NCBI GenBank assembly: GCA_017535435.1
Contig: JAFXTY010000049.1
Coordinates: 1 to 62,137 of the forward strand
Origin: Spirochaetia bacterium
GTDB lineage: Bacteria > Spirochaetota > Spirochaetia > CADAEX01
DNA: 62,137 bases
Reading direction: 5' to 3'
Part shown: positions 1 through 62,137 of the stretch, one piece after another
How the letters are laid out: each line of letters opens with the position of its first letter
Numbering within the stretch: the stretch's first letter is position 1
Translations under genes and position numbers: made by a program
The notes under the pieces: model-generated
What the model was told of the DNA's origin: nothing
Database searches by the model: none
Seen by the model: only the letters and a program-made list of their open reading frames with translations

Positions 1-793
1 CGTCTGACTTCGCCTCGGGCAGGTTTCCCATCTTATAGGTTCCGCTCCCTATTCCCCGTCCGAATAAACCGCCGGCAAGCAGCGCCTCCTTGGCCTGGAG
101 GATCTGGTAACTGCTTCCCTCTGCATCGGTGTTTCCCGACATATGGGAAGTAAGGCGCTCCATACGGTATGGCTCCATAATTATGAAAAGGAGGAACAGA
201 AGCACCAGGGCGCCGCCCAGAAGGAGCAGCATCCTGAAACGGAACTTAGACACAAAGAACATGGCCGCACAGAGCCCCACTATGAACAGTGTGGTGGAAA
301 GGTCGGACTGCATGAATACTATCTGGATCACAACCAGCATTACGGTGAACACAGATGTGGAATAATGCTTTTTATGTCCGCTCTCCACCCTGACGAAGTC
401 GGAGGCCAGATAGAGGACCAGGACTATCTTGTAGAACTCTGAAGGCTGCAGGGAAAGAGCTCCGATACGTATCCACCGGGAAGCTCCGTTGACATCCCCA
501 TACAGCGGAGGCAGCAGGTTGAGGACAAATACTATCAGGAGGAAAATCTTGTTGCACCTGCTGAATATCTTCATAGGCATATAGGCCACAATTATGGCAA
601 GAATGGAACCCATGCAGAACATGAGAGCCTGGCGGGAAATAAAGTATGTGAAGGGTTTTCCTGTGTTGACCGCATCGGGGTAGGATGCGGAGAACAGCAT
701 AGCCATGCCGCTGCCTGCCAGAAGCAGGATCACTGCCAGCAGCATTGTGTCAAATGAGTTGCCACGCTGTCTTTCCATCAAGAAACCGTCCAT
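1..793 (-). CDS. ftsW: FtsW/RodA SEDS-family cell division protein (3' end outside window)
   Basis: Not in the ORF track. My translation from ATG 793 gives MDGFLMERQ...GASRWIRIGALSLQPSEF...SYQILQAKEALLAGGLFGRGIGSGTYKMGNLPEAKSD, which are SEDS motifs. Lies directly after mraY. Confidence 0.93.
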   Translation of the reverse strand, partial: MDGFLMERQRGNSFDTMLLAVILLLAGSGMAMLFSASYPDAVNTGKPFTYFISRQALMFCMGSILAIIVAYMPMKIFSRCNKIFLLIVFVLNLLPPLYGDVNGASRWIRIGALSLQPSEFYKIVLVLYLASDFVRVESGHKKHYSTSVFTVMLVVIQIVFMQSDLSTTLFIVGLCAAMFFVSKFRFRMLLLLGGALVLLFLLFIIMEPYRMERLTSHMSGNTDAEGSSYQILQAKEALLAGGLFGRGIGSGTYKMGNLPEAKSD

Positions 794-806
794 CAGTCTC
801 CTTCCA

Positions 807-1889
807 TCACTGCAGTTTCAATGTCGAGAGGGCAAGCACTACAAAAAGCCCTCCTATAATCCAGAACCGGGTGACCACCCGGGTCTCCTTCCAGCCCATC
901 TTCTCAAAATGATGATGCAGCGGAGTCATAAGGAATATCCGTTTCCCCTCATGGTCCGCGCTGTGCTTCTTTGTATATTTGAAATAAAGACACTGGATGA
1001 TGACCGACAGAGCCTCAATCACAAATACACCACCTATGAAGACAAGCAGGATCTCCTTCTTCAGGAGAAGTGCCATAAGTCCGATAATGCCGCCCAGGGA
1101 AAGGCTTCCGGTATCGCCCATGAACATCTCGGCAGGATGGCAGTTGAACCAGAGGAACCCGATGGATGCCCCGATAAGAGCAAGGCTGAGCACCGACAGC
1201 TCACTGCAGCCAGCCATGAACGGAATATTAAGGTAAGCCGCAAAGTCTGCACGGCCTGTGATATATGCAAGGATCGCAAACCCGATTGCCACCAGGAACA
1301 CAAGGCCTATGGCAAGGCCGTCCAGCCCGTCGGTCAGGTTCACGGCATTGGATGCGCTCACCAGGATAAGAACTCCAAAGGGAATATAGAGCACGCCCAT
1401 GTCACACACCGGATATTTGCAGAAGGGGATATAGAGCAGTGTTGTGTTCTCGTTCCTGCCCATATAGATAAGCAGGACTATGATAAGAGAAACTATGATC
1501 TGCCACATCATCTTGCGCCGGGGGTTGAGCCCTTCGGTATTCTTTCTTGTTATCTTGAGCCAGTCGTCGGTAAAGCCGATGCAGCCGAAGCCCAGGACTG
1601 CAAAAAGGGAAAGCCATGTGAAGCTGTTGCGCAGGTCCTGCCACAGAAGGACAGATATGACAATTGCGAAAATGATCAGGATACCGCCCATGGTAGGAGT
1701 TCCCTCCTTGACCAGATGGGTCTGGGGACCGTCTGTCCGCACTTCCTGTCCCATCTTCTTCCTCTTGAGCCAGCGGATGACACCAGGTCCCAGGATAAGG
1801 GAAATGATAAGCGCTGTGACTGCAGCATAGGATGCCCTGAAGGTGATATACTTAAAAATGTTTATTTGGGAGGCTAACTCTTTTAACAC
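807..1889 (-). CDS. mraY: Phospho-N-acetylmuramoyl-pentapeptide transferase
   Basis: KEGTPTMGG, NAVNLTDGLDGLA, FMGDTGSL and PLHHHFE motifs; multi-TM. Confidence 0.98.
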   Translation of the reverse strand: MLKELASQINIFKYITFRASYAAVTALIISLILGPGVIRWLKRKKMGQEVRTDGPQTHLVKEGTPTMGGILIIFAIVISVLLWQDLRNSFTWLSLFAVLGFGCIGFTDDWLKITRKNTEGLNPRRKMMWQIIVSLIIVLLIYMGRNENTTLLYIPFCKYPVCDMGVLYIPFGVLILVSASNAVNLTDGLDGLAIGLVFLVAIGFAILAYITGRADFAAYLNIPFMAGCSELSVLSLALIGASIGFLWFNCHPAEMFMGDTGSLSLGGIIGLMALLLKKEILLVFIGGVFVIEALSVIIQCLYFKYTKKHSADHEGKRIFLMTPLHHHFEKMGWKETRVVTRFWIIGGLFVVLALSTLKLQ

Positions 1890-1890
1890 T

Positions 1891-3285
1891 TCACTTACCC
1901 CTGCTCTTGAGTTTTTCCACTACCCGCTCCATCGCCATTCCTCTGGAGCCTTTGACCACGACCAGATCCCCTGGTCTGACAAAATCTATGACAGCCTTTT
2001 CCAGCGCCTCGTACTCAGGGCTCCAGAAAGGACTTTTACCTGCATCTATAAGTGCATCGTATGCAGCTTTCATCTCGTTCCCGAAAAGGAAGATTCCTGC
2101 CGCATCGGAATAAGAGAGCTTGCGCCCGATCTTAGCATGGATGCTGTCGGACTCTGCTCCCTGTTCCAGGAGAGAGCCAAGCACAAACACCACCCGCTTC
2201 ACGCTGGAAGCCGCCTCGGCCGCAAAATCCACCACAGCCATCACTGCCTCCAGGTTGGCGTTGTAGCAGTCGCACAGCACCTGGATGCCGCCGGCCTCGT
2301 ACAGCTCGCCCCGGCCGAACATGGTGCTGGCCCCTTCCAGAGCCTCCTTTATCTGGGCATCGGTTGCACCGAAGTAGCGCCCTACTGCAGCAGCGGCCAT
2401 TGCATTCAGGAAGTTATATTTTCCCATAAGGGGGAAATGTATCCGCTCCTCTCCAAGTGTGAACTCAGAGCCTGCGGTCCCCTTGAGCTCAAAGCCTGTG
2501 GCCATTGAGCAGCCATATGTAAAGTACTGCCGCCCCTCTCCCACCTGGTGCTCAAGGTAATCGGCGTAATCGTCTTTCTCATTCACAAAGCCGGCTTCCA
2601 GCGACGGGTTTGCGGAGAAAATCTTTCCCTTCTCTATGGCAATGTTGTCCTGGGATCCCAGGATGCCGATGTGGGCAGTGCCGATATTGGTCACAACCCC
2701 CACCTGCGGATGGAGAACACCCACCAGGGCATCCATCTCTCCCTTGTGGTTTATACCCATCTCGAACACGCCGAACTTATGGCATGACCGGATGGAGAAC
2801 ATGGAGAGGGGAAGGCCTATCTCGGAATTGAGGTTGCCCTTGGAGCACACAGTGCTTCCCAGCTTGGAAAGGATGGAGGCGGTAAGCTCCTTGGTGGTAG
2901 TCTTGCCGCTGGATCCGGTTATTCCCACCATTCTTATCTCCGGGAACTTGTCACGGTAGAACCGGGCCAGATCCTGGAGGGCCTTGAGGGTGTCCTGCAC
3001 CTTAAGTATGCAGCCATCTCCGGATTCGATGGTCTTCTGAATATCAGGAGTCACGTGCTCCACCACACACAGAGCCGCTCCCTGCCCTGCTGCGGCAGGC
3101 ACAAAGAGATGACCGTCGGTCTGTTCCCCCTTCAATGCGAAGAAGATGGAACCCGGACCGGCCATCCTTGAGTCTGTGCATGCATTTGTAAAATAAGTCC
3201 CCTCCCCAGAAGACAGCAGCTGACCAGCAGTTGCCTTAACTATTTCATCTATGGAAAGAGCTAGTTCATTCTTTCCCCTCTGCAT
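1891..3285 (-). CDS. murF: UDP-N-acetylmuramoyl-tripeptide--D-Ala-D-Ala ligase
   Basis: TDSR, GITGSSGKTTTK P-loop, DCYNAN and VKGSRG; upstream of mraY. Confidence 0.96.
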   Translation of the reverse strand: MQRGKNELALSIDEIVKATAGQLLSSGEGTYFTNACTDSRMAGPGSIFFALKGEQTDGHLFVPAAAGQGAALCVVEHVTPDIQKTIESGDGCILKVQDTLKALQDLARFYRDKFPEIRMVGITGSSGKTTTKELTASILSKLGSTVCSKGNLNSEIGLPLSMFSIRSCHKFGVFEMGINHKGEMDALVGVLHPQVGVVTNIGTAHIGILGSQDNIAIEKGKIFSANPSLEAGFVNEKDDYADYLEHQVGEGRQYFTYGCSMATGFELKGTAGSEFTLGEERIHFPLMGKYNFLNAMAAAAVGRYFGATDAQIKEALEGASTMFGRGELYEAGGIQVLCDCYNANLEAVMAVVDFAAEAASSVKRVVFVLGSLLEQGAESDSIHAKIGRKLSYSDAAGIFLFGNEMKAAYDALIDAGKSPFWSPEYEALEKAVIDFVRPGDLVVVKGSRGMAMERVVEKLKSRGK

Positions 3286-3574
3286 CCGATTCTATCTGAC
3301 TCCTTGTATCTATAATGATAGTCTGCCCCACACTTGCGTTGGACAGCTTCATTGTTTCCTTGACCTCTTTCACATGCTGCGGTGAGCTGTAGGCTGACAG
3401 CGATGTAAGCTCCTGCTTGTTCTTCTCGAACCACTTCTCCTGTGTGTTCTGGTATTCATTCACCTCGGCCTGAAGCCGCTCGTACTTATACCCCTGGTAG
3501 ATATTAAGGGCAAAGAGCCCCATTATTGCTATGACAAGAACCAATACAGTAAAGCTTCCCATTTTTCCTTTCAT
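3266..3574 (-). CDS. ftsL: FtsL-like bitopic cell division protein
   Basis: N-terminal TM helix then coiled coil; sits in the canonical position after rsmH. Confidence 0.7.
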   Translation of the reverse strand: MKGKMGSFTVLVLVIAIMGLFALNIYQGYKYERLQAEVNEYQNTQEKWFEKNKQELTSLSAYSSPQHVKEVKETMKLSNASVGQTIIIDTRSQIESDAEGKE

Positions 3575-4512
3575 ACAGCCACCTTTTCAGCAACCCTGAG
3601 CTTGGAGCTCCTGGATGCCGCATTCTCCGCTATTTCCGCATCGGACGGAACTACCGGCTTCTTGGTGATGATATTCACCACCCTGTGATTTCTGCCGCAG
3701 GTGCACCGAGGCGCTGAGTCCGGGCAGATACAATCTTTCTCTTTATCTCTGAAAAAATTCTTGACTATTCTGTCTTCCAATGAATGGAATGTTATTACCC
3801 CTATCCTGCCACCGGGAGAAAGGACCTCCAGCGCCTTATCCAGCGCCTCGGCCAGCCGCTCCAGCTCGCCGTTCACGGCGATGCGCAGCGCCTGGAAGGT
3901 GCGGGTTGCCGGGTGAATCTTGCCATGCCGGTATCCTTCCGGCACTGCGCGGTAGACTACGTCTGCCAGCTGGGCGGCTGTGGTTATAGCCCCCAGTTCC
4001 CGGGCCTCTGTTATGGCCTTGGCGATGCGGCGGGAATAGCGTTCCTCACCATAGTTGTAGATGATGTCGGCCAGGCGCTCTGCCGGATAGTTGTTGACCA
4101 TGTCGGCGGCAGAGACCACCAAGTCGCCACCGAGCTCCATGCTCAGGGGCTCATCCTTGCGGAAGGAGAACCCCCGGCCTGATTTCTCGTAGTGGTATGT
4201 GGAAATTCCCAGGTCGAACAATATCTTGTCCGGTCTGGGGGATCTGGTGGGATATTCAGCGAAATATCGGTTGAACCAGGTGTTGCAGAACTGCACCCGC
4301 CCTTTGAAGGGGGCAAGACGCTCCTCTGCAACCTTGAGTATATGGTCATCTGCATCAAGGCAGACCAGCTTGATGTCGGGGTAAGCAGAAAGAAGGGCCT
4401 CTGAATGGCCCCCTTCTCCGGTGGTGCAGTCGATGAAAAGCTCACCCGGCTTTGAGGGTTTTAAATAGGAGAGAACCTCGTTCTTAAGCACCGAATAGTG
4501 AACGACTTCCAT
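3571..4512 (-). CDS. rsmH: 16S rRNA m4C1402 methyltransferase
   Basis: HYSVL, DCTTGEGGHS, DLGIS, HPATRTFQALRIAVN, FHSLEDRIVK, RSSKLR. Confidence 0.98.
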   Translation of the reverse strand: MEVVHYSVLKNEVLSYLKPSKPGELFIDCTTGEGGHSEALLSAYPDIKLVCLDADDHILKVAEERLAPFKGRVQFCNTWFNRYFAEYPTRSPRPDKILFDLGISTYHYEKSGRGFSFRKDEPLSMELGGDLVVSAADMVNNYPAERLADIIYNYGEERYSRRIAKAITEARELGAITTAAQLADVVYRAVPEGYRHGKIHPATRTFQALRIAVNGELERLAEALDKALEVLSPGGRIGVITFHSLEDRIVKNFFRDKEKDCICPDSAPRCTCGRNHRVVNIITKKPVVPSDAEIAENAASRSSKLRVAEKVAV

Positions 4513-4514
4513 AC

Positions 4515-4949
4515 TTACTGCAGATCCAGATTGCCAATGCTTTCCAATGCGGCATCAACCTCGGCCACATTATCCTCAAGATATTTGTCATAGCGGCTTC
4601 TGTTCCAGATGTCGATATGCTCCTCCACACCTACGCAGATCGAGCATTCTTTCTCCAACTGGGCATAGTCGCGCAACGGCTGGGATATATTTATACGGCC
4701 GGTCTTGTCAATCTCGGTCTCCTGGACAGATACCAGGAACTGGTTGCGCAGCACACGTCCGTATTTCGAGAAGGTTGAGGTGTTATCCAGAATCCGCTTC
4801 TTGAAGCGTTCCCACTGCTCGGGAGTGAACATCCACAGGCATTTCTCGGCTCCCCGGGTTATGTAGACAGTACTGCCCTCCACACCGGCCCTGAGCCCTG
4901 CCGGAAGCATGATTCTTCCCTTTGTATCCAGATTATTCCAATAAACCAC
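4515..4949 (-). CDS. mraZ: Division/cell-wall cluster repressor MraZ
   Basis: Two DxKGR/DKTGR repeats; first gene of the dcw cluster. Confidence 0.92.
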   Translation of the reverse strand: MVYWNNLDTKGRIMLPAGLRAGVEGSTVYITRGAEKCLWMFTPEQWERFKKRILDNTSTFSKYGRVLRNQFLVSVQETEIDKTGRINISQPLRDYAQLEKECSICVGVEEHIDIWNRSRYDKYLEDNVAEVDAALESIGNLDLQ

Positions 4950-4958
4950 TCTTCTCCA

Positions 4959-5030
4959 CCACTAATATCCAAAAATTACCACTTTTTACCACTTATGGAC
5001 ATTATGGGGGATAGTTGGGAAAAATGTCAA
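4959..5030 (-). promoter_or_regulatory. dcw promoter with MraZ-type boxes
   Basis: Minus-strand TTGACA (5030-5025)-N18-CATAAT, then GTGG/GTGG/TTGG/GTGG at exact 10-bp period (plus-strand ccac 4989, ccac 4979, ccaa 4969, ccac 4959), as known for MraZ operators. Confidence 0.75.
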
Positions 5031-5148
5031 CTATTTTTTTCCACAATTCTATAAAATTTTTTTTGGGAACTTTTTTGCCCTCCCCTCCGCAGTTGTCACA
5101 CTTCTCTTTTTTTTGTATGCTATATATAGAATTAATAAGGAAAAACCC

Positions 5149-6462
5149 ATGAACATCATAGAACCAAAAGTCCTCAAGGGATTCAGAGACTCACTTCCTG
5201 CAGAGGAGACAGAGAAAAAGCGGCTTTTCGCCATCCTGGAGAAAACTTTCACCAGCTTCGGCTTTGCCCCCATCGACACCCCGGTGCTGGAGTACACCCA
5301 GGTTCTCTTGGGCAAGGGTGGCGGCGAGACCGACAAGCAGATCTACCGCTTCACCGACAACGGCGACCGTGATGTTTCCATGAGGTTCGACCTTACAGTT
5401 CCCTTTGCCCGGTTTGTCAGCGCAAACATGGACAAGCTGCCCCTCCCCTTCAAGCGGTACCACATAGCCAAGGTATGGCGTGGGGAGAACACCCAGAAAG
5501 GGCGCTACCGGGAATTCTACCAGTGCGACTTCGACATAGTGGGTGTGGATTCCGCCGCCGCAGACCTGGAGATCCTTACCATGATCTGCCAGTCCCTAAA
5601 GAACATCGGTGTGGAAGGATTCAAGATCCACCTGGCAAGCAGACAGGTGTTCAACCGGTTCCTGGCTTCCCTGGGAATCCAGGACAAGCTTACAGATATC
5701 CTCCGGCTGGTGGACAAGCTGGCCAAGATCGGCGAGGAGGAAGTGGCAAAGCAGCTGGCCGAGATTGCCGGCAAGGATGCTGCAGATAAGATACTGGGCT
5801 ATATAAAGATGGAAGAGAGCTTCGACAAGACTCTGGATAAGATAACTGCCCTGGCAGGGGGCGAGGCTGAGGACACCGCCCGGCTCCACACCCTGAAGAA
5901 GGCACTGGAGGAGAACGGCCTTGCAGGCAACTTTGTCCTTGACCCATCCATCACACGTGGCCTTGACTACTACACCGGCATAGTGTACGAGACCTTCCTG
6001 GACAAGGCTCCCGAGTTCGGCTCTGTCTGCTCTGGCGGCAGGTACAACAACCTGGCATCGCTGTACACCAAGACCCAGCTTCCGGGTGTGGGCGCATCCA
6101 TCGGCATAGACCGCCTTATCTCCGCCCTTGAGGCACTGGGAAAGAAGAACGACAGCAAGGCCCTTTGCGACACAATCATCTTCAATATTGACGAGTCGCT
6201 CTTAGGGCATTACACAAAGATCGCGCTGATGCTGAGGGAAAAAGGCATCTCCTGCGACCTCTACCCCGAGACCAAGAAGCTGAACAAGCAGTTCGGCTAC
6301 GTGGAGAAGAAGCACATTCCTGTGGGAATCATCTGCGGCTCCGAGGAGTACAGCTCCGGCACCATCACCATAAAGGACCTGACCACCCGGGAGACCTACG
6401 AGAAGCTGCCGCTGGCCGAAGGGATAGAGAAGATTATTTCACTACTTAGACACGAGGCATAA
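5149..6462 (+). CDS. hisS: Histidine--tRNA ligase
   Basis: KGFRD, RFDLTVP, WRGENTQKGRYREFYQCDFD, RGLDYYTG, GGRYNNL; ATG 5149 follows AAGGA. Confidence 0.98.
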   Translation: MNIIEPKVLKGFRDSLPAEETEKKRLFAILEKTFTSFGFAPIDTPVLEYTQVLLGKGGGETDKQIYRFTDNGDRDVSMRFDLTVPFARFVSANMDKLPLPFKRYHIAKVWRGENTQKGRYREFYQCDFDIVGVDSAAADLEILTMICQSLKNIGVEGFKIHLASRQVFNRFLASLGIQDKLTDILRLVDKLAKIGEEEVAKQLAEIAGKDAADKILGYIKMEESFDKTLDKITALAGGEAEDTARLHTLKKALEENGLAGNFVLDPSITRGLDYYTGIVYETFLDKAPEFGSVCSGGRYNNLASLYTKTQLPGVGASIGIDRLISALEALGKKNDSKALCDTIIFNIDESLLGHYTKIALMLREKGISCDLYPETKKLNKQFGYVEKKHIPVGIICGSEEYSSGTITIKDLTTRETYEKLPLAEGIEKIISLLRHEA

Positions 6463-8939
6463 TGCAAGCACATGATCTGCCGGTCTACCGGCACAAAGAG
6501 ACAATTTTAGAGTACATAAAGAACAATAAAGTAATAGTAATAGAGAGCCCCACCGGAAGCGGAAAGACAACCCAGCTTCCTATGATCCTGTACGAGGCAG
6601 GATATGCAGACAAAGGAATCATCGGAGTGACTCAGCCCCGGCGTATCGCCACCCTTTCGGTATGCGACTACATTGCACGTCAGCTGGGCTGCGAGGTTCC
6701 AGGCACTGTGGGCTACAAGATGAGGTTTGCAGACCAGACCATATCAAGCACAAAGATCAAGATAATGACAGACGGCATACTGCTGCAGGAGATCAAGTTC
6801 GACCCCTACCTGTCCCAGTACAGCTGCATAATTGTGGACGAGGCCCACGAGCGGAGCCTCAACATAGACTTCATCCTTGGTCTCCTGAAGCGCATCTCCA
6901 ACGTCAGGGACGACTTCAAGATCATCATATCCTCGGCCACCATCAACACATCGGTGTTCTCCGAATATTTCGGAGGATGTCCTGTGGTCCACATCGACTC
7001 CAAGATGTATCCGGTGGGAGTTATCTACGACCCTGTTCCGGAGGATGCAAAGCCCGAGGAGCTTCTCCTCAAGGTGGGCGACATTGTGGAGCGGTGCATA
7101 GAAGAGGAGCGGGAGGGAGACATCCTTATATTCCTCTCGGGTGAGAAGATGATAAAGGACTGCATAACCATGCTGGATGCAAGCCCGGTGCGGGACAAGC
7201 TTATGCTCTTGCCTCTGTACGGAAGGCTATCCAAGGAGGAGCAGGAGCGGATCTTCATAGAGACACCCCCTGACAAGACCAAGGTGATAGTTGCCACCAA
7301 CATTGCCGAGACCAGCGTCACCATCGACGGAATCACCACAGTAATAGACTCAGGACTTGCCAAGATAAACACATACAATACACGGACATTCACATCCTCC
7401 CTTCTGGAGGCCCCTATATCAAAGGCTTCCTGCAACCAGAGGAAAGGAAGGGCGGGACGGACCCAGGCAGGGACCTGCTACAGGCTCTACACCAAGCAGA
7501 GCTTCGAAAGCCGTGTCATGTTCACCAAGGAGGAGATTTACCGCACCGACCTGTCGGAGGTTATCCTGCGTATGGCAGAGCTGGGGATCACAGACTTCGA
7601 GTCCTTCGACTTCATATCATCCCCGGAGAAGAACGGCATAAAGAGCGCCATCGAGACACTGGTGATGCTGGATGCCCTCAACGACAACAACACACTTACA
7701 AAGATAGGCGAGATGATGGCAGCCTACCCTCTTCTGCCACGGCTATCCAGAATGCTGGTGGAAGCTATCCTCAAGTATCCCGACGTGATCGAGGAGACTA
7801 TCATAGCTGTCACATTCCTCTCCACCAACAGCCCGTTCCTCCTGCCCCAGGGGATGGAGATGGAGGCAAGGAAGGCACATCACTCCTTCCGCAGCAAATA
7901 TGGGGACTTCGTATCCTACATCGACATTTACGACTCCTTTGTGAACGCCGAGAACAAGGAGGAGTTCTGCGACTCCAACTTCCTGGACCTGAAGGTGATG
8001 AACGAGATTGTGAGCATCAAGGAGCAGCTTGAGGACATTGTGGGGGAGCAGGGAATTCCTGTGTCAGGAGGCGGCAGCGTGGAGAACTACCTGAGCGCTG
8101 TGGCCAAGGGTCTTATCCAGTTCGTGTGTGTCCGCACCGGCAAGGGAGCCTACTCAAGCCTTACAGCAGAGCGGATCTTCATCCACCCGGGCTCTGTCAT
8201 GTTCCACGAGAATCCCGATTTCATCGTAGCCGGCGAGATAGTGCGCACCAGCCGCATGTATGCCCACTCCGTATCGCCTCTGAACACCGAGATACTCAAG
8301 AGGATATCCCCGGAGCTGGCAACAAAGCTCACCACCGCCATCCAGAAGGAGGCCAAGGGCAGGGAGAAGGCAGACAACGCTTGGCAGATCAAGATAGGCA
8401 ACCAGTTCTTCGAGCTCAAGAAAGGCAAGGGAAACAAGAATAAGACAGCCATACTCCAGTGGGAGAACCTGGCCAAGGTGATAAAGTCCGGCAGCTTTGT
8501 GGTGGATCCTCAGTCCAAGGACCTCAAGTGCATTGTCATATGGCGGGACATGGAGTTCCTTAGCAATGAGAAGCTGCGGGATGTGAAGCGCATGCTTCCA
8601 TATATAAATCCGGAGCGGAAGTTCAAGGAGGAGCTGCCCTTCATGGGGAGCATAAGCGCCAACAAGCACTTTGACCAGCTGGCCGACTGCATGGATATCC
8701 TGCTGTGGCTGTGTCCAAAGAAGAAGAACGGCAAGATACTGGGCTTCCTGACACTCCACACCGACGAGCGTGGCAACTACTGGGTAAAGGCGGACCGGAG
8801 CTTCGACAACTCTGTGCTCACCACACTGGGAAGCCTCGAGATGCTTATGGACCAGGTGCCAGACAAGGCAAGCCCCAAGAGCATAAAGAAGGTGAACTCC
8901 ACCTACCGGTTCTTCAGCGAGATATTGAAAAAGTATTAA
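6462..8939 (+). CDS. hrpA: DEAH-box ATP-dependent RNA helicase HrpA-like
   Basis: SPTGSGKTT, TQPRR, DEAHER, SAT, ATNIAETS, QRKGRAGR; TAATG overlap with hisS. Confidence 0.92.
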   Translation: MQAHDLPVYRHKETILEYIKNNKVIVIESPTGSGKTTQLPMILYEAGYADKGIIGVTQPRRIATLSVCDYIARQLGCEVPGTVGYKMRFADQTISSTKIKIMTDGILLQEIKFDPYLSQYSCIIVDEAHERSLNIDFILGLLKRISNVRDDFKIIISSATINTSVFSEYFGGCPVVHIDSKMYPVGVIYDPVPEDAKPEELLLKVGDIVERCIEEEREGDILIFLSGEKMIKDCITMLDASPVRDKLMLLPLYGRLSKEEQERIFIETPPDKTKVIVATNIAETSVTIDGITTVIDSGLAKINTYNTRTFTSSLLEAPISKASCNQRKGRAGRTQAGTCYRLYTKQSFESRVMFTKEEIYRTDLSEVILRMAELGITDFESFDFISSPEKNGIKSAIETLVMLDALNDNNTLTKIGEMMAAYPLLPRLSRMLVEAILKYPDVIEETIIAVTFLSTNSPFLLPQGMEMEARKAHHSFRSKYGDFVSYIDIYDSFVNAENKEEFCDSNFLDLKVMNEIVSIKEQLEDIVGEQGIPVSGGGSVENYLSAVAKGLIQFVCVRTGKGAYSSLTAERIFIHPGSVMFHENPDFIVAGEIVRTSRMYAHSVSPLNTEILKRISPELATKLTTAIQKEAKGREKADNAWQIKIGNQFFELKKGKGNKNKTAILQWENLAKVIKSGSFVVDPQSKDLKCIVIWRDMEFLSNEKLRDVKRMLPYINPERKFKEELPFMGSISANKHFDQLADCMDILLWLCPKKKNGKILGFLTLHTDERGNYWVKADRSFDNSVLTTLGSLEMLMDQVPDKASPKSIKKVNSTYRFFSEILKKY

Positions 8940-9331
8940 AGGACAGAAACTCCCAGAGATTTTGCCAGGGCCTTGAGCTTTTTGTCCGTGGTCAGAAGAG
9001 TAGCCCCGTTATGCCGGGCAAGCACCAGATAGAACATATCGTAGATGCTGTGTCCCAGCCGTATTCCCTCGTGCAGGGCTTCTATTGCCAGCTCGCTGGT
9101 GTCAGTGTATTCATCCACCATCTGCAGGAGATAAGCGAGAGTCTTCCTTGCATTCTCCTCATCTATCGCACCATTCCTTGCATATTTCCAAAGCACATTG
9201 GTCACCTCAGAGTCAAACAGAGAAGGTGCAATAACTTTCTCTGCGCCGGCAACCGCATTCATGAAGAGACTATATTTCGGCCCATGAAAAGCAATCTCAA
9301 AGGCAGCGCAGGTATCTAAGACATAAATCAT
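8936..9331 (-). CDS. vapC: PIN-domain VapC-family toxin
   Basis: VLDT...E...YD...LLTTDKKL acidic PIN motif; 131 aa; overlaps the upstream antitoxin. Confidence 0.88.
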   Translation of the reverse strand: MIYVLDTCAAFEIAFHGPKYSLFMNAVAGAEKVIAPSLFDSEVTNVLWKYARNGAIDEENARKTLAYLLQMVDEYTDTSELAIEALHEGIRLGHSIYDMFYLVLARHNGATLLTTDKKLKALAKSLGVSVL

Positions 9332-9600
9332 CTCAGCCTGCCTCCCTTACTGCGCCCCTCCCTGTCCTGCCGCACCAGATCAGCCGGAGAAGGAAAACGG
9401 GAAGGCAGATGAAGCTCCAGAGCATCAAGATCATCCAGCACCCTGCGGCGCCTCGCACCGTTCTTGTCATCATCTGCGTTCAGTATGGAAGAAAGCAAGA
9501 AAATAACCTGCTGGGGAACTGTGCGGTTCTGCTCCTTGGCCACCCGGGCCAGAATCTGATATGTCTCCTGGGGAAAATCCCGGACCTGCAATAATGCCAT
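9328..9600 (-). CDS. Ribbon-helix-helix (FitA/Arc-like) antitoxin
   Basis: MALLQVRDFPQETYQILARVAKEQNRTVPQQV RHH pattern and C-terminal SPADLVRQDR; AGGAG RBS; 4-bp overlap with the PIN gene. Confidence 0.8.
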   Translation of the reverse strand: MALLQVRDFPQETYQILARVAKEQNRTVPQQVIFLLSSILNADDDKNGARRRRVLDDLDALELHLPSRFPSPADLVRQDREGRSKGGRLR

Positions 9601-9609
9601 AACTGCTCC

Positions 9610-9641
9610 TTGTATGCAAAATGATATCAACTTGCATACAA
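9610..9641. promoter_or_regulatory. Palindromic operator of the vapBC module
   Basis: TTGTATGCAA-N12-TTGCATACAA perfect 10-bp inverted repeat with central TGATATCA, just upstream of the antitoxin RBS. Confidence 0.7.
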
Positions 9642-9693
9642 TAATAATTTAAAGCATTTTATGGCTTTTGTCAAATTTCCAACTTTTTTCTCC

Positions 9694-9729
9694 AAAGTCA
9701 AATCAAAATGAACTTTTTCGCAGTATATA
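9694..9729 (+). repeat. Conserved intergenic motif, copy 1 (AAAGTCMAATCAAAATGAA-N10-GTATATA)
   Basis: Same motif and spacing at 11426 and 58600; followed by CAGGAGG and ATG. Confidence 0.8.
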
Positions 9730-9758
9730 CAGGCAGGAGGAATATATGAGAAAAACAA

Positions 9759-9786
9759 TTGACAAATCACTTTTCCGTGATATGAT
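9759..9786 (+). promoter_or_regulatory. Sigma70-type promoter with internal palindrome for the DUF4160/DUF2442 pair
   Basis: TTGACA-N16-TATGAT with ATCAC-N6-GTGAT in the spacer. Confidence 0.6.
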
Positions 9787-9809
9787 ATTAATAAGCAGGG
9801 GGAAAGCCT

Positions 9810-10061
9810 ATGCCTGTATTATCTAGGTTCTATGGAATTATAATCCGTATGTACTTCCAGCAGGCAGAGCATAATCCGCCACATATCCACGCCATCTATG
9901 ATGAGGATGTTGCTGTCATTGATATTCAGGAGAACAATGTTATTGAGGGACAGCTTCCATCCAAGGCCCTGACAATGGTGAAAGAATGGGTAGCAATCCA
10001 TAAATGTGAACTGCTGGATATATGGAACACACAGGAGTTTAAGACTCTCCCTCCGCTGTAG
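9810..10061 (+). CDS. DUF4160-family protein (putative toxin)
   Basis: MPVLSRFYGIIIRMY...EHNPPHIHA...W...PPL signature. Confidence 0.88.
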   Translation: MPVLSRFYGIIIRMYFQQAEHNPPHIHAIYDEDVAVIDIQENNVIEGQLPSKALTMVKEWVAIHKCELLDIWNTQEFKTLPPL

Positions 10062-10069
10062 AAGGAGTT

Positions 10070-10516
10070 TTGTATATGTTCCATAAAGTAAAAACAGTAA
10101 GCGCCCTACCAGATTTTCAGCTTAGCGTACAGTTCGCTGAAGGTGTGACAAAAATTTATGATATCAAACCACTGTTTAAGAAATGGAAAAACTTCGGTAT
10201 TCTGAAGCAGAAATCAGACCTATTCTACAACGTGATTGTAGATAAAGGCGGGTATGGAATCATCTGGAATGATAATCTTGACCTGTCCTGCGATGAACTT
10301 TTTGAGAACGGAAAAACAGTCAAAACTCCTTTTGATGGGCTTATAGCCTTTACAGATGCTACACAGCTTTGGGGACTGAACGAAAGTACACTTCGGAAAG
10401 CAGTTTCATACGGAAAGCTGAGAAACGGAATTGATGTCTGCAAGTATGGGAAACAATGGATTATCTCTGTAGATGCCATGAAACGTGAATACGGCCCGGC
10501 ACTTGAGCAGGTTTAA
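10070..10516 (+). CDS. DUF2442-family protein with C-terminal helix-turn-helix (putative antitoxin)
   Basis: N-terminal LSVQFAEG..KIYD...GYGIIWNDNLDL; C-terminal ATQLWGLNESTLRKA...KYGKQW HTH. Confidence 0.8.
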   Translation: MYMFHKVKTVSALPDFQLSVQFAEGVTKIYDIKPLFKKWKNFGILKQKSDLFYNVIVDKGGYGIIWNDNLDLSCDELFENGKTVKTPFDGLIAFTDATQLWGLNESTLRKAVSYGKLRNGIDVCKYGKQWIISVDAMKREYGPALEQV

Positions 10517-10525
10517 AAGTTATAA

Positions 10526-10975
10526 TCACCACTCGATATAGGGCACGCCCAGCTGTTCCTCAAGCCACAGCGCTATCTCGCCCGCTATGTTCTCCAGCTT
10601 CTGCTTCTGGCTGCTGCCGGTGATTGAGCATTCCCATACCACCCCTACCCTCCAGCCCAGGTCCATCAGGGCAGAAACATTCTCCCGGTCACGCTCTCTG
10701 TTGCGGGCAAACTTGTGGCGCCAGAAGGCTGCATGAGTGGATGGCACCCTGAACTTGGAGCAGTGCCTGTGACCATGCCAGAAGCAGCCGTTCACAAAAA
10801 CCACAGCGCGGAACTTGGGGAACACGATATCGGGACTCCCGGGTAGCTTCCTGTCATTCTTCCGGAACCGCAGACCAAGGGCAAACAGACGGCTCCGGAG
10901 CAGCACCTCGGGCTTTGAGACGCTCTTTATGCGGGACATGTTGCTGTGCCGGGCCTCGGCGGAAAGGTGATCCAT
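10526..10975 (-). CDS. vsr: Very short patch repair endonuclease
   Basis: RHSNMSRIK, LPGSPDIVF, FVNGCFWHGH, NRERD, VWEC. Confidence 0.95.
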   Translation of the reverse strand: MDHLSAEARHSNMSRIKSVSKPEVLLRSRLFALGLRFRKNDRKLPGSPDIVFPKFRAVVFVNGCFWHGHRHCSKFRVPSTHAAFWRHKFARNRERDRENVSALMDLGWRVGVVWECSITGSSQKQKLENIAGEIALWLEEQLGVPYIEW

Positions 10976-11003
10976 ACCAAAAGTATACCACAGAAATAAA
11001 ACA

Positions 11004-11032
11004 TTGACATCTCAAACCATGACAATTATATT
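11004..11032 (+). promoter_or_regulatory. Sigma70-type promoter of the Nif11-like gene
   Basis: TTGACA-N17-TATATT followed by AAGGAG RBS. Confidence 0.65.
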
Positions 11033-11052
11033 TACTATATAAGGAGATAAAT

Positions 11053-11289
11053 ATGCCAATCGATAAGACAAAAATAACAAAAGAGATGCTTGAGAAAGCA
11101 GCAAAGTGCAAGACTGCTGATGAACTGATTGCTCTGGCCAAGACCGAAGGCTTTGAGCTCACAAAAAATGAAGCTGTGGCTTATCTTGAAGAACTCCAGA
11201 ATGTGGAACTGGATGAAAAGGCCCTGGATAAGGTAGCTGGCGGTGGCTGTTATCCAGATTGTCCAAAAGATTATTGCTTTGAAAATTGA
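11053..11289 (+). CDS. Nif11-like leader peptide RiPP precursor with Cys-rich core
   Basis: KTADELIALAKTEGFELT...ELDEKALDKVAGG double-glycine leader, then core GCYPDCPKDYCFEN; strong RBS. Confidence 0.85.
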   Translation: MPIDKTKITKEMLEKAAKCKTADELIALAKTEGFELTKNEAVAYLEELQNVELDEKALDKVAGGGCYPDCPKDYCFEN

Positions 11290-11347
11290 TGCTTGACAGA
11301 TAAGCAATTAAAGTCTCTTTTACTATTTATAACCGGTTATATATTAT

Positions 11348-11374
11348 AAAGCCCCTTAATCGGGGCTTTTTTTT
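11348..11374 (+). terminator. Intrinsic terminator
   Basis: AAAGCCCC-ttaatc-GGGGCTTTTTTTT. Confidence 0.8.
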
Positions 11375-11387
11375 ATTTGCAGGGCCT

Positions 11388-11403
11388 AGTCCTACCCCTG
11401 CTA
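11388..11403. repeat. 16-bp direct repeat AGTCCTACCCCTGCTA, copy 1
   Basis: Exact second copy at 19731-19746. Confidence 0.8.
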
Positions 11404-11425
11404 AAAAATTTGAAAAAGTTTTCTA

Positions 11426-11461
11426 AAAGTCCAATCAAAATGAAAAAATTTTGAGTATATA
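11426..11461 (+). repeat. Conserved intergenic motif, copy 2
   Basis: AAAGTCCAATCAAAATGAA-aaaattttga-GTATATA, then CAGGAGG and an ATG opening only MKKIMSYM*. Confidence 0.8.
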
Positions 11462-11506
11462 CAAGTAGTCCAATTTCAGGAGGAAAAAATGAAAAAGATT
11501 ATGTCA

Positions 11507-11554
11507 TATATGTAAAGCTATATATTGACATTTGCTTTACATATACTTTACAGT
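11507..11554 (+). promoter_or_regulatory. relB promoter/operator
   Basis: Perfect 12-bp inverted repeat TATATGTAAAGC (11507) / GCTTTACATATA (11534) straddling TTGACA (11525). Confidence 0.7.
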
Positions 11555-11570
11555 TAGGAGGTAAGGAGAA

Positions 11571-11834
11571 ATGGAAATGGCACAGACTATGGTCAACTTC
11601 AGGATGGATTCTGAGGATAAACACAACATGGAGACTGTTTGCAGGGAACTGGGAATGTCAATGACTACAGCATTCACTATCTTCGCAAAGAAAGTCAGCC
11701 GCGAGAAACGTATCCCTTTTGAAATCTCTATCGATCCATTCTATTCAGAAAGCAATGTCTCTTACCTGAAGAAACTGGTATCAGATATTGATTCTGGAAA
11801 AACAAAGCTTGTTGAGCATGACCTTATTGAATAG
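11571..11834 (+). CDS. RelB/DinJ-family antitoxin (no intact toxin downstream)
   Basis: VNFRMD..K...LGMSMTTAFTIFAKKV.RE.RIPFEI..DPFYSESN. Confidence 0.9.
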   Translation: MEMAQTMVNFRMDSEDKHNMETVCRELGMSMTTAFTIFAKKVSREKRIPFEISIDPFYSESNVSYLKKLVSDIDSGKTKLVEHDLIE

Positions 11835-11887
11835 TTAAATCTTAGTTGTCAAAAATCATTATTGATACAGACTAAGCCCGCATAAAG

Positions 11888-11914
11888 GCCAGTCACACCG
11901 GTGGCTGGCTTTTT
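11888..11914 (+). terminator. Intrinsic terminator
   Basis: GCCAGTCAC-accg-GTGGCTGGC-TTTTT. Confidence 0.75.
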
Positions 11915-11973
11915 ATACCCTGTAGCATTATTTGACACACCCAGGCTGTAAAATGACCACAGGAGGACAGTAT

Positions 11974-12090
11974 ATGGAGATAAATTTCACCCTTACCCTG
12001 ACCGATAACAGCATGGTAGCCTGTGTCGTCGGTCTTTCAGTCATATTCTTAATCGTATTCGGGGTTAAAGCCCTAAGAGAAACGAAATAA
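11974..12090 (+). CDS. 38-aa single-pass membrane peptide
   Basis: AGGAGG-N7-ATG; MEINFTLTLTDNSMVACVVGLSVIFLIVFGVKALRETK; below the ORF-track cutoff. Confidence 0.55.
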   Translation: MEINFTLTLTDNSMVACVVGLSVIFLIVFGVKALRETK

Positions 12091-12174
12091 AAGTTTATCA
12101 GAAGTGAATAAATTCTTGTTTCAATGCTGATATATCAGATCAATTCCGAGACTTCGATGGAAAGTACCTTGTAG

Positions 12175-15100
12175 TTATGCTCTAGAACTTACACCTGCTC
12201 CTTTAAGTTCACTGCGTCCACTTCCACGAGGTATTACATCAATACGTACTGGTAGTTCATCTTTAAGTAAATCAACATGAGTTATAATACCAAGCATCTT
12301 GCCTCTTTCTTGTTGTAATTTCTGTAAGGAAACAACTGTTTCCTGAAGTATTTTGTTATCAAGTGTACCAAACCCCTCATCAAGAAACATTGAATCAATA
12401 CTTACATTCTCACTTGCAAGTGTTGAGATGGCTAATGCAAGAGAAAGACTTGCAAGGAACCCTTCACCGCCCGAAATATTAGTTACTGGATGCACTTCAT
12501 CACTATTATCATGGTCAATCAACTGAATCTCAAGCGAATCATTCGTAGCAACAAGTTCATATCGAGGCCATATTTCACGAAGATGAACATTAGCTATAGA
12601 AAGCAAATTGCGAAGTGTAATTACTTGAATAAATTTAACAAAAGCATCACCCGAACCATTATCTAGCCGTTTATCAGCAACAAACCACAACTGCATCTGT
12701 TCCCAACGATGTTGTTTTTCCTTAAGTTTTTCAAGCGTTTTTTGAAAAATAGCATATCTTTCACGACATTTATCATCATTTCTCTGCTGTAATAGTAATT
12801 CATTATATTCACTTGATAATTTATTTAAATGCACCCTGCCCTGTTCTAGTTCTTGTTTTGCAATATCTTCAGCATCAACAAAATCACGTTTAGCTATATG
12901 ATTTTTAAGTCTTAAATTAATATCATTAAGTGAAGTTTGAGCAGATACAAGTGAATCACTAATATTTTTTTCACGGGTTGAAAGATTTTTCCGAACCTTC
13001 TCATCAAGACGTGCTGTCAAAAATGAATTTTCATTGTCAAATCCTTTTTCCTGTAGTTTCACAACGAAATCTTTTTCCATACTTATTATTATTGGTTCTA
13101 TATCGGCTATTGCTTCCCCATACTCAATAATACTACTTTCTAACCCTCCTACAATTTTGCTCTTTTTCATTTTTATTTCAATTACTTTTTTCAAATCAAT
13201 ATCAGCATCATCACGCAACTTTGCCACTGTTTTACGCTCATTTTCAACTCTTTTATCGCCAAACAGTTCTTTTCTAATTTTGACAAAGCTATTATACTCT
13301 TGATTTTTGCTTTCATAATCTTTTTTACATTGTACAAAGTAATCTTTTTCAATTTCTAATTGATCTTGCAATAATTTACGATTCGATTCATCTGTTTGTA
13401 GAGTAACTTTAAGATCTCTTTGTTTTTCTTGCTTCTCTTTCCATTTTTTATTTTTGTTATCAAGTTCAAGTAGAAGTTTATCGATATCATCTTCTTTAAC
13501 ATTCAAAAACCATACAGAAAGATTACTTTTAAGCTCAGACAGAATATCCTTTTCATTTTCCAAAGCCATCGCAAGATTTTCCTGTATAGAATCAAATTTA
13601 TTAGAAAGAGAATATCGTTTAACATCAGTATTCTTTAATTTGTCTGCCAATTTTGAATACTGTATTTTTTTCCCTTCAAATACCTCGCTTCTTTTAGTTA
13701 AATTTGCAAGAATTGTTCTCTCTTCACCCGAAGAAACAATAATAGACCAAGGTTTTAATGATTCATTAAATGACGCAAGTATTGAACAAATTGAAGACTT
13801 CTCTTTTTCTAATTTATCTATGTCTATCTTTTTGGTTCGCTCAATCGTTTCTTTCTGGGATTCAAATTTATTAATATTATTATGAAAATTATCAATATTC
13901 TTATCTAAAGAGCGCAATTTTTCAGCAAAATCATTCAATGTGGCAACCGAGCCAGAAACTGCTTCCTTACAAGAACAGGCCGGATGTTCTTTTGATCCAC
14001 AAACAGGGCATTCCACCCCATTTACCAAACGTTTGCGTAATTCTGCGACTATTATAGGAATATCGTTTTTTATAATCTCATCTTTTTTATTTTTTAAATC
14101 ATTTAGTGACTCTGATGATTTTTTTAATTTGATTAATAATTCTTCAAGTGACTTTTCTCCATTATCAATTTCTTTCTGCAAGCGTTTCGACTCATCATTA
14201 TGCCCTTTAATACTATTTAAAAAGCCCTCTATCTTAGGCAACACACTCACCAGTTCAGCATCAATATCATAATCATTCAAATACTTTTTTATCTCATCAT
14301 ATTGCTTTCGCGTTATCTCGTTCGACTTGTCAAAATTTGACAAATCTTTTTCAGCGTTAGAAGCATCATTCTTAAGATTTTTACAACGATTTAGTAATGT
14401 ATGCCATTGGTTTACTTTAGATTTAAGAAGTGATATTATTGAATCAATTCTTGCATCAGTCTCATTTTTCACAATATATTTATCAATTTCCAAAAGTTCA
14501 GCTGAAGATTTTTCAATTCTTTTATTCAATGAAGAAATCTTTTTCATCACTTCATCGACCTTTTTTTGAGCCTTTTCCACTAAACAGTCTGAATCATCAA
14601 GCTGCTTTTTTGCACTTTTAATTTGTTCATCTAGCTGAGAAACTTTATGCCACAAAGATTCATTTTTCTCATATTCTATTTTATATTTGTCGAATTTTTC
14701 TTGTGCATGTTTTTCCTTGCGCTCAACAATTTCAAGACTATCCTTTGCTTCTTTAAGTTCATCACTCTTCTCAACAAGTTTATCCTTAAAACTCTCCAAG
14801 CTTTTACGCTTTTCTTTAAGTTCAGAATAAATAGCGTCTATTTCTTGAGCACGACGAGCTTTTTCAAGGTGTTCTTTCTCTGGTAAAAAATCTTTTTCTT
14901 CCTGTTTTGCTTTCATAAGATTTTTTTCTGCAGATTCTTTTTCTTTTTTAAACCCATGTAAGATGTCATACCATTGACAAACTGAAACTAATCGATTATT
15001 TTCCTTTTCTTGTTTTTCTTTTGCATTTTTTTGGGTACTAATATTCTCATCCAGTATTTTCCTATTTTCATCATCCATCGGGACATCATCGTCCATTTTA

Positions 15101-15717
15101 CTCATCACATTTTTCACATCATCGCAGCTCTTTGTATAAAGCATATAGACCGATTTAGCAATCTTTCTATGCAGGGAATCTCCAGTCAACTTCTCCAAAA
15201 TTTCAGCTCGTTCTTTTTCTCCACATTTAAGAAACTCATTAAAGCGACCTTGGGCAAGCATCATAGACTTAGTAAACTGTTCAAAATCCAGACCAATAAG
15301 TTTACTAATTTCTTCTTCTATAGCTGTCTGATTTGCATACGATTTAGCATCCCCCCCGCTTTCATTAGCAAGAAGCCAAGAATACCCCTGAAGGTTGCCA
15401 TGACTACAATCCCTTGCACGATGCTGACTCCAACATGCAGAATATTTTACACCATGGTTTTCAAATATAACCTTTGCCTGGCATACCCCTGTGCCACGGG
15501 TCATAATTTCATTTGAGGTCTTGTTAACTCTTTCTTGTCGAGGGGTTCTTCCATAGAGTGCAAGGCAAATTGCATCCAATATAGATGTTTTTCCAGAACC
15601 AGTTGGTCCTGAGATACAGAACATTCCTACATTTTTATAATCAGGACTTTCAAAATCAATAATCCAACTACCAGCAAGAGAATTGATATTGGTAAATTCT
15701 ACTTTTAGTATCTTCAA
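12175..15717 (-). CDS. sbcC: SbcC/Rad50-family SMC-like ATPase
   Basis: Walker A GPTGSGKT, Q-loop LAQG, long coiled coils, CPVCGS zinc hook, ISGGE signature, Walker B FLDEGFGTLD. Confidence 0.95.
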   Translation of the reverse strand: MKILKVEFTNINSLAGSWIIDFESPDYKNVGMFCISGPTGSGKTSILDAICLALYGRTPRQERVNKTSNEIMTRGTGVCQAKVIFENHGVKYSACWSQHRARDCSHGNLQGYSWLLANESGGDAKSYANQTAIEEEISKLIGLDFEQFTKSMMLAQGRFNEFLKCGEKERAEILEKLTGDSLHRKIAKSVYMLYTKSCDDVKNVMSKMDDDVPMDDENRKILDENISTQKNAKEKQEKENNRLVSVCQWYDILHGFKKEKESAEKNLMKAKQEEKDFLPEKEHLEKARRAQEIDAIYSELKEKRKSLESFKDKLVEKSDELKEAKDSLEIVERKEKHAQEKFDKYKIEYEKNESLWHKVSQLDEQIKSAKKQLDDSDCLVEKAQKKVDEVMKKISSLNKRIEKSSAELLEIDKYIVKNETDARIDSIISLLKSKVNQWHTLLNRCKNLKNDASNAEKDLSNFDKSNEITRKQYDEIKKYLNDYDIDAELVSVLPKIEGFLNSIKGHNDESKRLQKEIDNGEKSLEELLIKLKKSSESLNDLKNKKDEIIKNDIPIIVAELRKRLVNGVECPVCGSKEHPACSCKEAVSGSVATLNDFAEKLRSLDKNIDNFHNNINKFESQKETIERTKKIDIDKLEKEKSSICSILASFNESLKPWSIIVSSGEERTILANLTKRSEVFEGKKIQYSKLADKLKNTDVKRYSLSNKFDSIQENLAMALENEKDILSELKSNLSVWFLNVKEDDIDKLLLELDNKNKKWKEKQEKQRDLKVTLQTDESNRKLLQDQLEIEKDYFVQCKKDYESKNQEYNSFVKIRKELFGDKRVENERKTVAKLRDDADIDLKKVIEIKMKKSKIVGGLESSIIEYGEAIADIEPIIISMEKDFVVKLQEKGFDNENSFLTARLDEKVRKNLSTREKNISDSLVSAQTSLNDINLRLKNHIAKRDFVDAEDIAKQELEQGRVHLNKLSSEYNELLLQQRNDDKCRERYAIFQKTLEKLKEKQHRWEQMQLWFVADKRLDNGSGDAFVKFIQVITLRNLLSIANVHLREIWPRYELVATNDSLEIQLIDHDNSDEVHPVTNISGGEGFLASLSLALAISTLASENVSIDSMFLDEGFGTLDNKILQETVVSLQKLQQERGKMLGIITHVDLLKDELPVRIDVIPRGSGRSELKGAGVSSRA

Positions 15718-15728
15718 TCTAGACCTTC

Positions 15729-17058
15729 CTAGTTAGTCTCATCAGGTGTATCAGTTGCTAACGCAACAGCTTCGTCAAACATATCAAGGTAATCAGTATA
15801 CAAATTCTTTACTTCATCAGAATCTGCATCTTTTCCAACTTTCGAAGCGATTAACATTTTAAAATAATCCCTTGGTGTAAATTCTTTTGTAGTCTTTGCA
15901 AAATTTTTTTTTCAAACCATCATAATTCTGAAAAATCTCACGTGCAATTCTATGACGTTTTACCACAAAAAGTTTATCTTTTTCTTCTGCCTCAAGTTCA
16001 GCATTAAGGTTAACAATATTACCTGAAGTTAAAATGACATCGACATATGTTTCCTGTGGATTCTGCTTAAGGTCATGCTCCAAATATCGCAATTTTTGCT
16101 TAAGTGTATCTAAATCACCTTCAAATTGTTCATAACGTATTACAGTTCTTGGCACATTAATTATATGAACACTTGGTAAATTCTCATGACTTACATCTAC
16201 AACAAGTATGTTTTGTGCATGTTTGGCCTCATCAAAGCCCATCACAAATGGGGAACCTGAATAACGTACCCTTTCGTTCTTTGCTACACGTGTTGAATAA
16301 TGGATATGTCCAAGTGCAACATAGTTAAACCCTTTAGGGAAAATATCAATTGAAACATTTCCAATTGTACCCACTACATCACGAACCCCATTATCAATTG
16401 CAAAGTTTGAAAGATTACGACCTTCTAAATCAGCAGCATAAAGATGTCCTGTTGCCAGTAAAGGAATATCACGACCTGCTCGTAATTCCTCAGCCTTCGT
16501 ATACACATCTTCATAGAGACGTTTCAGCAGGTTATCATCAGAAAAATCTTTGTCACTAATGTTAGAAACACCTTCTTTTATAGGGTTTTCACCTTCATAA
16601 ACTAAATTTTTTCGTTTATAAAAATCCACCAGCTCCAAATCACGCATAAAAGGCACAGCGCAACAAATCCCTATTATTTCACCTTTATCATCTTTCAGTT
16701 CAAATACCAAATCTTCTATAGTACGATTGCATATAGACCCCACCACTTTAACATTAAGGAATTCGAGAATCTCAGCCGGGGCATCAAGTAACGCACCTGA
16801 ATCGTGGTTTCCACCTACAACAACAACATTAGTACAAGAGGTACCCTGCAATGATGCTAAAAACCTATAGTACTGGCTTTTGGCGATATTTGACGGATTT
16901 ACTACATCAAAAATATCACCAGCAATTATGAGAGCCTGCACCTCTAAATCCATAATTTGTTTTCTCAACCAGCATAAAAAAACTTCTGATTCTTTTGAAC
17001 GATCAATTTCATGCATTGAATTACCGAGATGTAAATCGGCAGTATGAATAAATTTCAT
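15729..17058 (-). CDS. sbcD: SbcD/Mre11-family nuclease; as sequenced it stops at 15859 because of a frameshift in an A9 tract
   Basis: DLHLG, GDIFD, GNHD, ALGHIH, YSGSP motifs. Removing one A at 15904-15912 extends the frame through KNFAKTTKEFTPRDYFKMLI...DETN to TAG 15731-15729, 11 nt before sbcC. Confidence 0.9.
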
Positions 17059-17065
17059 TTTAATC

Positions 17066-18463
17066 CTATTTTATTTTATAAATTTTATTAATTACATTTT
17101 TTTGGATATACTGTTTATTAATCCAGAAACACATTTTCTTTTCTTTTGTTCCCTGCGGAGAAAGAACTAATTTATAGGAATTTTGAGCATGAGGTCTTAC
17201 ATGAGATGCAGGATTATCTTTTATCTTTGAGAAGTGTTGATAATCTCCCTGTTTAACTTTTTCTTTTGTATCTGACCAGACTTTTTCGAATTGTTTATAA
17301 TCATCTTCCGGAATCTGCCAAAATACGACTCTATCTAAGTAATATTCACTTTCAGCTGAATCTTTTTTAAACAGTGCAAAAATAAACTTGCTTGTTATTG
17401 CACTATAGAAATAACTGTCTTCCCATTCTTCATCAATAATCTCAAAATAATCTATAGCCTTGAATGAAATATGTTCTGTTATTCGTCCATTGGGTTCAAC
17501 CCTGATAGTTTTCAACTGTATTCCAGAAGCATTAAACTCATAGCAATTATCTTCTTTCTTATTAAGTCCAACTATACTACGTGCCAAGTTTGCATATCGA
17601 CTTTTTTCTTTAGGATTATATTTCTTATTAAGCAACTTAGCTATTTCATCAGCAGACATTTTCATAAAAGGTTCAAATAAAGAAAAAATTTTTTGCTCAA
17701 ATTTTTCATTTTCATCCAAGAGCCGTTTTTCGGGGGAACGACCTTTTCTTTTTCGTTCCATAAGAACTTGGAAGATATGATTAATATACCCAAGCTTAAA
17801 ACAAAAAGCTCTTCCCCTAGCCTTTACAGCTGAATGAGGCTGAACCTGCATACTTGAAGCAGAGGTTGCTCCCTTTGTGCAAGCTCCAAGATAAAGGGTA
17901 TCCCCTTCTGATATTTCATGAGCTTTGCCATTGTGCACTTTTTCTACAATTGTTTCCCAATCGCACTTAATTTGATATTCATCTTCCTTCAGACATTGCC
18001 ATAAATCAACAAGTTCTATATGCAAATCATCAACAGCTAAATCAGCATTATGTTCATAAAAGACAAGGAGAATATTCTCGTTTTTGTCTTTGAAATGTGA
18101 CTGTTCAAAAACTTCTTTATCCAAATCATTATAAGTGAAATGACTCAACACTAACCTTTCTTTTACTTTTACTTCGTGGTTGTCACCAAGAGCTTTTAAT
18201 GGTGAAGTTTTCAATTCTAGTTTTGCTTTAGGAAAATCAGGCTGTGATTTATTATCATTTTCTTTCCCGAAATAAGCTGTTTCCAAGTAGTTTCCGAGAG
18301 AACCTTTATGTTTAGGGATTATTTCACTTTCAGGAATATCCTGGTCTAATCCTGCATATGTATGATGCTCAAAATTTGTCTCATGAATTGTACTTGACTC
18401 AAGACGTCTCGCAAAATCCATGATTGAATCAATATTTGAATCATCATACACAAGTTTTTTCAT
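17066..18463 (-). CDS. Sau3AI/MutH-family type II restriction endonuclease
   Basis: KGSLGNYLE, PDF...ELK catalytic motif, GKAHEISEGDTLYLGACTKG, second pseudo-domain QLKT...HVRPHA...KMCFWINK. Confidence 0.9.
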   Translation of the reverse strand: MKKLVYDDSNIDSIMDFARRLESSTIHETNFEHHTYAGLDQDIPESEIIPKHKGSLGNYLETAYFGKENDNKSQPDFPKAKLELKTSPLKALGDNHEVKVKERLVLSHFTYNDLDKEVFEQSHFKDKNENILLVFYEHNADLAVDDLHIELVDLWQCLKEDEYQIKCDWETIVEKVHNGKAHEISEGDTLYLGACTKGATSASSMQVQPHSAVKARGRAFCFKLGYINHIFQVLMERKRKGRSPEKRLLDENEKFEQKIFSLFEPFMKMSADEIAKLLNKKYNPKEKSRYANLARSIVGLNKKEDNCYEFNASGIQLKTIRVEPNGRITEHISFKAIDYFEIIDEEWEDSYFYSAITSKFIFALFKKDSAESEYYLDRVVFWQIPEDDYKQFEKVWSDTKEKVKQGDYQHFSKIKDNPASHVRPHAQNSYKLVLSPQGTKEKKMCFWINKQYIQKNVINKIYKIK

Positions 18464-18466
18464 GCA

Positions 18467-19684
18467 TTATTCCTTAGCAAAAATCTTGTTAAGCGTTTTT
18501 CCCATTCTCTCGACCATACCGACAACAAGTGCATTTCCCATGCAGAAATATCTGAACCTTTCAGGCATTCCAGTGTTTGTCCAATCATCAGGGAATCCTT
18601 GAATTCTTTCTGTTTCAACAGGAGTCAGAATACGAAGCTTTTTACTTTTTATATCTTTAACAACATGAGTACTTCTATTTAATGTTCCTTCTGATGTAAG
18701 CATCGTCCGAGCAGGGCTATCTAAGTTGTCAGGAAAAGCTATTGGCCCTTCGCTAAAAGTGTATGAAAAACCAGTCTTAGCTTTTCTTTCTATTCTTTTG
18801 GCACCTTTAAGGAAAACCCATTTTTCCATAACTTTGTCATCAATAAAATATTTTTTATCAGCACTTTTTTCCAATATGCTTCTAAGTGGTATTGGCAACT
18901 CAAGTATAGGAGATGTTTTTGCTGTAATAATCTTTCCTTTTGACATATATCCAGAATTCTCAAAAGCAAATTTGAAATTATCTGAAACATCTGAAATATC
19001 ATCAGAGTCAATCTCGCACTCTGTAAACTTTTTAATGACCTCTATCGGAAATGTTTTTGCAAAAAAACCTGCTTTCTGCATGATATCTTCAGCTGTCTTC
19101 TTTTTCTGAGTTATCCCATATTTTGCGCTGTTTTTATATGCAAAAATATAGGTTCTTCTTCTGCGCTGTTGACCACCATATTCTGCAGCATTAACAACCC
19201 GCCATTCTACTGAATAATCCAATGCATCAAGACAAGCTAAAATAATACCAAAATCACGACCTCTCTGTTTTGAAGGAGACTTTAGCAGCCTATCAACATT
19301 CTCAAGAAGCACAAAAGGTGCATTTTTAGCAATCAAGGTATCTCTAATCTGCCACCAAAGGACACCCTTTTTACCCTCAATGCCTTTTTCGCCGTAAAGA
19401 GATCTTGCTACAGAATAATCCTGGCATGGAAATCCACCCACCAAGAGATTATGATCAGGAATTGTACTTTTATCGACACAAGCAATATCAATACCAGTAT
19501 CAGAATTGACATCACCAAAATGCCTTACATAACAGTCATGAGCCCACTGCACCTTCTTCCCTGGCTCCCATTGCGAGAACCATACAGTTTTCCATTCTTT
19601 TGAGGCAGCTTCTAATCCAAGCCGGAATCCTCCGACTCCTGCAAATAACTCACATACTGTTTTTTTCAACATTTTTATATCCAT
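18467..19684 (-). CDS. dcm: DNA (cytosine-5) methyltransferase, M.Sau3AI-like
   Basis: ELFAGVGG, GGFPCQDYSVA, ENVDRLLKSP, QRRRR, ERIQGFPDDWT, MGNAL. Confidence 0.95.
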   Translation of the reverse strand: MDIKMLKKTVCELFAGVGGFRLGLEAASKEWKTVWFSQWEPGKKVQWAHDCYVRHFGDVNSDTGIDIACVDKSTIPDHNLLVGGFPCQDYSVARSLYGEKGIEGKKGVLWWQIRDTLIAKNAPFVLLENVDRLLKSPSKQRGRDFGIILACLDALDYSVEWRVVNAAEYGGQQRRRRTYIFAYKNSAKYGITQKKKTAEDIMQKAGFFAKTFPIEVIKKFTECEIDSDDISDVSDNFKFAFENSGYMSKGKIITAKTSPILELPIPLRSILEKSADKKYFIDDKVMEKWVFLKGAKRIERKAKTGFSYTFSEGPIAFPDNLDSPARTMLTSEGTLNRSTHVVKDIKSKKLRILTPVETERIQGFPDDWTNTGMPERFRYFCMGNALVVGMVERMGKTLNKIFAKE

Positions 19685-19710
19685 TTGAATTTATAACATA
19701 TTTTTTTACA

Positions 19711-19746
19711 AAAAAAAAGTAGCAAGGGTGAGTCCTACCCCTGCTA
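19711..19746 (-). terminator. Hairpin/terminator containing 16-bp repeat copy 2
   Basis: Minus strand TAGCAGGGGT-aggactc-ACCCTTGCTA then a T-tract. Confidence 0.6.
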
Positions 19747-19788
19747 TAAGTTTCTTAATCCAGACTTTAACTGCAACTGAAAAACTTC

Positions 19789-19950
19789 CTAGTCTGGGAT
19801 GATTTCATAGCCTTCCTCAATGTCATCACCGCACCATTCGCATGTCTGCCCTTCATCCTTATCAAAGCTGACTTCCAAGGTTGCAACTTTCCCTTCTCTG
19901 CTCTCAATAGCTCTCAAACAATCAAAACAAACTATCATGTTTTCTATCAT
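19789..19950 (-). CDS. 53-aa CxxC...CxxC zinc-binding microprotein
   Basis: AGAGGAG RBS; MIENMIVCFDCLRAIESREG...TCEWCGDD. Confidence 0.65.
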   Translation of the reverse strand: MIENMIVCFDCLRAIESREGKVATLEVSFDKDEGQTCEWCGDDIEEGYEIIPD

Positions 19951-19999
19951 AACAATCTCCTCTTTTCTTATATCTTCTTTCCCGATATACTTCTCCCAT

Positions 20000-20386
20000 A
20001 TGAAGACCATCCATGTAGTAGCAGCCATCATTATCAAGGACCACAAGCTCTTTGCCACCCAGCGGGGTTATGGCGAGTTCAAGGATGGCTGGGAGTTCCC
20101 AGGTGGCAAGGTGGAGCCAGGTGAGACTCCTCAGGATGCCCTTAAACGGGAGATCCGGGAAGAACTGGCCACAGAGATAGCGGTGGACAACTACATCAGT
20201 ACCATCGAATACAACTACCCCACTTTTCACCTCTCCATGGAGTGTTATGCCTGCTCAATAATTTCCGGCAGGCTGGAACTTCTGGAGCACGAGAACGCAG
20301 CCTGGCTTTCTAAGGAAACCCTGCGATCTGTCTCATGGCTCCCGGCAGATATCTGCATACTGGATAAGGTAGAAAGGTTACTTTAG
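20000..20386 (+). CDS. MutT/NUDIX (d)NTP pyrophosphohydrolase
   Basis: WEFPGGKVEPGETPQDALKREIREEL Nudix box; start MKTIHVVAAII. Confidence 0.93.
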   Translation: MKTIHVVAAIIIKDHKLFATQRGYGEFKDGWEFPGGKVEPGETPQDALKREIREELATEIAVDNYISTIEYNYPTFHLSMECYACSIISGRLELLEHENAAWLSKETLRSVSWLPADICILDKVERLL

Positions 20387-21282
20387 TCCTTATGCCGTTC
20401 ATCTATCATTTCATCGATTGCTTCATTATTCTTCCAATCCTTTGCACCTGGTTTGAGACCGCCAAGATCAAGTGGTTTCCACTTATTTAATCCTATCGCT
20501 TTATCGAACCGGTCCAGCACTTCCATCATGTCTGGCATAAGATAGTCCCGGCACTCGGCCAGCAGCTTCTTTGGCATGCCGTAGAAAGCCTCGGCAATAC
20601 CTCCGGTGATGCAGGCCTGGGTGTCGGCATCGCCGCCCAACGACACAGCAAGCCGTATGGCATCCTCGTAGTCCCTGCTGTCCAGGAAGGCCACTATTGC
20701 CTCGGGCACTGTCCCCTGGCAGGTCTCGTCGAACTCGTAGTCGGGCCTTATCTGGTCGCAGGTGCGTTCCAGGTTGTAGTCGAACTCCTTCTGGATGTAG
20801 TCCTTTATCTCATCCTTGCTCTTTCCTGTGCGGGCCAGGAATATAGCGGCCGCTGTGGCATCTGCACCGTCAATTCCGAAGGGATGGTTATGGGTCACCT
20901 CCGCAGTCCAACGGGCCACCTTCCTGGTTGTCTCCAGAGTATCGTAAAGCCAGCCTGCCGCCGACACCCGCATGGCGGAACCGTTGCCATAGCTGCCGTA
21001 AGGCTCGGTCATATCGGAGAAAAGCCAGTGATGGAACCGCCCGCCGTACCCTGCGAATGGATACTTTGCTCCCCACTTCTTGAAGCTCTTGATCAGGGCC
21101 TTCTTCACCTCTTCCTCCCCGGGATTCTTCCCGAACATCATAAGGGCTTCAGCCACAGCTATGGTCATGACCGAGTCGTCGGTGAACATGGAATCGTCGG
21201 TTAAAAGAGGGAAATCTGTTGTCTCTATGGGGTCAAACTCGTAGGGAGATCCTACGATGTCGCCTAAAATTGCTCCGTACAT
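20383..21282 (-). CDS. ADP-ribosylglycohydrolase family protein
   Basis: GAILGDIVGS, FTDDSVMT, SYGNGSAMR, TH, GGDADT. Confidence 0.93.
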   Translation of the reverse strand: MYGAILGDIVGSPYEFDPIETTDFPLLTDDSMFTDDSVMTIAVAEALMMFGKNPGEEEVKKALIKSFKKWGAKYPFAGYGGRFHHWLFSDMTEPYGSYGNGSAMRVSAAGWLYDTLETTRKVARWTAEVTHNHPFGIDGADATAAAIFLARTGKSKDEIKDYIQKEFDYNLERTCDQIRPDYEFDETCQGTVPEAIVAFLDSRDYEDAIRLAVSLGGDADTQACITGGIAEAFYGMPKKLLAECRDYLMPDMMEVLDRFDKAIGLNKWKPLDLGGLKPGAKDWKNNEAIDEMIDERHKD

Positions 21283-21388
21283 ATCTGCTCCTTTTTAAAT
21301 AATATAACACCTGGGGTGTAGCAAATAATGCTACATATAACAATTTTTTTATGGACAATTTTAATAGGCAGGAATAATATGGGGATAT

Positions 21389-22684
21389 ATGGAACAGCGG
21401 CTCAAAGTTTCTACCTTCCTTAAGTTCTGGGCACCACTTGCGCTCATGCAGGTGATAATGAGCTTCGAGTTTCCTGCCATAATCGCCTTCATCTCCCGCA
21501 TAGGAGATGCCAAGGAGAACCTGGCCATATTCACTGTGGTCACATCCCTCTCCCTTCTTCTGGAAGGTGTCATAATCCAGATGCTGTCCGCCGCCACTGC
21601 CCTCTGCGACAGCTGGAACAACTACCAGCGGGTGAAGCACTTCCTTCTCATAGTGCTGGCCCTGCTTGTGGCAACCCACCTTTTCTGCATCCTCCCGGGA
21701 CCTTTCGGCTTCATCGCAACCACGCTGCTGAGGATTGAGCCCGACTACATAGAGAGCACCCGCATAGCCTTCCTCCTCATGCTGCCCTGGGTTCCCACCA
21801 TAGGGGTGCGCCGGCTGTGGCAGGGTGTCCTGATACGGAACGGCAGGACAGGACTGGTCTCCATGATAACTGTCATAAGGATAATAGTCTGCATCGCGGC
21901 CCTTGCTTTCATGCTATCATTCAGGAACGTGCCTGGCTGCTATGTGGCCTCCATCGCTCTGAGTCTGGGTGTCACAGCCGGCGCCATATCGGCATACCTC
22001 TTTGCCCGCCCTATCCTTAGGGAGCTCCGCAATGTAGTGACCCCCGAGACCATGAGCTGGAGGGAACTGACCCTCTTCTACCTGCCCCTGGCCATGACAT
22101 CTTTCGTCACCGAGGCAGACCGCCCTATCATAGCCGCCGGCATATCCCGGGGACTGCTCCCTACCGAATCCCTGGCCGGATGGGGCGAGGTAATCTCCAT
22201 AATCTCTGTCTTCCGGGCCCTCTGCTACTCCACCCAGGAGGCATCAATAGCGCTGTTCAGCACAAAGGAGAACAACCAGGTGATCCGCAGGGCTGTGTTC
22301 AGGATCTGCGCCGTTGTATGCGGAACCTGCTTCTTCTGCATCTTTGTACCGCCGGTGCGGCAGTATATATTCATAAACATATCGGGTCTCACCCCGGAGC
22401 TTGCCCAACTCTGCAAGGTGCCTCTCATGGTAATCTCCATCACCCTGTTCACCTTCCCTGTGATTGCATGGCTCCGATCCGTGAACATTTACAACAAGAC
22501 AACACGGAACATAGGCTGGGCTGTCTTCATGAACCTGATCGCAGTGACCTTGGCTGTAGTCGTGCTGGACAACGGTTTCTCCATGCTGGGCCTTATGGTT
22601 GGTGCCATCAGCTACATCTTTGCCATGACAGCTGAGTCCGGCTACTTGACAATCAAGAACATTAGTAGTAATAATTCTTACTAA
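21389..22684 (+). CDS. MOP/MATE-superfamily membrane protein (ANKH-like)
   Basis: About 12 TM in two similar halves (FWAPLAL / FYLPLAM). Confidence 0.65.
   Translation: MEQRLKVSTFLKFWAPLALMQVIMSFEFPAIIAFISRIGDAKENLAIFTVVTSLSLLLEGVIIQMLSAATALCDSWNNYQRVKHFLLIVLALLVATHLFCILPGPFGFIATTLLRIEPDYIESTRIAFLLMLPWVPTIGVRRLWQGVLIRNGRTGLVSMITVIRIIVCIAALAFMLSFRNVPGCYVASIALSLGVTAGAISAYLFARPILRELRNVVTPETMSWRELTLFYLPLAMTSFVTEADRPIIAAGISRGLLPTESLAGWGEVISIISVFRALCYSTQEASIALFSTKENNQVIRRAVFRICAVVCGTCFFCIFVPPVRQYIFINISGLTPELAQLCKVPLMVISITLFTFPVIAWLRSVNIYNKTTRNIGWAVFMNLIAVTLAVVVLDNGFSMLGLMVGAISYIFAMTAESGYLTIKNISSNNSY
22646..22683 (+). promoter_or_regulatory. Internal promoter and Fur/PerR-type box for perR
   Basis: TTGACA (22646)-N18-AATAAT; near-palindrome TAGTAATAATTCTTACTA at 22666-22683 abutting the ATG. 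Confidence 0.6.
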
Positions 22685-23088
22685 TGAAAGCACAGAGATA
22701 TTCAAAACAGCGTGAACTTGTACTAAAGACTGTAAAGGCCAACCTAATACACCCTACTGCCCTGGAGATATATGGAATGACCAGAGCGGTGGACCCCACC
22801 ATAAGCATGGGAACTGTCTACCGGAACCTGAACCTTCTGGCAGAGCAGGGAAAGATACTCAGGATAAAGGTGCCCGGCGGTGCCGACCGTTACGACGGAA
22901 CCATAGAGCCCCACAACCATGCGGTGTGCACAAAATGCGGCATGGTCATGGACTACACCTTTGATTTTGACGGCTTGAGCAGTCAGCTGGAGAAGAGCGG
23001 CTTCAAGTGCGAGGAGCTGAACATCACAGTGCGCGGAACCTGTAAAAACTGCCTGACAAAGGCTTTAAATAACGACATGGAGGAATAA
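22684..23088 (+). CDS. perR: Fur-family repressor, PerR-like
   Basis: [31 protein letters not shown]; precedes rubrerythrin. Confidence 0.85.
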
Positions 23089-23089
23089 G

Positions 23090-23656
23090 ATGGCTAAATT
23101 TGTATGCCCTGTTTGCGGTTATGTATTTGAGGGAGCTGCTGCACCTGCAGTATGCCCTGTTTGTAAGTATGCTGGACCTGACTGGAAGAAGGTCGAGGGC
23201 GAGATGAGCTGGGCTGCAGAGCATGTAGTAGGCGTAGGAAAGAAGTTCGGACCAGACGTTCCGGCAGATGTCCAGGAGCAGATCATCAAGGGTCTCAAGG
23301 CTAACTTTGACGGCGAGTGCTGCGAGGTTGGTATGTACCTGGCTATGGCACGTGTTGCACACAGAGAAGGATATCCTGAGGTCGGACTCTACTGGGAGAA
23401 GGCTGCTTTCGAAGAGGCTGAGCATGCAGCTAAGTTCGCAGAGCTTCTGGGCGAGGTTGTAACCGACAGCACAAAGAAGAACCTGCAGATGCGTGTAGAC
23501 GCAGAGAACGGCGCAACAGCTGGAAAGACAGAGCTTGCCACCCTGGCCAAGAAATACAACCTGGATGCTATCCACGACACAGTTCACGAGATGGCACGGG
23601 ACGAGGCTCGCCACGGAAAGGCACTCAAGGGTCTTCTGGAGAGATATTTCAAATAA
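23090..23656 (+). CDS. rbr: Reverse rubrerythrin / NADH peroxidase
   Basis: N-terminal CPVCGY...CPVC rubredoxin domain, then EAEH and DEARH di-iron motifs. Confidence 0.92.
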
Positions 23657-23675
23657 TCTGCTGCTTTATGCACGC

Positions 23676-23708
23676 AAGGGGCCAGGGTATACACTCTGGC
23701 CTTTTTTT
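23676..23708 (+). terminator. Intrinsic terminator
   Basis: GGCCAGGGT-atac-ACTCTGGCC-T7. Confidence 0.8.
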
Positions 23709-23724
23709 ATGTTATTTTATAAGT

Positions 23725-25449
23725 ATGAAATGGAATCTTACAAACATCTACAAGGGCTTTGACGACAGCGCCTATGAGGGCGATATAAAGGACTTTGCCG
23801 CTATCTGTTCTGAACTTAAGGAGCTGCTCTCCAAGGGTAAGAAAGAGAGCCTTGAGGAGGCGGTGCAGCTTATGGGACGGGCCATGGACCTGTTCGAGAA
23901 CCTCTACTCCTACGCCTATGCTGTGTTCTCTGTGAACACTGATGATGAGCGGGCCCTGCGGGAGATATCCCGTCTGGAGGAGGCACACCAGAAGCTGGCT
24001 GAGTGCGATGTCCTGTTCAACAGTCTGGTTAAAAAATACAAGAAATCAATTCCTGACATGCTGAGGAAAAGCCCAATCCTGGCAGAGCGTGCCCAGTTCA
24101 TAAAGGACTCTTTAGCAGAATCAGAGCACCAGCTTTCCGATGCTGAGGAGTCTCTGGCCCAGGCCATGAAGGCTGCCGGCGGCGATGCCTGGGGAAGACT
24201 GCAGGAGGCTGTGTCAGCTGCCCTGACCGGGGATGGCAAGAGCATAACAGAGCTGCGGAACCTGGCCTTCGACAAGAGCCGCAGTGTGCGCAAGAAGGCA
24301 TACGAGGCAGAGCTGGCCGCATGGAAGAGCATGGAGATTCCCCTTGCCTACTCCCTTAACGGAGTTAAGAAGACTGCGGCCACACTGGACTCCCGCCACA
24401 GCTGGAAGAACGCCCTGGACAAGGCTCTGTTCCAGTCCAGGATGTCGGCCAAGACTCTGGATGCCATGATCTCTGTGATGGAGGAGTCCCTCCCTGAGTT
24501 CCGCAAGTATCTCAATAAGAAAGCGGAGCTCCTTGGCATAAAGAAGCTGGCTTTCTACGACCTTTTCGCCCCTATCGGGGAGAAAGGCTTTGCACCAAAG
24601 GTATGGAGCTTTGAGGAGGCAAAGGATTATATAATCGAGACCTTCGGCAGCTTCTCTGAGGACATGGGGCTCTTTGCAAAGAACGCCTTTGCCAACAGCT
24701 GGGTGGATACACCGCCCCATGCAGGCAAGGTGGGAGGCGCCTACTGCACATCCTTCCCCATCGCCAAGGAATCAAGGGTTATGTGCAACTTCAGCCCTAC
24801 ATTCTCGGGAGTATCGACTATTGCCCACGAGCTGGGGCATGCATACCACTTCCACCTGCTGCGGGAGGAATGCGCCTTTGCCCGGGCCTACCCTATGACA
24901 CTGGCCGAGACTGCCTCCATTTTCTCCGAGACCATGCTGTACAACACGACAATCAGCAGGGCAAAGGGCTTTGAGAAGAAGTACCTTACCGAGATGTTCC
25001 TTATGGAGGTGACCCAGGTGATTGTGGATATCCTGTGCCGCTTCTATTTCGAGAAGGCTGTGTTCGAGAAGCAGAAGGATGGCCCCCTCTCCGCAGCAGA
25101 TCTGTGCGGCATGATGCTTGATGCCCAGAAGGCCACCTACGGCGATGCCCTGGATCCGAAGCTTCTCCATCCATATATGTGGGCTGTGAAGTGCCACTAC
25201 TACAGCTGCGACCTGGGGTTCTACAACTACCCTTATGCCTTCGGGCAGCTCTTCTCCATAGGGCTTTATGTAAAGTATCTTGAGGATAAGAAGAGGTTCC
25301 CTGCCCTCTATAAGAAAGTGCTCATGGCCACAGGACGCACCGACATAAAAGGTGTTGCCAAGATTGCCGGCATAGATGTGGAGAAAAAGGATTTCTTCCA
25401 GGAGAGTATGGGCTTTATAACCAGGATGATACGGAGCTTTCTGCGCTGA
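23725..25449 (+). CDS. pepF: M3B oligoendopeptidase F
   Basis: WNLTNIY start, GKVGGAYC, HELGH, LAETAS, FYNYPYAFG. Confidence 0.92.
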   Translation: MKWNLTNIYKGFDDSAYEGDIKDFAAICSELKELLSKGKKESLEEAVQLMGRAMDLFENLYSYAYAVFSVNTDDERALREISRLEEAHQKLAECDVLFNSLVKKYKKSIPDMLRKSPILAERAQFIKDSLAESEHQLSDAEESLAQAMKAAGGDAWGRLQEAVSAALTGDGKSITELRNLAFDKSRSVRKKAYEAELAAWKSMEIPLAYSLNGVKKTAATLDSRHSWKNALDKALFQSRMSAKTLDAMISVMEESLPEFRKYLNKKAELLGIKKLAFYDLFAPIGEKGFAPKVWSFEEAKDYIIETFGSFSEDMGLFAKNAFANSWVDTPPHAGKVGGAYCTSFPIAKESRVMCNFSPTFSGVSTIAHELGHAYHFHLLREECAFARAYPMTLAETASIFSETMLYNTTISRAKGFEKKYLTEMFLMEVTQVIVDILCRFYFEKAVFEKQKDGPLSAADLCGMMLDAQKATYGDALDPKLLHPYMWAVKCHYYSCDLGFYNYPYAFGQLFSIGLYVKYLEDKKRFPALYKKVLMATGRTDIKGVAKIAGIDVEKKDFFQESMGFITRMIRSFLR

Positions 25450-27514
25450 AGACTTTAGCTATATCCTCGGCGTTCCTGGCCTCCAGTATCTTCTTCCTGT
25501 TCTCTTCCTGGCTCAGCACACCAGATACTGCAGCAAGCACCTGAAGGTGGGGCGCCGCCTCATCTGTTGGTGATGCTATAAGTACAAAGATCTGGGATGG
25601 CAGACCGTCCAGGGAGTCGAACTCGATTCCGCTCTTCTTCCTTCCTATTGCGATTGTAAGATGCTTGACTCCCTCGCTCTTGGCATGTGGGAATGCTATT
25701 CCGTGCTCCATGCCTGTGCTCATCTTCTGCTCCCGCTGCATTATGTCGTCCAGCAGGACCTGGCGGTCGGTGATGTTGTCCGATGTGCTCACAAGGTCCA
25801 CAAGCTCCAGGATTGCCTCGTCCTTGTTGGTGGCCTTAAGGTTGCAGATGATAAGGTCCTTGGAGATACGTCCCTGGAGAACCTCCATATCCACCTTCTT
25901 CTCCTTGGTCTCCGCCGATTCCTTCCTTGCCTCGGCAACAACCTCACGCTGATGCTGGTTGCTCTGCTCGGTGTCCATGAACCGCAGGAGAACTTCATAC
26001 ATAGAGGTCTTGAGGAACTGCTCGTGGCGCTCCTTGGTGGTTATGTCTATTCCCCTGCCATGCTGGGTTATCGTGAACACCATACGGTTCATACGGGCAT
26101 GGTAGATACCTTTGTCGCTGTCGATGGTGAGTACGAAGAAACCATCCTTGCGCAGGTCTGTGATAAGCATGTATGTAACCAGGTCGGCAATCTCCCTGGT
26201 CTTGAAATCCCAGTGGCAGGTCTTGGTGGCAGAGCTCTTGAGCTCTTTCCTTGTACCACGCTGGTTGCTCTTGAGGATTATGCTCAGGGCCGGAGGCGCT
26301 ATGATTGTGGTCACCAGTGTCATCATGATGACAACGCCGAAAAGCTGCTCGTTCAGAATTCCTGCTGTAATTCCGATACCTGCTATGATAAGGGCAACCT
26401 CACCACGAGGCACCATGCCGCATCCGATACGCATAGCACCGTGGATATTGAAGCCCAGGTAGAGTGCAGGCCAGCCGCATCCTATAAGCTTTCCAAGGAT
26501 ACAGGCCACTGTGTAGACCAGACCGAAGAGAAGGACATGGGCATCGAAAAGCTTGGCCACATGGACCATCATACCCATTACGCAGAAGAACAGCGGCACC
26601 AGGAATGCGGTGACACCCTCAAGCCGGTCGTGGATTATTGGCGCTATGTCGGTGCCGGAGAGGGCAAGGCCTGTTATGTAGGCGCCGATGATCATTGCAA
26701 GCCCCTGTTTCTCGAATATTCCTGCAAGGAGGAGGGCTATTCCGAAAGCGAATATGGAGAAGTCGTAGGAACTGCGGAATTTCTTCAGGAAGAAGGCAAT
26801 GCTCTTTGAACAGATAAGTGCCAGAGCAGAAAGGCCCAGCCAGATACCAAAGGCACGGATTGCTATGTTGAGTATGGAAGCGGCATTCAGATGGCTGCTG
26901 CTTCCGGACTGGTTCACTGCTGCCACAAGACCCATGACTATGGCCAGGAGCACGATACCCAGGACATCGTCGAACACAGCTGCGGCCAGGGTGGTGACTC
27001 CCTCGGGGGAATCCATCTTCTTCCTGTCCGATATTATGCGGGCTGTTATACCTACAGATGTGGCGGTGGACATTATGCCGAAGAAAAGGCACCGCTCGTC
27101 CCAGAAATGGGTGTGGAGGACTGCCATGCATGTTGCTGCGCCGAAGATGAAGGAGAATACTACACCGGAGATACCGATTATTCCGCCTCTTACCGAATAG
27201 CGGAGGAAAAGGCCCAGGTCGGTCTCAAGGCCGGAGTTGAACAGAAGGATGATGGAGGCAACCATGGCAAAGCCATAGAGCTCCGGAGTCACAGCCAGGG
27301 ATTCGGAATAGACAGGGAAAAGGCCCTGGGGGAAACCTGGGAGAGGAATGGCACCCAGGGCAAAAGGCCCTATCACAACACCGGACAGGAGCTCCCCTAT
27401 CACCGACGGGAATCCCAGCCTTTCTACAAGGCTGCCGAATATCTTTACTGCGAAAATAATTATGCTGATCTGAAATATAAGGGTGGTCATAAGACCTGTG
27501 ATATTTCCTTCCAT
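25415..27514 (-). CDS. CPA2 cation:proton antiporter fused to a C-terminal PTS EIIA (Ntr/Fru-type) domain
   Basis: ATSVGIT, AVFDDVLG, PRGEVAL; C-terminal REQKMSTGMEHGIAFPHA...HLQVLA. Confidence 0.88.
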   Translation of the reverse strand: MEGNITGLMTTLIFQISIIIFAVKIFGSLVERLGFPSVIGELLSGVVIGPFALGAIPLPGFPQGLFPVYSESLAVTPELYGFAMVASIILLFNSGLETDLGLFLRYSVRGGIIGISGVVFSFIFGAATCMAVLHTHFWDERCLFFGIMSTATSVGITARIISDRKKMDSPEGVTTLAAAVFDDVLGIVLLAIVMGLVAAVNQSGSSSHLNAASILNIAIRAFGIWLGLSALALICSKSIAFFLKKFRSSYDFSIFAFGIALLLAGIFEKQGLAMIIGAYITGLALSGTDIAPIIHDRLEGVTAFLVPLFFCVMGMMVHVAKLFDAHVLLFGLVYTVACILGKLIGCGWPALYLGFNIHGAMRIGCGMVPRGEVALIIAGIGITAGILNEQLFGVVIMMTLVTTIIAPPALSIILKSNQRGTRKELKSSATKTCHWDFKTREIADLVTYMLITDLRKDGFFVLTIDSDKGIYHARMNRMVFTITQHGRGIDITTKERHEQFLKTSMYEVLLRFMDTEQSNQHQREVVAEARKESAETKEKKVDMEVLQGRISKDLIICNLKATNKDEAILELVDLVSTSDNITDRQVLLDDIMQREQKMSTGMEHGIAFPHAKSEGVKHLTIAIGRKKSGIEFDSLDGLPSQIFVLIASPTDEAAPHLQVLAAVSGVLSQEENRKKILEARNAEDIAKVFSAESSVSSWL

Positions 27515-27590
27515 TTCTGCAACTCCGCCTGAATGTTATCCCTTTTTCCCAAACTTTACAACTCGCTTTTACCATGATATAATTCAATAG

Positions 27591-28247
27591 ATGAGGAAAA
27601 TATTTCCCATTTTCTTTATTATCCTTGTCTCTGCTTACAGCTTGTCTGCCCAAGGGATAAGCCGTATGACTTATTTTGCCAACCTGTTCGGCCTTTCCTT
27701 TGACACAAGGCAGGAGATCCCCCTGAGAGAGCTTTCCATCATCTACTTTATCCTGGACAACACCGAGGAATACCATATCCACTGCATGAGGGGCGAGGAG
27801 CAGAACCAGGTCTTTGTCAACACCGACGGCACAGTGGTGGTGCTGGACAAGCACGGCAATCCGGTGACCAACTACAACCGGGGAACCATACGGATAGCCC
27901 GTAAGAGCGACCCTATAGGCCATTTCATCCTTGACACCCAGCCCTGGCTCAACTTCGGTGTGGACTCAAACGACCCCACCACTATCGAGGAACGGCTTGA
28001 GGCCTATCTCAAGGATGTGCAGAACGCCATCTTTGTATTCCTGTTCCACCGGCGGAACGACCCCATAAAGCAGATCAGCTACAGCGACCTGGACCAGGTG
28101 GACAAAGAGGTGTGCCACTTCTTCTATCAGATACTTTTCAACAGATCCTACAAGATACAGCTGACCGACGAGAATATAGCCAAGATGCACAAAAGCCCAA
28201 ACCTGTGGGCCAAGTACTGTCATCAGATATTCAATCTTTTCTTCTAG
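27591..28247 (+). CDS. Hypothetical exported protein
   Basis: Signal peptide MRKIFPIFFIILVSAYSLSA; host-like codon usage. Confidence 0.7.
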   Translation: MRKIFPIFFIILVSAYSLSAQGISRMTYFANLFGLSFDTRQEIPLRELSIIYFILDNTEEYHIHCMRGEEQNQVFVNTDGTVVVLDKHGNPVTNYNRGTIRIARKSDPIGHFILDTQPWLNFGVDSNDPTTIEERLEAYLKDVQNAIFVFLFHRRNDPIKQISYSDLDQVDKEVCHFFYQILFNRSYKIQLTDENIAKMHKSPNLWAKYCHQIFNLFF

Positions 28248-28261
28248 AAAATCAAAAGTGC

Positions 28262-28298
28262 AAAAAAAAAACGTCACACCGAAAAATTCAGTGTGACG
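28262..28298 (-). terminator. Terminator of the tRNA transcript
   Basis: CGTCACAC...GTGTGACG stem followed by T10 on the minus strand. Confidence 0.7.
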
Positions 28299-28308
28299 CA
28301 AGCATAGG

Positions 28309-28380
28309 CATCTCCTACTGGAATCGAACCAGTGTTGACGGGATGAAAACCCGTTGTCCTAACCCCTAGACGAAGGAGAC
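28309..28380 (-). tRNA. tRNA-Glu(TTC)
   Basis: GTCTCCTTCGTCTAGGGGTTAGGAC...CGGG-TTTTCAT-CCCG...GGTTCGATTCC cloverleaf. Confidence 0.95.
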
Positions 28381-28386
28381 GCGTCT

Positions 28387-28459
28387 TGAGCTGCAATGGA
28401 TTCGAACCATTGACCCACGCCTTAAAAGGGCGTTGCTCTACCAGCTGAGCTAGCAGCCC
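28387..28459 (-). tRNA. tRNA-Lys(TTT)
   Basis: GGGCTGCTAGCTCAGCTGGTAGAGC...ACGCC-CTTTTAA-GGCGT...GGTTCGAATCC. Confidence 0.95.
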
Positions 28460-28481
28460 AAACAATAAATGCAACGACAAA

Positions 28482-28510
28482 AATCTATCAAGAAAGAGCG
28501 ATAATGTCAA
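28482..28510 (-). promoter_or_regulatory. Promoter for tRNA-Lys/Glu
   Basis: TTGACA-N17-TAGATT. Confidence 0.6.
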
Positions 28511-28528
28511 TAATACATTTATTTAATA

Positions 28529-28614
28529 TGCCGGAGGCGGAACTCGAATCCGCAAGGCTTTTAAGGGCCGGGGGATTTTAAGTCCCCTGTGTCTACCAAT
28601 TTCACCACTCCGGC
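28529..28614 (-). tRNA. tRNA-Leu(TAA)
   Basis: GCCGGAGTGGTGAAATTGGTAGAC...GGGGA-CTTAAAA-TCCCC, long variable arm. Confidence 0.95.
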
Positions 28615-28708
28615 AGGTCTTATTATTTTACTTTTCCAGGCCCTGACCGTCAAGGGTTAATTTGAATAAACCATTTACAAAACAGGATAAAAGGAATAAC
28701 TTTTTATC

Positions 28709-29545
28709 ATGAGCATGACAGAAGAAGTTGCCGGCCAGGTCCACCTGTACCCCGGCATTGCAGATACACACACCCACCTTATACTCTGGCAGACCAAGGA
28801 GATGGAGTGGAAGACTCTGTTCCAGACCTGTGTGGAGGGCGGCCTTGAGCTGGCCCTGGATGTGGGGACAAACACCGACACTTTCCAGGAGCGTCTTGCC
28901 ATGGTGAACCAGTTTGACCAGCTCTATATAACAGACGGCCTTTCGGTGAGCAAGTCGGAGTTGCCCCAGGAGGACCTTGAGAGGCGGCTTGATGAGCTGG
29001 AGAAGCAGGTGGCAGCAAATGTTGGCGGCGGCAAGCTTGTGGCTGTGGGAGAGATCGGCCTTGACAACCACTTCGAATATGGCGGAGTTGAACGGCAGAA
29101 GGAGCTGTTTGCTGCCCAGCTGGATATTGCAAATCAGTTTGACCTTCCTGTGGTAATACATACCAGAGAGGCTGACCCGGACACCTACTCCATGCTGGCC
29201 GGTGCAAAGCTGGGCCGGGGAGGAATTATACACTGCTTCTCCAGCGGCTGGGACTGGGCAAGGAAGTACCTGGACCTGGGGTTCTGCATCTCATTCTCCG
29301 GCAATGTCACATACAAGAAATCAGAATGCATTCAGGAAGCTGCAGCCAAGGTGCCGCAAGACCGGATACTGGCCGAGACCGACGCTCCATTCCTCACACC
29401 CCAGAAGGTGCGGAAATACCCTAACTGGAGCGGCTTCATAGGCTACACCTACGACTGCATAGCCGGTCTGCGCGGCACCTTGCCGGAGGAGCTGGCGGTA
29501 CAGGTGACCCGGAATTTCAAGACCTTGATGAGGCTGCCGCTGTGA
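28709..29545 (+). CDS. tatD: TatD-family DNase
   Basis: DTHTH, VGEIGLD, IHTREA, HCFS, ETDAPFL. Confidence 0.92.
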   Translation: MSMTEEVAGQVHLYPGIADTHTHLILWQTKEMEWKTLFQTCVEGGLELALDVGTNTDTFQERLAMVNQFDQLYITDGLSVSKSELPQEDLERRLDELEKQVAANVGGGKLVAVGEIGLDNHFEYGGVERQKELFAAQLDIANQFDLPVVIHTREADPDTYSMLAGAKLGRGGIIHCFSSGWDWARKYLDLGFCISFSGNVTYKKSECIQEAAAKVPQDRILAETDAPFLTPQKVRKYPNWSGFIGYTYDCIAGLRGTLPEELAVQVTRNFKTLMRLPL

Positions 29546-30183
29546 TAAAGCATATACTTATGGACGTGGACCACACCCTGTACCCCCGCTCCTCCGGGGT
29601 CGAGGGTGCTATGGTGAAACGTATAAACAAGTTCGTGGGCGACTACCTGGGAGTGACCGCCCAGGAGGCGGCCCGGATGCGTGCCCAGCGCCCCGCCGGG
29701 GTCTACGCCAGCACCCTCGACTGGCTGCAGCGGAAGTATGGCTTCACCGACATCTACGGCTACTTCAGGGCTATCCACCCCACCCGGTTCTGGGAGCATT
29801 TTCCAAAGAATGCAGAGCTCATAACCATGCTGGACAACCTCAAAGTCCCCTGCTCCATATATACAAACTCCTGGGCCAACCATGCCCTTAACGTAATGGA
29901 CTACCTGGAGATAACACCTTATTTCAAGAAGATCTACGACCTCCCCTTCTGCCACTTCATAGGAAAGCCTGATCCCCGCTCCTTCCGCTATGTTCTTGAC
30001 GACCTTAAGCTGGATCCAAGCGAGGTGCTGTTGGCAGACGATGCGCCAGAGACAATCATCGCATACACAAAAATAGGGGGCAAGGGAGTACTGGTGGATG
30101 AGAATCTCAAACCACGGCAGAACTTCCCTGCCCCCATCATCAAAGAAATAACTCAGCTAACTCAGCTCACCGAGATTTTCTAA
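29542..30183 (+). CDS. HAD-superfamily hydrolase (pyrimidine 5'-nucleotidase-like)
   Basis: DVDHTLY, YTNS, GKP, ADD. Confidence 0.85.
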   Translation: MIKHILMDVDHTLYPRSSGVEGAMVKRINKFVGDYLGVTAQEAARMRAQRPAGVYASTLDWLQRKYGFTDIYGYFRAIHPTRFWEHFPKNAELITMLDNLKVPCSIYTNSWANHALNVMDYLEITPYFKKIYDLPFCHFIGKPDPRSFRYVLDDLKLDPSEVLLADDAPETIIAYTKIGGKGVLVDENLKPRQNFPAPIIKEITQLTQLTEIF

Positions 30184-30184
30184 A

Positions 30185-30544
30185 TCACATATTTCTAGTT
30201 ACAACAATATTCACATCTGTGTCCAGGATGTTTGCAGCAACCACATCGCCTGCTGTAACCGGCGACTTAAGGTTCAGAGCGTTGATCACATCCATGCACT
30301 TGAACTTAAGCTTCTCCGGAATAGGCTTGTCTGTCTTGACAGGAACCACAGGATGCACACCGCCCTGGATCCGGGCTGTGGAGCAGATCATACGGCGGGG
30401 GTCTGTAACCTCGTTCTTGCCGTAAACCTCGCCCCTCTTGCAGGTGTTGCCTGTAACGGTGATCTCATCTCCGCATATCTTTACTGTAAGTCTGCAGCCC
30501 ATAGGACAGGAGACACATACTAATTTCTTCTCAACGCATTCCAT
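30185..30544 (-). CDS. DUF1667-like CxxC small subunit
   Basis: CVSCPMGC...GNTCKRG; last gene of the GlpA-like trio. Confidence 0.8.
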   Translation of the reverse strand: MECVEKKLVCVSCPMGCRLTVKICGDEITVTGNTCKRGEVYGKNEVTDPRRMICSTARIQGGVHPVVPVKTDKPIPEKLKFKCMDVINALNLKSPVTAGDVVAANILDTDVNIVVTRNM

Positions 30545-30545
30545 A

Positions 30546-31814
30546 TTATTTCTCCTCCTCAGGCTCTACAGTGATTCCGATCTCTTTTCCTTCCATTCCC
30601 TTGAAGATAGAGGATGGAACTGTAAGCTTTATCATCTCGCCAGGGGTCAGGAAAGGCTTCTTATAGCGTCCAAGTTCCCTGCCCTCCTCGGTGATCACCA
30701 GATAGCACTTGCCGAACACACGGTCCACTCTCATAAGGATGTCGAACTTATCGTCCAGGTTCTCGGGTCTGAACATGTGGGGAACTGCATAGGAAAGACC
30801 GCCTGTCACCTTGAAGGTGTTAGGCTTTGAGTTCTTGGTTATCTCCCCCTTGATATACTTTGCAGCATTTCTTCCTGCCTTCCGGCTCTCCTCGGTGACA
30901 AAGTCGACCAGGTCGTGGACATGCACTACGTTTCCGCAGGCGAACACACCCTCCATAGAGGTCTCCATGGATTCGGTGACAACAGGGCCCGATGTCTTCC
31001 TGTCGATCTTGATTCCAACCTGCCGTGACAGCTCGTTCTCGGGGATAAGTCCTACAGAGAGGAGCACTGTGTCGCAGGCATATTCCTTCTCGGTGCCGGG
31101 GATGACAGCCTTGGTCTTCTTGTCGCACTCTGCCACAACTACTTTCTCTACCCTTTCCTTGCCGTAGATTCCTACGATGTTGTGGCTGTACCACATCGGA
31201 ATATTGTAGTGGTCAAGGCACTGCACCACGTTTCTGGTAAGTCCCTTGGGGAATGAGCTTCTTGCAACTACTGCGATGACCTGGCCACCCTCAAGGACTA
31301 TACGGCGGGCCATGATCATTCCGATGTCTCCGGAGCCCAGGATGATGACTTTCTTTCCCACCATCTGCCCTTCGATGTTGATGTACCGCTGTGCAGCTCC
31401 TGCAGTGAATACTCCGGAAGGTCTGTCTCCTGCGATTCCGATACCGCTTCTTGTCCGCTCCCGGCAGCCCATGGCCAGCACTATTGCCTTTGCCTTGAGC
31501 TCGAAGATGCCCTGCTTGCTGTTCATGACAGTGAGGGTCTTGTCCTGGGATATATCCAGCACGATTGTATCAAGGAAGTACTTGATCTCTGTCTCCTTGG
31601 TCATGTTGATGAAGCGCTGTGCATACTCCGGGCCGGTGAGCTCCTCCTTGAAAACGTGGAGTCCGAATCCGTTGTGGATGCACTGCTGCAGGATTCCGCC
31701 CGGCTCAACATCACGCTCTACAATGGCGATGCTCTTGATTCCGTTGTTATATGCTTCCAGGGCAGCTGCCATTCCGGCAGGTCCGCCGCCTACTACTACA
31801 AGATCAAAATTCAT
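30546..31814 (-). CDS. NAD(P)/FAD-dependent oxidoreductase
   Basis: GGGPAG, QCIHNGFG, GCRER, CGNVVHVHDLVD. Confidence 0.9.
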   Translation of the reverse strand: MNFDLVVVGGGPAGMAAALEAYNNGIKSIAIVERDVEPGGILQQCIHNGFGLHVFKEELTGPEYAQRFINMTKETEIKYFLDTIVLDISQDKTLTVMNSKQGIFELKAKAIVLAMGCRERTRSGIGIAGDRPSGVFTAGAAQRYINIEGQMVGKKVIILGSGDIGMIMARRIVLEGGQVIAVVARSSFPKGLTRNVVQCLDHYNIPMWYSHNIVGIYGKERVEKVVVAECDKKTKAVIPGTEKEYACDTVLLSVGLIPENELSRQVGIKIDRKTSGPVVTESMETSMEGVFACGNVVHVHDLVDFVTEESRKAGRNAAKYIKGEITKNSKPNTFKVTGGLSYAVPHMFRPENLDDKFDILMRVDRVFGKCYLVITEEGRELGRYKKPFLTPGEMIKLTVPSSIFKGMEGKEIGITVEPEEEK

Positions 31815-31823
31815 TCTGCCCTC

Positions 31824-33251
31824 CTACTTTGTCTTTCCTGTAAGGATGTATGAACCTTTCTTGTCCAGCACAATATCCTTCCATTCGCATCCAAGCTCTC
31901 TTGCCAGGATCTCGTGCACCTTAGGTCCGCAGAAGCCTCCCTGGCACCGGCCCATTCCAGGGCGGCAGCGCCGCTTTATGGCATCCAGTGTCACTGCAGG
32001 GATCGGGCGGTGGATCTCATCCACAATCTCCCCTTCTGTTATCCGCTCGCAGCGGCAGATGATCCGGCCGTAGCGCGGGTCTTTCTTTACAAGAGCAGCC
32101 TGCTCTGCAGGAGAAAGCTCCATGAAGACTGTCCGCTTTACAATGGGGTTGAACTCTTTCTTGGCCTCCAGCTTTATGCCGCAGTTCCTCACAATGTCCA
32201 CAACATAGAGGGCAATGGCAGGGGCTGCGGAAAGACCAGGGCTCTTGATGCCGGCCACATCGATGAACTTAGGAGCATCCTTGACTTCTCTGATGATGAA
32301 GTCCCCGGTGGAAGGCTCGGCCCGCATGCCTGCGAAGTTTCTGATGCAGTTTCTGGTGGTGATGGTAGGAACCAGCTTGGAGCAGCCCTGGCGCACTCTG
32401 TTAAGAGCCTCGTCGGTTGTTCCTGTGTCGTCCCTGTCCTGGTCCACGTCGGATGTAGGTCCCAGGATTACGTTGCCATGGACGGAGCGTGCCACCAGGA
32501 TACCTTTTCCATTCTTGTCAGGACATGGGAAGAGGACAGACTGGATCTTGTCGTTCTCGCTCTTGTCCAGCAGGAAGTACTGGCCGATCTTCGGTGTTAT
32601 GCTGAAGTCAGGGGATGCAACCATGTTATGGATGATGTCTGAGTATACGCCTGCTGCGTTGATGACGCACTTGGCCTCAACCGGGCCGCTGGCGCTGTTG
32701 ATCTTATATCCATCCTTAGTCTTGTCGATGGAGTCAACTTTGTAGTTCAGCTTATAGTCGGCTCCGTTCATCACAGCGTTCTCCATGAGGGCTGTGGTAA
32801 GGAGCATAGGGTCCACTACTCCGGCAGTAGGAGCATAAAGGGCAGCCTTAGCCTCGGGGCTTGCCGCAGGCTCCTTCTCAAGAAGCTTCTTCACATCCAC
32901 AATCTCAAGGCCTGGGATGCCGTTCTTCTTTCCGCGTTCCAGGAGCACCTTCAATGTCTCCACCTGCTCGTCGGTGAAGGCAACTACAAAAGAGCCGCAC
33001 CGGTTGAAGGGCACAGAAAGCTCCTTGCAGAGTTTATCAAACATCGGGTTGCCTTCGCTGTTAAGCTTGGCCATAAGTGTACCCGGCTCTGGATCGTATC
33101 CAGCATGTACTATAGAAGAGTTGGCTTTGGATGTTCCTGCGCAGACATCGTTTCCCTTGTCAACCACAATAAGCTTGAGCTGATATCTGGAAAGCTCTCT
33201 GGCAATGGCAGCACCTACAACACCAGCACCTATGATTGCTATGTCGTACAT
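31824..33251 (-). CDS. FAD-dependent glycerol-3-phosphate dehydrogenase-like protein with BFD-like [2Fe-2S] domain
   Basis: GAGVVG, TSKANS..HAG, SPGLSAAP, CRCE...GRCQGGFC. Confidence 0.85.
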   Translation of the reverse strand: MYDIAIIGAGVVGAAIARELSRYQLKLIVVDKGNDVCAGTSKANSSIVHAGYDPEPGTLMAKLNSEGNPMFDKLCKELSVPFNRCGSFVVAFTDEQVETLKVLLERGKKNGIPGLEIVDVKKLLEKEPAASPEAKAALYAPTAGVVDPMLLTTALMENAVMNGADYKLNYKVDSIDKTKDGYKINSASGPVEAKCVINAAGVYSDIIHNMVASPDFSITPKIGQYFLLDKSENDKIQSVLFPCPDKNGKGILVARSVHGNVILGPTSDVDQDRDDTGTTDEALNRVRQGCSKLVPTITTRNCIRNFAGMRAEPSTGDFIIREVKDAPKFIDVAGIKSPGLSAAPAIALYVVDIVRNCGIKLEAKKEFNPIVKRTVFMELSPAEQAALVKKDPRYGRIICRCERITEGEIVDEIHRPIPAVTLDAIKRRCRPGMGRCQGGFCGPKVHEILARELGCEWKDIVLDKKGSYILTGKTK

Positions 33252-33351
33252 AGTTCCCCCATTTTATTAGTCTATATAACCAATATATACCCTTTGGTGG
33301 AAAATAACTACTGGTTTACAGGTGGTTTTTTTGGGTTTATAGTAGTGATAG

Positions 33352-34227
33352 ATGAATCTGACCATCTTTGTCCTGACACTCATATCCGGCATCCTCAACG
33401 CGACATGGAACTTCTTCAGCAAGAAAAAGTCGGGGGATTATTCGGTCATGGTCACCGGACTAGCATTATCCCATCTTATAATACTGCCTGTGACTTTGGT
33501 CCTGATGGCCATTTATGGTCTTGATCCAAAGGCTATCCCGGTCATATTGCTATCAGGCTTATTTGCGGGGCTAAACACCCTGCTGCTGGTATTCATGTAC
33601 GAAAGCTCGGACATCTCCATGGCCTACCCTGTCACCCGGGGAACCGGCGTCATGTTCATCGCCATATTAAGCTCCATACTCCTGGGCGAGCATGTATCAC
33701 GCATGGCAATAGTGGGCATCTTCCTGGTGCTTCTGGGGGTATTCCTCTTTGCCCTCTCCCGGGGAAGAAGGCTTTCTGACATCTGGGAGAGCATAAAGAG
33801 GCAGAAGATCGCGTTCTTCAACGGACTTTCCATGGTGGGCTACAACCTAGTGGACAGGGTTGCAGTGCAGAGCATAAATCCCCTCTTCCTCTACAACTTG
33901 CGGGGTGTTGTGGCCATGAGCTTCGCCATCGGATTCCTTATGCTTAAGCGGGGTTACACCTTCAGCCATATGAGGGACACCTTCCGATGCGAATGGAAAT
34001 ATTCCTGCATAATAGGCTACGGCAGCTTCATCGGCTATACCATAATCCTCCTGATCTACTACCTGTTTGCCGAGGCCAAGGCCAGCTATGTCACCCCTAT
34101 CCGGGAGACCTCCATAGTCATAGGTGCAATCCTGGGATTCATCTTCCTTAAAGAGAAAGCCACCATAAACAAGATTGCTGGCATCCTCTCCATCGTACTT
34201 GGTGTAATTCTTATCAAAATCGGCTGA
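33352..34227 (+). CDS. EamA/DMT-family transporter
   Basis: 10 TM, AYPVTRG, PIRETS..LKE. Confidence 0.88.
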   Translation: MNLTIFVLTLISGILNATWNFFSKKKSGDYSVMVTGLALSHLIILPVTLVLMAIYGLDPKAIPVILLSGLFAGLNTLLLVFMYESSDISMAYPVTRGTGVMFIAILSSILLGEHVSRMAIVGIFLVLLGVFLFALSRGRRLSDIWESIKRQKIAFFNGLSMVGYNLVDRVAVQSINPLFLYNLRGVVAMSFAIGFLMLKRGYTFSHMRDTFRCEWKYSCIIGYGSFIGYTIILLIYYLFAEAKASYVTPIRETSIVIGAILGFIFLKEKATINKIAGILSIVLGVILIKIG

Positions 34228-34230
34228 CAT

Positions 34231-34300
34231 AAACATAACATAGTCCGAATAAAACAGTAATTTTCTCCTATCGGTTATAAAAATTGAAATCATATAATTT
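34231..34300 (+). promoter_or_regulatory. 40-bp regulatory repeat copy 1 plus -10 box
   Basis: AAACATAACATAGTCCGAATAAAACAGTAATTTTCTCCTA-N20-CATATAATTT; 39/40 identical to 36015. Confidence 0.8.
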
Positions 34301-34317
34301 AATAAAGGAGATGGGGA

Positions 34318-35355
34318 ATGAAGATCTTCTTTTCTGCAGAATATGATGAAAAAGAACTGAAGCCTTTGTATGAGCTGGGAGATGTGGACAAACAGGGCTG
34401 GGCCCTGGGCCTTCCTAAATTCAGCGAAGATGAGCTTGTAGCCAAGACCATAGATGCAGATATCATTATAACAAGTTATGATGATATAACCAGAAAAGTC
34501 ATTGAGAGAGCCCCGAATCTGAAACTGATTGCCTGCACAAGGGCAACCCCGGTCAATGTTGATATGCAGGCGGCCAAGGAAAGAAACATCCCTGTCATTT
34601 ACACTCCTGGTAGAAATTCAGACTGTACTGCCGAGATGACAATAGGCCTTATGCTGGCAGTTGCCCGTAACATTCCCCAGACATACCGGGCTCTGAAGGA
34701 AGGCAGATATACTGCAGATCCTGAATTCCGCAAAGAAACACATGCAGGACTGAAGAAAGATGTAATATGGGACATGACTATGGATTCTCCCTATATGGTC
34801 TTCAAGGGGACACAGCTTAAGGGAAAGACCCTGGGCATCCTTGGATATGGCAGCATTGGCCGTCGCGTAGGTAAAATTGCCCGTGCCATAGGTATGGAAC
34901 TTCTTATCTACGACCCTTATGTAGGGGAAATAGATGTGGAGGAGTTCGGTGTACGGAAGGCAGAAAGTGTCGCTGATCTTATGAAAGAATCTGATTTTGT
35001 CACCTGTCATCTGAAGGTCACACCTGAAACTACAGGCATTGTAAGCAGGGAGATGATCTCTCTTATGAAACCGACTGCATATTTCATAAATGCATCAAGA
35101 GGCGCAGTTATTGACGAGGAAGCACTTATAGATGCACTTCGTGAGAAAAAAATACGCGGTGCCGCCTTTGATGTATATTCAAGCGAACCTATACGCAGCA
35201 ACCATCCCTATATAACGGAACTGGACAATGTTGTCATTACACCCCACATCGCCGGAGCAACCGATGATGTCCTGGTAAATCACACCAGGATGATTGTCGC
35301 AGATATAAAACGTTTCCTGAAAGGGGAACACATGCTGTATCAGTATCGCTATTGA
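34318..35355 (+). CDS. D-isomer-specific 2-hydroxyacid dehydrogenase
   Basis: GYGSIG, INASRG, FDV...EP, TPHIAG. Confidence 0.9.
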   Translation: MKIFFSAEYDEKELKPLYELGDVDKQGWALGLPKFSEDELVAKTIDADIIITSYDDITRKVIERAPNLKLIACTRATPVNVDMQAAKERNIPVIYTPGRNSDCTAEMTIGLMLAVARNIPQTYRALKEGRYTADPEFRKETHAGLKKDVIWDMTMDSPYMVFKGTQLKGKTLGILGYGSIGRRVGKIARAIGMELLIYDPYVGEIDVEEFGVRKAESVADLMKESDFVTCHLKVTPETTGIVSREMISLMKPTAYFINASRGAVIDEEALIDALREKKIRGAAFDVYSSEPIRSNHPYITELDNVVITPHIAGATDDVLVNHTRMIVADIKRFLKGEHMLYQYRY

Positions 35356-35365
35356 GGAAAAGAAG

Positions 35366-36022
35366 ATGAACAGAGAAAAAGCAAAGCTGGCACAGGCAGA
35401 AGTCTATAAAACCGCATTGGATATGTACAGCAGCGGCCTGGTCTCTGGCACCTGGGGGAATATCTCTGCCAGAATAGATGAGACATTCATGGTGATCACT
35501 CCGTCGGGAATGGCCTATGAGAGTCTTAGCCCGGATCTGATGGTCGTAGTGAATATGGATACACTGAAGTACGAGGGATCCCTTAAACCTTCTATCGAGG
35601 CAATTGTTCATGCTGATATCTATAAGAATCGGCCCGAAGTGAATGGTATCGTGCATACCCATTCCACATATGCCCTGACAGTGGCAACCGCCAGAAAAGA
35701 AATTCCACCTATCTGCGAGGATCAGGTGCAGATTCTGGGAGGCTCCATACGGGTGGCAGACTATGCCATGCCGGGAACAAAGGAGATGGCGCTTGCCTGT
35801 TTGAAAGCGCTGGACGGCAGGCAGGGAGCCCTGATTGCCAATCATGGGGCTATAAGCTGCGATGTCTCGCTGGCAAAGGCTTTTATCGGATCCCAGATTA
35901 TTGAGAAGACTGCAATGGTCTATATAAATTCTATGGCTATCGGCGGGCCTGTCGAGATATCCCAGAAAGATGTGGCCTTTTTTTCAGATTTCTTCCGTAA
36001 TAAATACGGACAAAAAACATAA
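35366..36022 (+). CDS. Class II aldolase (L-fuculose-phosphate aldolase-like)
   Basis: GNISAR, ITPSG, PSIE..H, HTHS, NHG. Confidence 0.9.
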   Translation: MNREKAKLAQAEVYKTALDMYSSGLVSGTWGNISARIDETFMVITPSGMAYESLSPDLMVVVNMDTLKYEGSLKPSIEAIVHADIYKNRPEVNGIVHTHSTYALTVATARKEIPPICEDQVQILGGSIRVADYAMPGTKEMALACLKALDGRQGALIANHGAISCDVSLAKAFIGSQIIEKTAMVYINSMAIGGPVEISQKDVAFFSDFFRNKYGQKT

Positions 36023-36084
36023 CATAGTCCGAACAAAACAGTAATTTTCTCCTAACCCCTCCTCTTTTCCCTGCCATATAATTT
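36015..36084 (+). promoter_or_regulatory. 40-bp regulatory repeat copy 2 plus -10 box
   Basis: AAACATAACATAGTCCGAACAAAACAGTAATTTTCTCCTA-N20-CATATAATTT. Confidence 0.8.
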
Positions 36085-36096
36085 CAGCAAAAGGAG

Positions 36097-38148
36097 ATGA
36101 AAATGAAGAAACTAACATTTACCTGTTTGATGCTTTTCATAGCATTGAGCCTGTTTGCCGGCGGTAAAGGCGAAAAGGCCTCAGGCAGCGCAAGTAAAGC
36201 TTCTAAATCCAACAGCAGCGCTCCTACAATCGCAGACATGAAGGGAATACCTGAAGGAAAATACAAAGGACAGTATGACCTTGCAGAGTATGAAAAACTG
36301 AGCGGCAAAAAGCTTGAGTTCAAGCAGAACCCGATCTTTGACAACGCTGGACTTCCACCGGTAGCAGACAGACTGCCAAAGGACGTTCTTGTTCTTCCTC
36401 CATACAATGATATCGGAAAATATGGCGGAACATACAGAGCTATGTCCAGAGGACCTGAGTCTGGAACATCAGAAGTTCTTTCCATACGCCATGTAAACCT
36501 GGTAAGGATGACAGATGACCTTAAGGCTATTGTTCCAGATATTGCAAAAGATTATGAATGGAACAGCGACTTCACAGAGCTTACATTCCATCTGAGAGAA
36601 GGACACAAGTGGTCTGACGGTGAGCCTTTCACAACAGAAGATATCCGCTTCTGGTGGGAAGACATCAAACTTAACAAAGAGCTTACAGGAAAAGTAAACA
36701 GCTTGTTCAGATTCGGCGGAGAGCCTATGAAGGTTACAGTTGTAGACAAATACACTGTAAAGTTCGGATTCAGCGTACCAGCTCCTGGATTCCTGCTCAT
36801 GCTTGCAAGCTACTACTGCCAGCCATTCCAGCCAAAGCATGTTCTTATGAAATATCATAAGAAATACAATCCAGATGTAGACAAACTGGCCGCTTCCTTA
36901 GGATTCGAGAACTGGGTAATGCTTTTCGGCGTTTATTATAACGACTGGAAAGACTGTGTTCATTGCCTGTCCGGCAAGCTCCCTGTTGCTGTACCGACAC
37001 TGGAATCCCATGTTCTGGTTGAGGAGACAACAGAGCACAGACTGTTCAAAGCCAACCCATTCTATCATATTGTAGATACAGCAGGAAACCAGCTTCCATA
37101 CACCAATGAGATTGATGAAGTATTCCACGAGGATCAGGAAATCATGACCCTTAAGGTATTGAACGGCGAAGTTGACCGCAAGAACCAGGGTATGAGCCTG
37201 CAGCAGTACACTGCTCTTAAAGAGAATGAATCAAAGGGACTGTATAAGGTTAAGCTTATCCAGAACGGCCTGACATCTGCAAAAACATTTGCTCTCAACC
37301 CGACCCACAAGGATCCAGTTCTCAGAGAGCTCTTCAACAATATCAAGTTCAAGCAGGCATTGTCACTGGCTCTGAACAGAGATGAGATCAACGAGATTGT
37401 TTACCTTGGAATCGGTACTCCAGCACAGTACACACCAGGTAACCCATTGACCTGTTCCTTCATCACACCAGAGATGACCAAATATATGGCAGAGTACAAT
37501 CCAGAGAAGTCAAAGGCTCTCCTGGATGAGATCGGCCTCAAGACTGGCAAGGACGGTTTCCGCCTGCGCCCAGATGGCAAGCCTCTGGTAATCTATGCAA
37601 CATTCACAACTCAGGGCTCACCTGCAATCATGGTTGAGATGCTTAAAGAGTATTGGGATGCTATCGGTGTAAGAACAGAGATCAAGGAAGTAAACACTGA
37701 CCTGTATAAGCAGCTTCTGGCTAACAATGACCATGATATCGGAATATTCTCTCCTACAACAACTGAGATTTCAAGTTTCTACAACAGAGAGTATTCTCCA
37801 TTCATTCCTGAGTTCGGAGACTCATTCGGCTGCGGAGTTGAATGGCTGAATTGGTACAATACCAACGGAAAGGAAGGCATGGAGCCACCTAAGGATGTAA
37901 AGAAACTCTTTAACCTGTATGAGAAGTTCCTGACAACTGAGTTCGGTACTCCGGAATATTACAAACTGGCTGGACAGATGTCAGAAATTGTAGTTAAGAA
38001 CCTGTTCCTGATCGGTACAGTTTATGACCTCAAGGGACCAATAGTAGTTGGATCCAGACTTAAGAACGCAATCGATCCTGCTATGAAGGGATACACATAC
38101 TACTACGAATATTCAATAAAACCATGTCAGTGGTACCTTGAACAGTAA
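36097..38148 (+). CDS. ABC transporter substrate-binding protein, family 5
   Basis: LFAGG signal, LPPVADRLP, LREGHKWSDGEPFTTED, GNQLPY. Confidence 0.9.
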   Translation: MKMKKLTFTCLMLFIALSLFAGGKGEKASGSASKASKSNSSAPTIADMKGIPEGKYKGQYDLAEYEKLSGKKLEFKQNPIFDNAGLPPVADRLPKDVLVLPPYNDIGKYGGTYRAMSRGPESGTSEVLSIRHVNLVRMTDDLKAIVPDIAKDYEWNSDFTELTFHLREGHKWSDGEPFTTEDIRFWWEDIKLNKELTGKVNSLFRFGGEPMKVTVVDKYTVKFGFSVPAPGFLLMLASYYCQPFQPKHVLMKYHKKYNPDVDKLAASLGFENWVMLFGVYYNDWKDCVHCLSGKLPVAVPTLESHVLVEETTEHRLFKANPFYHIVDTAGNQLPYTNEIDEVFHEDQEIMTLKVLNGEVDRKNQGMSLQQYTALKENESKGLYKVKLIQNGLTSAKTFALNPTHKDPVLRELFNNIKFKQALSLALNRDEINEIVYLGIGTPAQYTPGNPLTCSFITPEMTKYMAEYNPEKSKALLDEIGLKTGKDGFRLRPDGKPLVIYATFTTQGSPAIMVEMLKEYWDAIGVRTEIKEVNTDLYKQLLANNDHDIGIFSPTTTEISSFYNREYSPFIPEFGDSFGCGVEWLNWYNTNGKEGMEPPKDVKKLFNLYEKFLTTEFGTPEYYKLAGQMSEIVVKNLFLIGTVYDLKGPIVVGSRLKNAIDPAMKGYTYYYEYSIKPCQWYLEQ

Positions 38149-38157
38149 TTATCTTCC

Positions 38158-38189
38158 GCTGCACTGCCCACCGGCAGTGCAGCCTTTTT
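38158..38189 (+). terminator. Intra-operon hairpin (mRNA stabiliser or partial terminator)
   Basis: GCTGCACTGCC-cacc-GGCAGTGCAGC-cTTTTT after the binding-protein gene. Confidence 0.7.
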
Positions 38190-38190
38190 A

Positions 38191-39198
38191 ATGGAGATAT
38201 TGATGGTAAATTTCATTCTTAAAAAACTTTTATCGACATTAATCACAATATTCTTTGTTTCCATAGTTGTATTTATAATAATAGAGTTACCCCCAGGAGA
38301 CTTTACAGACAGTTTTGCGGCAGGACGGTCAGATCAAGGCGAAGTGGTCTCTAAGGCTGAAATAGAGAACATGAGAGCACTATATGGATTGGACCGGCCG
38401 GTACATGAACGATATTTCAAATGGATATGGGGCATAGTAAGCCGCGGAGACTTTGGAATATCTTTCAGGTATAAAAGCCCGGTTCTGTTTGTGATCGGTG
38501 AAAGAATATCCTTTACAACTTATCTTGCTCTCCTGACCATGCTTTTTACATATCTGATAGCCATACCTATAGGAATCTATTCTGCCATGCGGCAGTATAC
38601 TTTAGGAGATTATTTCTTCACATTCGCCGGATATCTTGGACTTTCTATTCCATCTTTCCTGCTGGCATTGCTTCTCCTATACTTCAGCACAAAGTATACC
38701 CATACCACTGTAGGTGGCCTCTTCTCGCCGGAATTCAAGAATGCGGCCTGGAGCATGGCAAAGGTAGTGGACATGCTCAAGCATATCTGGGTTGCTGCTG
38801 TAGTTCTGGCTGTGGCAGGAACTGCAAAGGTAATAAGAACCTTGCGCGCCACACTGCTGGATGAGAAAAGCAAGCTGTATGTGACAGCTGCTAAGGCCAG
38901 AGGTGTATCGGGAAATGCCCTGATTATGAAATACCCTGTCAGAGCTGCAATGAACCCCATTGCCAGTACCCTTGGCTGGGAACTTTCATATGTAATTTCC
39001 GGTTCCCCTATTGTAGCAGTTGTCCTCTCTATCCCAGACATGGGACCGCTATATCTTACAGCTCTCTTAAGCCAGGACATGTACCTTGCAGGAACGCTGC
39101 TTATCTTTATGAGCCTGATGACAATTATCGGAACCTTTGTTTCTGATATCCTTCTTGCCATCTTGGATCCAAGAATCAGACTGGGGATAAAGATATGA
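38191..39198 (+). CDS. ABC permease (DppB/OppB-like)
   Basis: PPGD, YGLD, GDFG.S, AKARG, DPRIR. Confidence 0.9.
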   Translation: MEILMVNFILKKLLSTLITIFFVSIVVFIIIELPPGDFTDSFAAGRSDQGEVVSKAEIENMRALYGLDRPVHERYFKWIWGIVSRGDFGISFRYKSPVLFVIGERISFTTYLALLTMLFTYLIAIPIGIYSAMRQYTLGDYFFTFAGYLGLSIPSFLLALLLLYFSTKYTHTTVGGLFSPEFKNAAWSMAKVVDMLKHIWVAAVVLAVAGTAKVIRTLRATLLDEKSKLYVTAAKARGVSGNALIMKYPVRAAMNPIASTLGWELSYVISGSPIVAVVLSIPDMGPLYLTALLSQDMYLAGTLLIFMSLMTIIGTFVSDILLAILDPRIRLGIKI

Positions 39199-40310
39199 AG
39201 ATACAAGACGATAATTCAAAAATCAAATATTATACCGCGTCCCAATGGCAGCTCATCTGGTGGAGATTCCGCAAACACAGACTTTCAATCGTCGGAATAA
39301 CAATTCTTTCTATATTCCTCATATTTGCCCTGTTCCCTGAATTCTTTGCCCCCTATGGCCCCACCCAGAGAAATGGGGAAAATGTATTCTGCCCTCCTTC
39401 AAAAGTAGTATTCAAAAACGAAGATGGAAAATTCTCTCCTGTTCCACATGTCTATGGCTTCAAAAGAGAAAGGAACAAGGAAACCCTCAAGATGGAATAT
39501 GTGGTTGATGAGACCAATATGCAGCCGCTTAAATTCTTTGTGAAAGGGGAAAAGTATAAGCTTTTCGGAATCCTGCCAGGTTCCATTCATATCTATGGTG
39601 TGGAGAAAGGATTTGTCCACCTGTGGGGAACTGATAACATGGCCAGGGATGTTTTCTCCCGTACTATATTTGCCACCAGGAGTTCTCTCTCCATCGGTGT
39701 CCTGGGTCTTTTCATCGCATTTGTAATTGGCCTTGTCATAGGTGGTATTTCGGGCTACTTCGGAGGATGGGTAGATAACTTCATCCAGCGCCTGACCGAA
39801 TTCATACGTTCTATTCCTACCTATCCGCTGTGGATGGGTGTTGCGGCCGCCATGCCCAAGGAATGGAGCCCCAAGACAGTTTACTTCATGATGACCATAA
39901 TCCTGGGATTTATCGGCTGGACCACCCTGGCCCGCCGTATAAGAAGCCAGATCATATCTATCCGGGAAGCAGACTTCATAATAGCTGCAAAGCTGTGTGG
40001 AGCCAGTGACATGCGCATTATATTCAAGCATATGATACCTACTTTCATAAGCTATATCATAGTTGACCTGACTATATCGTTCCCTAACATGATATTGAGC
40101 GAGACCTCCCTGAGCTTCCTGGGCTTGGGCCTCAGACCGCCGGTGACCAGCTGGGGAGTTCTGCTTAAGGCGGCACAGAATATAGATACTATAATGAGCA
40201 GCCCATGGATGCTTATTCCTTCTATCTTTGTAATACTTGCAGTTCTCTCATTCAGCTTTGTAGGCGACGGACTCAGAGATGCTGCCGACCCTTATTCAGA
40301 AAAGTCTTGA
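39195..40310 (+). CDS. ABC permease (DppC/OppC-like)
   Basis: WGTDNMARD, LSFLGLG, GDGLRDAADP. Confidence 0.9.
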   Translation: MKIQDDNSKIKYYTASQWQLIWWRFRKHRLSIVGITILSIFLIFALFPEFFAPYGPTQRNGENVFCPPSKVVFKNEDGKFSPVPHVYGFKRERNKETLKMEYVVDETNMQPLKFFVKGEKYKLFGILPGSIHIYGVEKGFVHLWGTDNMARDVFSRTIFATRSSLSIGVLGLFIAFVIGLVIGGISGYFGGWVDNFIQRLTEFIRSIPTYPLWMGVAAAMPKEWSPKTVYFMMTIILGFIGWTTLARRIRSQIISIREADFIIAAKLCGASDMRIIFKHMIPTFISYIIVDLTISFPNMILSETSLSFLGLGLRPPVTSWGVLLKAAQNIDTIMSSPWMLIPSIFVILAVLSFSFVGDGLRDAADPYSEKS

Positions 40311-40318
40311 GGTGAATT

Positions 40319-41326
40319 ATGGATGAAAAAACACTGCTTGAAGTAAAAGATTTATCAGTATATTTCAACCTTAGGGAAGGTGTATTGAAGGCTGTCGATG
40401 GAGTAAGCTTCAACGTTGACAGAAATTCGACTGTGGGAATTGTAGGAGAAAGCGGATCCGGGAAAAGTGTGACAGCCCAGGCCTTCATGCGAATTCTGCC
40501 CGAGACAGCAGAGATAAAGACCGGTGAGATCAACTATTATAAAGATCCTGACAATCCTATAAAAATTCATGCTCTTCCCGACAGAAGCCCTATCCTAAGC
40601 AATATCAGAGGCAAAGAGATAAGCATGATATTCCAAGAGCCTATGAGCGCCTTCTCGCCGCTCCACACCATAGGACATCAGATGATCGAATGCCTTATGC
40701 TCCACACCCCCATGACAAAGCAGGAGGCCCGAGAGCGGTCGATAGAGATGCTGGCAAAGGTGGGAATATCGAATCCGGATAAGCGTATAGACCAGTACTC
40801 CTTTGAGCTGTCCGGCGGTATGCGGCAGAGAGCCATGATCGCAATTGCCCTCTCCACAAATCCTTCCATAGTCATAGCTGATGAGCCCACCACATCCTTG
40901 GACGTGACAATACAGGCACAGATACTTAAGCTTATGAAGGATATGCAGGAAGAGTTCAACATGAGCATCATCTTCATAACCCATAACCTGGGTGTAATTG
41001 CCCAGATGGCAGATATGATACAGGTTATGTACCTGGGCAAGATAATGGAAGCCGGAACTGCCGAGGAGATTTTCTACGAGCCCCGGCATCCTTATACCAT
41101 CAACCTGCTCAAGGCTATACCGAAGATAGGAAGCCATGTGAACAGCAGACTGGAAGCAATACCAGGCCAGATACCTGGTCCGTTTGATGTCCAGAAAGGG
41201 TGCAAGTTCTGCACCAGGTGCCCTTCGATGATAAAAGGACTGTGCGACCTCAGGACCCCTGATATCAAAAAGTACTCAGACACACACAGCGTATACTGCT
41301 GGAGATGCCTTGAACAGGAGAAATAG
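40319..41326 (+). CDS. ABC ATPase (DppD/OppD-like)
   Basis: GESGSGKS, LSGGMRQR, ADEPT, C-terminal Cys cluster. Confidence 0.92.
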   Translation: MDEKTLLEVKDLSVYFNLREGVLKAVDGVSFNVDRNSTVGIVGESGSGKSVTAQAFMRILPETAEIKTGEINYYKDPDNPIKIHALPDRSPILSNIRGKEISMIFQEPMSAFSPLHTIGHQMIECLMLHTPMTKQEARERSIEMLAKVGISNPDKRIDQYSFELSGGMRQRAMIAIALSTNPSIVIADEPTTSLDVTIQAQILKLMKDMQEEFNMSIIFITHNLGVIAQMADMIQVMYLGKIMEAGTAEEIFYEPRHPYTINLLKAIPKIGSHVNSRLEAIPGQIPGPFDVQKGCKFCTRCPSMIKGLCDLRTPDIKKYSDTHSVYCWRCLEQEK

Positions 41327-41328
41327 AT

Positions 41329-42339
41329 ATGGAAGACAACATTCTTGTGGTAAAAAACTTAAGCAAAGAATTTCCTATTTATAAAGGTTTTCTCAGAAAA
41401 AGCACCATGTCTGTAAAGGCTGTGAACAATGTCTCCTTCGAGATAAAACGGGGCGAGACTCTGGGGCTTGTGGGCGAGAGTGGCTCGGGAAAGACCACAT
41501 TGGGGCGTCTTATTCTGCGTGCTATAGAGCCTACCTCCGGAGAAGTGATTTATAATTTCTCCGATGAGAATCAGGTGGATTTCCTTAAGCTGAACAAAAA
41601 GCAGCTGAAGAAAACCAGGACAAAGATTCAGATGGTATTCCAGGATCCATACTCATCTTTGAATCCAAGAATGACAGTCCGGGATATAATTGCAGAGACT
41701 CTGGTGGCAAACAAGACCATGAGCCGAAATGAGATTGATGAACGGGTCCGGGAAATTGCAGATCTCTGTAAGCTTAACCTGGAGCATTTAAGGCGTTTCC
41801 CCCACGCCTTCTCCGGCGGCCAGCGCCAAAGAATCGGCATAGCCAGAGCACTGGCCGTAAACCCGGAGTTTGTAGTGTGTGATGAATCAGTATCGGCCCT
41901 TGATGTGTCGGTTCAGGCCGAAATCATCAACCTGTTCAAGGAGATGCAGGCAATCAAGGACATCACCTACCTTTTCATTGCCCATGACCTGAGCATCGTA
42001 GAGCATATAAGCGACAGAATCATTGTAATGTACCTGGGGCAGATTGTGGAAGAAGCCGACAAGAGGACTCTGTTCGAGAACCCGATGCATCCATACACCG
42101 AGGCACTTATGTCTGCAATCCCGGAGCCTGATCTACTCCGCAAGATGGCACCTATCTTCCTGGAGGGTGAGATTCCGAACCCTATGAACCTTCCTACAGG
42201 ATGCTATTTCCACCCGAGGTGCCACTATGCAACAGAGAAGTGCAGGAAGGAAATGCCCTGCATGCGCTGTTTCGGCAACCACAAGGTGGCCTGTCATCGT
42301 GCAGAAGAACTTCATTTAAAGCAATACATTAAATATTAA
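41329..42339 (+). CDS. ABC ATPase (DppF/OppF-like)
   Basis: [23 protein letters not shown]. Confidence 0.92.
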
Positions 42340-42357
42340 ACAACTCTGGAGTGAAAA

Positions 42358-43254
42358 ATGGAAAACAATCTTAAGAATTTGCGTTTTGTTCCCTGCTACG
42401 ATGGTTTTCTTTCTGGCAATAAATCTGCCTCTGAGATTATCGACATCTGTAAGACTTCCGGTTTCTACGGAATCGAAGGACATGCTGAATACGGCATATT
42501 CAACGGCACCATAGAAGAACTTACCAAGACAGGAGAGGCTTTCAAGGCTGCCGGACTTTCTTTGGACACATATCATCTTCCATGGGAAGACAAGGAACTG
42601 GACGATATCTCTAACCTCTATGAATGCGACCGCCGCAGAGTTGTTGAAAAAGCAAAGCGGTGGATAGAGAAGGCTGTGGCTGTGGGCAGCTCCATCGGAA
42701 TAATGCATCCATGCAACCGCCGCCGCCATAACGGACTCCTCTGCTACGATGTAGCAGTCGAAGGTGAAGACCGCATTTTCGGGCAGGTTCATAAATCCCT
42801 TCAGGATCTCTTGAAGTTCTGCGAGCAGTTCAATTTCAAGATTGCAGTTGAGAACTTTGTTCCATATTCCGGTGGTATGCTTGGAAGCCGTAACGAACAT
42901 ATGACCAGGATATACGAGGAGAACAAGCACCCTCTATTAGGTTTCTGTCTTGATACAGGCCATGCCCTTATGGCATACGGGAAAGATGTGATGAGCGCTT
43001 ACTATGCTATGGAAGAGCATATAATTGCATTCCACCTGGCAGACAATGCCGGAGACAGAGATTCCCATATCCTTCCTGGTCATGGCAACTTCCCATGGGG
43101 TGACTTCTTCAAGGCTCTGAACAAACGGGGATTCACAGGCAATGTCTGCGTAGAGACTCCTCCCTTTGACATAGGGCCAAACTACTCAATGGAAGCATGG
43201 TGCAAGATGTTCAGAGAACTTAATGAACTGGTGGAGAAATCCCTGGAGGAATAA
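42358..43254 (+). CDS. Sugar-phosphate isomerase/epimerase (xylose isomerase-like TIM barrel), paralogue 1
   Basis: AVEN, LDTGH, HLADN, DSH..PGHG, VE metal ligands. Confidence 0.85.
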   Translation: MENNLKNLRFVPCYDGFLSGNKSASEIIDICKTSGFYGIEGHAEYGIFNGTIEELTKTGEAFKAAGLSLDTYHLPWEDKELDDISNLYECDRRRVVEKAKRWIEKAVAVGSSIGIMHPCNRRRHNGLLCYDVAVEGEDRIFGQVHKSLQDLLKFCEQFNFKIAVENFVPYSGGMLGSRNEHMTRIYEENKHPLLGFCLDTGHALMAYGKDVMSAYYAMEEHIIAFHLADNAGDRDSHILPGHGNFPWGDFFKALNKRGFTGNVCVETPPFDIGPNYSMEAWCKMFRELNELVEKSLEE

Positions 43255-44154
43255 TTGGAAAACAACATTAAGAATTTACACTTTGTACCATCCTATGATA
43301 CAGGCGTCATGCAGTCCAAAACCACTCCCGAGGAAATAATTGAGCTGTGTCTTAAAGCAGGCTTCTACGGAATAGAAGGAATTTCTGGAGAAGGTTTTTT
43401 CAATGGATCTATCGAGGAAGTCACCAAGATCGGCGAAGCCTTCAAGGCGGCAGGCCTTTCCATAGGCACGTTCCATCTTCCGTACAGTCATGCAGAGATG
43501 AATGATATAGCAAACCTGTATGAATGCGACCGCAGAAGAGTTGTGGAGAACGTAAAGAGATGGATTGAGAAAGCTGTTGCAGCAGGAAGCTCCATAGGAA
43601 TAATCCACCCTTGTTCACGCCGCCGCTGGAACGGTCTTGAGAGCTATGACGTCAAGATTGAAGGCGAGGACAGACTTTTCGGCCAGGTGAGCAAATCGCT
43701 CCAGGAGCTTTTAAAATTCGGAGAGCAGTTCGGTTTCAAGATTGCAGTGGAGAATATAGAGCCATACGGAGGCTGCATGCTGGGACACCGGGGAGAGCAC
43801 CTCAAGAGAATTTACCAGGAGAACAAGCACCCCAACCTGGGTTTCTGCCTTGATACAGGACACGCACTTATGGCATATGGATATGATGTGATGGATCTTT
43901 ATCATGATATGGAGGAACACCTTATAGCCTTCCATCTGGCTGACAACGCAGGCGACCGGGATTCTCATATCCTGCCGGGACATGGCAACTTCCCCTGGGG
44001 TGACTTCTTCAAAGCTCTTAATAAACGGGGATTCAAAGGCAATGTATGTGTAGAGGCGCCACCCTTCGACATAGGTCCTAAATATTCCGATGAATCCTGG
44101 TGCCAGATGTTCAGGGAAATGAATGAACTAGTTGAAAAATCTCTGGAGAATTAA
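43255..44154 (+). CDS. TIM-barrel isomerase/epimerase, paralogue 2
   Basis: Same motifs; TTG start immediately after the paralogue-1 stop. Confidence 0.85.
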   Translation: MENNIKNLHFVPSYDTGVMQSKTTPEEIIELCLKAGFYGIEGISGEGFFNGSIEEVTKIGEAFKAAGLSIGTFHLPYSHAEMNDIANLYECDRRRVVENVKRWIEKAVAAGSSIGIIHPCSRRRWNGLESYDVKIEGEDRLFGQVSKSLQELLKFGEQFGFKIAVENIEPYGGCMLGHRGEHLKRIYQENKHPNLGFCLDTGHALMAYGYDVMDLYHDMEEHLIAFHLADNAGDRDSHILPGHGNFPWGDFFKALNKRGFKGNVCVEAPPFDIGPKYSDESWCQMFREMNELVEKSLEN

Positions 44155-44155
44155 C

Positions 44156-45055
44156 ATGGAAAACAGAATAAAGAATTTACACTTTTGTCCTTCGTATGAT
44201 GGCTTTGTCGCTGGTAACAAATCTGTATCCGAGACCATCGACATCTGCAGGAAAGCTGGATTCTATGGAATAGAAGGCTGGGCAGATCATGGATTTTTCA
44301 CAGGTTCCCTGAAGGATTTTACCAAACTGGGCGAAGCCTTCAAGGCGGCTGGACTGGTGATAAACACCTTTCATCTGCCGTATGAACAACCTGTTTTGGA
44401 TGATATTGCAACTTTGTACGAGCTGGACAGGACCAGGGTTGTAGAAAGGATGAAATATTGGATTGAGCGGGCTGCGGCATGCGGAGCCAAGATAGGTATT
44501 CTCCATCCTACTACCAGAGCGGCCATCAATGGTCTAAGCTGCTATGATGCTGATAAAGAGGGTCTGGACAAGCTTTGCGGACAGGCTAATAAATCGCTGC
44601 AGGCTATGCTTAAGTTTGGCGAGCAGTTCGGTTTCAAGATTGCAATCGAGAACATGCCGCCCCGTTCCGGTGGCCGGCTGGGCAGCAGGAATGAGCATAT
44701 GATAAAGCTGTATGAAGAGAACAAGCATCCCAATTTAGGCTTCTGTCTCGATACTGGACACGCCCTGTTATCATATGGAAAAGATGCAATGAAAGCCTAC
44801 TATGCTATGGAAGAACACCTTATCGCTTTCCACCTGGCCGATAATGCAGGGGACAGGGATTCTCACCTGCTGCCGGGGCATGGACACTTCCCATGGAACG
44901 ACTTCTTCAAGGCTCTTAATAAAAGAGGATTCAGCGATACTGTATGCGTAGAAACACCACCCTTCGACATCGGTCCTGATTTTTCAACAGATGCATGGTG
45001 CAACATGTTCAAGGAACTTAATGAGCTAGTCGATAAATCTTTTAAAGAGAATTAG
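44156..45055 (+). CDS. TIM-barrel isomerase/epimerase, paralogue 3
   Basis: Same motifs; start MENRIKNL aligns with the other two. Confidence 0.85.
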   Translation: MENRIKNLHFCPSYDGFVAGNKSVSETIDICRKAGFYGIEGWADHGFFTGSLKDFTKLGEAFKAAGLVINTFHLPYEQPVLDDIATLYELDRTRVVERMKYWIERAAACGAKIGILHPTTRAAINGLSCYDADKEGLDKLCGQANKSLQAMLKFGEQFGFKIAIENMPPRSGGRLGSRNEHMIKLYEENKHPNLGFCLDTGHALLSYGKDAMKAYYAMEEHLIAFHLADNAGDRDSHLLPGHGHFPWNDFFKALNKRGFSDTVCVETPPFDIGPDFSTDAWCNMFKELNELVDKSFKEN

Positions 45056-45083
45056 CAATAGTTAATTCTCCTAAGATTTGTTT

Positions 45084-45114
45084 CCCTCCTGTGTAAAAGC
45101 AGGAGGGTTTTTTT
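45084..45114 (+). terminator. Intrinsic terminator
   Basis: CCCTCCTG-N8-CAGGAGGG-T7. Confidence 0.8.
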
Positions 45115-45838
45115 ATCTGCGGCTGTCTCTGAACTCTATAGGGGTGAAACCTGTATATTTCTTGAACAGCCTGCCGAAGTAAGAAGGGTCGTCATATCCC
45201 ACTTTTTCTGAAACATCATAAGCTTTCTGCTCTGTCTCCAGAAGCATCTTCTTCGCTTCTTCCATCCGTATCCTGATAAGATAATCCCAGATGGTCACCC
45301 CTGTCTCTTTCTTGAAGATGTTGCAGAAATAATTCTTGCTCAGAGAGACATAGTTGGATATTTTATTCAGATTTATATCCTCTTGGAAATTCTTTTCGAT
45401 ATACTCACAGGCCAGCCTTACCGGCAGGGTATAATTGACAGAATCCCCATGCTCTGCCTGCTTTAAGTTCTGGTTGATATTTATAATCGCTTTATTGAGA
45501 AGATCCTTGAGCTCTGCCTCGTTGATAGGCTTAAGCAGATACCCGGTCACTCCGAAATCAAGCGCCTTCCTGGCATATTCAAAGGTACCATAAGCTGTAA
45601 GAATAATAATCTCGCAGTTGTAGCTGTTGGTCTTGATCCACTCTATAAGCTCAAAGCCGTCAATACCGGGCATCATTATATCGGTAAGGACAATATCGGG
45701 CATCTCCTGCTTGATCTTATCCATTGCCGCTACGGCACTCTCGGCATATTCCGGCACAATGTCAAAAGATTTCCAGTCTATAGTCGCCTTGACTATCTCG
45801 AAGCTGGTCGGTTCATCATCAATCATCAATAATCGCAT
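45113..45838 (-). CDS. Response regulator, REC plus AraC HTH (YesN-like)
   Basis: IDDE, TDIMMPG.DG, YLLKP; YFGRLFKKYTGFTP. Confidence 0.93.
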   Translation of the reverse strand: MRLLMIDDEPTSFEIVKATIDWKSFDIVPEYAESAVAAMDKIKQEMPDIVLTDIMMPGIDGFELIEWIKTNSYNCEIIILTAYGTFEYARKALDFGVTGYLLKPINEAELKDLLNKAIININQNLKQAEHGDSVNYTLPVRLACEYIEKNFQEDINLNKISNYVSLSKNYFCNIFKKETGVTIWDYLIRIRMEEAKKMLLETEQKAYDVSEKVGYDDPSYFGRLFKKYTGFTPIEFRDSRR

Positions 45839-47427
45839 AGCTCATCCGGTATCCTTATAGTTATCGTAGTACCTTCCCCTATCCTGGAGCTGATACTTAG
45901 TCCATATCTGATTCCATATTGCATCTTTATCCTGCTGCTTACATTTATAAGTCCAAGGTTGTGGGAGAAACCCACTGCTTTTTCAGCCTCAAGGCACCCC
46001 TGGATATACTTGAGTCTTCCCTCTTCTATACCATTTCCATTATCGGCAATCACAAAGGATGTCACCCGGCTGCTGCTGGAGACTGAAATCTTTATTTCAA
46101 GGGGCCTGTCTGCTCTGAATCCATACTTGATGGAATTCTCCACCACTGGCTGCAGAAGCAGCTTGAGGGTCTGATGGCTCAGGAGCTTTTCAGGGCACTC
46201 CACAGAAAGAAAAATATTCTTCTTGAACCGTATCTGGTTTATTGCCACATAGTTTCTGACACTCTCCAGCTCTTCCTTTACAGAGACCTTCTTATCCTGG
46301 TCATAAAGCCCGTAGTGCATAAGATTCCCAAGGGTGTCGATTGTCTTGATGATATCTGCATTCTGGCCGTTCACAGCCATAAGCTTAAGCGAATTCAATG
46401 TGTTCAGAAGGAAATGAGGATTGATCTGGTCCTGGAGTGTCTTTATATTCGCCTGTGTGGCAAGTATCTCCTTCTCATAGACTTCCTTGGTGAGATTGGA
46501 AACTTTCTCTATCATCATATCCAGTTTGTCGCTCAGATCCTCTATCTCCTGATAGCTGTCATCGTGGAGCTTTATGTCAAACCGTCCCCGGGATATGAAT
46601 GTTATAAGCTCCTTCATGCGGTTTATAGGATGGAAGACCCTCTTCTCCAGGATTATGTTCTGGATGAAGAGCCATACGAGGAAAACAAGGAATACAACCA
46701 GAATTGATATCTTCAGCTTCGATACATCATCTTCGACCTTGGAGAAATCCACATGGAGCTCGAAATACAGATCATTCTTGAGCGCATATCTGTAGACTCT
46801 GTCATATTCGCTGTTATAGAAATGATTCTCCAGAGTTATATAGTTTTTTGCAGAATCATATATCATGGATTTCTCCAGGACAGCACCTGCATTCTTCAAT
46901 GTAGCCAGGAGACCGTTTATATATGTCCTGTCCAGGAAGACGATGATAAAAAGATTATTCTCCAGCGGGTAAATGATTGATATCTCCTCATATGTGGAGG
47001 AATCATATAAATCCCTGACCGGTGATGTGGAGAAGAAGTATGAATCACTGTTGCTCTGGAAACTGCCTGATGGGAAGAAGGTACCGGGATTCACTGGATA
47101 ATATCGTACCGGGACAGGATATTTTCCATGGGTTTTCTCCAGGAAGCCTGAACGGAGCACTGCCTTGGATTTGGATATCGCTCCAATCTTTCTTTCCATA
47201 GGAGTGTCTGAACTGATTATCTTGAGAAATGATTCGGCAGTGTTGTCAAAGAACATGTCCAGATATTTTGCAGTCATCTGAACTTCGTTCTCATACTTGG
47301 AGTTGTTTATGTCATATATGATAGTGATTGATACATTATAGACAATGATAAATATGGAGAACAGTAGAAGGAGAAGGGAGATGATGGCGTGCCTGAAAAT
47401 AATGTTCTTAAGGCTTCTGCCTGTCAC
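45826..47427 (-). CDS. Sensor histidine kinase (YesM/LytS-like)
   Basis: Two TM, HAMP, QINPHFLLNTL, LQPVVENS, DNGNG. Confidence 0.92.
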   Translation of the reverse strand: MTGRSLKNIIFRHAIISLLLLLFSIFIIVYNVSITIIYDINNSKYENEVQMTAKYLDMFFDNTAESFLKIISSDTPMERKIGAISKSKAVLRSGFLEKTHGKYPVPVRYYPVNPGTFFPSGSFQSNSDSYFFSTSPVRDLYDSSTYEEISIIYPLENNLFIIVFLDRTYINGLLATLKNAGAVLEKSMIYDSAKNYITLENHFYNSEYDRVYRYALKNDLYFELHVDFSKVEDDVSKLKISILVVFLVFLVWLFIQNIILEKRVFHPINRMKELITFISRGRFDIKLHDDSYQEIEDLSDKLDMMIEKVSNLTKEVYEKEILATQANIKTLQDQINPHFLLNTLNSLKLMAVNGQNADIIKTIDTLGNLMHYGLYDQDKKVSVKEELESVRNYVAINQIRFKKNIFLSVECPEKLLSHQTLKLLLQPVVENSIKYGFRADRPLEIKISVSSSSRVTSFVIADNGNGIEEGRLKYIQGCLEAEKAVGFSHNLGLINVSSRIKMQYGIRYGLSISSRIGEGTTITIRIPDELCDY

Positions 47428-47436
47428 GCCGCCTCC

Positions 47437-48555
47437 TTATTTTACATAAATCCGAGGAACCCGTGGGTTGATGTTGCAGAGCAGCTCGTAGGAGATGGTG
47501 CCACAGATATCAGCTGCCTCAAAGGCATCCATTGCACCCTTCTCTGCTCCGAACAGAATGACCTCGTCATCCGGCTTTACGCCATAGGGGTTGGTCCCCA
47601 GGTCCACCATGAACTGATCCATGCAGACTCTTCCGGCCAGGGGATAGCATTTCCCATTTATGCAGACTCTTCCTTTGTTGGAGAGAAGCCTGTTGTAGCC
47701 GTCTGCATACCCCGCCCCGATGACAGCGATGGTGGTATCTTCCTTTGCCTGCCAGGTAAAGCCGTAGGAGACCTTCTCCCCTTTCCGTACATCCTTGACC
47801 TGCAGCACATGGGATACAAAGTCCATGACCGGCCTAAGATCCAGCTTGCCTTCGGTCTCCCGGCTTGGAGCATAGCCATATACCAGTATGCCGGGACGCA
47901 CCATGTCGAACCAGGTCTCCGGATAAGAGATAATGGCCCCAGATGCGGCACAGTGGACAACAGGGATGGTTATACCTGCTCCCTTTACGCTGTCTATTGC
48001 TCTGTTGAAGTTTTCTATCTGCTTTTTAGTGTCTGCCACATCCACATCGGAGAATGTGTCGGAAACTGCAAAGTGGGTGCAGGCTCCGGCCAGCTCCAGA
48101 TATGGGCTTGCCTCGATATACCGTGCAAGGGGAAGGGCATCCTCCCAGCGGCAGCCTGCCCGGCTCATACCTGAGTCCACCTTGAGATGGACTTTCACTT
48201 TCTTGCCGGCTTTCTCACCTGCCTGCTCCACAGCCTTGGCATATTCCAGGCTGGAGACAAAGGGCTGGATATCGTATTTAACAACATCAGCAATCCCCTC
48301 GGTTATACAGCCGCGGTAAATAAGAATCGGCAGCTTGACCCCTGCCTCCCGGAGCCTGATTCCCTCCGAGACATCGGCAATCCCTGCCGCATCCGCCAGG
48401 CCGCTGTCCTCGGCAGCCTTCACCAGTACAGTTGAACCATGGCCATAGCAGTCGGCCTTTGCAGCCATACAGATCTTACGGCCAGTCACTCTTTTTATCT
48501 CCCCAAGGTTGTGGAGGAAGTTTGAAACATTGATTTTCGCATATGTTACAGGCAT
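47437..48555 (-). CDS. alr: Alanine racemase
   Basis: KADCYGHG, HLKVDSGMSR, VRPG, GYADG, CMDQ, ISYE. Confidence 0.96.
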   Translation of the reverse strand: MPVTYAKINVSNFLHNLGEIKRVTGRKICMAAKADCYGHGSTVLVKAAEDSGLADAAGIADVSEGIRLREAGVKLPILIYRGCITEGIADVVKYDIQPFVSSLEYAKAVEQAGEKAGKKVKVHLKVDSGMSRAGCRWEDALPLARYIEASPYLELAGACTHFAVSDTFSDVDVADTKKQIENFNRAIDSVKGAGITIPVVHCAASGAIISYPETWFDMVRPGILVYGYAPSRETEGKLDLRPVMDFVSHVLQVKDVRKGEKVSYGFTWQAKEDTTIAVIGAGYADGYNRLLSNKGRVCINGKCYPLAGRVCMDQFMVDLGTNPYGVKPDDEVILFGAEKGAMDAFEAADICGTISYELLCNINPRVPRIYVK

Positions 48556-48567
48556 GGTTTTATTGTA

Positions 48568-49902
48568 TCAGTCTGGAATTGATTTGTAAATCTTAAGAAA
48601 ATAAAAAATTGCCGCTGCCCCTGTGATTATCCAGGAGAAAATATAGAGCAGATACAGGGACTCGATAGTCTTGAAGAATGCGAAGACAGTGAATATCCAG
48701 ATGAGACGGAAGACGCAGGATCCCATTATTATTATGAAGGATGGCACCAATGTCTTTCCCAGCCCCCGGGCCGCAGCCACAGAGCCGTCCATCAAAGCCG
48801 AGATGCAGAAGGAGAATGACATGATGAAAAGCTTTTTCATACCAGCATCAACAACTGCGCTGTCGCTGGAGAATATGCCTATAAGAGCCCTTCCGTTGGC
48901 GTAGAACACACCGCCCAGGACCGCCCCGGCCAAAAAGGCAAGGCCGGTGCTTATAAGGTAGGAATGGAATATACGCTTCTTGTCCCCGGCACCGTAGTTC
49001 TGCCCCACGAATGTGGCACCTGCTATGTAGAATGCCGCCATAGTCTGGTAGACCATGATATCCAGGCGGTCCTCGGCGGCGACCCCCGCAACTGTGATTG
49101 CGCTGAAGGAGTTTACTCCCATCTGCACAAAGCTGTTGGCAATGGCGAAGACAGAGTGCTGCAGCCCCGCAGGGAGCCCCACCCTGAGTATATGCAGTGC
49201 GCTTTTGCCGTTGAAGTACATCTGGGAGAACTTCACATCCAGTTGCGGGGTCCGGCGGAACACAGCATTCAGTACCAGCCCCGCAGACACCATCTGGCTC
49301 AAGGAGGTGGCCAGGGCTACACCTGCCACCCCCATCCTGAAGGGAACAATAAAAAGTATATCCAGCGCCACGTTTATGACCCCGGCCACCAGCAGGTAGA
49401 TAAGGGGTCTGCGGGTGTCGCCGATGGCATTGAGCACTGCGTTCCCGAAGTTATACAGCGCCAGTGCCGGCAGTCCCATCATACAGATGCAGAAGTAGAG
49501 CACCGCGTTCTCCATGAGCTCGGGCTTTGTATTCATGGCTGTAAGCACAGGCCGGCACAGTATGATTCCCAGGGCCATAAGGACAATGCCAGCGGCGAGG
49601 CAGACAAAGAATGCGGTGTAGATGGTGGAATTCCGCAGATTGTCCCGTTTAGCCCCTACATAGTAGGCCACTATGGCGTTTACACCGCTGGCTATTCCAA
49701 TGAGCATTCCTATATAGAAAAATATCGGTGTCGTGGTGGAGCCTACAGCTCCCAGGGCCGCAGCCCCTGCAAAACGGCCAGCCACCGCCACATCTGCGAT
49801 GTTGAACAGCACCTGCAGCATGTTGGTGAAAATAAGAGGCAGACTGAATATTAAAATACCTTTATACAGAGACCCCTGGCAGGGATCCAGAGCATTGCTC
49901 AT
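48568..49902 (-). CDS. MATE efflux transporter
   Basis: QVLFNIAD, GDTRRPL, GQNYGAG; 12 TM. Confidence 0.9.
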   Translation of the reverse strand: MSNALDPCQGSLYKGILIFSLPLIFTNMLQVLFNIADVAVAGRFAGAAALGAVGSTTTPIFFYIGMLIGIASGVNAIVAYYVGAKRDNLRNSTIYTAFFVCLAAGIVLMALGIILCRPVLTAMNTKPELMENAVLYFCICMMGLPALALYNFGNAVLNAIGDTRRPLIYLLVAGVINVALDILFIVPFRMGVAGVALATSLSQMVSAGLVLNAVFRRTPQLDVKFSQMYFNGKSALHILRVGLPAGLQHSVFAIANSFVQMGVNSFSAITVAGVAAEDRLDIMVYQTMAAFYIAGATFVGQNYGAGDKKRIFHSYLISTGLAFLAGAVLGGVFYANGRALIGIFSSDSAVVDAGMKKLFIMSFSFCISALMDGSVAAARGLGKTLVPSFIIIMGSCVFRLIWIFTVFAFFKTIESLYLLYIFSWIITGAAAIFYFLKIYKSIPD

Positions 49903-50460
49903 TTATTCTTCGGTTTCCCGCTTCTTCTTTGCAGCCTTCTTTGCTGCCTTGCGCTGCTCTTTCTCCAGTTTGGCCTTGGCCTTGGCCTCTTTCCGTCTCT
50001 GCTTGAACTCTTCCTCGGCCGCCTTCTCTTTCTTGGTCTTCTTGTTGAACAGCCGTTTCCAGAAACCACCCTTCTCCCGCTCTTCGGCTATATTCTCAAT
50101 CCCTTTGGTGGACATAAGGGCTGGCCATGAAGGATAGTAGACAGCCTCGTCAGTATTGTATTTATCAAGAATCTGGTTGAACCGATCCTCAGCTTCGTCA
50201 AACTTTCTCTGCTTGAATTTTATGAATGCAATCTCGTACTCTGCCTCGATAATCTTGTTCTTCATATCAGGATACCGGCGCATGAACTCCTCGTAGAACT
50301 GGATTGCCAGCTTATACCGGTTCCAGTCTATCACTGCCTCCTGGGCCTTCTGGAAGAATTCCTCAGGTGTAAGGTCCGGATTATCCAAGTCCTTCTTAAG
50401 AGAATGACAGGAGGTGAGCAAAAGTACAATCAACATCATAAAAAGTAAAACTTTTTTCAT
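49903..50460 (-). CDS. TPR lipoprotein (BamD-like)
   Basis: LLTSC lipobox, TPR helices (AIQFYEEF..RYP, AEYEIAF), basic tail. Confidence 0.7.
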   Translation of the reverse strand: MKKVLLFMMLIVLLLTSCHSLKKDLDNPDLTPEEFFQKAQEAVIDWNRYKLAIQFYEEFMRRYPDMKNKIIEAEYEIAFIKFKQRKFDEAEDRFNQILDKYNTDEAVYYPSWPALMSTKGIENIAEEREKGGFWKRLFNKKTKKEKAAEEEFKQRRKEAKAKAKLEKEQRKAAKKAAKKKRETEE

Positions 50461-50488
50461 ATTCTTACCATCTTTCATATAATCACAT

Positions 50489-51163
50489 TTAGAAGAAGTA
50501 GTAAACCTCCGGCTCAAACTCTTCCCGTTTCTCCGACGGGGCAGTCATCTCCTCCAGATTGCCTGAGAAGCTCTTGACTTTCCACTTTGCCCCATCCTTA
50601 GCCATGACAAACTCGCATATGCAGTCGCCATCTCCCATGAAACACCTGGCAGTCACCTTGGTCTCTCCCCCGGCGGCAATGCCGTTGCCAATCCTTACCT
50701 CTGCAGGGAAAAATCTTGAGTTATGCCATTCATCAAAAAGCATGGTCAGCAGGGTACTGTTATCGCCCATAAAATAGTCGGCAGGGCTCTTGGATATCTT
50801 TCCAGCCCTGTAACCATCAAAAAACAGGGCCACAGCAGCCTCGGCCGAATCCGGTTTAAGCCCCGCATCCACAATTTTCCCTAAAACAAAGTCCTCCGGC
50901 ACCACCGGATTTGACTTCCCTGCCATAAGGAAACGCTTTTCGCCGTAATTTTCTATTGTAATCACATTCTGGTGACTTTTCTTCTTCGCCCGGGATGCAG
51001 TTATGCTCTGCTCAATGCTGTTGACCCGGTCCTGGCTTCTCTGGGGAACCTCGGCTTCGGCTGCAGGAGCAGTATCGGAGACACCATTGGTGCTGACAGC
51101 CCTGTTTCCGTCGCAGGAGACCATGATGAGTATCATTATAAGAAAAGACAACAGTTTTCTCAT
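50489..51163 (-). CDS. Hypothetical lipoprotein
   Basis: MRKLLSFLIMILIMVSC lipobox. Confidence 0.7.
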   Translation of the reverse strand: MRKLLSFLIMILIMVSCDGNRAVSTNGVSDTAPAAEAEVPQRSQDRVNSIEQSITASRAKKKSHQNVITIENYGEKRFLMAGKSNPVVPEDFVLGKIVDAGLKPDSAEAAVALFFDGYRAGKISKSPADYFMGDNSTLLTMLFDEWHNSRFFPAEVRIGNGIAAGGETKVTARCFMGDGDCICEFVMAKDGAKWKVKSFSGNLEEMTAPSEKREEFEPEVYYFF

Positions 51164-51225
51164 TATATTTAATATATCATATAAATAAAACAATGTCACC
51201 CTGAAGTAGTTTCAAGGCTTGTGAG

Positions 51226-51254
51226 TTGACATTGGGCTTTTTGCGTGGGATAAT
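51226..51254 (+). promoter_or_regulatory. fba promoter
   Basis: TTGACA-N17-GATAAT. Confidence 0.65.
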
Positions 51255-51284
51255 AGTAGAAACAAACAAATAGGAGCGTGCTAT

Positions 51285-52277
51285 ATGACAAGTTACAAAG
51301 AGCTTGGCTTGGTGAACACCAGAGAGATGTTCAAGAAAGCAGTGAAGGAAGCTTATGCAGTTCCTGCATACAACTTCAATAACCTTGAGCAGCTGCAGGC
51401 AATTATTCAGGCTTGTGTAGAGACAAAATCACCTGTAATCATCCAGGTTTCCTCCGGCGCAAGAAAATATGCCAATGCAAACCTTCTCAAGAACATGGCA
51501 AAGGGTGCTGTAGAGTATGCACACGAGCTGGGATACGACATTCCAATCTGTCTGCATCTGGACCACGGCGACACATTCGAGCTGTGCAAGGACTGTATCG
51601 AGAAAGGCTTCTCTTCAGTAATGATCGACGGTTCAAGCAAATCCTTCGAGGACAACATCGCAATCACAAAGAAAGTTGTTGATTTTGCACATCAGTATGA
51701 TGTTACAGTAGAGGGAGAGCTGGGAGTTCTGGCAGGTGTCGAGGACGATGTGGCAGCAGAGAAATCACACTATACAAGACCTGAGGATGTAGAGGAGTTT
51801 GTAAAGCGGACAGGCGTTGATTCCCTGGCTATCTCCATCGGAACATCCCATGGTGCAAACAAGTTCCGCCCGGAGCAGTGCACACGGAACGCAGAAGGCA
51901 TCCTTATTCCTCCTCCACTCCGCCACGATATTCTGGCCGAGATTGAGAAGAGAATCCCTGGATTCCCGATTGTTCTCCACGGATCATCCTCTGTTCCACA
52001 GGAATATGTGAAGATCATCAACAGCTACGGCGGAAAGCTTAAGGACTCTGTAGGAATTCCTGAGTCTGAGCTCCAGAAGGCTGTAAAGTCAGCTGTATGC
52101 AAAGTCAACATCGACTCCGACGGAAGACTGGCTATGACAGCTGCAATCAGAAAATACCTGGTGGAAGATCCTGCCGCATTCGACCCAAGAAAGTATCTGG
52201 GCCCTGCACGGGACGAGCTTAAGAAGCTTTATATGCACAAGAATATCAATGTTCTGTTCTCAGCCGGCAAGGCTTGA
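51285..52277 (+). CDS. fba: Class II fructose-bisphosphate aldolase
   Basis: HLDHG, SVMIDGS, EGELG, GTSHG, VLHG, DPRKYL. Confidence 0.96.
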   Translation: MTSYKELGLVNTREMFKKAVKEAYAVPAYNFNNLEQLQAIIQACVETKSPVIIQVSSGARKYANANLLKNMAKGAVEYAHELGYDIPICLHLDHGDTFELCKDCIEKGFSSVMIDGSSKSFEDNIAITKKVVDFAHQYDVTVEGELGVLAGVEDDVAAEKSHYTRPEDVEEFVKRTGVDSLAISIGTSHGANKFRPEQCTRNAEGILIPPPLRHDILAEIEKRIPGFPIVLHGSSSVPQEYVKIINSYGGKLKDSVGIPESELQKAVKSAVCKVNIDSDGRLAMTAAIRKYLVEDPAAFDPRKYLGPARDELKKLYMHKNINVLFSAGKA

Positions 52278-52302
52278 TTCAGACAGTACGCGTTTTGACA
52301 AT

Positions 52303-52336
52303 AAAAAAGCCATCCTCCCGGGGATGGCTTTTTTTT
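52303..52336. terminator. Bidirectional intrinsic terminator
   Basis: A6-GCCATCC...GGATGGC-T8 between convergent genes. Confidence 0.85.
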
Positions 52337-52349
52337 GCCTTGGCAGCAG

Positions 52350-53090
52350 TCAAAGGACTGCGTTCAGGAACTGCTTAAGCCGTGGACTCTTGGGATGGTC
52401 GAAAATATCCTCGGGAATTCCCCCTTCCTCCACAACTCCACCGTGAATAAAAAGGACACGGTCTGCCACTTCCCGGGCGAAGCCCATCTCATGGGTGACC
52501 ACTGCCATGGTCATACCGGCTTTGGCCAGATCCTTCATTACATTGAGAACCTCCCCTACCATCTCAGGGTCCAGGGCCGATGTAGGCTCGTCGAAAAGCA
52601 TTACATCAGGATTCATCGCCAGGGACCGTACAATAGCAATACGCTGTTTCTGGCCTCCCGAACAGGTTGAAGGATATTTATCTGCCTTATCCTCAAGACC
52701 AACTCTCTTAAGGAGCTCCAAGGCAATTTTCCTTGCCTCCTCCTCGCTCTTAAGACCAAGGGTCACAGGGGCAAGGGTAAGATTCTGCATTATAGTAAGG
52801 TGTGGGAACAGGTTGAAGTGCTGGAACACCATTCCCATCTTCTGGCGGCATTTATCCAGGTCAGTCTTGGGATCGGTGAGCACAGTTCCCTCGAAGGTTA
52901 TGCTTCCTCCTGTAGGTGTCTCAAGCATGTTCAGACACCGCAGGAATGTGGATTTACCACATCCGGAGGGGCCTATTATTACTATTTTTTCTCCCCGGCG
53001 GATATCTATGGAGATATCCTCAAGGACATTGCGCCCGCCGTTGAAAGATTTCTGGAGATGGCTGACTTTAATTAAAACTTCATCTGTCAC
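52350..53090 (-). CDS. Polar amino acid ABC ATPase (GlnQ-like)
   Basis: [35 protein letters not shown]; likely GTG start at 53090. Confidence 0.93.
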
Positions 53091-53745
53091 TTTTAGCCAT
53101 CCTTTTCTCGAATATATCAAATACCTTGGTAAGTCCCAGTGTCAGGATAAGGTAGATGATGGCACATGTCAGAAGAGGGATCCATGCATTGTAGGTTGCG
53201 TTGCGGATCATGTCTCCTGCCTTGGTCATATCTGTTACTGCGATGAAGCTGGCTACCGATGTCTCCTTGATAAGCACGATGAACTCGCTGGTGTAGGTAG
53301 GAAGCACTGCCTTTGCAGCCTGGGGAAGGATAATCTTGAACAGGGTCTGCCGCTTGGAAAGTCCAAGGGAGCGGCCTGCCTCGGTCTGACCGATATCCAC
53401 ACCCTGGATTCCGGCACGGAAAATCTCGGTGCAGTAGGCTCCTGAGTTGAGGCCGTATGCCAGGATAGCAACTAGAAGCTTAGGCAGATGCAGCGGGGCA
53501 AACACAACAAAGTAGAAGATCATGAGCTGTGTGGCCAGCGGCAGACCTCGGAGCACTGTGGTGTACAGAGTTCCTATTCCTTTAAGGATTCTGTTGTCGG
53601 AGATTTTCATCAGGGCCAGGATGCAGCCCAGGATTGTTCCTATTATGATAGCGCAGAACGCAATGAGCAGGGTGACGCCCAAGCCCTGGAAAATCAGGAC
53701 ATAGCGCTGCCCCGCTATCATTGTGTCGTATATGGATTGAAACAT
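53080..53745 (-). CDS. Polar amino acid ABC permease
   Basis: RGLP, NSGAY..EIFRAG, GQTEA..LG, LIKETS. Confidence 0.93.
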
Positions 53746-54530
53746 TATTTCCTTACGATGATGACCTGCTCAGATGCATAGTATGGAACTGAGAAGTCAA
53801 CATTCTTCTTTCTCTCTTCGGTGATTGACATACCAGCTGCGATGAAGTCGATGGAGCCTGCCTGCAGTGCAGGAATAAGGCTGTCGAATGCCATGTCCAC
53901 AATCTCAAGCTTTACGCCAGCTTTTGCTGCGATGAACTCACCCATGGAGATATCGAAACCTGCAATATCCTTGCCCTCTACATACTCGAATGGAGGGAAA
54001 GCAGCATTTGTTCCCAGCTTGATTGTGCCGGCTTTTGCATTGTTGGCAATGGTAGGAATGACAATCTTTCCATCTGCTGGCATGAAAGCTGCAACCAGCT
54101 TCTCGTAACCGCCGTTTGTCTGGAGCTCTTTGATTGTTGCGTTCACAATATCCAGAACTGCCTTGTTGCCTTTCTTTACTGCGATAGCATACTCTTCCTT
54201 GTTTGCAGAGAACTCAGCATCACGGATGATAGCCAGTCCAGGGTTCTTGTCTACAATTGCCTGTGCAGGAAGCTCGTCGATTACAACACAGTCGATGGCG
54301 CCGTTCTTAAGGTCAAGGGCTGCATCGATACCGCTCTTGAAGGAATTAAGCTTAACACCCTTAACATTGTCCTGAACCCAAGCCTCGCCTGTTGTTCCGG
54401 TCTGAACACCGATCTTAAGACCTTCCAGGTCTGCGATTCCATTGATAACTTTTTTCTCTTTGCTTCCGCCTGCAAAACATACACTTGCTGCAAGAAGAAG
54501 AACCAAAGCAAACAGCAATACTTTCTTCAT
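53745..54530 (-). CDS. Family-3 amino acid-binding protein with circularly permuted order
   Basis: KIGVQTGTTG half precedes the GTNAAFPPFEY...ITEERKKNVDFS half. Confidence 0.88.
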   Translation of the reverse strand: MKKVLLFALVLLLAASVCFAGGSKEKKVINGIADLEGLKIGVQTGTTGEAWVQDNVKGVKLNSFKSGIDAALDLKNGAIDCVVIDELPAQAIVDKNPGLAIIRDAEFSANKEEYAIAVKKGNKAVLDIVNATIKELQTNGGYEKLVAAFMPADGKIVIPTIANNAKAGTIKLGTNAAFPPFEYVEGKDIAGFDISMGEFIAAKAGVKLEIVDMAFDSLIPALQAGSIDFIAAGMSITEERKKNVDFSVPYYASEQVIIVRK

Positions 54531-54593
54531 TTTTCTCTCCTAAATTATGTGAAAAAGTGTTTTTTTGTTTTATACCACAATAATTATAATAAT

Positions 54594-55565
54594 TCAATTA
54601 TGTTTTTTATACATATTCCAGGAGGTGAATATCAGGTTCTCCACACTGCTGTGAACTGCCTTCCAGCCTAAAAGCTTGAGAGCCTTGCCCGAGCTGGCCA
54701 CCAGGTTTGCCGGGTCGCCAGGCCGCCGAGGTGCATACTCAACCTTAAAGTCGACCCCTGTTATAGCCTTTGCTTTGTCTGCCATCTCCTGCACGCTTAT
54801 GCCGTTGCCGGTCCCCAGATTCACAGTCAGGCTCTGCCTGTTCTTCAACAGGTACTCGGCGGCTGCCAGATGGCCGGTGGCCAGGTCGGTGACATGGATA
54901 TAATCCCTTATGCAGGTTCCGTCCGGGGTCGGGTAGTCGTTGCCGAATATGGCGAGCCTGCTTCTTATGCCGGCCGCCGCCTCCATGATAATGGGGAGCA
55001 GATTCGCAGGATTCTTCTCAAGCCCCTTGATGCGTCCTTGGCCGTCGTAGCCTGCCGCATTGAAGTACCTCATGGCGGCGTACTTAAGCCCTTTAAGCTT
55101 GTCGTACCAGCCAAGGAACTGCTCTATAGCCAGCTTGGTGTAGCCGTAGTAGTTGGCCGGGTCCTTGGGATGCTCCTCGTCTATGGGCAGGTAGGCAGGC
55201 TCGCCATACACGGCGGCGGAGGAGGAGAATACCAGGTTCTCTATCCCTGCCTTGACTGCTGCATTAAGTATGTTGATGGTGCCTGTGATGTTGTTCACCG
55301 AGTATTTCTCCGGCTTCTCCATGGACTCCCCCGCCGCCTTGAATGCAGCCAGGTGTATGATCAGGTCATAACCAACCGCCATGGCGCTGTCCAGCTCGGC
55401 CGGGTTAAGGATATCCCCTTTTATGAAATCCTCGTCGGGAAAGATGTTCACCATCTGCCCGGTGGAGAAGTTGTCAAATACAGTGACCTGGTGGCCGTTG
55501 TCCAGAAAATGACGGGCCACATGGGAACCGATATATCCTGCGCCGCCTATGATGAGTGCTCTCAT
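54594..55565 (-). CDS. galE: UDP-glucose 4-epimerase
   Basis: GGAGYIGSH, FSSSAAVYG, YGYTK, RYFNAAG, DGTCIRDYIHV. Confidence 0.95.
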   Translation of the reverse strand: MRALIIGGAGYIGSHVARHFLDNGHQVTVFDNFSTGQMVNIFPDEDFIKGDILNPAELDSAMAVGYDLIIHLAAFKAAGESMEKPEKYSVNNITGTINILNAAVKAGIENLVFSSSAAVYGEPAYLPIDEEHPKDPANYYGYTKLAIEQFLGWYDKLKGLKYAAMRYFNAAGYDGQGRIKGLEKNPANLLPIIMEAAAGIRSRLAIFGNDYPTPDGTCIRDYIHVTDLATGHLAAAEYLLKNRQSLTVNLGTGNGISVQEMADKAKAITGVDFKVEYAPRRPGDPANLVASSGKALKLLGWKAVHSSVENLIFTSWNMYKKHN

Positions 55566-55577
55566 TATCTACTCCTG

Positions 55578-57824
55578 TCAGAAGAGACCCTTGAGGCTCT
55601 TCTTCATCTCCTTCTGCATATCCTTTGTTGCCTTATCAAGCTCTTTCTGCATATTCTGGGTCTGCTTGTCCACCTGCTTCTGAGCCTCTTCCTTGGCCTT
55701 GTTGATCTGCTTCTCAGCTTCCTTCTTGATCATCTTCTCAACCTCTTTCTGCAGCTTCTTCTGCTGGTTGTCCAGGTCTGCCACAAAGCTCTTGAGGTCG
55801 CTTACATTGGTGAACACCACAGTCTTCATGCCGGTGTATTTCTCAACCTGTTCCGAGAACTCCTTGGAAATCTTCTCAAGCCGGCTGTTTACCTCTTTCT
55901 CCAGCTGCTTCTTGAATTTATCCAGCTCTTCGCTCATCACCTTCTTCAGCCCCCGGACAACCTGCTTGTCCACATCGGTCTCCAGGGAGAAATCCAGCTT
56001 GTCCTGCTGGGAATAAGCAAAGCCGATACCGAAGTCCACTTCTTTTATTGTGGCCAGAACACGGGCATAGAGATCATAGATGAAATCCGGCTTGAATGAT
56101 TTTGCACTGATTGTTGCCGGATCGATCATAAGGTATGCTGATGTGCCGAATTTCTCATTCTTATCATAGAAGATACTTGCCTTTACCAAAGCTTTTCCGT
56201 CGATGACCGGTATACCTTTGATATTCTTGGTGTTCGGAACCTGAAGTTTGATAGGATAGGTCTTTCCTGTGAAGTTCATATCAACCATGTTTCCCTTGGG
56301 ATTGGTCCTGAAGTCTCCCAGGAAATCCAGGTTCTCTGTATAGCCGCCGCGGAGCAGGTCGATGGCTCCGGTTATAGGTTTGTCCAGCAGGTCTGCATCG
56401 TTGCAGATGTTGAAGATTGTCCCTTCAATAGAGAATTTCTTGTCAGGCGAGTTGCCTCCCAGCCGTATCTCCCGCATCAGGAACGACGGCAGGTCCTTAC
56501 GGTAGGTCACATCCCGGCCCTTGAGCCGTACCACCAGCTTTTTCTGCTTCTTCTGCTTTTCAGGCAGTTTAGGCAGCGTCTTTCCCGACTGCTGGAAATC
56601 CTTGGCCATGTCTATGCCGTCTTTGATGTAGGGATACCACTTGCCCAGCAGTGTGGCGAAGAATGTGTCAAAGCTGCTGGAGATCAGGCGCTTGCCATCA
56701 TCTATGTTCGGAATTTTGATAGATTTGATCCGGTTCTGGATATAGCTGGAGTCATGCTTCACAGAACTCTGGAACTTGTCTGCAAGACCCTGCACTGTCT
56801 TTGTATCCCGGACAAAGTGGTCCGATATATCCTCGGCCCTCTTCTCAAAGGCCTGGGCCTTCATCTTGGTCTCGTTTATCTGCACTATAAGGTCGTTCAG
56901 CTCCTGTGGAGTATCAATCTTGCTGATATCCATCTTGGTGTACTTCTTGACCTCCTTGCCGAAATCCTTCACCTGCTCCTTTGTGGACTCAATCTCTTCC
57001 TGCCAATCATTGTAGATAGTGGTCATGTCAGAGACAATCTCGTCCTTCATGGCTGGAGTCTGGAGAGAATTGAGGGACTCGTTGAGGAACTCTTCCGGAT
57101 CATAGAACCCGATAATATCGGTGATCTCGTTTTGGGCATTGGCAGCCAGGGCAGCAAGGAGCTCCTCTTTCTTTTTCTCGAAAGCTTCGTCCCGCTTACG
57201 CTGTTTTTCCTTCTTGGCCTTCAGCACCGAATCGGGCAGAGCGCCGGATGTCTTTCGCGGAGTGCCATAGGTTATCCCTGTGCACTGGGCCAGGTCCATC
57301 ACAAATTTCTTCTTAAGGAGCTCCACCAGATTGAAGTCCACCGAGATGTTGCCCACCTCGAAGAGGTTCTCCATAGGCTTGTCCTTGTTGGCCACTGCCA
57401 CGCCCTTGATCACCAGGCTGGAGTCGAATATCTTAAGGTTCACATAGTCGATGTCGGCCCTTGCCCAGAAGATGTTCTCCAATGCGTATTTAAGCCCTCT
57501 CTTGACCAGAGGGTTCTTGTAGATGTTCACAAGTGTCACCATGGTGGCGATAAGAATTACCAGGGTGGCAATCCAGATGATGTGGACTCTCCCCTTCTGG
57601 CTCTTGATCTGAGAAGCCATCTCCTTGAGCCGTTTGACCTCAGCCTTGTCGAAGGTGCGGCTGTCAGGAATCTGGAGAACCTTGTCGTCCTTCTCAAAGA
57701 GAGCTTCCACGTATTTCCGGTCATCATCTATGTAGATGCGGGAAAGAAGCTTGCGCTTGAGGCTCTTGGTATTGTATTTTTTTCTGAAGATTTTAGGAAG
57801 CTTGTCCCTGTTGAAATCACTCAT
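55578..57824 (-). CDS. TIGR03545-like protein (single TM, coiled coils)
   Basis: VANKDKPMENLFE and TPRKTSGAL signature; paired with the upstream small membrane protein. Confidence 0.75.
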   Translation of the reverse strand: MSDFNRDKLPKIFRKKYNTKSLKRKLLSRIYIDDDRKYVEALFEKDDKVLQIPDSRTFDKAEVKRLKEMASQIKSQKGRVHIIWIATLVILIATMVTLVNIYKNPLVKRGLKYALENIFWARADIDYVNLKIFDSSLVIKGVAVANKDKPMENLFEVGNISVDFNLVELLKKKFVMDLAQCTGITYGTPRKTSGALPDSVLKAKKEKQRKRDEAFEKKKEELLAALAANAQNEITDIIGFYDPEEFLNESLNSLQTPAMKDEIVSDMTTIYNDWQEEIESTKEQVKDFGKEVKKYTKMDISKIDTPQELNDLIVQINETKMKAQAFEKRAEDISDHFVRDTKTVQGLADKFQSSVKHDSSYIQNRIKSIKIPNIDDGKRLISSSFDTFFATLLGKWYPYIKDGIDMAKDFQQSGKTLPKLPEKQKKQKKLVVRLKGRDVTYRKDLPSFLMREIRLGGNSPDKKFSIEGTIFNICNDADLLDKPITGAIDLLRGGYTENLDFLGDFRTNPKGNMVDMNFTGKTYPIKLQVPNTKNIKGIPVIDGKALVKASIFYDKNEKFGTSAYLMIDPATISAKSFKPDFIYDLYARVLATIKEVDFGIGFAYSQQDKLDFSLETDVDKQVVRGLKKVMSEELDKFKKQLEKEVNSRLEKISKEFSEQVEKYTGMKTVVFTNVSDLKSFVADLDNQQKKLQKEVEKMIKKEAEKQINKAKEEAQKQVDKQTQNMQKELDKATKDMQKEMKKSLKGLF

Positions 57825-58335
57825 GGGTCACCTCCGAAATCTTGATGATAAGCTTTATGAAAGGCACCTTCATAAGGAACTGATAAGCCTTGCTCCGTAC
57901 AAAGTACTGATACAGTGTGTTGCGCCATACCCGGATGAATATGCGGGCCAGGATGTAGAGGGGTATGTAGAGGAGGATGCCCCAGGCCAGGCCGCCCATG
58001 ACTATGGTGTTGTTGAAGCGGGTGAATGCAACAAATGGGGTGTCCAGCAGCTTGGCAAAGGTGGGTGTCAGAGCCGGATGAGTCAGGATAGCATAGCCGG
58101 TGGTGTCAAACAGCGGGTCTACCAGCGGGATGAAGATAGAGCCCAGGATGATGCTGAGGAACAGAGTTCCCCTGTTGATTCTCAAAAAGAATGTGAATAT
58201 GAAAAGGAATATCCAGAGCAGATTCCCTTTGGGAACAAATGCCAAGAGCATTCCCAGCGAAAAGGCGTGTGCCAGCTCCCCCGGCGCCCTATTGGCGTTC
58301 AGGGACTTGAACAACTGCTTGAAATAGTTTACCAC
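57817..58335 (-). CDS. TIGR03546-like membrane protein
   Basis: LNAN..PGELA, FTRFNNTIVMG. Confidence 0.8.
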   Translation of the reverse strand: MVNYFKQLFKSLNANRAPGELAHAFSLGMLLAFVPKGNLLWIFLFIFTFFLRINRGTLFLSIILGSIFIPLVDPLFDTTGYAILTHPALTPTFAKLLDTPFVAFTRFNNTIVMGGLAWGILLYIPLYILARIFIRVWRNTLYQYFVRSKAYQFLMKVPFIKLIIKISEVTHE

Positions 58336-58377
58336 CTGTGCAGCCTCCTAATAAAATTATATTATAACAGTATTATC

Positions 58378-58527
58378 TATAAATCAAGGCACAGATAAGG
58401 GTACGGCCTCGGTAGATGGGTACCCCGTAGACAAGTTCATGTCACACTGGACTTGCTTCAGTGCGACGAACTTGTTGCTACGGAGCCCAATACCTCGCCG
58501 CACGCCTTTCTGTGCTTTGATTTTATA
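58378..58527. repeat. 150-nt imperfect palindrome (long hairpin)
   Basis: Nested arms AAATCAAGGCACAGA/TCTGTGCTTTGATTT, CCGTAG/CTACGG, ACAAGTTC/GAACTTGT, GTCACACTG/CAGTGCGAC. Confidence 0.8.
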
Positions 58528-58599
58528 CTATCCTATTTAATTCTATTGCTTGCAAAGCAGGTGCAAACTATATTCTTTTTTTTTGAAGTTTTTTTTCAA

Positions 58600-58635
58600 A
58601 AAGTCAAATCAAAATGAAATTTTATTGTGTATATA
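58600..58635 (+). repeat. Conserved intergenic motif, copy 3
   Basis: AAAGTCAAATCAAAATGAA-attttattgt-GTATATA, then CAGGAG and the ATG of the 199-aa gene. Confidence 0.8.
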
Positions 58636-58651
58636 AGGCAGGAGACTGTTT

Positions 58652-59251
58652 ATGCACAAACTAGTTTTATATGAAAACATAACAGATGATGAATTGAAAA
58701 AATTGTTTGAAGACATCAGACATACCCTCCAGAGACTTGACTATATTAGGCGATACTATACTGAAAGAAAAGACGAATATGAAATTAGGAACTTTTCTTC
58801 AAGTGATAAAAAGTTATTGGGTAAAATAGAGGTTTTCAAAAATAGAGATATAAAAAAACATGAAATCGATGAGGCTTTGTTCTTTATAAATAAGGGATAT
58901 GATGTGACTCTGCTGCCAGAAGGTGAAATACAGCATGAAAAGAATGTTGATGCCCTGTTCAATTCTTCTTTTCTTGTTGAATTTAGGCAGGTTAAAACAG
59001 ATAAAGCTAAAAATATTGCTGATGAGATCCGTCGTGCGGCCAACAAAGGAAACAGCGAAATAATATCGGTTTTCTTCGTCGAAAATGCTATAAATACACA
59101 AAATGATAGAATCTTATATGAAGTCAATGAAAAAATAAAAAAAGGAGATTTTACAGGAGAATTTTATTCTTTGTTATTAATAAATTCTGGGAAGATAACC
59201 CATATAAAAAACATGGTAAGCTCCACCGAAGTGAATACCTACCATAATTAA
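58652..59251 (+). CDS. Stand-alone PD-(D/E)xK-fold protein resembling CdiA C-terminal toxin domains
   Basis: Pattern HE..EA.FF..KGY.V.LLPE.....KNVDAL.N....EFR.......NI..EI..A..K; family recognised by eye only. Confidence 0.55.
   Translation: MHKLVLYENITDDELKKLFEDIRHTLQRLDYIRRYYTERKDEYEIRNFSSSDKKLLGKIEVFKNRDIKKHEIDEALFFINKGYDVTLLPEGEIQHEKNVDALFNSSFLVEFRQVKTDKAKNIADEIRRAANKGNSEIISVFFVENAINTQNDRILYEVNEKIKKGDFTGEFYSLLLINSGKITHIKNMVSSTEVNTYHN
59206..59245 (-). ncRNA. Predicted ~40-nt antisense hairpin RNA
   Basis: TTGACA (59280)-N17-TATTTT (59257-59252), then AUGGUAGGU-A-UUCAC-UUCG-GUGGA-GCUUACCAU-gUUUUUU. Confidence 0.5.
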
Positions 59252-59281
59252 AAAATACAACGCTCTGATTGATTTGTCAAT

Positions 59282-59310
59282 AAAAAACCAGCCGCTGACT
59301 GCGACCGGTT
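59282..59310 (-). terminator. Intrinsic terminator of the ankyrin-FGE gene
   Basis: AACCGGTCGC-agtca-GCGGCTGGTT-TTTT. Confidence 0.7.
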
Positions 59311-59316
59311 GAAAAG

Positions 59317-60303
59317 TTATTTTATATTACGTACGATACGGAAGCCATTGTAGTCCCAACCAGACATAGTAGCATCCCAATACCTGTAGTAAACTTGGCA
59401 TTTTTGACCTTCGGTATCCGAATAACAGCCTCCGCGTAAACTACGTTTTACTTCATCATTCGGATCAACATCCCAACACCATTCAGATACATTACCACTC
59501 ATATCATAAAGGCCATAACCATTAGGCTTTTTAAGTGCCACTGCATGAGTTTTATTACCACTATTACCCGCAAACCAAGCCACCTCATCTATATTGTCAC
59601 TTCCAGCATATTTATAGTTTTCCCCTCCTTTTGCAGCATACTGCCATTCTTCTTCTGTTGGAAGACGAAAGCCATCAGCCGAATGATTCCAAGTTACACC
59701 CCCATACCAATTTTCTTTGATTGTATATACTGGGGTCAGTCCCATCCTGATACTTAACTCATTGCAAAACTCAATAGCTGCATACCAAAAAACTGCATCC
59801 GCAGGAAAACTATAATTATCTTTTTCAAAATGATACGGATTAGAAATATATTTTTTATCAGCCATAACAGCATAATAAAGAGCTTGAGTTACCTCTGTCC
59901 TTAACATCTTAATGTTTTTACCGGGGATATCAACCATATCAAGATCAGCCCCTGCATTTATGAACGCATTAAAGATCAAACTACTTCCACTTGCCACGGT
60001 AGCTATTAGAGGTGTAAGACCATTATTACAATCGTGATTTACATCTGCACCTGATTTAATCAGAGTGGTTATGACATCAATATTAGGTTTTTTACTATAT
60101 AATGCTGCAAAAAGAGGTGTAAGCACAACCTCTCCTACCTCAAATTTAGCATTTACATCTGCACCTGATTTAATCAGAGCATTAATCTCTTTTAGATTTG
60201 GAGTATCAGACAAACAGGCAGAATACAACTTTTCATCTTTAGATAAAGCAAAAGTATTTGACACCCAAAAAAATAATAAAAACAATATCAGTACTTTTTT
60301 CAT
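59317..60303 (-). CDS. Exported ankyrin-repeat plus FGE-sulfatase (C-type lectin fold) protein
   Basis: Signal peptide; LIKSGADVN/TPL repeats; TEVTQ, GFRLPTEEEW, YDMSGNVSEWC, RGG...GFRIVR. Confidence 0.85.
   Translation of the reverse strand: MKKVLILFLLFFWVSNTFALSKDEKLYSACLSDTPNLKEINALIKSGADVNAKFEVGEVVLTPLFAALYSKKPNIDVITTLIKSGADVNHDCNNGLTPLIATVASGSSLIFNAFINAGADLDMVDIPGKNIKMLRTEVTQALYYAVMADKKYISNPYHFEKDNYSFPADAVFWYAAIEFCNELSIRMGLTPVYTIKENWYGGVTWNHSADGFRLPTEEEWQYAAKGGENYKYAGSDNIDEVAWFAGNSGNKTHAVALKKPNGYGLYDMSGNVSEWCWDVDPNDEVKRSLRGGCYSDTEGQKCQVYYRYWDATMSGWDYNGFRIVRNIK
60037..60179. repeat. 29-bp perfect intragenic direct repeat (ankyrin duplication)
   Basis: ATTTACATCTGCACCTGATTTAATCAGAG at 60037 and 60151, 114 bp apart. 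Confidence 0.85.
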
Positions 60304-60324
60304 ATTTTTAGTTTTCCTTAATAA

Positions 60325-61065
60325 TTATGCTTTTCCAGCTTTAGCTGTATTTCTGACTTTGGTCGAAACAGAGAAAATATTTCCTTTAGGTGTTTTTACA
60401 TAAAATTCTGAGTTTGACTTTTGCCATACGATGTAACTTTTTTCATTAAGAAGAACTTTTGAAGAACTAGAAATATTACTTTCCCATGATAAATCTAATT
60501 GTTTGGTTTCTTTATAAATTGTAGCCTGATTATGCTTGCTATTAGCGATGTAGAGATAGAAAACCCATTTTGAATCTTTAGTAAGAAATACATTATTGGT
60601 ATACACTAATGGAGTCAATTTATTATTGTTGATATCATCTTCCAGCATCTCCAAGAAAGTCTGTCCCTCAGCTACATTATTTGTTGCTTGATATGTAGTG
60701 TTTGATTCCTGTGAGTAACTGTATTCATCCGACTCAAATAGAGTTATCATTATTGCCGCGGGAATACAAATCAAAAGAACACAGCAAATCAACTTAGGCA
60801 GAACTCGCCATGCAAGCAGATAAAAAGAACCTTTAATTGCACTATCGGATATCACGGCATCAGGACAGAAAAGAGCTGTAATTGCGCTCCCTATTTTATA
60901 TCCTATTTTACCTAATGGAATAAATCCAATCAAAGATAAAATAGTAGTTAAAACCTTAACAAAGGTACTACATTCAGCTTCCCACGGAGCAACAAGTGCA
61001 AAGATTAATCCAATAACAATATAAAGAGTCTGGCCACCACATGAATCTTGTCTTTCATCGCTCAT
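60325..61065 (-). CDS. Hypothetical membrane protein
   Basis: AAGGAG RBS, 3-4 N-terminal hydrophobic helices, soluble C-terminal domain. Confidence 0.7.
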   Translation of the reverse strand: MSDERQDSCGGQTLYIVIGLIFALVAPWEAECSTFVKVLTTILSLIGFIPLGKIGYKIGSAITALFCPDAVISDSAIKGSFYLLAWRVLPKLICCVLLICIPAAIMITLFESDEYSYSQESNTTYQATNNVAEGQTFLEMLEDDINNNKLTPLVYTNNVFLTKDSKWVFYLYIANSKHNQATIYKETKQLDLSWESNISSSSKVLLNEKSYIVWQKSNSEFYVKTPKGNIFSVSTKVRNTAKAGKA

Positions 61066-61088
61066 TCTGTTATCTCCTTTTCAGTACC

Positions 61089-61133
61089 ATAACCGATATT
61101 GGTTAATATCATATATATACCAAATCCGGTTAT
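61089..61133. promoter_or_regulatory. Inverted-repeat operator between divergent genes
   Basis: ATAACCGATATTGGT (61089) versus ACCAAATCCGGTTAT (61119). Confidence 0.5.
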
Positions 61134-61167
61134 CATATGTCAAGAAGAACTTGGCTGGAGGAAATGC

Positions 61168-61365
61168 ATGATTTCTTATGATCGGCTGTGGGAAACCATG
61201 CGTCAAAAAGGAATATCACAATATACGCTGATTCATAAATTTAATGTCAGTCCCGGTCAGCTGACACGTATGAAGCGCAATGAAAGCGTAAGTACCCACA
61301 CAATCGAGATGTTTTGCTCTATCCTTCAATGCCGAGTAGAAGAAGTTATGGAGTATATTCCATAA
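61168..61365 (+). CDS. XRE/Cro-C1 HTH regulator
   Basis: MISYDRLW...GISQYTL...VS..TIE.FC..L.C.VEEVMEY; GGAGG RBS. Confidence 0.88.
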   Translation: MISYDRLWETMRQKGISQYTLIHKFNVSPGQLTRMKRNESVSTHTIEMFCSILQCRVEEVMEYIP

Positions 61366-61382
61366 TCCATCCCACCATATAG

Positions 61383-61552
61383 TGCAAAGACTAACCACAA
61401 AAACCTGACAGATGAAAATAGTAATAGAATGCCAGCAAAAGACACCCCTGGCGATATTGCGGCCCGAAGGGAGCGCACTTTATCGAGCAGGGGTGCCTTA
61501 TTGCTGGCAGCAGATTGCTGGTTATAGCTTGTCAGGTTTTTGGTGGTTTGCA
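61383..61552. repeat. 170-nt imperfect palindrome (long hairpin) below glmS
   Basis: AACCACAAAAACCTGACA/TGTCAGGTTTTTGGTGGTT, TGCCAGCAA/TTGCTGGCA, CACCCCTG/CAGGGGTG, CGATA/TATCG, apex CCCGAAGG. Confidence 0.8.
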
Positions 61553-61558
61553 GAGCAG

Positions 61559-62137
61559 TTACTCTACAGTGACGCTTTTTGCCAGGTTCTTGGGCTGGTC
61601 CACATCACGGCCAAGCTCCAGTGCGGAGTAATAAGCCAGAAGCTGCAGAGGCACGCTCATCAGGAACGGGTAGATGTACTCCACAGTTTTCGGAACTTCA
61701 ATAACATCATCAGCAATACCGTACACATCTTTGTCTCCTTCTGCCGCAACTGCGATAATCTTGCCGCCCCGGGATTTAACTTCCTTCATGTTGGATATGA
61801 TCTTGTCGTGGAGCCGGTCGTCGGTAACCAGGAACAAGGACGGTGTCTTCTCGTTGATAAGAGCGATAGGACCGTGTTTGATCTCTGCCGCGCTGAAGCC
61901 CTCTGCATGGATATAAGAAATCTCCTTGAGCTTCAGAGCTCCCTCCATGGCTACAGGGTAGTTGATACCGCGGCCAAGGAACAGGAAGCTTTCGGTATGG
62001 CAGTATTTCTTTGCAATCGCCTCAATCTTAGGTGCGGATTTGAAGATGGTCTTAAGCTTCTCAGGCACTGCCTCCATCTCGTCGATGAACTCAAGACCAT
62101 CCTCGAAGGACATGTTCCTGAGCCGTGCCATGATAAG
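61559..62137 (-). CDS. glmS: Glutamine--fructose-6-phosphate aminotransferase (C-terminal part)
   Basis: EGALKLKEISYIHAEG, KHGPIAL, DQPKNLAKSVTVE. Confidence 0.97.
   Translation of the reverse strand, partial: LIMARLRNMSFEDGLEFIDEMEAVPEKLKTIFKSAPKIEAIAKKYCHTESFLFLGRGINYPVAMEGALKLKEISYIHAEGFSAAEIKHGPIALINEKTPSLFLVTDDRLHDKIISNMKEVKSRGGKIIAVAAEGDKDVYGIADDVIEVPKTVEYIYPFLMSVPLQLLAYYSALELGRDVDQPKNLAKSVTVE

Follow-up and report, generated by a model that had tools for sequence, protein, structure and literature searches.

The window analysed here, a stretch of 62,137 nucleotides of DNA from a Spirochaetia bacterium, holds at positions 12175-19684 a cassette of four co-oriented genes on the minus strand, which encode a C5 methyltransferase (MTase), a Sau3AI-family restriction endonuclease (REase), SbcD and SbcC (Table 1). 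Only 3 nt separate the MTase gene from the REase gene, 7 nt lie between the REase stop and the sbcD start, and sbcC follows sbcD after 11 nt once the sbcD frame is corrected. Shine-Dalgarno-like AGGA or AAGGA motifs precede every downstream start, in or over the end of the preceding gene, and the ribosome-binding site of sbcD overlaps the REase stop codon. With the genes packed so tightly, all four are almost certainly read as one transcript from the MTase gene. The block is also set apart by its composition, with a G+C content of 0.30-0.39 across 11-20 kb against 0.46-0.48 (left) and 0.54 (right) in the nearest 1-kb windows, and a third-codon-position G+C (GC3) of 0.276, 0.238, 0.242 and 0.227 in the four cassette genes against 0.63-0.75 in host genes. 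In this regard, the four genes with their gaps of 3, 7 and 11 nt and the AT-rich block between GC-richer flanks, first described in a sequence-only reading of this DNA, are borne out by gene positions, family matches, spacing, window G+C and GC3.

Table 1. Positions of the cassette genes, the flanking repeats and neighbouring features in the window
Feature	Coordinates	Strand	Remarks
C5 cytosine DNA methyltransferase (MTase)	18467..19684	-	405 aa; first gene of the operon
Sau3AI-family type II REase	17066..18463	-	465 aa
sbcD, Mre11-like nuclease	15729..17058	-	442 aa when intact; as called 17058..15859
sbcC, Rad50-like ATPase	12175..15717	-	1180 aa; TTG start
Left direct repeat (attL-like)	11379..11406	+	28 nt, family D9; copies the tRNA-Met(CAT) 3' end
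Right direct repeat (attR-like)	19722..19749	+	family D9; 82% identical to the left copy
RelB-type antitoxin gene	11571..11834	+	PF04221 at 41 bits; left module of the insert
Conserved left flank of the cargo slot	11837..12102	.	92% identical to G002 and G005
Resident Vsr gene	10526..10975	-	PF03852 at 96.7 bits; context, outside the insert
Resident NUDIX gene	20003..20386	+	PF00293, PF14815; PADLOC PDC-S07 at 165 bits; context, right flank of the slot

The restriction-modification pair

The MTase matches PF00145 at 195.3 bits over profile positions 3-323 of 324, TIGR00675 at 214.8 bits (cut-off 100.65) and the PADLOC model MTase_II at 545 bits, and it carries the C5 methyltransferase motifs FAGVG, PCQ, ENV and QRR at residues 14, 86, 128 and 173. 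The REase belongs to the Sau3AI family by its score of 405.4 bits against NF040973 (cut-off 300), and PF02976 (MutH) matches it in two stretches. Its catalytic residues D76, E83 and K85, which form the D...E.K pattern, are invariant in an alignment of 25 rows (A2). Moreover, the protein reaches 165.5 bits against the R.Sau3AI structure 4PXG, and its C-terminal part matches the structures of the Sau3AI C-terminal domain (2REU, 7XM0). The pair thus resembles the Sau3AI system in the REase family model, in the two MutH-like stretches and in the D/E/K triad, as well as in having a C5 MTase with all motifs beside the REase, since an MTase homologue adjoins the REase in 75 of 80 Sau3AI-family loci. 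Relatives of the REase come from Treponema and other Spirochaetales, with identities of 78-87% on some contigs and 60-66% in Treponema. Family membership makes GATC the likely target. This is also the most depleted 4-nt palindrome of the cassette (7 seen, 22.1 expected), a depletion that is not specific because both Fibrobacter sbcDC and Treponema flanks are depleted as well.

Restriction-modification (R-M) pairs of this family often have company. A tightly coupled third gene is found in 28 of 78 loci, and some of these genes carry repair-type domains (Vsr, NUDIX, HNH, RecD2-like helicase). Among the loci of R-M relatives, with DNA examined up to 10 kb on each side, Vsr is present in 22 of 80, and in two loci a NUDIX gene starts 6 nt after the REase. 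In the Treponema m5C locus L018, the methylase-REase pair is followed 6 nt later by NUDIX and about 2 kb beyond by Vsr, to which the NUDIX and Vsr proteins of the window are 54% and 46% identical, respectively. The layout of L018 makes a DNA-metabolism gene tightly coupled behind the REase a known pattern in the Sau3AI family. The cassette differs from such modules, and from the Sau3AI system itself, in the nature of the accessory, a two-subunit double-strand-break nuclease seen in no other locus examined: here the operon runs on from the REase into sbcD and sbcC, as it does in 0 of the 80 family loci.

SbcD and SbcC

As assembled in the window, sbcD carries one base too many where nine T stand in a row (plus strand, 15904-15912), and its frame is thereby shifted. 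The frameshift is probably a one-base assembly error, because Logan contigs from four out of four runs, one of them (X1) possibly the window's own source, omit one letter at 15904 (depths 9.85/9.85, 5.6/5.6, 5.6/5.6 and 4/4), and because intact 442-aa forms exist among database proteins (P0361, P0241). Both the frameshift and the 11-nt gap left by its correction had already been proposed from the letters alone, and they now find support in the nine-T run, the contigs and the two intact proteins.

The SbcD protein matches the subfamily model TIGR00619 at 140 bits (cut-off 77.65) and has the phosphoesterase motifs DLH, GDIFD, GNHD, GHL and GHIH, with D8, H10, D48, N84, H85, H205, H251 and H253 invariant in alignment A3. 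In its intact frame it aligns with E. coli SbcD (6S6V_A) over residues 1-422, including the C-terminal part (aligning with E. coli SbcD up to residue 389). Against the E. coli-type equivalog model NF008206 it reaches 231.4 bits, below the cut-off of 450, and by these scores the protein is an SbcD outside the enterobacterial equivalog group. For SbcC, the head models PF13476 (89.7 bits), PF13558 (32.6) and PF13555 (28.9) are all above cut-off, and the Walker A GPTGSGKT, hook CPVC, signature SGGE, Walker B DEGFG and H-loop are invariant in alignment A1. The CxxC zinc hook lies at C570-C573, and this Rad50-type ATPase is encoded next to sbcD. The full-length models are not reached (TIGR00618, 251.8 against 478.5 bits; NF007600, 384.3 against 750) because the coiled coil is divergent; the match to E. 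coli SbcC (6S6V_C) amounts to 302 bits. The best solved relatives of the pair are E. coli SbcD, nearly over its full length, and SbcC, over its N-terminal head. E. coli SbcCD (PDB 6S6V) shares the order sbcD-sbcC, the phosphoesterase motifs, the Walker A and B motifs, the signature, the H-loop and the CxxC hook. It differs in that the window proteins stay below its equivalog cut-offs, in the length of SbcC (1048 aa in E. coli, 1180 aa here), and in being a stand-alone repair operon, whereas the present pair comes after an R-M pair in an AT-rich cassette that was acquired.

The nearest relatives of both proteins are found in Fibrobacter. In the SbcD tree, the window protein belongs to a clade of 22 rows of Fibrobacter type (support 99/96), within a subclade of 19 rows (98/88) that leaves outside a three-row group with a named protein of Fibrobacter sp. 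UWH9, and its stem is long (0.80). Identity to Fibrobacter SbcD is 56-63%, and the database protein search returned no SbcD relative between 63% and 96% identity, despite the REase relatives at 78-87%. SbcC is 41-44% identical to its Fibrobacter counterparts and only 26-32% to the SbcC proteins found in the family and class to which the host belongs. The chromosomal sbcDC of Fibrobacter (e.g. F. succinogenes P0249 and P0048) encodes proteins of the same lengths. On Fibrobacter-like contigs the pair has about 47-48% G+C and lies near rmuC and recBC-type genes, as in the closest Fibrobacter-like locus, L093, where sbcDC is beside rmuC, recC and a recB-like gene. Here, on the other hand, sbcDC is attached to an R-M pair in a spirochaete, its G+C is 33-35% and its branch is long.

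Of the 20 genomes of the host's family, only 3 contain an SbcD above the family cut-off, and none was found in the close-clade members G002, G003, G005, G007 and G008; no second SbcCD was found in this genome, whose only copy is that of the cassette. A tree and a search for a housekeeping sbcCD, which the sequence-only reading had suggested as a check, thus indicate that this is not the vertically inherited copy. In addition, no RecB or AddA above the family cut-off was found in the host, so that processing of DNA ends by a nuclease could be relevant to restriction here.

The insert and its slot

The cassette lies in an insert of 8.3 kb bounded by two direct repeats, 8343 nt apart from start to start. 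The repeat matches the end of a real tRNA-Met gene (G000, contig C16), and two copies of its 17-nt core are present in the window where 0.09 would be expected. On the minus strand, the right repeat folds into a hairpin with a T-run after it, a terminator-like site at 19746-19720 that lies immediately upstream of where the MTase gene starts. The repeat can be aligned with single copies in G007, G002 and G003. At the left end, the toxin partner of RelB is missing in the window: positions 11403-11834 are 90.5% identical to G002, whose next ORF, of 86 aa, the window lacks. Beyond this module, homology of the left flank stops at 12093 (with G002) or 12102 (with G005), which leaves 73-82 nt between these points and the sbcC stop codon. 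The segment that varies among sister genomes, about 12102-19720, consequently comprises the four genes and almost nothing else. In the closest sister, G007, the site is empty within one contig, and in four other sister genomes the same slot is occupied by a candidate defence helicase (PADLOC PDC-S41, 894 bits).

Two genes around the slot, Vsr and NUDIX, belong to the resident genome. The Vsr gene has a host-like GC3 of 0.75 and is present in G008, G003 and G002, all of them devoid of this R-M pair, and the NUDIX gene is conserved in G005, G008, G003, G002 and G007. Pfam matches confirm a PIN toxin, a DUF4160/DUF2442 pair, Vsr, RelB, NUDIX and an ADP-ribosylglycohydrolase as neighbours, which upholds the earlier description of a setting among toxin-antitoxin modules, Vsr, NUDIX and ARH genes. 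The proposal that the four genes arrived as one unit has likewise held up, given the variable segment, the att-like repeats, the empty site of G007 and the common GC3.

That the adjacency could be an artefact, either a mis-joined contig or two insertions in which sbcDC landed later beside an existing R-M pair, is suggested by the different phylogenetic affinities of the modules and by the homopolymer error that this assembly does contain in sbcD. It is nevertheless very improbable: an independent Logan contig of 8012 nt (run X1) covers 12073-20085 and spans the four genes with no differing letters, near-identical pieces of the cassette occur in runs of three studies, with same-sequence pieces in further runs, and no sister genome has an intermediate with only one module. 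Furthermore, the 7-nt junction and the even GC3 point to genes that had already been assembled into an operon when they arrived.

Linkage of the two modules

The sequence-only reading went further and proposed a candidate four-gene defence system; a recurrent system of this kind is not supported. SbcC or SbcD was found near none of 80 Sau3AI-family loci (DNA examined up to 10 kb on each side), an MTase, REase or Vsr of the present type at none of 80 SbcD loci, an R-M model match in none of 108 nearest-neighbour ORFs of sbcD(C) operons, and SbcCD at none of six viral Sau3AI-type loci. The four-gene synteny is unique as far as searched, an outcome that the sequence-only reading had itself named as refuting its proposal. 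Since the combination is found nowhere else, it looks like a one-off fusion of cargo and not like a new immune system; an association that recurs in unrelated genomes, by which multi-gene defence systems are generally recognised, is not what we find.

This result weighs heavily on the view that the four genes form a dedicated system, with SbcCD as its obligate sensor or effector, comparable to the SMC-like proteins of Lamassu, Wadjet or RloC, and the R-M pair as partner of SbcCD. The cassette does occupy a defence hot spot and, as in those systems, a Rad50-like coiled-coil ATPase is found in a defence context, with partial PADLOC matches of SbcC to LmuB (PDLC03859, 67.9 bits, N-terminal 483 residues only), JetC, DndD and PbeC. 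However, these matches fall on the generic ATPase head or on the coiled coil, and that to JetC is weak, covering coiled coil and head at E 5.8e-07 and worse. None of the four cassette proteins matches LmuA or LmuC, nor JetA, JetB or JetD, and there is no extra effector domain, so that neither a Lamassu nor a Wadjet is recognised. In RloC, an anticodon nuclease is fused to a Rad50-like ATPase, and no such fusion is present here. The partner of SbcC is instead a true Mre11-type nuclease, and SbcC itself has the length and architecture of housekeeping Fibrobacter SbcC. Passages in reviews and in the Millman preprint do describe Rad50-like proteins as sensors of ends or hairpins in Lamassu; with the recurring gene association, a system's defining test, lacking, a dedicated four-gene system is nonetheless improbable.

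We lean, by a narrow preference, towards a single, horizontally acquired mobile operon in which two ordinary modules had been joined while on a mobile element. One would be an R-M pair of the Sau3AI type drawn from the gene pool of spirochaetes, with its C5 methyltransferase in front, and the other a complete canonical SbcD-SbcC derived from a chromosome of the Fibrobacter lineage and subsequently shifted to low G+C. The cassette would have integrated as part of the insert between the tRNA-Met-fragment repeats, into a slot that otherwise carries another candidate defence gene. Its R-M pair is expected to restrict unmethylated incoming DNA in the usual way, and SbcCD to cut, as it normally does, hairpins, free ends and ends blocked by protein, which would supply an end-cutting activity to a lineage otherwise devoid of it. 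The two modules would act independently of each other, and the addictive R-M pair may help to retain the whole cassette. Confidence is high for the acquired cassette and its chimeric make-up, and about evenly balanced for the independent action of the modules; a functional link between them may exist.

Several features speak for integration and against chance cargo. In addition to the 7-nt gap between REase and sbcD, the ribosome-binding site over the stop codon and the near-equal GC3 of the four genes, sbcDC has retained all of its catalytic motifs over a long branch, in AT-rich surroundings that are foreign to it. The PDC-S41 occupant in sister genomes marks the slot as a defence hot spot, coupled third genes are frequent in this R-M family, and the host showed no RecB or AddA above the family cut-off.

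In this line, the two modules might cooperate without being a dedicated system, SbcCD acting on the breaks made by the putatively GATC-cutting REase. On invader DNA, it could trim the 4-nt cohesive ends or remove enzyme-bound ends, thereby blocking re-ligation; on the host chromosome, it could start the recombinational repair of accidental self-restriction and so let a frequent cutter settle in an SbcCD-less lineage, in the way that m5C systems are accompanied by Vsr and NUDIX genes. The spacing of REase and sbcD is tight enough for translational coupling, SbcD was not found in the five close-clade members, no RecB or AddA of the host scored above its cut-off, and the Vsr and NUDIX genes at loci of R-M relatives offer a parallel. 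The bacterial roles of SbcCD given in a review (passages of PMC13685816) include recombination and the elimination of bacteriophages, and cleavage near protein-bound DNA ends appears among the work cited in PMC4437897. But the linkage does not recur in the three surveys (80 loci, 80 loci and 108 neighbouring ORFs), and close REase relatives (78-87% identity) come without a matching close SbcD, so that we regard cooperation as rather unlikely. A bolder version, held more tentatively still, is that of an R-M cassette bringing its own Mre11-Rad50 nuclease, captured from a Fibrobacter chromosome and preserved intact through long residence on an AT-rich mobile element for processing the GATC breaks of the REase; in its wider form, mobile SbcCD pairs would be a recurrent and overlooked accessory cargo of R-M and defence islands.

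If the cassette does bring its own nuclease for these breaks, restriction of invaders would become irreversible, the host would repair its self-inflicted breaks, and a 4-bp cutter could establish itself in a lineage without SbcCD or RecBCD. Even as cargo only, the cassette documents a clean cross-phylum capture, in which a spirochaete of a gut community gained a housekeeping repair operon of Fibrobacter, and a precisely defined integration hot spot with its empty site, att repeats and alternative cargo, together with the correction of a mis-assembled sbcD. Should SbcCD serve the R-M pair, a double-strand-break nuclease would join the short list of repair functions carried by R-M systems, such as Vsr, and the cassette would provide a simple test of whether post-cut processing, and not the cut by itself, sets the efficacy and the cost of restriction in RecBCD-less hosts.

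Gene content and integrity of the cassette

Between positions 12175 and 19684, ORF calling found four long open reading frames, all on the minus strand, in agreement with the block originally described by the sequence-only reading. The first two encode a C5 DNA methyltransferase (MTase) and a Sau3AI-family restriction endonuclease (REase) whose best solved relative is R.Sau3AI (PDB 4PXG), and they are followed by sbcD and sbcC, best matched among solved structures by E. coli SbcCD (6S6V). The intergenic gaps are of 3, 7 and 11 nt (the last one after correction of the sbcD frame), and the ribosome-binding site of each downstream gene sits within or over the end of the preceding one. Moreover, promoter- and terminator-like sites were no commoner in the region than in shuffled sequence when scanned by consensus. 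Given these small gaps, the overlapping ribosome-binding sites and the lack of such an excess, a single transcript starting at the MTase would be the natural reading. In one RNA run, only 0.05 of the sampled words were present.

The reading-frame break of sbcD lies at a stretch of nine T (plus strand, 15904-15912). Logan contigs of four out of four public runs, including the possible source run, were aligned to positions 10500-20500, and all of them left out one letter at 15904. The protein collection holds a 442-aa SbcD that is otherwise identical (P0361), a slightly different intact form of the same length (P0241) and also a frameshifted SbcD pair from another assembly. We conclude that sbcD is intact in nature and that the break is a homopolymer error. 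Phase variation at this site was rejected as the main reading because the contigs of all four runs, which can mask minority variants at the homopolymer, show the intact length. In alignment, the tail lost by the frameshift matches the C-terminal region of E. coli SbcD, the region that binds SbcC.

Features of the region and of the related loci (positions refer to the window unless a genome or locus is named)
Feature	Position	Strand	Remarks
C5 DNA methyltransferase, first gene	19684..18467	-	PF00145, 195 bits; TIGR00675, 214.8 bits; motifs FAGVG, PCQ, ENV, QRR
Sau3AI-family REase	18463..17066	-	curated family model, 405.4 bits (cut-off 300); two MutH-like stretches; D76, E83, K85 kept
SbcD then SbcC, third and fourth genes		-	all phosphoesterase and ABC-ATPase motifs; CxxC hook present
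28-nt direct repeat	11379-11406 and 19722-19749		around the 8.3-kb insert
Other tRNA-Met(CAT) sites	L199 (G007:C125) 830-856; L193 1443-1515
Slot helicase regions	G005 L190 2963-5011; G008 L191 3170-5218; G003 L192 4146-6206
Resident Vsr	10526-10975
Resident NUDIX	20003-20386		PADLOC candidate model PDC-S07, 165 bits
RelB-type antitoxin	11571-11834
86-aa ORF of G002	L197, about 14290-14530
PIN-domain toxin with upstream small ORF	8936-9630
DUF4160/DUF2442-HTH pair	9810-10516
sbcDC of G001	L239 10549-14723 (G001:C3)
2014-aa open frame	G000:C31:7597-10647
ORF adjoining sbcD, DruE match	L142 73-1188

An acquired unit in a defence hot spot

The four genes had been proposed to have arrived as one unit, and this part of the sequence-only reading is well supported by third-codon-position G+C (GC3), repeats, an empty site and a variable segment. 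The G+C content is 0.30-0.39 over 11-20 kb, with 0.46-0.48 in the nearest 1-kb windows to the left and 0.54 to the right, and the four genes have GC3 values of 0.276, 0.238, 0.242 and 0.227, compared with 0.63-0.75 in the neighbouring host genes, Vsr included. Having host-like GC3 and being present in sister genomes without the restriction-modification (R-M) pair, Vsr was rejected as a member of the cassette. The core of the direct repeat occurs twice in the window versus 0.09 times expected, and the repeat is a copy of the 3′ end of the tRNA-Met(CAT) gene of the genome, which sits on another contig. No integrase gene was found in the 8.3-kb insert between these tRNA fragments.

The site differs between sister genomes within the genus. 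In the closest of them (G007, with HrpA 98-99% identical), a single contig carries the left flank, one repeat copy and then the NUDIX gene, which is the empty site. The slot of three other sisters (G005, G008 and G003) holds a 682-686-aa Schlafen-group-3/DUF2075 helicase together with a 66-69-aa ORF, the helicase of G005 reaching 894 bits against the PADLOC candidate defence model PDC-S41, and that of G002 holds 2.3 kb of differing DNA; the slot is a cargo-swapping defence hot spot. The RelB module is common to G002 and the window, as is the segment 11837-12093. From the differing slots of the sister genomes, the variable part is therefore delimited to ~12102-19720 and contains hardly anything besides the four genes. 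In the possible source run (X1), an independent 8012-nt contig spans 12073-20085 with no differing letters; its two ends lie at the limits of the variable segment, which fits alternative paths in that sample. Runs belonging to three studies contained near-identical pieces of the region; two of these runs yielded the same tables and may represent a single data set. The runs with the sequence are labelled gut metagenomes.

Other modules were observed around the slot. The window's RelB-type antitoxin has lost its partner, with a deletion of ~240 nt there compared to G002, where the same antitoxin is directly followed by an 86-aa ORF resembling, by eye, a RelE/YoeB-type toxin. A PIN-domain toxin with its upstream small ORF and a DUF4160/DUF2442-HTH pair, both located between hrpA and Vsr, are further toxin-antitoxin-like modules at the hot-spot edge. 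A second AT-rich stretch of the window (58001-61000, G+C 0.33-0.40) may be another acquired island.

Separate origins and a single occurrence

SbcC and SbcD are each present as a single copy in the genome, those of the cassette, so that the search for a second, housekeeping sbcCD suggested by the sequence-only reading returned none, and the accompanying tree grouped SbcD with Fibrobacter. Of the 20 genomes in the host's family, three (that of the window, G001 and G011) have an SbcD scoring above the family-model cut-off, and a search of the other 19 genomes in the order did not find the REase. The sbcDC pair of G001 has host-like G+C and a different location, near TatD and HAD homologues; G001 is a more distant member of the genus with its own pair, which is absent from the clade of close relatives that surrounds the window's genome. 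The closest relatives of the cassette SbcC and SbcD are Fibrobacter proteins (41-44% and 56-63% identity, respectively), the SbcC of the host's own family and class being only 26-32% identical. In a maximum-likelihood tree of 36 SbcD rows, whose deeper nodes are unsafe owing to long outgroup branches, the window protein and P0241 fall within a Fibrobacter-type clade (support 99/96) and a 19-row subclade of it (98/88), outside which lies the group with a named Fibrobacter sp. UWH9 protein; their stem measures 0.80 versus 0.2-0.4 for their neighbours. The cassette sbcCD is not the vertically inherited copy. On the closest Fibrobacter-like contig, the sbcDC pair is of ~47-48% G+C and adjoins rmuC, recC and a recB-like helicase gene, which is a housekeeping repair setting. 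The relatives of the R-M pair reach 78-87% identity on short contigs and 60-66% in rumen and gut Treponema genomes. Judging from these affinities, the cassette is a chimera.

Relatives of the REase in genome contigs were missed by a single-protein query and found with a 25-row alignment. Among the 80 best Sau3AI-family loci of species-representative genomes (tblastn, E at most 1e-5), the MTase is beside the REase in 75 and Vsr in 22, and neither SbcC nor SbcD occurs within up to 10 kb on each side. Conversely, SbcC lies beside SbcD in 71 of 80 metagenome SbcD loci, none of which has a homologue of the cassette MTase, REase or Vsr. The 108 nearest-neighbour ORFs of sbcD(C), from the 66 of 80 loci with a neighbour within 2.5 kb, include no R-M genes and seven PADLOC matches (E at most 1e-10): RmuC, a UvrD-like helicase, mad2, mad3 twice, MzaA and a DruE-like fragment. 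An ORF adjoining sbcD on a short metagenome contig, with 154 bits against the Druantia DruE model, is the clearest named-defence-system match among them. No SbcCD was found in six viral Sau3AI-type loci, nor any relative in viral contigs with the SbcD alignment as query, and on plasmids and phages no SbcD match exceeded 36% identity, with no R-M beside sbcDC at the two plasmid loci inspected.

Close R-M relatives do not seem to carry this sbcDC, since a collection of 5.8 billion proteins contains no SbcD of 63%-96% identity despite REase relatives at 78-87%, two of which sit on contigs 7.5 kb and 16 kb long. A 3492-nt NCBI contig of a second strain carries P0241 and P0365 with ~1 kb upstream of sbcD, and the window's REase cluster, with its single member, includes no REase fragment from it. 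As far as searched, the MTase-REase-sbcD-sbcC synteny is not recurrent. A literature search, with gaps in subscription papers, found no published description of sbcCD inside an R-M operon and no papers on Sau3AI together with SbcCD. With the association unique to this lineage, the proposal of a four-gene defence system was not supported. Both modules are ordinary representatives of known families, and the PADLOC check placed the cassette in neither Lamassu nor Wadjet: the matches are confined to the generic ATPase head and the coiled coil, and no partner proteins of either system are present.

Cooperation between the modules and history of the slot

A co-oriented gene follows the REase within 60 nt in 28 of 78 Sau3AI-family loci. 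The 27 that were scanned comprise 12 without a Pfam family, three MTases, two Vsr, two NUDIX and one each of an HNH nuclease, a RecD2-like helicase, DpnD, an AAA_5 ATPase, a BglII-like endonuclease, a transposase HTH protein, GidA and a dehydrogenase. Analogy with these loci suggests that SbcCD could serve R-M as an accessory that lowers its cost or processes DNA ends. The main rival explanation, in which SbcCD cooperates with R-M at REase-made breaks, is rather unlikely: it is compatible with the uniform GC3, the 7-nt junction, the motifs maintained over a long branch and the lack of RecB or AddA matches above the cut-off, and it has to be set against an association found in this lineage only. 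This lack does not imply the absence of RecBCD/AddAB in the host, as a 2014-aa frame gives a sub-threshold RecB match of 141.6 bits. The same frame, with sub-threshold matches to AddA as well, may be the host's only helicase-nuclease for DNA-end processing.

According to a review, bacterial SbcCD serves recombination and bacteriophage elimination, and Lamassu is related to Mre11-Rad50 (PMC13685816). A role of SbcCD as remover of trapped C5-methyltransferase complexes was also considered and is weakened by E. coli sbcD mutants, which behave as wild type (PMC4437897). Avoidance of GATC (observed/expected 0.32 in the cassette) was rejected as proof of a shared history, the Fibrobacter sbcDC (10 observed versus 25.2 expected) and the Treponema flanks being also depleted.

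Altogether, the best reading, held with modest confidence, is that two ordinary, independent modules were joined in a chimeric operon that arose only once. The slot itself may be older. In a Treponema locus (L018), the order is MTase-REase-NUDIX with Vsr ~2 kb further on, and the resident genes of the window share 54% (NUDIX) and 46% (Vsr) identity with these counterparts. Both resident genes have host-like G+C and border the slot in G002, G003 and G008, Vsr being a short remnant in G005 and G007; an older m5C R-M locus may have left them behind. As they resemble genes linked to R-M in Treponema, the slot seems, in this genus, to be an old m5C R-M locus that kept its accessory genes while exchanging its cargo.
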